From contig CM097886.1 in assembly GCA_044892525.1 (NCBI GenBank), positions 43,214,001 through 43,278,000 on the forward strand: a DNA stretch of 64,000 nucleotides, written 5' to 3'. Numbering within the stretch: the first letter of the stretch is position 1; each line of letters opens with the position of its first letter. The notes below the pieces were generated by a model, which was not told where the DNA came from, made no database searches, and worked only from the letters and a program-made list of their open reading frames with translations. A program made the position numbers and the translations under genes. Source of the DNA: Schmidtea polychroa (Eukaryota). This document shows, piece by piece, positions 1 through 64,000 of the stretch.

Positions 1-317
1 TTGAGAAACAAAGTTATGAACTAAAAGTTCCTCTTATAAGAGGAATTGAAGAGTTAGAAAAAGGAGTATTAAAAGGAGTTCGGATCAGAGAGCGGAATAT
101 CAAATAAAAAGGTGAAACTTAGTTTTAAATCGCACAAGGTCGAGACGTCCAGGGCGATGTTCGATAGAAAATTGTGAGCAAAATCGTGGTTAACTAAAAG
201 TTGTAATTATTTATTGAGAATTGTAAATTTGCTATAAACAAATATACGTTGGGAGTTTGTGTTTGTCAATTTTGGGACACGTGGAATCAGAGTAACCAAC
301 GGTCGACTTTTTAGTAT

Positions 318-485
318 TGGTGGGTTACTGATGATCAAATATTTTGCTCTTTAGTGCTGTTACCAGCGTAACCCAAGATACGACATTGTTTACCGCTTGA
401 TACCCGTTGAACGATCAACGTTGGTACTGTATCAAGAGGGTGAGTGTTCGCAAAAAGTGAGCGCTTGAAGGCTTGTGTCCGATTT
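318..485 (-). ncRNA. Candidate structured RNA motif, copy 1 (three-way junction plus long hairpin; tRNA-like/PBS-like end)
   Basis: Pairings read on + strand: GGGTTAC 322-328 / GTAACCC 368-374; GCTG 356-359 / CAGC 364-367; CTTGATAC 396-403 / GTATCAAG 429-436 enclosing CGTTGA-acga-TCAACG. Same architecture at 1180-1401 and 21541-21723. Strand assignment is uncertain. Confidence 0.55.
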
Positions 486-1179
486 GGCCTGGTCCCTTCA
501 CCAGATTGTCTTCCCAATACCATGCCCTATTCATCCCACTTATCTCCCACATACATCATTTTTTTCAATTCATGCACACACGCACATGTTTCATGGCAAC
601 TCTCTAGTGAAAGTTAATAATTATTTATTAAAATACCACACATAATTCAGGTTTATGTTTGATTAATTTCCCGTTCAATCAAAATACCAAAAATTAATAC
701 TCAATTTTAATTCAGGCAATCCAGATTAAATTAAAGTTGAGTTTAATTATCCAGATTTCTTTTCCTTTTAAAAATTAAATTTTCAATTAATAATAAAAAT
801 AAAAATTTAATCCAAGGTGTTTAAATCACCTATTTATAATCAACATAATTTTGATAATTTGAATTTTTTTTTCTAATTTATAATGGTAAATTTAATATTT
901 TTAATTTTAAATATATATCGCTGAACAATTTAGCTCTGTCGGTGCTTGGCAAATTGTCAGAATCCCCCGTAGATTCCTAATTTGTCATCACTTAGGCGGG
1001 TTGTCCGGTTCAGCGTAATCACTTAGTTAACCCCCCATATTTAGAGATACGGATGCAAAACGGCCCGTCATAATGTCGGTCTGTACCAGGATTGAGGTTT
1101 ATTTCTGCCCGGATTTGTAACTCATACCCTTGAATTACAGAGTCTCTCTTTGAACCGGTTAGTTGGTATTTTATGACTA

Positions 1180-1401
1180 TGGTGGGTTACAGGTACTGTA
1201 AAATCTTTACCTCCTCATGCTGTTTCCAGCGTAACCCAGAATACAATTTATAGCTGACCACTTGATACCCGTTGAGCAATCAACGTTGGTACTGTATCAA
1301 GGGTTTGGGCGCTAGCAAAAAGTGAGCATGCTTAACATACTATAATTGTCTAGCACCCCCTGGGGTTCACGGACTGCCGATAGAAGGCCTGTGTCCGATT
1401 T
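1180..1401 (-). ncRNA. Candidate structured RNA motif, copy 2
   Basis: GGGTTAC 1184-1190 / GTAACCC 1231-1237; AGGTA 1191-1195 / TACCT 1208-1212; GCTG-tttc-CAGC 1219-1230; CTTGATAC 1261-1268 / GTATCAAG 1294-1301 enclosing CGTTGA-gcaa-TCAACG; shared GAAGGC(C/T)TGTGTCCGATTT block. Confidence 0.55.
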
Positions 1402-1502
1402 CTTTTCGTCCCCGTTACGACAATTAACATTGTAATAAAAGAAAATCAAAATGCCCCGCTATGGACGCACTAGTGAAGATTTATTTGGACAACATGAATA
1501 AC

Positions 1503-1967
1503 TTATCGTGTGCTGGTCGGCCCTCTTGGTGTAGCCTCTGATTCAGTAGCATGGAGAGCTAATTGGGCCTGACTGGCCTGCCTTATCCTCGCTCGCGCCG
1601 CTTTTCCCGGCCGAATCTTCTTCCTTGGGGCTACCGCTGTTGGGGCGTTTTCCTTCGATCGACGGAGCAACTCATCTAAGGGCCGGATCTTGGCAATGAC
1701 CTCTCGCTCCAGCTCCTGTTGATGCACCTTGACTTCCAGTTCCCTCACTCTTAGGCGGAGGGCCCGCAACTCAATCTGGTCTTGTGCATTCTGAAGTTGT
1801 AGTTGGGTAATCAACTTCATCCTCTTCTTCATCTCCGCTGGTGGGAACCAGGTGCACTCGAAGTTCCGACAGTGGGCCTTGACTCGTGTCCACTTGGTCC
1901 GGTATTCTTCCGCCTGTCGTTGTGCCCGTTCCCTATCGGCTCGCATCTCTTCCAAGAGTTCCTGCAC
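1503..1967 (-). CDS. Orphan coiled-coil protein with basic C-terminus (ORF-B); probably the 3' exon of a spliced ORF
   Basis: 154-codon GC-rich ORF in AT-rich context; heptad-like QLQLQNAQDQIELRALRLRVRELEVKV; no ATG at the start, preceded by a pyrimidine tract and acceptor (ctttgttttag|TG CAG); a decayed homologue exists at 21113-21310. Confidence 0.65.
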   Translation of the reverse strand: MQELLEEMRADRERAQRQAEEYRTKWTRVKAHCRNFECTWFPPAEMKKRMKLITQLQLQNAQDQIELRALRLRVRELEVKVHQQELEREVIAKIRPLDELLRRSKENAPTAVAPRKKIRPGKAARARIRQASQAQLALHATESEATPRGPTSTR

Positions 1968-2471
1968 TAAAACAAAGGTAACATCAATATCTTTCTACAT
2001 TATTGTCGATGTATTCTTGCCCTATCGCGGCCACCATCACTAAACGAGCCACTATCCTCACCCCATAACCCCGCATTTATGTGCCTCTAAACCCCGTTCC
2101 ACTCCTAGGAGTCTCTCCAAAGACTCGTGGTGCTGTTAAGGATACTGACCCTTAGCTGTATCGCGGTCAAACTAGGTGAAAAATCTATAATTGAGTTACG
2201 AGTAATAACAAACTACTAACATCAGGTGGGCAGAATCGATGAGTTTGCAGTTAACTTTAATTACCAAATAAAGAAAATGTTCACAATTAGATTATTATAC
2301 AAGACATAAATTGGTAACCAAGGACGTTTATCGAGTTAAACAATAATGTACATTTAAAGGTCGAAATCAATACATGCAAACTGTAAATTTTATTCAACCG
2401 AATACGGTCATAGATCAATGTAAATTTGTTCGCGGCACGGTACCGCACAGTGTTGATTCTTGATCTGGTTA

Positions 2472-2936
2472 TCACTTTGATTTGGCTGGATTGATCTTTC
2501 GTGGGCGACCGCGCTTTCGTGTTTGCTCCGGCTCTCGATAGGGACTTCGCGGCCATTCCAGTCCACGGCGGAGGGCTGCGGTCCGCTTAGGATGACATTG
2601 GGCTCGAGCGTAGCCGTCGCAGTCTTCTAATTCACCAGCCAAAGTTGCTTCCTCGAGCCGGTGTAGTCGATCTATCGCCACCGTCACCTCGTCAAAGGCG
2701 TCGATCAAAGCTAATGACGCGCGATTGAGGTAAGGCTCCACCTTTGGGGCCACTGGGATCACATTCTGATAGGTCCAGTCATGGATCTTGTACCAGATCC
2801 ATCTGGACCGTAGCCGGGCGATTTCTGCGTCCTCTCTCAATCGGACGGCTTCGTCTGCTTCCTCGCCGGTAATTTCTAGGCTCGAGTCGACTGATGAGGG
2901 GCCGGCCGGCATATTCCTTGACCTAGTGTTGGGCAT
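2472..2936 (-). CDS. Orphan protein with C-terminal AT-hook-like motif (ORF-A)
   Basis: ATG-initiated 154-aa GC-rich ORF ending RKRGRPRKINPAKSK; splice-acceptor-like tttatattacag 2 nt before the ATG. No family recognised. Confidence 0.6.
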   Translation of the reverse strand: MPNTRSRNMPAGPSSVDSSLEITGEEADEAVRLREDAEIARLRSRWIWYKIHDWTYQNVIPVAPKVEPYLNRASLALIDAFDEVTVAIDRLHRLEEATLAGELEDCDGYARAQCHPKRTAALRRGLEWPRSPYREPEQTRKRGRPRKINPAKSK

Positions 2937-3989
2937 GACTGTAATATAAACAAAATATTAGAACCAATCTTTGTACTTCTATTACGTTTGATCACTCCAA
3001 AATGTCCAAATACCTCATTACAATTTATATACACGCATAACACCCAACCAGTTCAACAGACAATGATTTGTAGGCGAAGTAAATTAATTTACGAATTTAT
3101 TTCTATATTTGGTTCATATATCCAATTTAATAAATTAGTTCCAGATTACTAAATTAAATCAAGTTCCTATATTCCAGATCGGTAAATTAGGTTTATCAAC
3201 TTAAGGGTGGGCATAATTAAGGTAGACAATTTCGCATTAAAATAAATATTTGAATGAAATTTCATAAATTAAATTAAAATAGATATTTGAATGAATTAAT
3301 TAACTGAAAAATTTGAATTTCATAAGTCGATTAAAATTACCCGTCCAAATGGATTTGTTTATCTTAATTAAAATTTTAATTCATTATTTCACAATAAGCT
3401 CTCTTTCTTAAAAGGAAATTTCTCTTTTTAATCTACAAAATTTTGCTGCTAAGACCCACTACGAGGGAGAACATTGCTATGTATCGAAAATTATATTCGG
3501 TCCCTAGTAATTTCTAACCGTAGGGGTTGTGGGTAGCTCTATCCTCATCCTAATGGGCAAGTAACTAAAATTTGTTAAATTTTCTATCCGTTTCATTTCA
3601 GGGATTCAATCTTCTCAACTCCCATTTCAATCAAGGAATATATCTGGATAAATTTTCTAGACAGTCGTGGGCTAATGACAGTTTACATGTGCCCTCTTAC
3701 TTCATTTGCAAGTTGTTTGTACTCCATTCTTGGTCATCCCAATTTTTTGGTGTCTACATTTATACGTACAGTGGAAATGCCAGAATAAAGTTTTTGCTCA
3801 AAGGGGTTTTGGCGAGTCCCTTTTTTCGCTTACCTTCCTACATCCTGGGTAAGACTTTTCTAGTGACTGAGAAGGTTTGGTAAATGAGTTTTATGATTAT
3901 TACTAAATATAATTGTTCGTTCTTGTTGAATTTAATAATAATAACCTTAAGAATGAGGTTGGTAATAATAATAGTAATAATAATGATAC

Positions 3990-4230
3990 AAAATACATTA
4001 ATAATAATACTCATTGTAATAATAATATTAAAATAATAGTAATAATAGTGACACGAAATATATTAATAATAATACTCATTGTAACAATAATATTAAATTT
4101 ACAGTAATGATAATGATACGCAATATTAATAATAATACTCATTGTGATAGTAATATTAAATTTACAGTAGTGATAATGATACGAAATATATTAATAATAA
4201 TACTCATTGTAATAATAATATTAGTAAGAA
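3990..4230. repeat. About 63-66 bp imperfect tandem repeat (x4) within AAT-rich low-complexity tract
   Basis: Core ATTAATAATAATACTCATTGT recurs at about 3997, 4062, 4125 and 4190. Confidence 0.8.
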
Positions 4231-4960
4231 TGATGGAGATAAAAATAATAATAAGAAGAGCAATAATCATAACAACGAGGATGGTAATATTAGTAATGAT
4301 AATAACCTCAATAATAACAATGACAATATGGTTAATGATGGTACTAATAAACATAGATTCGTAGAGTATGGGATTACCACATGTGGGAAATCACTTGCGG
4401 AAAAATCATGAACTCATTTTTCGCCCTGAGATGTACAATGATATTTCTAAGAGTAAAGTAAGTCAACTAGGTTCCTGCAGCAAATTAAACTAATACTTTT
4501 AGGTAGTCCTTAGGGACTATAGGAATCGAAGAGTTATTTATGTAAACTTACGGGTAATCCTCCTATGTCACAATAAGTCGATTATGGCAAGAGCCTTTAT
4601 GAAAATTTATAACTCGTCATTTTTCGCATACCAAAATTCTAGCTAGATTTTAAAATGAGCTGATTTAGGACACAACGGGTAATGAAGGTATATTTCGGGG
4701 GGGGGGGGGGGGTCATTTAAGAAACTTGTAATTTAGTTTTTTCTGAACCTAATATAAGTTAAATATACATTAAGGAAACTTTATACTCCTATATACTTCC
4801 ATAAGGTAATAATATACATTTTAGTAAAGTAAATCTGTTGAAAATTAATAATAATAATAGAAAATTAATAATAATAATCATAATGATCCTAAAGATGGAA
4901 ATTGCTAAATTAACATTGGAACATATTACTATCTAAAATTATACATTAACATGAGTTCAT

Positions 4961-5136
4961 NNNNNNNNNNNNNNNNNNNNNNNNNNNNNNNNNNNNNNNN
5001 NNNNNNNNNNNNNNNNNNNNNNNNNNNNNNNNNNNNNNNNNNNNNNNNNNNNNNNNNNNNNNNNNNNNNNNNNNNNNNNNNNNNNNNNNNNNNNNNNNNN
5101 NNNNNNNNNNNNNNNNNNNNNNNNNNNNNNNNNNNN
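4961..5136. other. Assembly gap (N run). Other gaps: 7550-7697, 17082-17414, 43028-43156, 44425-44552, 54823-55053, 56518-56680
   Basis: N characters in the sequence. Confidence 1.
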
Positions 5137-6269
5137 AATCTATAATTTATCCTTTTCTAATTATAATGTAAATACGTATTAAGGAAGTTAATGTACTTGT
5201 ATATGCCATTATATGGCAACGATATACCCCCTTTTCTTAATGTAGTTTTTAGAAGATCAATCATGATAATAGCAAGGACACCCAAATTGATAATATTATT
5301 AGGACTCAAAAAAAAATTTGTTTGAAGATTTTATGTCATCTACCTTTCAATACGCATAGAGGCAATAAAAATTGTTAAAGGATTTATAAAATATTTATTG
5401 AACGTGAACTAAAATACATTAAACAAAATTATGAATAGTAGTACTAAAATTAGTTAATATCAGGTATTAGTTTATGCAATTAGCCGACTACCGAAAGCCT
5501 CTGTATTAATTTGAGTCTGGGATATTTCCCGTTTAGATGATCCTAGTGGTCTGTTTCCTATATCAGAATTAAGTGTTGATTTTTGGTATGTCGTTTACTG
5601 AAAAGTCGAGTTAATTAAAATTTTCCTACTTTCCCGACCCAACTGGATACGGTACGATAGGCCTTATTGTATTATGTTTCCCGCGATTACTTTCCCGAAG
5701 TTTATTTCGTCCGCATAGTCCCTGTGACTATGCCAACTACCGGTATGGGTTTACCGCCCTACTCCTGGTTAGAACCATTAGTTCGTGGCGACCTCCGGTT
5801 AAAAAAAAAAGTTTAGATTTTTATGCATGTGGGGTCGTAGACCCAAAATTTGTGCGTGTGGTCTATAAATTGGAAACAAGGCTGATCAGCATAGTGACTA
5901 TAACCCGTTCACAATGCTGGTCACTCTTATTTCGTGATAGTAAGATTAAACAAAAAAAAACAAAAAGTTAATCAATATAATGAAATGAAATCACAAATAA
6001 TAAAATAACAATTATAAAATAAATAACAATCATGATAAAATTAATCAATCGTCCTTACTATTAGTGGGTTCCGAATTTTTCAAGAAAAATTTTGGCATAA
6101 AAAGATTAAATTGTGACTAAAATGCGTCGGTATATATACCTATTTTGTACACGTGTATGTATTGATGTATTAAAACAAACTCGAATTCTTTTTATTCCAG
6201 AATTTTCTATTTTGTAATTTTGATATTTTTAATGGCGATTTTTGCGTCATAATTTTTATTTTTATTTTT

Positions 6270-6755
6270 AAAATTTTATTTCCTAAATATTTTTTGCTAA
6301 TTTTTCCTCCATGATGGATTTGGCACGGTTCCAGAACATTCCATATTACTTTTAATTCAATTTTTATTTTTAACTGATATTTTACGAATTTCTTTTTAAG
6401 AAATTTTATTTTTAATACTAATTTATTTATTTTTCTAAATTTTATTGTTTAAGGTAGCTTTTATGATGGTCATCGCCATTTTTATGGAATGTTCTGGGTT
6501 TTTCTGGAATTTTTTTGCTATTTTTACCATCTTTTAAGTTATTCGAGTTTGTTTTTTGTAACTCTGTGTTTATTTGGCTATTTTTGAGTTAGATTTTGCA
6601 TAACTTCTTGTTTTTGTATAATTTTATTTAATTTCTGTGTTTTAGGTTTTTGTTGTTTTTTTCCTTTCATTACCATTGGTTATTTGGTGTAGTTTTTAAT
6701 ATTTAACTATACTTTTTGCTTTTTGCATGCTGTGTACCTACACATTTCCGTCACA
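6270..6755. repeat. Dispersed repeat, possibly an LTR fragment (ends ...CATTTCCGTCACA); paralogue at about 18225-18812
   Basis: Shared blocks CCTCCATGATGGATTT, CCAGAACATT, CGCCATTTTTATG(G/A)AAT and TGTGTAC..ACACATTTC(C)GTC in the same order and orientation in both copies. Confidence 0.65.
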
Positions 6756-7697
6756 ATTAGAAATTTGGGTCTAGAAGTCAGTTCTAGCCCAACAACTATT
6801 TCAGGAATTAAGCATTTTTATCGGGAAATTTAAATGGATAGTATAATTTCCAACATTGTGAACTGATTTTGTGTAACGGATTTCGGTAATATTTTAACGT
6901 CTTAATGGATTTTTTTTTACTCTTCTGAAAATGATTTTGGTAAATGATTTTAGTAATATTTTAGTAATAATTTGTACTCTTCTGTAGATGATTTTGGTAA
7001 TATTTTAGCGTTTTGAATGAATTTTTTTTAAGTCGTATTTTGACACTAAATGATTCCAAAATGGTTTCATGCTTCTGGTAAGTATATTTGATTTTATCTT
7101 TCTCAATTTTTTGCTTGTATTTAATTAATAAATGTAATAAATTTAATGTAGTTTGGCTCGACCATCGGGTGGCGGTGCTTCTAAAATTAGAATATGTAAA
7201 ATTCTAAGGACATTATTGGAGAAAGGTGTTCTATATTTACCTTCGACATTAGGGGAATCCTAAATCGATAATTTTAATAAAAAATTTTCTTTGTATAAGT
7301 AAATTACCCAATTAATTAATAATAGAGTATACATTAGCTGATTAGTAGTATTAACACGATCCCGATTAATATAAAACTTGGGGGGGGGGGTAATTTATGA
7401 AAATTATAAATTTTGATGTTTAAAATTTAATTTATCTGTATATATTCTATATTGATATTTGATACTATTATCTTGACTATTTTTCAACCTGGGGGTAATT
7501 AAGAACGTTTGTAATAAAAAAAATTCTTAAGGGATTAAATAACTGCATGNNNNNNNNNNNNNNNNNNNNNNNNNNNNNNNNNNNNNNNNNNNNNNNNNNN
7601 NNNNNNNNNNNNNNNNNNNNNNNNNNNNNNNNNNNNNNNNNNNNNNNNNNNNNNNNNNNNNNNNNNNNNNNNNNNNNNNNNNNNNNNNNNNNNNNNN

Positions 7698-10600
7698 AAT
7701 ATCGATAATCATGAGACAACTAATTCTCAGATAGAAAACTGTATACCCACCGACCCCTGCCTTGAAGTATCTATTATCCTCCCGTCTAGATGTCGACCCT
7801 CTCCTCTCAATGACACACCATCATCCTTCCATCTTATCTGTGGTCAGAGACCTGCATCTTGTGATCTTGACTGTTCCCCTCGCCTGATCCTAAACAGTAC
7901 TACCAATTTGTTGTCTGATTGCGAAAACACACCCCCTCCCCCGCATCCCTCTCGTCGTACCCAAAACGCGTCTCAAACCTCTGACTTTGATGACATAGTC
8001 CTCTCGGATAACTCTACCACCTCCTCTCATTCACCCATAACACCAACTGCCCTCCATACATCAACCCCAACCCCAGCTGCCCCAATGAACATTACCAAGC
8101 AAACAATACCACCGAATAAGAAAGATACCGCCCTTCTCGAAGAGGCGCAGGCTCTCCTACGTTTGGACTCACAAATGGACGTCCAAGGCAAAATAATTCA
8201 AATTGTAACTGACCAAATACCCCAACCAACACCAGACTTTCTCACCCCTAAACGCCTCAAGAAGCTAGTTAAAAAACGTAACACCACGACCCCAAAAACC
8301 GACTATGAACACCTTCAAAATAATACTACCCTATATTTTCTTGACAACAGAGGCAAATGCAGATGCAGACCCAACTTCAAAGTCCCTCTCTGCGACTCAA
8401 TCTCCATCTCCCTATACGATAGAACCGCCCTAATCAGCCATGCCCAAGACATCCATAACATCATCTTTGACCAAGAATCCCTTATTGACTGCTACCAATG
8501 TCGACCTAAGTTTGGAGGAATAGGAAAATTTGATATGAACCTCTTCCGCTTTAGGGACATCATTAACCATATTGACCACTTTGACCACCAAATACAAACT
8601 GACCGTAAGCTGCTTAAACGCGTTAGTACCAGGATCGCCCCATCCAACAAAATAGTCTGCCACATCTATAACAAAACCTGTGCCAGATTTTTGATCCACC
8701 ATGACCCTAGCTCCTCCTTAAAGACAATCACGCAGCACATGGCTAAGTCACACAAAAAATATACATATGACCCCAACGAGGAAGTATACTGTTTCTGTGG
8801 CCTATGGATACTCTTCACGGACATCAAAGCCCATATTAATTCCATGCACCCGCTTCCATACTCCCACGTCTTCACTAAACCTCCACCCTCCGCCGAATGC
8901 AGTATTGAGATACATGACTTGAATACTGAGAACCTTCTTGGCCCACTACTTGAAACCCAAGAAAGCATGTTCCACATCTCTGATAGTGAAACTACCAAAC
9001 GACCACTACCTGATGACCTACTTTTCACACCTAACATTGACAATGAATCCGCATGATGGTCACAACACGCAATTAAAGCATACATCTTTTCCTTCGCCAT
9101 GAAAAAATCAACAATCTTCGTCGACCCTTTCATCGGAAACGCCCTCATCCAACATAACTATAAAACTTTCTTTTCAACCTTCCCCTTCCATGAATTCGCA
9201 GAGTGGAATGAAATTATCATACCCATGTCCAATGGACAAAACAGTTGGTTCTTCTTCTTCCTCGATAAAAAACAAAAACTTGCAGTACTCATTGACCCAT
9301 TAATTGACAACAGCCTTCTAACACACTCAAAACTCGCCAATAGCCTACTTGAAACCATCCTAGACCTTCAGAAAATTGTCTTACCCATATCCATTGACTT
9401 AATAGAACCCAAATACCCTCGCTGCAGTGTGCCTGCAGACTCAGCTTTCTTCATCTGTCACTTCATTGAACACCTCATCACGCGACACCCCCTCACCACA
9501 CCCCACATTTCCTCTATGACCTTGAACTTAAAACAATTATTAATAATTATATTAAAAATAAAATACCAAATAATGATATACGTAAATATAAACAGTTTAT
9601 AGAGAATATTATTTTTAATCTCATCGAAAACAAAACTGATGCCGACTCTGCTATTTCCGAAATGGAAAAAATAAATGCAAACATTCACCCTTTAAAATAT
9701 ATTACCAAAAAACCCTCTGACATAATACATAAAAAAACCCGTAATGAGAACGAATTACTCTTCATTAAAAGGAAAAAATACACCATTAACCCAAAGGAGG
9801 AAATAGCAAAGATCCTGAGAAATACCCCAACCTTCCAGAGACCCACTATGGATAATATTCTTAAACTCTTTGCTGGAACACTCACAAGTTGCTCGCCTAA
9901 TCCTTTGATTGAACTACCCTCACTTCCCGAAAATCTCTCCTGCGACCCCTTTGACATCGATGAAATTAAGGCAATCTTCAAGCAACTCGGCAATACGGCC
10001 CCAGGTATAGATGGCATCTCTTTATCTGACTGGAGAATTCTATCACCTGACTTCGAATTCCTTCTATCCTTGTTTAACAACCTACTACGCACAACTACTT
10101 GCCCTATGTCCTGGAAAACTTTTCGCTCCAAACTAATTCTAAAAGCTGGAAAGACCGAGACAAGCCATGAAGCTAACTCCTGGAGACCCATATCTATCAT
10201 GAACACCTCATACCGTATATTCTCCTCACTTCTAAACAATCGCCTCTTGAGCTGGATAAAACTCGGCAACCTACTATCTAACAACCAAAAGGCTATATGT
10301 GCACCCGATGGATGTGCTGAACACAATTTCACCTTACACCTTGTCAAAGATGCTGCAATCCGCAATAAAACTGACCTTCATATCATATGGCTCGATATCT
10401 CCGATGCTTTTGGATCCTTACCCCATTCCCTTATATGGCACACTCTCACCAATATGGGACTCAACCCAAATACAATCAAACTTATAAATGACATGTATAA
10501 CGATGTACAAACTATTTTCGAATGTGAAGGAGAACGTTCCCCATCTGTCCCCATTGTTAAAGGAGTTAAGCAAGGATGCCCCTTATCTATGACAATCTTT

Positions 10601-11313
10601 TGCCTATGTATAGACTTCATACTTCAACATGTCTTAAAACACCATCCCTTCCTTTTCCATGGACACAACATTAGCATCCTTGCCTATGCCGATGATATTG
10701 TACTAATCTCTGACTCGTACTACTCTATAAACCTAGCACTTTGTGAAACGACACAACTGGCTTCACAAGTTAACCTTCGATTTAAGCCCTCGAAATCCGG
10801 ATACTTTCATATCAACCATGATGACAATTATAACCCAATCCGCCTTTATGACGAACTCCTCCCTAGAATTGATGACTCTAACCTCTACCGATACCTTGGA
10901 GTTGATTTCACGTATAAAGTAAGGCACAACATTGAGGAGAGACTTGAAAATGCCTTAAATGATACCAAAACAATTCTAGCCTCCCATCTGCACCCTGCTC
11001 AAAAACTCAATGCCTACAAAATTTTCATACATTCTCGCCTTACCTATATCTACCGCAACTGCGAAATTCACCACAGTATTCTCGACTCCGAAAGAAACCT
11101 TAAAAATAATGCAGGCGCCACCCAAAGACTAAAATCTATAATCAAAAACGCCATTGGCGATAAAATTTGCGAGCTCAATAACAATTTCCTATATACATCC
11201 ATCAAACTTGGAGGACTGGGGTTAACATCCCTCATTGATGAATATCTTATCCAGGGAATTGTCCACCTCATACGTGCCCTCAACTCAACTGACACTGATT
11301 TTCGCAACCTCGT
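7698..11313 (+). mobile_element. Non-LTR retrotransposon, NeSL/R5-like (RLE-group) RT, 5' portion: zinc-finger-like region, Ulp1-like protease fold and RT; inactivated
   Basis: Frame open from the gap edge at 7698; in-frame TGA at 9054-9056 continues in frame into the 9099 ORF; frameshift near 9545; RT motifs APGIDG, WRPISIMNTSYRIF, WLDISDAFGSLPH, GVKQGCPLS, LAYADD, YRYLGV, GGLG. Clade is inferred from the protease-like domain upstream of RT, as in NeSL-1. Confidence 0.85.
9662..11313 (+). pseudogene. Reverse transcriptase ORF segment of the non-LTR element, interrupted by the gypsy insertion
   Basis: RT motifs present. The last two residues (VK*) are read from the inserted LTR; the true frame resumes at 16483 (N-L-V-L-S-E-L after removing the insertion). 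Confidence 0.9.
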
Positions 11314-11558
11314 TGTTAAATAAAACTAGAAGTCGAATTCAAATTATATTCAAAAATTATAACAATATCGGTTTGACTAAACAAATCATTAAATTGACGA
11401 TTAAGCATTTCTAAATAACAATAATAATTATGTACGCCATAATATAATACGAATATAATACTTTAATATATGTATATGTTAATTTCTTAATAGTAATAAT
11501 TCAGATGTAATTTATTATTATAATATTATATTGTGCTAATAATTAAATCTTCCTCACA
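11314..11558 (-). repeat. 3' LTR of the gypsy element
   Basis: TG...CA termini; PPT AAACAGGGGGGA immediately upstream on the minus strand (11559-11570). Confidence 0.97.
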
Positions 11559-14129
11559 TCCCCCCTGTTTAAAAGGCTTTAGCCATTCTACATTTCGAAT
11601 CATTGTTTTACCTTCTTTATCCATAAGTTCGTAACTTCTATCATGTAGTTTTTTTATCACTCGAAAAGGTCCTCTGTATCTATCATCTTCTTTTTTTCTT
11701 GTGTCTATCTTTACTAAAACGTTGTCATCTATTTTAAATTCTCTATTAATTCTATCTGCGTTTCTGTACTTAACATTTCTTTGCTTTTCTTGTATCTCTT
11801 CAATGATTCTAATTCGGTCATTAGTAACTTCCTTTTTGTTTTGCCATTCTCTTGTTATTCGAAACCCAAATACTATTTCCGCTGGACTTTTCCCTAATGT
11901 ACTTTGTACGGTTGCGTTCAAAGCAAATTCAATTTCTGGTAATACCTCTACCCAATTGCTTTTTAATCTATCTTTAATTGAGGTACTCATGAAATCTCTT
12001 ATTGTTCGAAATCGCCGTTCTATTAATCCATTTGCACTATGATGGTATGGACTTGAAAATTGAAGCATTATGTTATGGGTTTTAGCTAATTCTTTCATCA
12101 CACCTGATTCAAATGTCTTCCCACAATCTACTTGAATTATCCTAGGAGAACCGTATTTTAGAATCCAAAATTTCATTATTGTGTCCGCTGTTGTTTTCTC
12201 ATCTTGCTTAGAAACTGCTGTAAGAGAAATATATCGAGTGCACATATCAATAATTCCTAAAATATACTTTTTCCCATGTACACTTGTTTTCAAAGGTCCA
12301 CAAAAATCTATAGCAATTGTTTCAAACGGTTTCGACACTTCCGTTTTTAGTATAGTTTCCTTTGTTTTAGTTGTTAGTGTTTTTCTTTTTTGACATAATT
12401 CACAATTTTGAATAATTTCTGTAGTTATCATTTGTAATTCATCCATGTCATAATTTACTTTTATGTAGTCAATCACTTTTTTGCAACCTGCGTGGCATAG
12501 GATTTTATGCATTTCTTTGATAAATTTTTCGCGATTGTTTTTAGGAATCCAAATTTTATTTTCTTTTGTCATGATAACATCATCATCAATCTTAAATTTA
12601 GTTTTTACATTTTTCATGATTAATTCTTTTTGATTTTCTATCTCAACATTACCCTTTTGCCAAATCACACCTTGCTTAACAGCTGTCATTGTTAAAAGTC
12701 TTGTTTTCATTTTTTCTGTTTTAGGATTTTCATGAACTTCCATACATTGAGTACATCGTCCACACTTATCTCGGGATAATGCATCTGCATTGGTATGTTC
12801 CGTACCTTTTCTAAATGAAATATCCATGTCCAAACTGCTAAGAAAATTTATCCAAGTTTGGAATTGTGCCGTGATTGGCTTTTTTGTTGCCATCATGAAT
12901 GTTATTGCTTTATGGTCCGTTCTTAATTTAAATTTTTTCCCATACAAATAATGTTTAAAATGTTGAGTAAAATAATAAATGGCCAATAACTCCTTCCTTG
13001 TTATACAATAACCTATTTCATGCTTATTCATTGAATGCGAACCATATGCAATTACTCGCTCATGTCCCTGTTCGTCTAACTGTGATAAAACCGCACCAAT
13101 TGTGTCAAAACTTGCATCAGTGTCCAAAATAAATTCTTTCTGAAAGTTAGGGTATATTAATACTGGTGTTTTCGATAATGCATTTTTTAATTCTTCAAAT
13201 GCTTCTTCACATTTTTCTGACCATATAAGTTTTTCATTAGTCGTACCACATATAGACTCTAATATTCGTGAAAACATTGAATAATTTTTTATAAATTTTC
13301 TATAATAATTACACAACCCCAAAAAACTTCTTAGTTGTTTCAAACATTGAGGTCTTACAAAATTTTTAATTGCTTCAATTTTATTTTCATCCACTTTCAC
13401 ACCTTCATTATTAATTATATGGCCTAAAAATTTTGTCTCATTTTTTAAGAATATACATTTTTCTGGATTTACTCGTAATCCCGCTTCCTTAATTTTCATT
13501 AATACTTCATTTATTCTTTTAAAATGCTCTTCTTTATTTGTAGAAAATATTAATATGTCATCCAAATATACAATAGCTGTATTCCACAGAAGTTTTCCTA
13601 AAACCATATTCATTAGTTTTTGAAATGTAGCCGGTGCCGCAGCAATTCCAAAAGGCATTCTATTAAAACAGTACTGTCCGCTCCTTGTTGAAAATGCGGT
13701 TTTTTCTTGTGAATTATTTGTTAACTCCACTTGATAATATGCACTTCCAAGATCTATAGTACTAAAAAACTTGGATCCATTGAGTGAATCTAACATTTGT
13801 TCAATATTAGGCATTGGAAATATTTGTCTTTCTGTTATTTTATTTAGGTTTCTAAAATCCAAACACAATCTGATGTCATTCTTTTCTTTTTTCCAAACAC
13901 ATACCAATGGAGTATTCCAACTCGAATCACATTTCCTAATAATACCATTTTCTTCCAAATTTTTTATAGCCTCCTCAATCTTTTCTTCTAAATGAGCCGG
14001 TTGTCGTCTAGGGTTCATGTAAATTGGGCCCTCAGTAGTTTTGATTTCGTGCCATAATAAATCTGTTTTTCCAATGTCCCATTTATCAGCCATAAAAACT
14101 TCTTTATTTTCATTAATTATCTGATACAT
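11526..14129 (-). CDS. pol: Pol: reverse transcriptase, RNase H and integrase
   Basis: LCLDFRNLN, YLDDILI, TDAS, TDHK, HHCC zinc-binding (HKILCH..CELC), DDE integrase (IAIDF, VDCG, LIERR), GPF motif. The stop codon lies inside the 3' LTR. Confidence 0.95.
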   Translation of the reverse strand: MYQIINENKEVFMADKWDIGKTDLLWHEIKTTEGPIYMNPRRQPAHLEEKIEEAIKNLEENGIIRKCDSSWNTPLVCVWKKEKNDIRLCLDFRNLNKITERQIFPMPNIEQMLDSLNGSKFFSTIDLGSAYYQVELTNNSQEKTAFSTRSGQYCFNRMPFGIAAAPATFQKLMNMVLGKLLWNTAIVYLDDILIFSTNKEEHFKRINEVLMKIKEAGLRVNPEKCIFLKNETKFLGHIINNEGVKVDENKIEAIKNFVRPQCLKQLRSFLGLCNYYRKFIKNYSMFSRILESICGTTNEKLIWSEKCEEAFEELKNALSKTPVLIYPNFQKEFILDTDASFDTIGAVLSQLDEQGHERVIAYGSHSMNKHEIGYCITRKELLAIYYFTQHFKHYLYGKKFKLRTDHKAITFMMATKKPITAQFQTWINFLSSLDMDISFRKGTEHTNADALSRDKCGRCTQCMEVHENPKTEKMKTRLLTMTAVKQGVIWQKGNVEIENQKELIMKNVKTKFKIDDDVIMTKENKIWIPKNNREKFIKEMHKILCHAGCKKVIDYIKVNYDMDELQMITTEIIQNCELCQKRKTLTTKTKETILKTEVSKPFETIAIDFCGPLKTSVHGKKYILGIIDMCTRYISLTAVSKQDEKTTADTIMKFWILKYGSPRIIQVDCGKTFESGVMKELAKTHNIMLQFSSPYHHSANGLIERRFRTIRDFMSTSIKDRLKSNWVEVLPEIEFALNATVQSTLGKSPAEIVFGFRITREWQNKKEVTNDRIRIIEEIQEKQRNVKYRNADRINREFKIDDNVLVKIDTRKKEDDRYRGPFRVIKKLHDRSYELMDKEGKTMIRNVEWLKPFKQGGCEEDLIISTI

Positions 14130-14130
14130 T

Positions 14131-15126
14131 TTATCTCCTTTTTTTTAAATCAAATAATTTTATTGCTCGACTAAATCTTTTCTCATCATTATATGAGTTG
14201 CTAAATCTTGCCTCAATATTACAAATTTCATTAAAATTATTTTCTATTTCCGTATTTTCAGTTATACTATCGTTTATTTTCATTAACTTGATGTTGAATT
14301 GACGAAGTAAATCTATCCCACCAATAATTGACGGTGAAACCTTTTTAACAACAACAAAAATCACATTCTCTTCTTTGTTACCGATTTGAATCTTCAATTT
14401 AACATTGCCAAATGTTTCCAATGGACTGCCATTTGCACACCAAATTCCTTCATTGTGAGGTTTAATATCTATCTCACCTATTTCTTTGATGATCGAGCTA
14501 TCTATTACATTCATTCTAGCCCCCGTATCCAATAGACAATGTTTGAAATAAATCCTATTAATCCCAACTATTACGCTTGGTCTTCCACCCATCTTATCAT
14601 ATACAATTTCTAAATCGTCATTTAAAACAGAAATATTATTTATATGTTTATCCAATGTTTCGTCATAAACAAACCTTTTACTGCTATTTATTAATTTTGC
14701 CTCACAAATACTTATTATCTTCTTACAATTCTGATCACATTTATTTTCAATTACATTAATTTTATCACGCATCCAATTACAATCATTAATATCAGTTTTA
14801 TCTCTTACGTCATATATAATCTTACTGTTACTCTGATTATCTTCCTTTATTACATCATATTTTTTTAATTTACTTTTCACGTTTTTAATACTATCTTCTA
14901 AAATTACATCTGATTTAAATCTAATATTTTTTACCTTTAAATTTGATTTAGATATACTGTCTAAATTATTATTACTACTTTTAAAATTATACATACTGTC
15001 TAAATTACTATTACTATTATTATTAAAAAATATACTATACTTATCTTGGCGCACACAATCATCATTATTACCTTTTAATGCATGGCTCCTATCATCTCGC
15101 CTAATGATGGAGCCCTCCCATTTGGG
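14131..15126 (-). CDS. N-terminal Pol segment with aspartic protease (LLDTGA), entered by -1 frameshift from gag
   Basis: Frame open from the slippery site near 15120 to 14131; CLLDTGARMN; separated from the RT frame by one extra A in an A8 run (14139-14146). Confidence 0.88.
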   Translation of the reverse strand, partial: PKWEGSIIRRDDRSHALKGNNDDCVRQDKYSIFFNNNSNSNLDSMYNFKSSNNNLDSISKSNLKVKNIRFKSDVILEDSIKNVKSKLKKYDVIKEDNQSNSKIIYDVRDKTDINDCNWMRDKINVIENKCDQNCKKIISICEAKLINSSKRFVYDETLDKHINNISVLNDDLEIVYDKMGGRPSVIVGINRIYFKHCLLDTGARMNVIDSSIIKEIGEIDIKPHNEGIWCANGSPLETFGNVKLKIQIGNKEENVIFVVVKKVSPSIIGGIDLLRQFNIKLMKINDSITENTEIENNFNEICNIEARFSNSYNDEKRFSRAIKLFDLKKRR

Positions 15127-16238
15127 TGTCCATCACTTCGGGTAGACTGAGAATCCTCCGCTTCGTTTCCGCGGTCTTCCATAGCTGCCACTCTTCCATC
15201 GGCATATCTGTCTTGATATCGTCTGTTATCCTCGTAATTTCTAGATTGGTTTCTTCCTGATGATCGTGTGTCTGCTGTTCCCCAACATTGAAACCGCAAG
15301 TGACCACGTTTTCCACATCCTGAGCATGAAATCGATGGACATTCTCCCCGGTGATGGCCAGATTCCTTACAAGCGTTGCATCTCAATTCTGAATTTATCT
15401 TGTTATTTTTACATTCTCTAATCATGTGTCCTTCTTTTCCACATCCATAACACTTCTTTTTTGGGCATTCTCGACTCGAATGTCCTAGTTCTTGACAATT
15501 CCAACATGTAACAACGCGACTTCCACTTGCTCTGTTGTCTCTATGGTAATACTGTTGATTAGTATTCCTTCCAGAATCGAAGCTTTGAGCGTGCGGAATA
15601 GAATTGAATCTTGGTTCAAAATTTCGTCTTTCTTGAACATTCGAAAAATTGCGTTGTCGATCTTGTATATCGGCAAATCCTTGTCGTTTCTTTATTACGT
15701 TTGCGAACGTTTCTTTTCTTTGCATAACTGCAATACTAGAAACTTCAATGTTGATAGCATCAACTTTACGAATTACGTCCTTGATCTCTTCGACTTTTAA
15801 AGCATCTCGCATCTTGATCTCTTTTTGGATTTCTTTGTCTTTGACACAATGTATCAAAAAATAAGCGACTAATTCGTTTTTATCCCACTTGTGTTTCAAT
15901 ACTTTGTCGACCATTTTCTCAATCTTTTCGAAAAACACTGGCGCTGCATCGTTATCTTTCTCATAATTGTATAAGTTCAGAAAATCGCCTATCAGTGTTG
16001 ACGGCTTCTTGAAAGCTTCTCTGAGTCTATCTTCAAAATTAATAAATTTGACATCGACGGCTTCATAAATCGGTAAAATATCTCTTGAAATAAGACATTT
16101 TATCATCATATTTTGGTTATCTTGATCTAACCCACATAACTGAAAATATCGCTTACATTCTTCAATGAAAGTTTCGATTTCGTGTCTTCCGTCGTAAACA
16201 TCCGGAATCATCTTATTCACTATTGCCAGGGTCGCCAT
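15075..16238 (-). CDS. gag: Gag with four CCHC zinc knuckles
   Basis: CWNCQELGHSSREC, CYGCGKEGHMIREC, CNACKESGHHRGEC, CSGCGKRGHLRFQC; intact 387-aa ORF. Confidence 0.95.
   Translation of the reverse strand: MATLAIVNKMIPDVYDGRHEIETFIEECKRYFQLCGLDQDNQNMMIKCLISRDILPIYEAVDVKFINFEDRLREAFKKPSTLIGDFLNLYNYEKDNDAAPVFFEKIEKMVDKVLKHKWDKNELVAYFLIHCVKDKEIQKEIKMRDALKVEEIKDVIRKVDAINIEVSSIAVMQRKETFANVIKKRQGFADIQDRQRNFSNVQERRNFEPRFNSIPHAQSFDSGRNTNQQYYHRDNRASGSRVVTCWNCQELGHSSRECPKKKCYGCGKEGHMIRECKNNKINSELRCNACKESGHHRGECPSISCSGCGKRGHLRFQCWGTADTRSSGRNQSRNYEDNRRYQDRYADGRVAAMEDRGNEAEDSQSTRSDGHPNGRAPSLGEMIGAMH
15084..15126 (-). promoter_or_regulatory. -1 programmed ribosomal frameshift signal
   Basis: Heptamer C CCA AAT (15126-15120) in the gag frame, 5-nt spacer, then hairpin GGCTCC-ATCAT...ATGAT-a-GGAGCC; the -1 frame is open into the protease. 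Confidence 0.8.
16226..16237 (-). promoter_or_regulatory. Primer-binding site TGGCGACCCTGG
   Basis: Directly abuts the 5' LTR end. TGGCGACC fits tRNA-Arg-type 3' ends (one mismatch to vertebrate tRNA-Asn PBS); the cognate tRNA is not resolved. Confidence 0.8.
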
Positions 16239-16482
16239 GTTAAATAAAACTAGAAGTCGAATTCAAATTATATTCAAAAATTATAACAATATCGGTTTGA
16301 CTAAACAAATCATTAAATTGACGATTAAGCATTTCTAAATAACAATAATAATTATGTACGCCATAATATAATACGAATATAATACTTTAATATATGTATA
16401 TGTTAATTTCTTAATAGTAATAATTCAGATGTAATTTATTATTATAATATTATATTGTGCTAATAATTAAATCTTCCTTACA
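16238..16482 (-). repeat. 5' LTR of the gypsy element
   Basis: Matches 11314-11558 except one base near the end (CCTTACA vs CCTCACA). Confidence 0.97.
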
Positions 16483-16800
16483 CTCGTCTTATCCGAACTC
16501 GGTCAAGCCAGAGGAAATGGCAACATCAACTCTGCAATCTCCTGGTTAAATGGCGACTCCACTAAAACCTTTCCATCTAAATCTCTCTTCTCGAAATTCA
16601 GGAAATCATCCATAAGACTGCGACTCAAATATGGCATCTCCACAAAAATAGTCTTCCTCAAAAATTCCTACCAATTAGAAATTAAATACAAAGACCGAAT
16701 TAATTACTTCACATCCTCCAACCTTAAAGACACCTCATCCGAAATACACTCTATTATTAGCCTCATTTATGCTGATAGATGGTCCGAAAGTCGTAGTCAG
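16483..16800 (+). mobile_element. 3' continuation of the non-LTR element; truncated before any CCHC/RLE endonuclease
   Basis: In-frame LVLSELGQARGNG...IYADRWSESRSQ, then a stop at about 16816-16818; no downstream C-terminal domain visible. Confidence 0.8.
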
Positions 16801-17647
16801 CAGCTACCACATATATAGGGAACACATATACAAAGAATAACGCACACCCCCATATTTTCCTATATATTATCTAACTGTCAAAGCATTACCATATTTATAT
16901 CAAAACTATTTGTATTATACAAAATTTTAATTATCCCTATGCAATGATGAGATTTAAAAATGGTACTCCCTCTGAATACTGAGTATTGCGTATGAATGCA
17001 AAGCTCTTAATTTTAGCAACAAGATTAATGATATTGGTATTCTTAGTATCAATAATAACAATAATGATATTAATAATAAAANNNNNNNNNNNNNNNNNNN
17101 NNNNNNNNNNNNNNNNNNNNNNNNNNNNNNNNNNNNNNNNNNNNNNNNNNNNNNNNNNNNNNNNNNNNNNNNNNNNNNNNNNNNNNNNNNNNNNNNNNNN
17201 NNNNNNNNNNNNNNNNNNNNNNNNNNNNNNNNNNNNNNNNNNNNNNNNNNNNNNNNNNNNNNNNNNNNNNNNNNNNNNNNNNNNNNNNNNNNNNNNNNNN
17301 NNNNNNNNNNNNNNNNNNNNNNNNNNNNNNNNNNNNNNNNNNNNNNNNNNNNNNNNNNNNNNNNNNNNNNNNNNNNNNNNNNNNNNNNNNNNNNNNNNNN
17401 NNNNNNNNNNNNNNAACGAATACAATAATAAAAATAATTCAATTATAACAATAATGACAATAAAATAAAACCAGTTTTACTAATTCAAAACTTATTAATA
17501 ATAATAAAAATAATAATAATAACAATATTTCCATTATTCTATACCATGCACCTCCTCGGGCAACCGACTTATATTAATAGAAAGGACCCACCATATTGAG
17601 TACCCAATAATGAAAAAAGCCACTGCGACTGCCTAACACTACTTCAC

Positions 17648-18200
17648 TGGACACCTGCCCATCAATATGCTTTTAACTGGGACTGTTCAATCCGACAACA
17701 CAAACAACCAGACCAGTCTCTTATGTCTTATATTGTATATGCCTATGACTCTATCCTACAATCCCGCCAATCCGAACGAATCAAATGAAAGCGGATGATC
17801 AAGCCTACAATACTGAGGAGTCCAGTGTCAACCCAACCAGACCCGCATCAACCCAACCAGTCCAACATCAACCCAACCAACCCAACCAGTCTTTGTCTTA
17901 GATGTATCAAGTGTCAACCCATATTGGACACCTGCCCATCAGTGTCCTCTTAACTGGGACTGATCAATTCAGCAACACAACCAATCCGACCAGTCTCTTG
18001 TTTATTATATGGTATACGAATATGACCCTATCCGGCAATCCCACCAATTCGACCTAATCAAATGAAAGTGAATGATCAATCCTGAGGAGTCCTACGTCAA
18101 CCCAACCAATCCCGCATCAACCCAACCAGTCCAACATCAACCCAACCAGTGTCTTGTATTATATGTATCAAGTGTCAACCCAACCAACCCTGACCAGTCA
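17648..18200. repeat. About 278-bp tandem duplication (x2) with internal CAACCCAACCA subrepeats
   Basis: Units start GGACACCTGCCCATCA at about 17648 and 17926. Confidence 0.85.
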
Positions 18201-18224
18201 AGCGTCTCTTTTGTTGTATTGTCT

Positions 18225-18812
18225 CTTTCCTATATTTGCTTATTTATTTTTGCTTATTTATGCCTCCATGATGGATTTCAGCATTTCCAGAACATTTCAT
18301 GCTAAATTTAATCTATTTCTTATTTTTAAATTGTTTTTTATGATTCCTTTTCTAAAATTTTTATTTTTTAAACTAAAATATTTATTTTTTATAAATTTTA
18401 TTGGGTCGTTTGGCGGTCATGATGGATTTCGCCATTTTTATGAAATTTTCTGGATTTTTATTCAAAATATCGATATAATTTTCTTTACGTAAGATTTTAT
18501 GGAGATTTTCTTTAATTTTCTTTACGTAAGATTTTATGGAGATTTTCTTTAATTTTCTTTTTTAATTTTTACTAATCGCCTTTATTCGAATTTGTTTTTG
18601 GTTGTTTTATGTCTTTCGGTTATATTTGAGTAAGTTTTTGTGTAATACTTCTTGCTCGTGTTTTATTTTATTTTTAATTTAGATGTTTCATTTTTGGGTA
18701 TATTATCTCTTTATTATCATTGTTTACTTGGTGTTTTATATATTTTTATTTAAGTAAACTTAATGCTGGGTATGCGTGTTGTGTACTGACACATTTCGTC
18801 CCATTCCTAACT
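18225..18812. repeat. Diverged copy of the 6270-6755 repeat
   Basis: Co-linear shared blocks (see the 6270-6755 entry). Confidence 0.6.
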
Positions 18813-19165
18813 TTTGAATGTGTAAGTGGTTGTGAATATGTCCAAATGTGAGTGAATGATGATATTAGTGAGTATAATTATTTAATTATTACAAAACAAT
18901 ATGAGGGTTAGCATATGGCTGGGACACATCCTAATAGTACATATAACTGGCAGGATAAAGTTTTTAAGTTAGTAACTCATTAACACATTTAAATTAATAA
19001 ATATCAAATGGATTATTATAAACACAAATATTAAAATTTAATAATATAAAAAGAATATGTATAAAATTAAAATTTTTTTTATCCAATGAAAAATAAAATA
19101 ATTATATATAATTTTTATGTTATCTCAATTAATTAAATATCTGGAAAATAAAATAAAAATAAAAA

Positions 19166-20413
19166 ATGTCAGATATAAATAATTTAAATTATGATTCAGA
19201 TAAAAATACAAATAAAACAATTGAATATAATTGCAAATTATGTTCCAAAATGTTTTCGAAGCCAGTTCCTTTCACAAAACATATGAAAGTGTGCCATTCA
19301 ATAACTGTCCACGCATGCAGAAAGTGTAAAGACATTTTCAGTGAGCTTGGTCATCTATTTTTGCATAACAAAGAATTACATTCTAAAAAAGAATACAGTT
19401 CATTTAAATTTCAATGTGAATTATGTAGTTATTCGACAAATAATGGGGGTCTTTTTAGGCATCATCAATTAGCTCATAGTGGTAAAAAACCGGAGGTTTG
19501 TGATATTTGTAATAAAGGTTTCACACAACATTCAAATATGAAAGTGCATAGAAAGCGACATTTCAAATCATCAACAGACTTTTATTGTGAAGAATGCGAC
19601 ACGACTTACGGATGTCACGAAGTACTGCTTGCGCACAAAGCTACCCAAGGGCACAATTTGACAATGCATATGAATCAAATTTGGAATGTTAAAGTAGAAA
19701 TGATTTGCCAGAAATGCAATTATAAAACACAGATTATTGAAGAAATTATGGCACATAGAGAGAATTGCATGTGTAACAATTTAATATCCTGTGAAATTTG
19801 TTCTAAGAAATTGTCACTGAATATTACAAATTTACGAGAACACAGGAAATTACATCGAGATGAATTATTATTTTGTTTGGAATGTGCAGAAAATTCTGAA
19901 AGATTCAAATCAAAACAAGCATTATTAAAGCATTTAACAAAAGAACACAAATTCGAGTTTCGTAAATCTGTCGTTTGTCGGTATTGTGAAAGTCTTTTTG
20001 AAAATAAAACCAATTTATTAGAACATATCAATTCTAGCCACAGTGACAAAAAGTTTAAGCATCAACCGAATGAAGAAATTGGCAGACTCGAATGTGAAAT
20101 TATGGACTGTGATTTCATTACAAATTCACTTCTACTCTTAGAGAAACATTATAAACAAGTTCATAATATTGAAATTAAAATAGATGAAGAAATTTTACCT
20201 AATACTATTGTTAAAACTCATTTAATAGGTCGGCCAAAATTGTGCGATTTAAAAATTAAAAATTTTCAAAATTTAAATAATACAGTAAATATAGAAATCG
20301 CACCAATCAAACGTAAAGGTCGGCCGAAAAAACCATTCGTTGAAAAAGTACCAAAAATACGTGGACGTCCAAAATTAATTAATAATTTGATTAAATGTGA
20401 ACCTATCATCTAA
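19166..20413 (+). CDS. Single-exon C2H2 zinc-finger protein (about 10 fingers) with C-terminal AT-hook-like GRP motifs
   Basis: Repeated CxxC...HxxxH, including CDICNKGFTQHSNMKVHRKRH after an HSGKKP linker; IGRPK, RKGRPKK and RGRPK near the C-terminus; intact 415-aa ORF. Confidence 0.9.
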   Translation: MSDINNLNYDSDKNTNKTIEYNCKLCSKMFSKPVPFTKHMKVCHSITVHACRKCKDIFSELGHLFLHNKELHSKKEYSSFKFQCELCSYSTNNGGLFRHHQLAHSGKKPEVCDICNKGFTQHSNMKVHRKRHFKSSTDFYCEECDTTYGCHEVLLAHKATQGHNLTMHMNQIWNVKVEMICQKCNYKTQIIEEIMAHRENCMCNNLISCEICSKKLSLNITNLREHRKLHRDELLFCLECAENSERFKSKQALLKHLTKEHKFEFRKSVVCRYCESLFENKTNLLEHINSSHSDKKFKHQPNEEIGRLECEIMDCDFITNSLLLLEKHYKQVHNIEIKIDEEILPNTIVKTHLIGRPKLCDLKIKNFQNLNNTVNIEIAPIKRKGRPKKPFVEKVPKIRGRPKLINNLIKCEPII

Positions 20414-21112
20414 TTTCAAAAAAAATTTCGAATTAGTTTGCCATTTTCTAAAATTGATTATTTATAATAATAATATAATAATAATTATTTCATTTTTTAT
20501 TACATTATTTTATTTATTTATTACTAATAGTATTTGCTATATTGAAATAATTTCACTAATATTCTAAAAGATTTCTTAGAATATAATTTCTTTTTTATAC
20601 GAAACTTTATTTTATATTAATTTGATATTAAAATAATTACTAAATAAAAAAAAATATTTTTAAATTTTTTTTAATTTTTAATTTTTTAAAAATTTTTTTA
20701 TTTCAATTTATATTTTAATTTTTGGAATCACATATTTTGTGAATGAATAGAAAAATTTAAAAATCTTTGATGATTGCTTTCTTTGATATATTCGATTAAA
20801 ACTGGTCATAATTTTGATCCCGGGAATTCGGTATTTCCATTTCTAAATCTTCCGTGTTGAAAAATTAATATAAAATTAAAATCAGAAGTTTTTTAAAATT
20901 CATTATAAAATTATGTTTTTTTTAATTTATTATTAACATATGTATATTGTTGTAAGCAATTCATATATTAAATAAAATATTCCGATAAAAATATCTGCTT
21001 TTCCGTTCATTAAAGCTTTCTACAATTTTTATCATTGTGTTAGAAGATTGGCAAGTATTAAAAGATACGGGATAAATAACGCTGATGAGATGGTAACAAT
21101 CTCTACAAATTT

Positions 21113-21310
21113 GAAATGGCACAGAAACAAGTGGAAGATCTACAACTTAGTCCCACGGAGATGCAGAAGCGACTAAAATCAATGCAGTAATCGCAACTTT
21201 AAAGTTACCAAGATCAAGTTGAGCTGAAAGCGCTCTGACTCCGAGTACGACAGCTAGAAATACAAATAAATCAGAACACTATCGACCGCGATCTGATAGG
21301 ACAAATCAGC
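21113..21310 (+). pseudogene. Decayed homologue of orphan ORF-B (1503-1967)
   Basis: SPTEMQKRLKSMQ*SQL*SYQDQVELKAL*LRVRQLEIQINQNTIDRDLIGQI aligns without gaps to PPAEMKKRMKLITQLQLQNAQDQIELRALRLRVRELEVKVHQQELEREVIAKI. Confidence 0.8.
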
Positions 21311-21540
21311 ACGTGGAATTGAAATTGACGATATCCGCCAAACGATAACAGTTAACGAGGAATAAAAAACGACTCGTAAAAGCCAAACAAGGTTGATCAG
21401 ACTAAATAAATTTTCTGCAATCATCGATTTTTGTCATAAATAATTATATTCGTGTGTGGGATATTTAGTAAGAAATACCGGGAAAGGAAGAGAAAAAGTC
21501 TAATTAAAGTTACTACCAAAGTATGGAGCTAAGCAAAAAG

Positions 21541-21723
21541 TTGGACCCAGGCCTTCTAACGTCAGTCCTCGAACACATTTGAATATTTTCCGATTGTAGT
21601 GTATTCACTTTTCACTCGATACAGTTCCAACGTTGATCACTCAACGGATATTGAGTAGTACAGTATTCTTGTACGCTGGAAACCACACGAAATGGTAAAA
21701 TGTGGTCAACCTGTAATCCACCA
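21541..21723 (+). ncRNA. Structured RNA motif, copy 3 (decayed; inverted relative to copies 1 and 2)
   Basis: GGAC.CAGGCCTTCTA..CAGTCC, GATACAGT.CCAACGTTGAT..TCAACGG, TACGCTGGAAAC and CCTGTAA.CCACCATA match the reverse complement of 1176-1401. Confidence 0.6.
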
Positions 21724-21788
21724 TAACTTTCTCTACAAAATAGTAAACTTTATAATCAATAACTATATTTACTTAAATAACCTATATT

Positions 21789-22700
21789 TACCGTATTTTT
21801 GCATTATACACGCGGATTATACACGAAAATGACGTTTAAAAAGACCATAAACGAATATTTTTACATTTTCAATCAAAATATATGATGTATTTTTATTGTT
21901 TATTATATGATTAGTTGATAAAGGAAGGTAGATAAAACTTTACCATAATTTCAGATGAAAATTCTTCAAAACCAGTTACATCTGACAACGGAAAGTATTC
22001 TTCCATAAATTCCCCTTCATCTTCAGTTATTTTATCATCGTTACTTAAATTTTGATAATTTTCTTTCACAATAAGATAGAAATTTGAAAATTCATCAATA
22101 ACATGAATGATTTTAACTTCTTTCTTTGTGGAAACAATTCATTTGCATATTTCTGAAAAAGATGCTTTTCTTTGTCTTCCAGGGTTTGAAAAGTATGCGC
22201 TCCGATTTTCATCCACTCATATGCAATCGGAATAATGTTTTAGCACGCGAACTGAAACGATTCTGTTGGCAAGAACTTTTAAGGATATCGGAACCCCCTA
22301 TCTTTATTTTGAATTGAATAGGCTTGTCGTTCTTTATTTTTGAATTCGGCGAAATCATTTTTATGATTTGCCAAGAAACGGGAAATCTTTTACCAACTGT
22401 AATCTTGTTTCTTATTGTCAAACTGTTTCTTCTCATAAATTTATATAACCAGTGGTCGGAAATAAGAAAACTTTCTATTTTCCTTTTGTCGAATATCAAT
22501 GGTTAAAACTGAATGTAATTTATTTTTCAGATATCTGAATATCAGATATCCAAATCTTATTATTTTCAAGGCCATGTTAACTCGGTGTTTTGCTTCATGC
22601 TACCATTTGTTTTCGATCGAAATTGATTAGAATAGCCTCATTTTATCTCTGTACCCATACATCTCAGCAGCCTTTCAGTACGTGTAGGTTTTTGTATACT
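21789..22700 (-). mobile_element. pogo/Tigger-like DNA transposon relic
   Basis: CENP-B-type HTH fragment SDHWLYKFMRRNSLTIR (22209-22499); TA-CCGTATTTT terminal-like sequence at 21789; multiple stops. Right boundary approximate. Confidence 0.6.
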
Positions 22701-22963
22701 CAATAATTGTGAGTTAAGTTGCTGCTGAAAACGATTTTCTTGTTTTATAGATATGGTTAAAAATTACAATTTTCCTAATGAAAATATTAATTTATTAAAC
22801 TCATAATATAAAAACCTTCAAATATATTTTAATTTTCACATATTTATTATAACTAAAAATAACATTAAATAATTTCTTAATTATAATTATGTAGCAATTA
22901 ATATTTCGAACAAATCAAAGACTATTTTAATTTTCAAATACAAAGGAAATTTATTTAATTAAC

Positions 22964-23051
<88 letters not shown>

Positions 23052-23052
23052 T
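22964..23052. repeat. (ATT)n microsatellite
   Basis: About 29 perfect units. Another (ATT)n run lies at about 44775-44820. Confidence 0.98.
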
Positions 23053-23325
23053 TATTAAATTAACAAATTTAATCTTTTTTATATTTTCGAAAGTGAGATA
23101 AAGCAAAACAGAATTCTTTTAAAAAATTTCAATATTTGTTTGGAAATTTCAAAACAAACATTTCATATTAAAATCTAAGATAAATGAAATACATTAAATT
23201 TGGTCATTTGAAAAAAATTTTAATTAATTTAATAGTTGAGGTCACGAAAAAATTTTTTATAATTTTTTTGGTCACAAAAAAACTAGTTTGGGAAATACTG
23301 ATCTAGAATATCAATAATTCTGTTT

Positions 23326-23618
23326 CAGTTAAAGTATAAACTTAGACAATGTATACATTAACTAGATAATGTATACAATCTCTAATAAAATACATAAATG
23401 TTGTTCTAATATACTATGTTGCAATACAACCTAGATATAATAAACATTTTATTATTATTTTATTATTGTCTATAAACTTTACTAGCAAAGATTTTACAAC
23501 TAAAAATTTTATAATGACTATACTTGAACTGAATTTAAAACTTTTACTGTAATGTAAACTTTAACTAGTTAATGTATACATTGTCTAAGTTTATACTTTA
23601 AGTTAAAGTCTTTAACTG
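23326..23618. mobile_element. MITE-like element with long inverted repeats
   Basis: 37-bp perfect inverted repeat at 23329-23365 / 23565-23601; outer CAGTTAAAG / CTTTAACTG. Confidence 0.7.
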
Positions 23619-23980
23619 TAACATATTCATATACAAAATACAAATTATGATATTCAATAATCAACTTCATGAAAATCGACTGCACTAAGAAAAGATTCCA
23701 AAGTCTTTTGAAAATTTATTATTTTCCGAAAATTTCATTTTTTAAAAATGCAATTGAATTCTAAGATATTTGATTGTTCTTTTACTTAATTTTTAATTTA
23801 TTTTTTAACCGATTAGAAACCAATAATAAAAATGTTATTGAGGTAGCAAGATTTTCAACATACAAATAAGATGATTTATGTTCATAGAAAATGTAACTCA
23901 CCATAACCGGGTGTATTTAACTGCAAATACATGAATTCAAAATTAAGTATTAATACATTTTTCATATCATTTAAAGTTAT

Positions 23981-26026
23981 CTAATTTCTTTCAAAATATT
24001 TACTCTTAATTTGACTTTGCTCAATTTTTATTTGAAACTTTTGAACTGTCGATTCTGATTTCAAAATAAGCATTTCAATGTCTTCATCATCTTCAATTGT
24101 CGCCAATAAAACAGGATTATCTTGATGTTTTAATAATTTCCTTGAATAATTTAAAGAATGTATCCAATATCGTTTCAATCTTGGCCCCCAACTCGGAGGA
24201 GATTTAAAGCAACGTGAGAAAACCTTTTCGACAGACTCATTCCGATATAACCATGGAACTTTGATGATGACATAAAAGAAAACGACTATAATTGGAAATA
24301 GAATAACAAGTACAAACATCCATGACACAATATTTGTCCATGAAGGAAATGGAATGTTATGACGAACAATAATCTTATTTTCTTGAACAATCATAAAAAA
24401 TATAAATAACACACAAATTGGAGTAAAAACACAAAGAGTAAATATTACGAACACATTGTATATTGGGCCAGTCATTAACATCATGTCATACATAAAATTA
24501 TGGATCCCATAAATAGCGCATAGAGAAAATAATTCCAAGATAATAATTGCAATTAAAATAAATGGAACAACTGAAGTCTCAAATAAAACCAACCAGTTTA
24601 TCCCATTTGGTGTATTAAATGCGATACAGAAATTGAAGATGATTATACATAGGGCAATTGTCAGTAGGATTCTGTACCGTGTTTCATACAACACGGGGAA
24701 ATAATCAGAAATCCCTACTATAAGGGTTTTGATAAGTATGATGAGGTTGTCCATTCCAAAACATAAAATTAGAAACATTAATAAGATTGACCAAATATTA
24801 GAACTAGCTAAAGTCGCCAAAGCTTCAGAATAAATTAAAAATATTAAATTGGAATTATTTTCTAATAAATTTTTCAAATCACTTCCGTTTTTATATGAGA
24901 TGAATCCCAATATGGAAAATGTTACAAAAACGGAAATAAGATTTGTAAAGATTCCAGTAGATATGACTACGATGGCATTTCGATGGATTTTATCTCGGAA
25001 ACGATTAAAGCTGGAAATGGTGATGAAACCTCCAGTTGCGAGACCACTCGAAAACACAATTGTATCTAAGGCAATGAAATACGTTTGCGGATCACGTAAT
25101 TTTGAAACATTCGGATGAAGGTAGAATTTTATCCCGTTGTATGCACCAGGTAATGTCCCAGAGAGAAGAATAAACTGCAAAATAGCAACGTAGGGAAAGA
25201 TGACCGTTATATACATCACTTTACCCAATACTTTCAATCCAAATAATAATACAAAGATTACTAGGCATATGATAATCATTGTACATATGGTACTTGGTAA
25301 ATTAGGATTTCCTATACGATCAGATATTTGAACAAAAGATCCATCCTTTCGCTTTTCATTTGAAACATAAAAGTACCAAAATTGTTGAACAGAAGATTCA
25401 TATGAATTATTACTGAAACTGGAATTATAAAGTGAGGTGTTGATACATTTTTTAGAATTAAATGTGTTGGAGCAAACTGTCCAAGGAAGTTCTGACTGAA
25501 ATGAAAATAAAAAGTAAAGCAAGCTCCATGCTAAAACAGTTACATTATAAATACTCATCAAAAAACATAAGATAAATGTAGTAATTCCAATCCCAGCAAA
25601 TGCTGGACAATATTCAAATGATTTTATGCAGCCTTTACCACAGAATTGTCCTAGACACATTTCTAAAATCAACATCGGTCCACCGAATAGTACACAAAAG
25701 CACAAATATGGACCGAAAAACAATATACCACCACCTTGATAGACTTTTAGTGGAAAGCTCCAAAAGTTTCTCAATTCAACCATAAAACCGATGCAAGATA
25801 ATAAATATTCGAATTGGGTGTTCCAATGTCCTCTGAGTTGATTTCCATGGTCAGTTGGTAAAATCTCTAACCCAAATTTGGGAATGGAAATACTTTTTAA
25901 ATAATTTGGCAAAGGAGTTTCATCTAGATCTAAGGATTCTCCAGTTACACTTCTATAAAACCATCTTTTATGTGCAGTATCTTCCTCTGGATCCTCTACA
26001 GTTTCACCTGAGTATTCAGTTGTCAT
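23981..26026 (-). CDS. Intronless SLC6 / neurotransmitter:sodium symporter family transporter, atypical
   Basis: 681 aa, many TM helices; RGHW..QFEYLLSCIGF, GGG, LEMCLGQF, WSLLYFLFSF..ELPWTVC, YFFFRDK-like N.FRD, and PSWGP motifs of the SNF family. Confidence 0.93.
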   Translation of the reverse strand: MTTEYSGETVEDPEEDTAHKRWFYRSVTGESLDLDETPLPNYLKSISIPKFGLEILPTDHGNQLRGHWNTQFEYLLSCIGFMVELRNFWSFPLKVYQGGGILFFGPYLCFCVLFGGPMLILEMCLGQFCGKGCIKSFEYCPAFAGIGITTFILCFLMSIYNVTVLAWSLLYFLFSFQSELPWTVCSNTFNSKKCINTSLYNSSFSNNSYESSVQQFWYFYVSNEKRKDGSFVQISDRIGNPNLPSTICTMIIICLVIFVLLFGLKVLGKVMYITVIFPYVAILQFILLSGTLPGAYNGIKFYLHPNVSKLRDPQTYFIALDTIVFSSGLATGGFITISSFNRFRDKIHRNAIVVISTGIFTNLISVFVTFSILGFISYKNGSDLKNLLENNSNLIFLIYSEALATLASSNIWSILLMFLILCFGMDNLIILIKTLIVGISDYFPVLYETRYRILLTIALCIIIFNFCIAFNTPNGINWLVLFETSVVPFILIAIIILELFSLCAIYGIHNFMYDMMLMTGPIYNVFVIFTLCVFTPICVLFIFFMIVQENKIIVRHNIPFPSWTNIVSWMFVLVILFPIIVVFFYVIIKVPWLYRNESVEKVFSRCFKSPPSWGPRLKRYWIHSLNYSRKLLKHQDNPVLLATIEDDEDIEMLILKSESTVQKFQIKIEQSQIKSKYFERN

Positions 26027-27729
26027 TGCAAGTTTATGATTCTATGAAATTAGTATAATTTATTCATTAAATATTAATTTTATTTACTAATTGATACAAA
26101 AAATTTATTTCTTAAATTTAATAATTTCTAATTATTTAAATGGAAGGAATTTTTATTAAATGACTTTAAAATTTATTTTGACACATTTCTTATCAATATC
26201 CTTAACAAATAAATTTATTACTAGTTCGTATTGTTAAACAATAAAATTTTCTTTTATATATAATTTTTCCTTTATTCTAAATATCCTCAGCCAATAATTT
26301 ATGCTAAAATCGAAATTAAACAATTGATATTAAATAATTATTAAAGAGAGTTATATGAGTGTGGAAAGAGTTATAAAATAAAGAGTATGTGGCTTCAGAA
26401 TTCTGAGAAGTTTGAGCATGGGGAAGAAATAAAAAATGGATTGGCAAAAAGTCAAACAACAAAATACGACAAGGTCGTCCTTAATGTATAAGTAAAAGTC
26501 ATAAAAGGATAAACAAAAACATAGTCGAAATTGAAACAGCATTATAAAATTAAAAAAGAGATACAATTTGAGAAAACAAAAAAGGAAACCCAACTTATAG
26601 AGAAGACAGACGGGAGAACAGAATTAAAACGAAACGCAGAATAAATAAATGATTGTGTTAGACTTGCTATTCTTTCTGAAATGTTGCAATAAGTGTTGGT
26701 GTCGCTGTAAATATGTAAGCCGTTGTGTTAGTCAATGAAAGTCTATATTGTCTGGAATTCCTCATTGTTTCTGTTACTAAATAAACACGCTTGGAGTCAG
26801 ATCAATAATTGTTAATTTCACATTTCTCAAACACCTTAAAAATTAATATTTTTTGAAGGTTTCGACTTTCCATAATATATCTACAAGGCTTCAAAACATC
26901 TTTCCCATAGTTTCAATTTTTAACAAGTTTGAGATCATATGAAAAATCTTACAGCTCTAACGTAGTCGGATTCTCCACTTGTGACAACCATTTAATTGAC
27001 TATTAAACGTGGGCTTACTTCAATGGCTAAATTAAATAGTCATTTTAACTTTATGATAATTGAGAAAACTTTAAAAAAAATTGAATTTTTAATTTATCAA
27101 TAAAATTTTTGATCTCCTATTGCATTAAAATTAATTGACATTTAATCGTTTTAATGCTTTTTTTAACTTCAATTATTTACATTTCCTTGGGGATGCATAA
27201 AATATGGGATATGGAAAAAAAGCTTACATACATAGCGAATAATTTCAAATTGAAATAGGGTTCTAGAGGTGCAGGTATAAAAAATACAAACTAATTTTTA
27301 TACTATCAATTAATGCCAGAGATTAAATCAAGTCATTTTTGACTATCATAGAATTAAAGATTGACAAAGGTGGATTAAGTGATATTGATATAAGAAATTG
27401 AACGTTTTTCATTTAGGAAGCACTAGAAAATTTCTGATGGTTGATGGAGAACAGTTTATATATAAACTAGTTCTTAATTCCAGCTCGACTTGAGCTCTTG
27501 AAGAACTAGCTGTAATACTGTAGGATGAAAAGATGAAAGATGGAAATTTGGAGCTCAAAATTATGGGACTGCTACCTAAGTTTGAATGAAGGCAAATGTG
27601 TATTCACCACGCTTACAACCGAGTTATGATTCTATTATTACGGATATTTAAGAATTCGTCAGCTCAATTTTTGGCTACACCGCCACGCATTTGAAGACAG
27701 TAACAAAACTCAAACAGTATTACCCTTAA

Positions 27730-27968
27730 CCCTTTCCAGCCCAGTGATTCCAAATGGAATCATTAGTTAAAAACTCAGTTTTTTTCTCTCTACTACCAAA
27801 ACGGTTGGCAGTAACTAGTGAGAACTATAGTAAGATATGTTTTTAACAGTTGGCACAGGGGGCAACAAAAAAAATGAAGTAAATTATTTTTATGATAAAA
27901 TAAGTAGTTTTGGTACCTACTTACTGCATATTTTTTTTTAGTTTTGAAAAAATTTGGGCTGGAAAGGG
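27730..27968. mobile_element. piggyBac-type MITE
   Basis: 14-bp TIR CCCTTTCCAGCCCA with TTAA on both sides (27726-27729, 27969-27972). Confidence 0.85.
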
Positions 27969-28397
27969 TTAAGACACTACTCCTGCATCGTCTGAATATC
28001 AATTTCTAGTTGTATTTAAGTAGGACTTAATTCTAACTACCTGTTTTGTAAGACTCCAACCCATTTGTGTTGCCGACCTAGTTTCTTTCATCTTACACCC
28101 TATTTCAATTCAGCATGACGTCATGATCTCATACACCCAATTAAATATTTATTACTTTCTCACATACATAAATAAATAAAAAATAAGTCATCCTACACTG
28201 ACACCTGAGTAGAAACATAAAATGGAATTAATTATAATATTTATTAAACAAAAAGCTATAGAAATTGTAATAATAATTTACAACAATTTTTTTTAAATAA
28301 TTGTATTTTTTTACACATCATCAATTAAAATGCTACAATAGAATTTTATTTTTTATTTCTAAATTAACAAATGATATTGAGAACAGAAAATATTTGT

Positions 28398-56354
<27,957 letters not shown>

Positions 56355-58654
56355 AATGTGAATGGATAAAATTCAAATACAATTAAATTTTAAACAAATG
56401 TATTAACTGTTTATGAAACGAAATTGAACAAAAAATATTAATTTACTATTAATTCATTTTATTTTTGATTTAAAACTTAGTACATAAATTAAAGAAAAAA
56501 TTTTACTTAAAGCATAANNNNNNNNNNNNNNNNNNNNNNNNNNNNNNNNNNNNNNNNNNNNNNNNNNNNNNNNNNNNNNNNNNNNNNNNNNNNNNNNNNN
56601 NNNNNNNNNNNNNNNNNNNNNNNNNNNNNNNNNNNNNNNNNNNNNNNNNNNNNNNNNNNNNNNNNNNNNNNNNNNNNNNNTAAAATCATTTGATAAAAGT
56701 TAGAACTAAGTAGACTAGTTTCGAACTTTTGGCTCTCATCAGTACTATGCAGGAGACGCGAGGATTTCCCTTCGCGCCAGGTACGTATACAATATTGTTG
56801 ATTCAACTCTATTGCATACTTTCCCTGCTACACTGGAAATCACGTCACTTGCAAATTAGCTAAATCACAGAAAAAATATCTGCAAACGTGTAAACATGGC
56901 GTATGAAAAATCATATTCGCATGTGGAAACACCGACTATACACAGAGAATACTATAAGTAAATATCTTTACCTGGGTCTTTTAGGCACAGTTTACAATTA
57001 GGATGTTGCTCGCATTTGTGTAAAATTAATACTAGATTGTATATTTGAATTTCCATAGTGTTGGGGATACGTACGAAAAATTCAGAGTTTGTTTAAATAA
57101 GTCGGAAATACATAGCATGGAAACCGCACTAAATCAAATTAGAATCTATGAATTTACATTTAATAATACAAAGTAAGGTACTCAACACATTCAGGATAAA
57201 TAAAAGATATTTAATAAAACTGATAAATTCAAGACGTAGTTAAGAGAAAAACAACGCATTCAGAAAATATTCCAACTCGAAAATAAAAAAATAATAAATA
57301 AAATTAATAAATAATACTATCAAAAATTAAGATTGACTATTAATCTTATTTACATACGAACGATATGTGACAAAAATAATTTACATATAAAAGATATGTG
57401 ACAAAAATTGCAGAATTTAAGAAAAAGAATAGGAAAAATTATTTAAAAAATTTATAAAAAATATTCATGAAAATCGCTAAATAAATAGTGAATTAAATAG
57501 AAAATAAAATATTAAATAATTCGATTATTTAAAAAAATCAATTAAATACAAAAAATTTCTTCAAACAAAATAAAAATAATGATGCAACACTAGAGTAGAT
57601 GTGCGCTGCAGTTCTGAATTTTTCAGAATTTTACACACGCTGCTTTCATAGGGTATAGTATAGATACCGGCTAAAAATTCATATATATATACAGCTAGTT
57701 AAGATAACCAAAGATTTGCGCTCAGTAAATACTGATCGAAAATTCAGTCAGAAAAGTAATTTTAATCTGAAATCAACACTATTTACCCGACATTGCTAGG
57801 CGCTCTCAGTTTTCAGTTTATGCAATTGCGGTAAGTTGAATTGTATTTTTGATAACTTTATGTAGTGTGATTTTATGAAAAGCATAAATTGATGTAATTT
57901 TATGATTAATAAAATTTTTAAATTTGATTTGTTTTAGTTATAATTTGTTTTATGTTTTGTTTTTTTTAATGGTTACTTTATTTTTGCATTTTGAATAACA
58001 ATCATAATTTGCATAAATATTTTTTGATCTGATGCTAAGAATCTTCATGTTTTATTGATGTCCTAGATTTTATGAGGAGTATGAAATTACATTTATTAGT
58101 TTAGAAATAAAGGCCGATCCCTGCTCAAATATTTGAAGAGAACCATAGAAAACATTTAGTAACGAGGACTACAGTTAAATGAACATATGACAACATCAAC
58201 AATAGAATAGATAAGGAATTATGACGTAAGACCTTTTATCGCAGTCTAGGATCCGTTGGGAAAATACAATGAGGAGTAGTTTTAGCAATAGAGATCACCT
58301 ACTCATTGATTTTCAACCATTGTGTACAGTATCAACATGGTCGTCGCCATGGGTACACATTTGGTCTAATGTACAATAGTTATGAAAACGTTTAGGAAGG
58401 AGTCGATTTAGCATTTACAATTACCCCTAACACATTTAAAATAAAAATGACACACCCCTAAGAGAACAACAGAGGCAGAAGGCTTAAATTATCATTTAAT
58501 TGTTTAATATAATATGTACAGTTGATAAATAAAAATAATTTTTGGTTGTAATTAAATTTCAAATGTGTCAGATCATTTTGCCCCACCCCGTATAATTATC
58601 ACAAAATTAACCAATTTAACTTATTTTGTTATATGATTGGTTTCAATTTAACAC

Positions 58655-60470
58655 CGTGCGCTTGATACTGTGACCTTAGATAATATTGATGAAGAGGTAG
58701 CAAAATTAATTCATGCAAAAGGTTCAAAACCAGCTAAATTATACGGACTTCCAAAAGTGGATAAAGACGGAGTTCCCATGAGACCTGTTTTATCTATGGT
58801 CGGAACAGCTCAGTATAAAATAGCGAAGTATTTGGATGAATTATTAAAACCCTTAATAAAATCTGAGTTTGAATGTAAGGATAGTTTCGAATTTGCATCA
58901 TGTATAGGACAATTGAATAAAAATCATGTTAATGAGTATATGGTTTCGTTTGATGTATGTAATTTATTTACAAATGTCCCGTTGAACGAAAAAATCGATT
59001 TATGTTGTGAATTATGGAATGAAAATATTAATGCGCATAATATGTATGATGGAAATGCATTTATGAAGCTTTGAGAATTTGTAACTTCCAAAGTTAACTT
59101 TCTTTTTAATAATGAATGGTATGAACAAATTGATGGAGTGGCTATGGGTTCGACCTTAGCACAAACAATGGCGTCTTTATTTTTGGCATGTTTAGAAAAG
59201 AAAATTGCTTCTTTTCAATATGAAAACCAATTGTGTATAAATGGTATGTTGATGATATTTTTCTGATATTTAAAAATGAGGAACATGTGAAACCTTTTTT
59301 GTATTACATGAATGGATTCCATAAGAACAATTAACATGTGAAACTGAGAAGGATTCATCCCTAGCAGTTCTTAACTTGTTAATTAAACGTAAAGATGAAC
59401 AATATGAGACAGAAATTTACAGAAAACCAACAGATATAAAAGAAACATGGTGCAAGGATTGGTTTATCGATCATGGTGCTTATCTTCCACTTTTAAAAAT
59501 TCAGTAAAAAGTGTTGATAAATTAGTTGAATTACTGGTGAAGAATGGATACTCAAAACGGTTTTTATTGTTAACGTTGAAAGAGACTGTTGATAAATGTA
59601 TGAATAATGCTAAGGAATGAATGTAAATTGACTGACATGTCGAATGATGTAGTGAATATGAGTATTGATACTAACAAACAAGATGAGCCAAAATATACGA
59701 TAGCATTGCCGAATTCTGAAGTATATAAAGATTTCAAAAGAAAGATTGGTAAACAGCTGGGTACATTGAATTATAGAATTGTTTCAAAATCATGCAAAGT
59801 ACGTAGTATGTTGGTTAGTAAATTTCAAACACCGGTTGGATTGTGTTCGGATATCGTTTCTCAATTCACATGTAATGGGTGTAATGCCACATACATTGGA
59901 GAGACTTCCCGTCATCTCTGTACTCGAGTTCAAGAACACTGTCGACCGAAAGGAGTGTCCAATAATAAGAATCACAATAAAGTCTGTATGAGAGAATTAG
60001 GAATGTCTGATTTCAAAATCTTACCAAAAAATTTTGATAATTGTTTTGAGCATGTGATATGTGAAGCATTATTGATAAGAACTTTTAATCCTAAAATCAA
60101 TGTGCATAATGCAGTGAATACGTGTGCGTTGAATGTTTTTAATTAAATTTTTGTATGTTGATGTATATTGAATAATAGTTATGTTAAATAATTAAAAAAT
60201 AATTAAAATAATATTTTTTAAATAATTTTAAAAGTTTAAATATTTTAAAATTTTTTATTTATAATTTAAAATTTATAGATTTTATAATTTGCTTATATAT
60301 TATTAATATAATATAGTTATTCATCTGTCGTGCATGTAGGTTAACTGATGATGATAGTGATGCTATCGAAATATATAGTGAAAAAGATGTACGAATGGCG
60401 ATTTTTATTAATAAAATCTTCACCGTGTTTATTTAAGTTTTTACTTATTTGTTTGTGTTTTCTTGAATAA
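58655..60470 (+). mobile_element. Penelope-like retroelement (RT plus GIY-YIG), 5'-truncated and decayed
   Basis: LYGLPKVDKDGVPMRPVLS, SFDVCNLFTNVP, YEQIDGVAMGS, WYVDDIF, YRKPT and CNGCNATYIGETSRHLCTRVQEH motifs; stops and frameshifts. Confidence 0.93.
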
Positions 60471-60573
60471 ATAATAAATATAAAAATAATATGTGAAAAA
60501 TTTGTGTTGTCTATATGATATTATATTAGAAAATAAAACAGAAATTTGATGATTCTGAATATCCACGTTTTTT

Positions 60574-60954
60574 TCAATTATCCGTGACCATCATCCCCAG
60601 CATTAGCCACATCAGAAGAATTTCATTGGAATTAATATCACAAGCTTTATTTGTACAAAACCATTTATCGTGTCCAATAACTTGAGATTGAGCCATGATT
60701 GAATTTAAAACATTGGATAATTGTTCAACACTTCGGCGAATAAACATTGGAGTTGTGTTGATCTTTTTAAGAGCTCGATTGAATAGAAGATCATATTCAT
60801 AAGTTAGCAAGTTTATCTTTTTATCGCTAATGTCATAAATGATTCCAGATAATCCACGAATATCTTTAAATCTTTGGGTAAATTTCATAAAAATATCTTG
60901 GAGTTCCTCTTCTGTCATTTGATGATTTACAGAAATTAAATCGTTGATTTTCAA
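60574..60954 (-). CDS. Hypothetical ORF of unknown family (possibly pseudogenised)
   Basis: 126 open codons with protein-like composition; an in-frame ATG lies at 61035 but is separated by one TAA. Confidence 0.35.
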   Translation of the reverse strand: MKINDLISVNHQMTEEELQDIFMKFTQRFKDIRGLSGIIYDISDKKINLLTYEYDLLFNRALKKINTTPMFIRRSVEQLSNVLNSIMAQSQVIGHDKWFCTNKACDINSNEILLMWLMLGMMVTDN

Positions 60955-62160
60955 TCGTTATGAAAAACTTCCATTATTAATCTTCGCTATCTTGCTCATT
61001 GAAATACGACCTTTCAACCATTCATTATCATCCATATTTCAGCCAAGACCACAAAAAATTCCAATCGAGTTCAAATCAATTCATTTAACAAACCAAAACT
61101 TAGAATTCAAAATCCATTCAAAAATCCACAATTTCAGAAAAACATAAATCGATTGATTCAGCCAAACAAAATTATTTTCTACAACTTAATATATAAAAAT
61201 TCATAAAAAATGAAAATAAACCTACTTCTCGCGTCTGAGTGTGCACACCAACAAAATTCAATCTACACCTAACCGCGAAATATAACATTATCTATAATCT
61301 AAAAAAAAATCAATAAATATATATTATAGGAACACACAAACTTACCCGTGTGTAGAAATTTAATGCTGCGAAATTTAACATATTTATTATAGGAATCTAA
61401 AAAGTAAGAGAAAATAATTAAGCATACAAGCACAGCACACATAATGAAAAATACATACAAAATTAAGTAAAGTGTTTTTCATGCGAAATATACATTGATT
61501 AACATATAATTAACATATCAATATTTTCAAATTATTTAAAAAGTTATGTACAAAAAAACTTTTGAATCAGATTCTGACTGCTCTACCTTGAGCTTTAGGG
61601 AAAAAGAAGTAAATACATCGTAAGATTTAATTATAAAATAATTTAGAATATAAAATTTCTTTAGATTTACAGATATTGAAGAAGATCCTTCGACATCTTT
61701 GAATTTGCAGGAAAAAAATCGCAAATCGTAAATTTTAATAAATTATTTTAACAAATTAATATTTTCATAGAATTACAAAAATAGAAAAAATTCGAAAGAA
61801 GATTAAAAAACTTAAAAAATATTTTATCCATTCTTTACTAAATGTCTTTAAAAAATAAATGTTTGGTGATTACTTTACTTATTTATAATTATAAAAATAT
61901 CTAACTTACATTTTTACGAAATAAATCCAAATAAATCCAAATAAAATACCATAAAATTTCTAAAAAAACACCTGAAATTTAATTATCAATGTTATATATT
62001 ATCAATATTATAAATGCTGACTAACAGTAATATTTAAGAACTTGAATAATGATCTCATAATTATTTAAAATCAAAATTCAAGTCCTAAAAATTACTTCAA
62101 TTCAAAAACTTACCTTAAAACGATTTTTGAAAAATTGAAAAAATGAAATTAAGTTAACAT

Positions 62161-63272
62161 TGTTATATAATTGGTGACTCACCTCAGGTGGTGTGCACAC
62201 CAACGTATATTATAGACAATGTTAACTTTCGCGGTTAGGTGTAATCATACCGCGCACATAGAAGCGATACAAAAAACAAACTGCCAGTCAGAGGCAATCC
62301 CCCTCTGACTGGTCGAAACATTTCTCCTCTTCTTGATCCCTTCCAGCGGATCAACAACCCCACCTACTTTAGAGGGAAACCTCATTTATTGGTACCAATA
62401 ACTCTGTTGGGGTGAAAATTGACAAAAACACCAAATTAAGAATAAAAATTTAAAGTACAAAATATTAATTAAAAATCAAAAATTTTAAAAAATGAATATT
62501 TTCTGGGGGAAACTGGTATGGGCGGATGCTAAATAATGAGACGAGTTCAGCTATAATAAAATAAAATCAATGGGGGGTCCCTAAAAGGAATAAATTAAAA
62601 AAAACAAAAATTAATTAAAAATTAATTAACTAATGGAAAACCCGAGCTAATGGGAAACCCGAGCTAATGGAGAACCCGAGCTAATGGGAAACCCGATACA
62701 ATGGAAAACCCGAGCGAATTGAGAAATCCAATTTCGGGAAGGCAATTAATTTAGCCGGAGAAATCTAATTTTGGGAAGGCAATTAATTTAGCCGGATAAA
62801 AAGTAAAAAACGCCGTCAAACAAATTCCATTCAATTAAATTAGATCTCCAAGAGGAAGCCCGGGGGGAAATAGGACCAAAGATAATTGGCAAAAATAAAG
62901 TCAATTATTAAACGAGTATAAAAGCAACTGGCAAGAAAACAAAATGCCAGTTGGTCGAAGAAAAGAAAATAGAAGTTTGAAGAGAGCGAAAAGGGAAATA
63001 TTAAAGTTAGTAGAAATTAAACCATTTAAAAATCGAACGTACCAGAAAGGGACATCTCCCGTTGGAAGATCTACCCCTGCGTGAGATTTGTTAATAAATT
63101 GAAAAGTGCAGACAAAACCTGATTGTATCAAGTGTGAGTAAACTAATACAAGTGTAAAAGTGTAACTGCATCAGTGTCAATAAAGATTTTGTGTTGGGTT
63201 ATTTATTTATTTATTTGCAAAAGAACACAAAGGAGTCAGACCGTAGTACCGACTTACATTAAAAACCCAACA
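62161..63272 (+). repeat. 5' LTR of a second Ty3/gypsy element (start is 62161 TGTT or 62240 TGTA)
   Basis: Ends ...CCCAACA just before a PBS; contains 17-bp and 38-bp tandem repeats and AATAAA at about 63179. Confidence 0.75.
62633..62800. repeat. 17-bp tandem array (x5, AATGG(A/G)(A/G)AACCCGAGCT) plus 38-bp duplication in LTR U3
   Basis: Read directly from the sequence. Confidence 0.9.
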
Positions 63273-63276
63273 TATT

Positions 63277-63294
63277 TGGTGAGCCCGACGTGAT
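63277..63294 (+). promoter_or_regulatory. Primer-binding site, tRNA-Trp type
   Basis: TGGTGAGCCCGACGTGAT; 17 of 18 match to the canonical tRNA-Trp PBS TGGTGACCCCGACGTGAT. Confidence 0.85.
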
Positions 63295-63666
63295 CAAAAG
63301 TCAGTGAAAATTTGTTGAAATTGTGATAATATTTGAGTGATACCGAAGAATAAAAAGATCGGTGAAAATTTGTTGAGATTAGTAAAGTATCGGAAAAATT
63401 TGGAAAAAGATAATAATAATTAAATAAATAAATATTGAAGTGAAACGTTTATTTGGAAGTGGTGAACATTTATTTGAGAATTATTAAAGTGGTGATTTTA
63501 TAATTGAAGCAAAGTGGAAAAATTTGTAACGATTGATTGTTGAAAAGTCAAAATTAAAACGAAAGGTAAATTTTGTAATTGTAACACTTTGAATTTTAGA
63601 CGAGTAAGGCCTGTGTTGACCCGATCATTTTATAAATTGAGAAGCCAAACACTAATAGAGAATTTA

Positions 63667-64000
63667 ATGAGTACCCAAAGACTAACCAATAATACAAATA
63701 ACAATGATGAAACACCTGTGTCCACGGTGGGCAACGGCAAGGAAGGCAATGATTATGCGAGTTGTCAAAAACTACCTGTGGATCAGTACGGTGGAGATCC
63801 GCTGGAATTTGTCGATTTTATGGCAGATTACTATATGTATGCGACAGCCTATGGATGGAGCCAATCGATCATGGTGCAAAGATTACCGCTATACCTAAAA
63901 GGAGCAGCCAGAGAAGCGTGGCAACAAATTGATAAAAGAATAGTAGCAAATGACTGGACCAAGTTGAAAGACGCGTTAGCCACGAAATTAATCGGAGGGG
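63667..64000 (+). CDS. gag: Gag N-terminus of a Ty3/gypsy element (runs off the window)
   Basis: MSTQRLT...YGGDPLEFVDFMADY..YATAYGWS...RLPLYLKGAAREAWQQI...WTKLKDAL; typical retrotransposon capsid pattern; open to the edge. Confidence 0.88.
   Translation, partial: MSTQRLTNNTNNNDETPVSTVGNGKEGNDYASCQKLPVDQYGGDPLEFVDFMADYYMYATAYGWSQSIMVQRLPLYLKGAAREAWQQIDKRIVANDWTKLKDALATKLIGG

Follow-up and report, generated by a model that had tools for sequence, protein, structure and literature searches.

A probable folded RNA leader at the LTR end of Burro-type Gypsy retrotransposons in Schmidtea polychroa

Nested LTR ends in the window

The window (the whole 64,000-nucleotide stretch of Schmidtea polychroa DNA analysed here) carries near its left end two copies of a structured motif. 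The motif makes up the final ∼240 nt of a long terminal repeat (LTR) of ∼5 kb, belonging to a Burro-type Gypsy element whose sense strand is the minus strand; the Burro-type assignment is made from domain order, LTR size and total length. Read on the sense strand, the LTR starts with TGTTGG at its far end and finishes with CCACCA at the motif, so that CCACCA is a one-base variant of a terminal inverted repeat and contains the terminal CA that integrases require. Direct repeats of 4.8–5.5 kb with TG...CA ends begin at the motif and recur ∼16 kb away in all six elements that were read to both ends, and the two repeats are 99.6–99.96% identical in five of the six. Target duplications of 4 bp are found outside the LTR pair in each of these full elements and in eight of nine solo-LTR pairs, and a gag frame lies on the minus strand of the window. 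The original prediction had similarity ending abruptly at TGGTGG, and this is borne out, as the flanks to its left are unrelated among 30 loci save for one duplicated pair. The far LTR and the 4-bp duplications rule out the 3′ tail of a non-LTR element or SINE.

Table 1. Positions of LTR-end features in the window.
Feature	Position	Strand	Remarks
Copy 1, LTR-end module (R/U5 candidate)	318..497	-	∼50 nt internal loss near 465
LTR terminus CCACCA, integrase CA end	318..323	-	imperfect inverted repeat of TGTTGG
Closing 7–8-bp stem, stacked 4-bp GNRA hairpin and variable linker	322..374	-	stem arms 322-328/368-374; GNRA hairpin 356-367
Conserved 6-mer, predicted partner of last LTR base and spacer in 5′ LTRs	378..383	-	stem crosses the LTR boundary
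Long bulged hairpin	396..436	-	two-sided changes in lower stem; 8-nt palindrome at 416-423
Host LTR (copy 1), 3′ part, split by copy 2	318..1179	-	resumes 6795-7549; collinear with L028/L051 and L030, 90–95%
Copy 2, 4-bp target-site duplication	1176..1179		repeated at 6795-6798
Solo LTR, 5,615 bp, TG...CA	1180..6794	-	sits inside copy 1
Copy 2 module, complete	1180..1413	-	closing stem 1184-1237 (arms 1184-1190/1231-1237); GNRA hairpin 1219-1230; long hairpin 1261-1301
Copy 2, upstream domains	domain 2 ∼1306-1358; domain 1 1370-1398	-	
Host LTR (copy 1), remainder	6795..7549	-	ends at a run of N
Third, older module copy	21535..21723	+	70–82% to nearest scored relatives; closing stem 2 nt short

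Because a solo LTR with its 4-bp duplication sits inside a collinear host LTR, copies 1 and 2 are nested LTR ends. Both contain the elements described in the original prediction, namely the closing stem GGGTTAC/GTAACCC, the GCTG/CAGC hairpin and the long bulged hairpin (Table 1), and the third copy that it mentioned was located in the opposite orientation. As LTR remnants without a primer-binding site (PBS), the copies in the window would be unable to prime themselves. A start-region fragment of the same LTR family lies at 18244-18814, in the opposite orientation to the third module copy.

The solo LTR also contains two pieces of open reading frame (163 and 161 aa; 1503-1994 and 2472-2957) on the minus strand, which is the LTR sense strand. 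They are shared at ∼99% by many copies of the copy 2 subfamily, and Pfam gives nothing above cut-off for either. Resembling peptides are encoded outside LTRs at two other places (L042/L088 and L046), and the pieces were possibly captured from another repeat.

A giant Gypsy element family

Patterns were scanned against 781 Mb of genome, which includes four very large contigs. The stem-hairpin-stem pattern gave 2,546 matches, the core of the long hairpin 2,660 and the far end of the repeat 2,708, each against none for the reversed control, and the LTR family therefore numbers ∼2,500 copies. Its subfamilies differ in their U3 regions and have the last ∼240 nt in common.

At one locus (L126) a copy of the motif is followed downstream, on the same strand, by a PBS and by frames in which Pfam searches on pieces identify Gag-CCHC, MATH, a fusion glycoprotein, protease, reverse transcriptase (RT), RNase H, integrase and ankyrin domains. 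The RT is of Gypsy type, and in this copy the gag part is followed by a stop. BIR and BCL2-like domains, also features of Burro/GYPSM1, do not appear at E 0.001 among the frames scanned at this locus, four in all. In one element the internal region measures 25.5 kb, from the PBS at C1:10,234,146 to the start of the 3′ LTR at C1:10,259,633, so that with two ∼5-kb LTRs its total exceeds 30 kb. The subfamily nearest to copy 1 of the window is a shorter relative, ∼21 kb long and lacking pol, with 71% identity over 341 residues; it has a single frame of 1,572 aa. Loci L033/L034, L040/L041, L042, L047, L050 and L052 hold young members of the ∼21-kb pol-less subfamily, with LTR pairs up to 99.96% identical and one long gag frame that has a hydrophobic C-terminal stretch.

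The element itself is already known. Burro and GYPSM1 are described, in the accessible part of PMC6431247, as giant Gypsy-like LTR retrotransposons of planarians, with internal regions of up to 25 kb and totals above 30 kb. The likeness extends to the thousands of copies, the ∼5-kb LTRs and the ∼25-kb internal region (checked at the locus), and the domain order is that of the element at L126, with Gag-CCHC, MATH and an env-like fusion domain between gag and pol, then PR-RT-RH-IN and ankyrin (same part of PMC6431247). The pol-less subfamily nearest to copy 1 departs from that description. In the same part of that source (PMC6431247) nothing is said of RNA structure at the LTR end, of the PBS, of a spacer or of the polypurine tract (PPT).

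Primer-binding site and spacer

In 5′ LTRs the LTR end is followed, on the minus strand, by an 8-nt spacer and then by an 18-nt PBS that is an exact complement (18/18) of the 3′ end plus CCA of the genome's tRNA-Pro(TGG). The spacer is identical in all 29 PBS-bearing copies of the LTR family, and the PBS follows in 387 of 408 ends that carry the spacer. Within a set of ends chosen for closeness to CCACCA, 144 of 151 read exactly so. The PBS occurs 1,058 times in the genome; the first 30 occurrences fall into the LTR family of the motif (13) and four families with unrelated ends (17). These sister families have an LTR end CAACA and a 7-nt spacer, the LTR end being verified in one family, where ten of ten copies without a PBS diverge after CA. 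Spacers between an LTR end and a PBS are usually 0–3 nt long.

The suggestion that TGGTGG on the plus strand is itself a PBS fails on position, since no LTR precedes it and its flanks are unrelated target sites; the real PBS is 8 nt past the LTR end on the minus strand and is present in 5′ LTRs only. Additional pairing between U5 and the tRNA is not detected in the LTR family of the motif (p 0.19–0.41 in four of four copies), and two other families give p 0.02–0.04, uncorrected over 11 tests. In three other tRNA-Pro-primed families (L120, L125 and L121) the best match to the D-loop region of the tRNA (nt 8–20) falls in every case ∼60 nt upstream of the PBS, with uncorrected p of 0.02, 0.04 and 0.25 respectively.

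Some incidental observations concern the primer and the spacer. A tandem array of tRNA-Pro(TGG) genes with a period of ∼475 bp is present at C1:130.9 Mb (L096), and a 21-nt tRNA-Pro(TGG) pattern has 2,190 matches genome-wide. One solo LTR (L150 with L179, C1:4.26 Mb) lacks the usual terminal CA and terminates instead in the first four bases of the spacer, after which comes a 5-bp duplication; this single case fits a cDNA end that bore the spacer.

Fold, covariation and strand

Covariation was assessed in 20 distinct copies taken from 107 that passed the filter. The minus-strand consensus folds into four predicted domains at −47.2 kcal/mol, with two-sided changes in 13 of 51 pairs, and the plus-strand consensus gives −34.1 kcal/mol with such changes in 9 of 44. 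Two of the covarying domains lie further upstream on the sense strand and were overlooked in the original prediction, so that the unit is ∼240 nt long. Scoring the 49 pairs left after removal of a 2-bp long-range pair, we find two-sided changes in 13 pairs and 55 cells; for cells, none of 500 shuffles is as high and slid controls lie far below, the number of further pair types is not above shuffles (425/500), and as the copies are related all these shuffle counts overstate the significance.

The two-sided changes are located in domains 1–3, and none of the 20 copies has one in the closing stem or the GNRA hairpin. With 37 distinct copies the closing stem still has a two-sided change in none of seven pairs, and the GCTG hairpin in one of four (a single cell). 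Covariation among copies, which the original prediction had named as its test, is thus present in domains 1–3 and missing from the terminal stems. The tRNA-like part, supposed to be conserved in shape rather than sequence, proves to be conserved in sequence. Lacking covariation, the closing stem and GNRA hairpin could be maintained by their sequence, as an integrase attachment (att) site, and not by pairing.

The functional strand had been left undecided, and the evidence now favours the minus strand in most respects. Besides the consensus energies, domain 2 on the minus strand has 38 G.U cells against 4 A.C, counted on a structure that, like the one scored for covariation, was derived from the minus strand, and with 18 of the 38 coming from one near-invariant pair. 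On the plus strand this domain largely collapses. The minus-strand GNRA hairpin of the original prediction is upheld, as the small loop reads GNRA on that strand in 36 of 37 copies, and the 57–58-nt three-way junctions of the two window copies fold as described, with z of −3.98 and −3.40 on the minus strand and −1.43 and −2.47 on the plus strand. The AAAAA-loop hairpin that had been proposed for the plus strand is absent from the best-supported fold.

The long hairpin is the exception. Here it is the plus strand that gives a GNRA loop, in 35 of 37 copies, so that the hairpin may also act on strong-stop DNA, and its counts of G.U and A.C are even (4 and 6). Part of the module, and chiefly this hairpin, could function from the opposite strand, whether as minus-strand strong-stop DNA or as antisense RNA; strand transfer is one process in which it might act. 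Watson-Crick covariation is blind to strand, the plus strand as DNA folds into the same hairpins, and one subfamily folds better on the plus strand (z −3.02 versus −1.36). However, domain 2 is largely lost there, and the variation in the long-hairpin loop consists almost wholly of transitions, which a UYRC loop on the sense strand explains equally well. We regard an other-strand role, which would be compatible with a leader on the minus strand, as unlikely though worth keeping in mind.

An 8-nt palindrome, half buried in the long hairpin, is present in 32 of 37 copies and has a self-duplex energy of −11.7 kcal/mol. In 12 copies of the module, no poly(A) signal or TATA motif recurs at the same position.

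A predicted helix across the LTR end

Where the spacer is present, folding predictions continue the terminal stem past the LTR end. In all nine representatives, drawn from five families, an upstream arm is predicted to pair with the LTR end and the spacer, to within 2–3 nt of the PBS. Pairing probabilities for this helix are 0.61–1.00, compared with shuffle means of 0.11–0.46, and between 0 and 4 of 100 shuffles per representative match it. The U5 sequences of the five families are unrelated, and it is this modelled helix that is the feature conserved in shape across families. As the spacer is invariant within the family of the motif, support for the spacer helix comes from comparison across families only. 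A conserved helix is thereby predicted directly 5′ of the PBS and over the att site.

The folds could instead be by-products of conservation at the DNA level only, for an integrase att site or promoter-proximal sites. The invariant, non-covarying terminal stems would suit this explanation, but the two-sided changes in domains 1–3 and the recurrence of the spacer helix in five families of unrelated sequence do not, and we consider it improbable.

We conclude, with a probability of about 0.8, that the terminal ∼240 nt of the Burro-type LTR, on the minus strand, form a folded 5′ RNA leader of four predicted domains, the last of which would pair across the end of the LTR and through the 8-nt spacer, stopping 2–3 nt short of the tRNA-Pro PBS. 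Its designation as R/U5 follows from its position in the LTR and is putative. The terminal helix would hold the PBS in place for tRNA-Pro to anneal and reverse transcription to begin, as retroviral U5 stems do, and the upstream hairpins and palindrome may serve packaging, dimer formation or strand transfer. CCA would then be the integrase CA end, making an explanation in terms of tRNA superfluous. Integrase would have to trim 8 nt from the cDNA end in this family, and 7 nt in the sister families.

Resemblance to tRNA

The original prediction had the broad class right, that of a retroelement cis-element which is structured and connected with priming or packaging. Its more specific suggestion of a tRNA-mimic 3′ end does not hold: CCA is the LTR terminus, the PBS is an ordinary one for tRNA-Pro, the RT is of Gypsy type, a conserved T-arm is missing and the sister families have no CCA. 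In 5′ LTRs, moreover, the CCA would not be free, given the predicted extension of the stem through the LTR end.

One form of mimicry deserves separate consideration, in which the terminal domain would make an RNA 3′ end in the 3′ LTR through a cut by RNase P or Z and would be masked in the 5′ LTR by the spacer-extended stem. The 3′ end of mascRNA is cut by RNase P or Z. An acceptor-like stem with NCCA is indeed present, and by itself the 7-bp stem with its ACCA gives a good fold. One lineage, at 10 of 30 loci, has a 5-bp arm that stacks immediately on the stem, the spacer helix is possible in the 5′ LTR only, and the modules of 12 copies contain no conserved poly(A) signal. The resemblance breaks down at the second inner hairpin. 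The two units originally described do fold, but a third arm of −1 kcal/mol or better is found in only 10 of 30 loci taken in genome order, and 11 of these loci, among them those of the full-polyprotein subfamily, have instead a 20-nt linker without predicted pairing. A T-loop-like TTCRA occurs in 5 of 37 copies only, in what by inspection are unpaired linkers. A conserved T-arm or T-loop together with a three-way junction is absent across the 30 loci and 37 copies. ARAGORN gave no relevant match to the motif, and neither did Rfam, whether for the whole window at gathering thresholds or for 250-1500 at E-values up to 5. The sister families, for their part, end in CAACA. We think processing of this kind improbable.

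Least credible of all is an RNA 3′ CCA acting as a primer-free RT start site, which has CCACCA after a stem and a mechanism described for the Mauriceville retroplasmid (accessible part of 10.1101/792986) in its favour and is already contradicted by a perfect tRNA-Pro PBS, two LTRs, an integrase and target duplications, all marks of tRNA-primed LTR replication. Self-priming by the CCA end is likewise needless where a full tRNA-Pro PBS is present.

No polypurine tract before the 3′ LTR

A polypurine tract directly before the 3′ LTR is absent from all 30 loci examined (L229-L258, outside the window), which had been chosen by the motif that replaces it. The longest purine run is 3–4 nt in the last 30 nt and 5–9 nt in the last 200 nt, the extent of the search. 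Elements picked independently of that motif (six full elements, two from the solo-pair set and two of another family) likewise have no purine tract. All carry, at the place where a PPT is expected, a hairpin followed by a GC-rich stretch. This pattern has 1,159 matches in the genome, near the PBS count, against none for the control, and it pairs by position with the PBS loci of all five families.

The spacer and PBS find their complement in the GC-rich stretch, over 13 contiguous pairs (−23.8 kcal/mol) in the family of the motif. For 8 of 13 distinct variants no background window equals this complementarity, and the other five rank within the top 2.4%. The duplex of the tRNA with the PBS is much stronger (−41.5 kcal/mol). 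An alternative or pseudoknotted form, in which the GC-rich stretch pairs back with the hairpin loop, is also possible and shows partial covariation. By inspection, families differ by one base in the distance of the stretch from the LTR start, and they differ likewise in the length of the spacer. Initiation of the plus strand by a tRNA at this PBS-like element is unlikely because, by inspection, sense-strand G.U pairs become C.A on minus-strand DNA.

These features of the GC-rich element and the spacer suggest 5′-3′ pairing and long extensions of the cDNA ends. A scheme can be drawn up tentatively in which Burro-type elements have non-standard ends: in place of a PPT, a conserved folded GC-rich element complementary to the element's own PBS (over 13 bp in the family of the motif) would join the RNA ends and define the start of the plus strand, integrase would trim extensions of 7–8 bp from both cDNA ends, and the U5 helix would wrap the att site and spacer. 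We hold this scheme to be possible and well short of probable. The literature searched gave no account of LTR-end structure, a long spacer or a missing PPT in these elements; the original Burro paper, supplements and most subscription papers lie outside that search and may describe the PBS or PPT.

Comparison with known systems

Structured U5/PBS leaders are a known kind of element, and a U5-IR stem is familiar from retroviruses and from Tf1. The present leader would work like the retroviral U5/PBS segment, in that a structured segment would lie directly 5′ of the PBS and overlap the integrase attachment site, and it does not belong among the tRNA-like 3′ structures. For HIV-1 a structured PBS-proximal segment is established, with a three-way junction and a tRNA-like element (from the accessible parts of PMC11181671 and PMC3185550). 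There is no sequence relation between the two; unlike in HIV-1, the junction here does not include the PBS, an anticodon-like loop is not apparent and the spacer is 7–8 nt long.

Ty1 offers a second comparison, through its PAL palindromes and its CYC5/CYC3 pairing (accessible part of PMC3592414). As there, a palindrome in a leader hairpin is a candidate dimer site and 5′-3′ pairing is predicted beside the PBS, but the 3′ partner in the planarian elements is complementary to the PBS itself and is at the place expected of the PPT. The 3′ structure of the Mauriceville and Varkud retroplasmids (accessible part of 10.1101/792986) and viral tRNA-like structures share the order of a stem then CCA. 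In those systems CCA is a free RNA end and there is no tRNA primer, whereas here it is an LTR end followed by a PBS.

The present analysis adds a leader model backed by covariation, ∼270 nt long with the PBS, for a retrovirus-like family with thousands of copies in this genome. There are two departures from the textbook LTR cycle, the gap of 7–8 nt between CA and PBS and the conserved structured element at the place of the PPT. If these departures hold, an RT and integrase of Gypsy type can prime the plus strand and process ends in ways unlike those of the model systems.

Neighbouring elements

Several other elements adjoin the LTR copies. Frames of a non-LTR retrotransposon with an RT domain (Pfam RVT_1) occupy 7539-11323 on the plus strand, beginning where the host LTR remainder stops at the run of N. 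They are followed at 11314-16482, on the minus strand, by a separate small Gypsy element with identical terminal repeats of 245 nt and gag, protease and pol frames. A 416-aa frame at 19163-20413 on the plus strand contains, by inspection, repeated C2H2-like motifs. Just left of the window (L031, 5596-8817), another Gypsy element has its pol frames on the plus strand, and copy 1 lies ∼1.5 kb downstream of them.

What the first reader, a model, noticed from the sequence alone, without database searches (positions are those of the whole stretch)
318..2936. Unassigned cassette: two orphan ORFs followed by a duplicated conserved structured RNA
Seen: on the minus strand, ORF-A (154 aa, AT-hook-like RGRPRK) and ORF-B (154 aa, coiled coil plus basic patch), each preceded by a splice-acceptor-like site, run into two copies of one folded motif about 862 bp apart. 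No RT, integrase, transposase, TIR or TSD is visible in 1-7500. The ORF-B plus RNA linkage recurs independently at 21.1-21.7 kb, so this is a dispersed family, not a one-off. An AT-rich block with TCCAGATT..AAATTAAA also recurs at about 720-760 and 3135-3180, hinting at an internally duplicated unit. Inference: either the accessory/antisense region of a giant gypsy element (planarian giant LTR elements are known) or a non-autonomous protein+RNA mobile unit that has not been described.
Basis: partly seen in the sequence, partly recalled or inferred. Interest (0 to 1): 0.85.

Follow-up and report, generated by a model that had tools for sequence, protein, structure and literature searches.

The report
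Orphan two-ORF repeat with structured tail
A small dispersed repeat with no reverse transcriptase, in an AT-rich animal genome, carries two GC-rich reading frames with almost no known relatives and ends in a conserved folded RNA-like module; it is most likely a non-autonomous retroposon copied by another element's enzyme, and it is not part of a giant gypsy element.

Summary
ORF-A (2936..2472) and ORF-B (1967..1503) are both open for 154 codons on the minus strand. They are followed by two copies of a ~190-230 nt module (1413..1180 and 500..318). A third copy with a decayed ORF-B remnant lies at 21.1-21.7 kb. A covariance model found a fourth, diverged copy at 58.2-58.4 kb.

The module's central hairpin is kept by compensatory changes. 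The three well-preserved copies stop being alike right after ...CCACCA. Rfam, ARAGORN, Pfam, PDB and Foldseek name nothing. ORF-B has one relative (75% identity, intact) among about 15 billion proteins; ORF-A has none that is credible.

The giant-gypsy reading is not supported. The only gypsy here is compact, bounded by its own LTRs at 11314-16482, and 8 kb away.

Best reading (confidence 0.4): a non-LTR-type retroposon family without its own reverse transcriptase. Its structured 3' tail would be the handle for a reverse transcriptase supplied in trans, and ORF-B would be its own small basic helical protein. Supporting evidence is limited: four copies, one candidate target-site duplication and no partner element identified.

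The parts
2472..2936 (-). ORF-A: 154 aa, predicted helical hairpin (residues 24-101) plus a disordered basic tail; no credible relatives
   Evidence: No credible relative in the word-based or full HMMER searches. GC 0.567, GC3 0.58.
2490..2522 (-). AT-hook-like core (RGRP flanked by basic residues) at ORF-A residues 139-149
   Evidence: Pfam AT_hook E 0.019, 15.2 bits, below the cut-off of 17.4.
2939..2954 (-). Pyrimidine-rich tract ending in AG, 2 nt before the ORF-A ATG (splice-acceptor-like)
   Evidence: Read directly. Resembles a host acceptor seen. Not tested with expression data.
1968..2471 (-). Inter-ORF stretch: an AT-rich part (2181-2471, GC 0.32) and a GC-rich part (1968-2180, GC 0.46). 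No ORF, no special fold.
   Evidence: z -1.2.
1503..1967 (-). ORF-B: 154 aa, long predicted helices plus a conserved basic stretch. An acceptor-like AG overlaps its first codon (1968-1967).
   Evidence: One relative, P0001/P0002, 75% identical and stop-free.
1560..1622 (-). ORF-B residues 116-136: basic stretch, identical over 21 consecutive residues in P0001 and P0002
   Evidence: Alignment.
1180..1413 (-). Module copy 2, the best preserved: first hairpin, U-rich linker, central hairpin 1258-1303, terminal Y-shaped domain 1180-1238 ending in ...CCACCA
   Evidence: (z -2.98).
318..500 (-). Module copy 1: solo, with no ORF-B remnant upstream. It lacks about 51 nt that copies 2 and 3 have. Central hairpin 393-438, terminal domain 318-375.
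   Evidence: (z -2.18).
21125..21307 (+). Decayed ORF-B remnant of copy 3: 61 codons alignable, 43% identity, with 3 in-frame stops. The rest of ORF-B is not recognisable.
21535..21723 (+). Module copy 3: about 75% identical to copy 2, terminal stem partly decayed, ends in ...CCACCA
21100..21109 (+). Candidate 10-bp target-site duplication of copy 3, upstream member. Its partner is at 21730-21739.
   Evidence: p about 0.03 in flank shuffles.
21730..21739 (+). Candidate target-site duplication of copy 3, downstream member
58213..58430 (+). Module copy 4: diverged and solo. The central hairpin is kept through compensatory changes; the terminal domain is decayed.
   Evidence: CM hit of 30.6 bits, E about 1e-5 with a model built without it. 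Extent. Pair counts.
720..756 (+). Pair of TCCAGAT heptamers 30 nt apart in AT-rich DNA between the two modules
   Evidence: Membership in the unit is not shown.
3140..3179 (+). Pair of TCCAGAT heptamers 33 nt apart, about 200 nt upstream of ORF-A in minus-strand sense
   Evidence: Membership in the unit is not shown.

Best explanation
A dispersed, non-LTR-type retroposon family with no reverse transcriptase of its own.

Shown:
- The long form is a roughly 2-kb unit on the minus strand. It holds ORF-A, ORF-B and a ~230-nt structured 3' module that ends in a stem followed by CCA.
- Shorter copies keep the 3' module and lose the 5' part.

Inferred:
- The unit is transcribed in the sense of the ORFs.
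- The 3' module is the cis element that a reverse transcriptase from an autonomous, tail-specific non-LTR element recognises. An R2/NeSL-type element is present in this window. Copying would start at a nicked target, so incomplete copying gives 5'-truncated inserts.
- ORF-B (long helices plus a conserved basic stretch) acts as the element's own RNA-binding or packaging protein, in the way ORF1/Gag proteins do.
- ORF-A (helical hairpin plus an AT-hook-like tail) is a second accessory protein, possibly for contact with chromatin or DNA.
For: - Dispersal: there are four module copies on both strands in 64 kb, at different stages of AT-decay (GC 0.45, 0.44, 0.41, 0.38).
- Shared 3' boundary: copies 1-3 are alike up to ...CCACCA and not beyond it.
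- Different 5' extents: ORF-A + ORF-B + module; an ORF-B remnant + module; and the module alone, twice.
- Copy 3 cannot hold ORF-A, because an intact zinc-finger ORF ends about 700 nt upstream of its remnant.
- Copy 3 has a candidate 10-bp target duplication at the expected places.
- In copy 3 the module is much better conserved than ORF-B (about 75% DNA identity against barely alignable DNA). Both parts decay equally after insertion, so the difference must predate insertion. The module was therefore the more constrained part in the source lineages.
- Structure is selected. On a MAFFT alignment not fitted to structure, the central hairpin has 95% of cells paired. Six of 16 pairs changed on both sides; 2 of 500 shuffles reach that, and slid controls give 0-1.
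- The sense strand folds better than the antisense strand (-71.7 kcal/mol, z -3.0 against -65.0, z -1.4).
- The ORF-B frame is maintained. P0001 and P0002 are 75% identical and stop-free, while only 2-7% of neutral substitution simulations stay open at that divergence.
- No RT, integrase or transposase lies in or next to any copy.
- An R2-type reverse transcriptase family exists in the same genome.
Against: - There are only four copies, and only one candidate target duplication (p about 0.03). None was found for copies 1, 2 and 4.
- No element in the window carries both an RT and this tail, so the partner is hypothetical.
- ORF-B matches no ORF1 or Gag family.
- ORF-A is linked to the module only once.
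- Both ORFs are preceded by host-type acceptor-like sites, and an AT-rich, intron-like stretch separates them. This looks more like a gene with introns than a copy of a processed RNA.
- An AATAAA lies about 20 nt after the ORF-B stop, upstream of the module. The module may therefore not be part of the ORF-B mRNA.
- The depletion of differences in stems between copies 1 and 2 is strong only on the consensus structure, which is biased (3/60 against 37/92). On the single-sequence fold it is weak (p 0.035).
- Strand cannot be settled from wobble pairs (7 G-U against 4 A-C).
Confidence: 0.4

Rival explanations
1. A lineage-specific multicopy host gene or gene pair. It would be cis-spliced, or resolved by spliced-leader trans-splicing, and its conserved structured 3' region has a cellular role. 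It would have spread by DNA-level duplication, and copies 1, 3 and 4 are decayed duplicates.
For: - Host-type acceptor-like sites lie before both ORFs, and an AT-rich intron-like spacer separates them.
- Unit 1 and copy 1 are adjacent and in the same orientation.
- No target duplications were found for three of four copies.
- The ORF-B frame is kept in relatives.
Against: - Four copies in 64 kb on both strands is repeat-like density.
- The composition is unlike host genes (GC3 0.58-0.60 against 0.23-0.28).
- There is no relative beyond one 75% match among about 15 billion proteins.
- The copies share a sharp 3' boundary and no flanks.
Confidence: 0.25
2. A fragment or cargo of a larger mobile element not represented intact in this window. 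One example is the 3' part of an autonomous element whose enzyme region is deleted here. Another is a segment carried by a DNA transposon or Helitron-like element.
For: - The window starts only 317 nt beyond copy 1.
- The 5' limit of unit 1 is undefined.
- The GC-richer stretch 901-1179 after module copy 2 is unexplained.
Against: - There is no ORF of 80 aa or more on the minus strand between 2937 and 7476.
- No TE-protein fragments lie in 1-7900.
- No terminal inverted or long direct repeats surround any copy.
- The flanks of the four copies are unrelated.
Confidence: 0.18
3. A DNA copy of a small RNA replicon or virus-like RNA that entered the genome. The CCA-terminated 3' structure would be its replication tag, and ORF-A and ORF-B its small basic proteins.
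For: - The GC composition looks foreign.
- The unit is small, with two small basic helical proteins that have no credible cellular homologues.
- A structured 3' end finishes in a stem plus CCA.
Against: - There is no polymerase.
- Nothing was found in viral contigs, viral structure libraries or Rfam.
- ARAGORN and Rfam do not recognise the end as tRNA-like.
- Old, decayed copies show long residence and repeated copying inside the genome.
- Acceptor-like sites and an intron-like spacer are present.
Confidence: 0.07
4. The accessory or antisense region of a giant gypsy (Burro-like) LTR element. Read on the plus strand, the module would be a primer-binding site plus leader.
For: - On the plus strand each module begins with TGG, as primer-binding sites do.
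- A gypsy element is present in the window.
Against: - The DNA preceding the plus-strand TGG is unrelated among copies, so there is no shared LTR.
- The only LTR pair encloses a compact element at 11314-16482.
- No gag or pol lies next to any of the four copies.
- The Burro architecture described in PMC6431247 is absent.
Confidence: 0.04

Closest known systems
Non-LTR retrotransposons without their own RT that encode only a Gag/ORF1-type protein (mammalian HAL1 'half-L1'; Drosophila HeT-A). From my own knowledge, not from a tool.
   Same: - Protein-coding but without a reverse transcriptase.
- Presumed dependence on an enzyme supplied in trans.
- A helical or coiled protein with a basic nucleic-acid-binding part.
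- An important 3' untranslated region.
- 5'-truncated copies.
   Different: - ORF-A and ORF-B match no ORF1 or Gag family (no L1 ORF1 domain, RRM or zinc knuckle).
- There are two small ORFs instead of one.
- There is no poly(A) or telomeric context.
- Acceptor-like sites lie before the ORFs.
Tail-specific ('stringent') LINE/SINE partnerships and the R2 3' UTR, where the reverse transcriptase binds a structured 3' RNA. From my own knowledge. R2-type proteins were the top PDB matches for the window's own RT.
   Same: - A structured 3' module of about 200-250 nt.
- Its structure is conserved more than its sequence.
- A precise common 3' end without a poly(A) tail.
- Solo tail copies.
   Different: - No LINE carrying this tail was found. 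The R2/NeSL-like element's 3' part is unreadable here, because of a nested insertion and an N run.
- The Rfam R2 element model and all other Rfam models give no match.
- The flanks show no sign of site specificity.
tRNA-like 3' structures ending in CCA (viral TLS, retroplasmid transcripts, tRNA-like ends of long non-coding RNAs). From my own knowledge.
   Same: - The terminal domain is an 8-bp stem with two inner hairpins, followed by single-stranded CCA.
- It sits exactly at the shared boundary.
   Different: - Neither ARAGORN (including relaxed and mitochondrial modes) nor Rfam recognises it.
- It is only about 58 nt long and has no anticodon arm.
- Whether any RNA really ends there is unknown.
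Giant gypsy 'Burro' elements of planarians (PMC6431247)
   Same: - AT-rich genome with GC-richer repeats.
- Accessory ORFs of unknown function are known in that family.
   Different: - There are no enclosing LTRs and no gag-pol.
- The giant polyprotein is absent.
- Copies occur on their own.

Membership tests
Ty3/gypsy LTR retrotransposon (including giant Burro): internal or accessory region | The unit lies between a pair of long terminal repeats | tested here: not met
   Window self-BLAST finds one LTR pair, 11314-11558 / 16238-16482, which does not enclose the cassette or copies 3 and 4. An LTR to the left of the window start cannot be excluded.
Ty3/gypsy LTR retrotransposon (including giant Burro): internal or accessory region | gag/pol of the same element on the same strand, adjacent | tested here: not met
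   No ORF of 80 aa or more on the minus strand in 2937-7476. No fragments of the window's gag/pol elsewhere.
Ty3/gypsy LTR retrotransposon (including giant Burro): internal or accessory region | Primer-binding site directly after a shared LTR end (plus-strand reading of the module) | tested here: not met
   The sequences adjoining the boundary are unrelated among copies (p 0.27-0.72).
Autonomous non-LTR retrotransposon (LINE) | Reverse transcriptase and endonuclease ORF | tested here: not met
   Pfam finds none in ORF-A or ORF-B, and there is no other ORF in the unit.
Non-autonomous non-LTR retroposon (HAL1 / HeT-A / SINE-like tail sharer) | Common 3' end with variable 5' truncation among copies | tested here: met
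   Four copies; copies 1-3 share a 3' boundary; three different 5' extents. The sample is small.
Non-autonomous non-LTR retroposon (HAL1 / HeT-A / SINE-like tail sharer) | Target-site duplications flanking the copies | tested here: inconclusive
   One candidate 10-bp duplication at copy 3 (p about 0.03). None above chance for copies 1, 2 and 4.
Non-autonomous non-LTR retroposon (HAL1 / HeT-A / SINE-like tail sharer) | An autonomous partner carrying the same 3' tail | tested here: inconclusive
   Covariance-model searches of the window find the tail only at the four copies. The 3' part of the R2/NeSL-like element is unreadable here (N run 17082-17414). The rest of the genome is not available.
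Non-autonomous non-LTR retroposon (HAL1 / HeT-A / SINE-like tail sharer) | Encoded protein homologous to ORF1/Gag | tested here: not met
   No Pfam, PDB-sequence or Foldseek match.
SINE | Pol III-type head derived from tRNA, 5S or 7SL | tested here: not met
   No tRNA and no Rfam match. A run of five T inside the module on the sense strand (read) would also be unfavourable for Pol III.
tRNA-like 3' structure | Cloverleaf or TLS recognised by tRNA/TLS models | tested here: not met
   ARAGORN default, relaxed and mitochondrial modes. Rfam at E up to 10.
tRNA-like 3' structure | Terminal stem followed by 3' CCA | tested here: met
   GTAACCCACCA at 318-328 and 1180-1190, and GTAATCCACCA at 21713-21723. 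The stem is predicted.
tRNA-like 3' structure | Processing, CCA addition or charging by tRNA enzymes | not testable with these tools
   Needs RNA end mapping and biochemistry.
Self-cleaving-ribozyme repeats (retrozymes, Penelope-like terminal repeats, HDV-like) | Match to a ribozyme model | tested here: not met
   No Rfam match at gathering score in the window, nor at E up to 10 in 200-1600.
AT-hook DNA-binding proteins | RGRP core in a basic context, scoring above the Pfam cut-off | tested here: inconclusive
   The core is present at ORF-A residues 139-149. It scores 15.2 bits against a cut-off of 17.4.

The most novel reading that the evidence does not exclude
A previously undescribed kind of protein-plus-RNA selfish unit. 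It would be a compositionally foreign cassette of about 2 kb whose two small proteins, without credible relatives, assemble with its own CCA-terminated structured 3' RNA. It would spread through that RNA tag using borrowed copying machinery. In effect this is a 'genomic tag' system in an animal genome, not a derivative of any catalogued LINE, SINE or LTR family.
Probability: 0.1. Interest if true: 0.75.

Novelty: new variant of a known kind. Interest (0 to 1): 0.35.

Why it matters
If the best reading holds, this is a protein-coding retroposon without a reverse transcriptase. Its mobility signal is a compact structured RNA with measurable covariation. Its proteins have almost no relatives (one for ORF-B, none credible for ORF-A) among about 15 billion sequences.

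That would add a rare type to the short list of RT-less coding retroposons. It would also give a clean RNA handle for finding the enzyme family that copies it.

For annotation, it shows that this repeat should not be merged into a gypsy family. The module's covariance model can be used to mask or classify copies. If it turns out to be a host gene family, the conserved structured 3' region is still an uncharacterised RNA element.

Tried and rejected
- Hammerhead, HDV-like or other ribozyme: no Rfam match. A heptamer in copy 1 on the plus strand that resembles part of a ribozyme core is absent from copy 2.
- tRNA or tRNA-derived SINE: ARAGORN is negative in all modes for the terminal domain.
- Primer-binding site plus leader of an LTR element (plus-strand reading): there is no shared upstream LTR.
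- ORF-A and ORF-B as paralogues: BLASTP E 0.26-0.29, hhalign probability 0.15%.
- ORF-A relative P0003 (3204 aa, E 5e-12): rejected as an artefact. It is a short tryptophan-containing match summed over many beta-type repeats of a CBM53-like protein, whereas ORF-A is predicted helical there.
- C2H2/AT-hook ORF 19166-20413 upstream of copy 3 as an ORF-A counterpart: only the AT-hook core matches.
- Internal duplication of the unit, inferred from the AT-rich block: no significant homology.
- Viral-contig hits to the hairpin pattern: they match only the 20-28 nt pattern itself, so they are chance.
- Metagenome and viral scans with ORF-B and with a longer module pattern: nothing.
- Weak covariance-model hits at 30367-30505 and 27714-27827: they vanish with the four-sequence model.
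- The spacer 901-1179 and the inter-ORF GC-rich stretch have no unusual fold.
The DNA of P0001 and P0002 could not be read.
Full report
**Context.** The window is AT-rich (mostly 22-32% GC). It carries animal-type genes:
- an intronless SNF transporter;
- a 3-hydroxyacyl-CoA dehydrogenase split by a short intron;
- a C2H2 zinc-finger protein.

Seven N runs were left untouched.

**The observation.**
- On the minus strand, ORF-A (2936..2472) and ORF-B (1967..1503) are each open for 154 codons.
- Both sit in the two most GC-rich islands of the whole window (up to 0.57-0.61).
- ORF-A has GC 0.567 and ORF-B 0.561, with GC3 of 0.58-0.60. Host genes here have GC3 of 0.23-0.28, and the window's other mobile-element ORFs 0.23-0.42.
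- Open frames this long occur in only about 1.5% of shuffles of each island.
- ORF-A ends in an RGRP core with basic flanks. Pfam AT_hook scores 15.2 bits, just under its cut-off.
- AlphaFold predicts a helical hairpin plus a disordered tail for ORF-A (pLDDT 65). For ORF-B it predicts long helices and a short basic helix (pLDDT 80).
- Each ORF is directly preceded by a pyrimidine-rich tract ending in AG. These tracts look like the real acceptor of a host gene. No tool here predicts introns, so I built and searched no joined exon model.

**The repeated module.**
- Segments 500..318 and 1413..1180 are 78% identical, with starts 862 bp apart.
- Both fold into the same shape: a first hairpin (copy 1 lacks part of it), a U-rich linker, a long central hairpin with an inner 6-bp stem, and a terminal Y-shaped domain.
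- In the terminal domain an 8-bp stem is followed by CCA.
- The fold is better than shuffles (z -2.2 and -3.0), and better in the ORF sense than in antisense (z -3.0 against -1.4).
- A third copy lies at 21535-21723 on the plus strand. It is preceded by an ORF-B remnant: 61 alignable codons, 43% identity, three in-frame stops, and the rest unrecognisable.
- A covariance model built from the three copies found a fourth copy at 58213-58430. It scored 30.6 bits, E about 1e-5, and homology reaches back to the first hairpin.
- A second model that included this copy found no more. No ORF-B trace adjoins copies 1 and 4.

**Is the structure selected?**
- On a plain MAFFT alignment of the central hairpin from the four copies, 95% of cells form standard pairs. 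Six of 16 pairs have changes on both sides. Two of 500 shuffles reach that, and sliding the partners gives 0-1.
- Most of the compensatory changes come from copy 4, whose two stems have different letters but the same shape.
- Differences between copies 1 and 2 avoid stems strongly on the consensus structure (3/60 against 37/92). That structure is itself biased towards conserved columns. On the single-sequence fold of copy 2 the effect is weak (15/106 against 20/73, p 0.035).
- Wobble pairs do not settle the strand.
- The neighbouring GC-richer stretches have no unusual fold.

**What the copies share.**
- Beyond ...CCACCA the flanks of copies 1-3 are unrelated (p 0.27-0.72), so the copies have a common 3' boundary.
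- Upstream they differ. Unit 1 has ORF-B and, further up, ORF-A. Copy 3 has an ORF-B remnant but no room for ORF-A, because an intact zinc-finger ORF ends at 20413. Copies 1 and 4 have the module only.
- In copy 3 the module is about 75% identical to copy 2, while ORF-B DNA hardly aligns. Decay after insertion is uniform, so the module must have been the more constrained part in the source lineages.
- Copy 3 has a candidate 10-bp target duplication at 21100 and 21730 (p about 0.03). The other copies have none above chance.

**Relatives.**
- ORF-B has one relative, P0001 (with its near-identical cluster mate P0002). Both are 157 aa, 75% identical and stop-free, with 21 consecutive identical residues over the basic stretch.
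- In substitution-only neutral simulations, 2-7% of sequences stay open at that divergence.
- ORF-A has no relative in the word-based search. In the full HMMER scan of 1.84 billion representatives its only hit is an artefact of a highly repetitive 3204-aa protein.
- Nothing relevant came from PDB sequence search or Foldseek against PDB and viral models.
- Rfam gave nothing, and neither did ARAGORN.
- Viral and metagenome scans were also blank.

**Surroundings and the gypsy hypothesis.**
- The window holds one gypsy element, at 11314-16482 on the minus strand.
- It has 245-bp LTRs that are 99.6% identical and a 5-bp target duplication. Its gag, protease and RT-RNase H-integrase ORFs are all open.
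- The element is compact and complete in itself. It is inserted into the reverse-transcriptase ORF of a plus-strand R2/NeSL-like non-LTR element (7908-11323), whose best solved relatives are R2 proteins at E 5e-46.
- The cassette lies 8.4 kb away from this gypsy. The intervening 2937-7476 has no minus-strand ORF of 80 aa or more and no fragments of the window's transposon proteins.
- Nothing like the Burro polyprotein architecture (PMC6431247) is present.
- The plus-strand reading of the module as a primer-binding site fails, because no shared LTR precedes it.

**The AT-rich block.** TCCAGAT occurs as two close pairs, at 720/750 and 3140/3173. These are four of 13 hits in the window, which is unlikely by chance on a rough count. 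The DNA around the pairs shows no significant homology, and the pairs do not accompany copies 3 and 4. I leave this unexplained and do not count it as part of the unit.

**Interpretation.**
- The anatomy fits a non-LTR-type retroposon family that relies on a reverse transcriptase supplied in trans. The family is dispersed, shares a 3' end, varies at the 5' end, has a structured tail more constrained than the coding part, and carries no enzyme.
- The tail would be the recognition element, and ORF-B would be the element's own small nucleic-acid-binding protein. This is inference, with confidence 0.4.
- Three points weigh against it. There are acceptor-like sites and an intron-like spacer. An AATAAA lies between the ORF-B stop and the module. 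Target duplications are scarce.
- These points keep a multicopy host gene with a structured 3' region in play (0.25). Also in play are a fragment of a larger unseen element (0.18) and, less likely, a DNA copy of an RNA replicon (0.07). The gypsy reading gets 0.04.

- The two covariance models are search profiles. The consensus lines that the tools printed were not used.
- Short IUPAC probes of up to 34 nt, taken from columns invariant among the window's own copies, were used in the DNA search.
These were ribozyme core, Pol III boxes, an Sm-type site, a tRNA 3' end and LINE tail repeats. I also sketched a degenerate rendering of the few bases after the 3' boundary.

Noticed in passing
11314-16482 (-): Compact, apparently intact Ty3/gypsy element. 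It has 245-bp LTRs that are 99.6% identical and a 5-bp target duplication. Its ORFs are gag with two zinc knuckles (16238..15075), protease (15054..14131) and RT-RNase H-integrase (14129..11526). It looks like a young insertion.
   Followed up: partly
7908-11323 (+): R2/NeSL-like non-LTR element: a zinc-finger-like ORF (382 aa), a Ulp1/C48 protease ORF (167 aa) and an RT ORF (553 aa; best PDB relatives are R2 proteins). The RT ORF is interrupted once, by the nested gypsy. Nothing recognisable follows on the far side, and an N run lies at 17082-17414.
   Followed up: partly
6277-6503 and 18233-18459: Direct repeats, 76% identical, that bracket the R2/NeSL-like element plus the gypsy. They could be copies of a repeated target or of another repeat family.
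   Followed up: no
17648-18182: Two tandem units of about 270 bp, 80% identical.
   Followed up: no
19166-20413 (+): Single-exon 415-aa C2H2 zinc-finger protein ending in three AT-hook-like RGRP/GRPK motifs, just upstream of module copy 3. It has no homology to ORF-A beyond the hook.
   Followed up: partly
23981-26026 (-): Sodium:neurotransmitter symporter (SNF family, Pfam E 1e-110) as one uninterrupted 681-aa ORF.
   Followed up: no
48004-49749 (-): hAT-like transposase remnants in two ORFs (386 aa with a weak hAT dimerisation domain, and 154 aa). The 154-aa length matches ORF-A and ORF-B by coincidence only.
   Followed up: partly
46366-46480 and 47469-47583: Direct repeats of 115 bp, 95.7% identical and 1.1 kb apart. 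Possibly the ends of a small element.
   Followed up: no
29813-30096 and 61840-62150: Inverted pair of about 300 bp, 72.6% identical. This is another dispersed repeat family.
   Followed up: no
4682-4734 and 7365-7412: Runs of eleven G with similar flanks, 2.7 kb apart. Each lies about 140-230 bp before an N run.
   Followed up: no
3930-4330: AT-rich minisatellite with a period of about 63-65 bp. Similar AT-rich arrays lie near 23.0 kb and 44.8 kb.
   Followed up: no
901-1179: Stretch of 41% GC directly after module copy 2. It has no ORF, no unusual fold and no other copy in the window, and its origin is unknown.
   Followed up: partly
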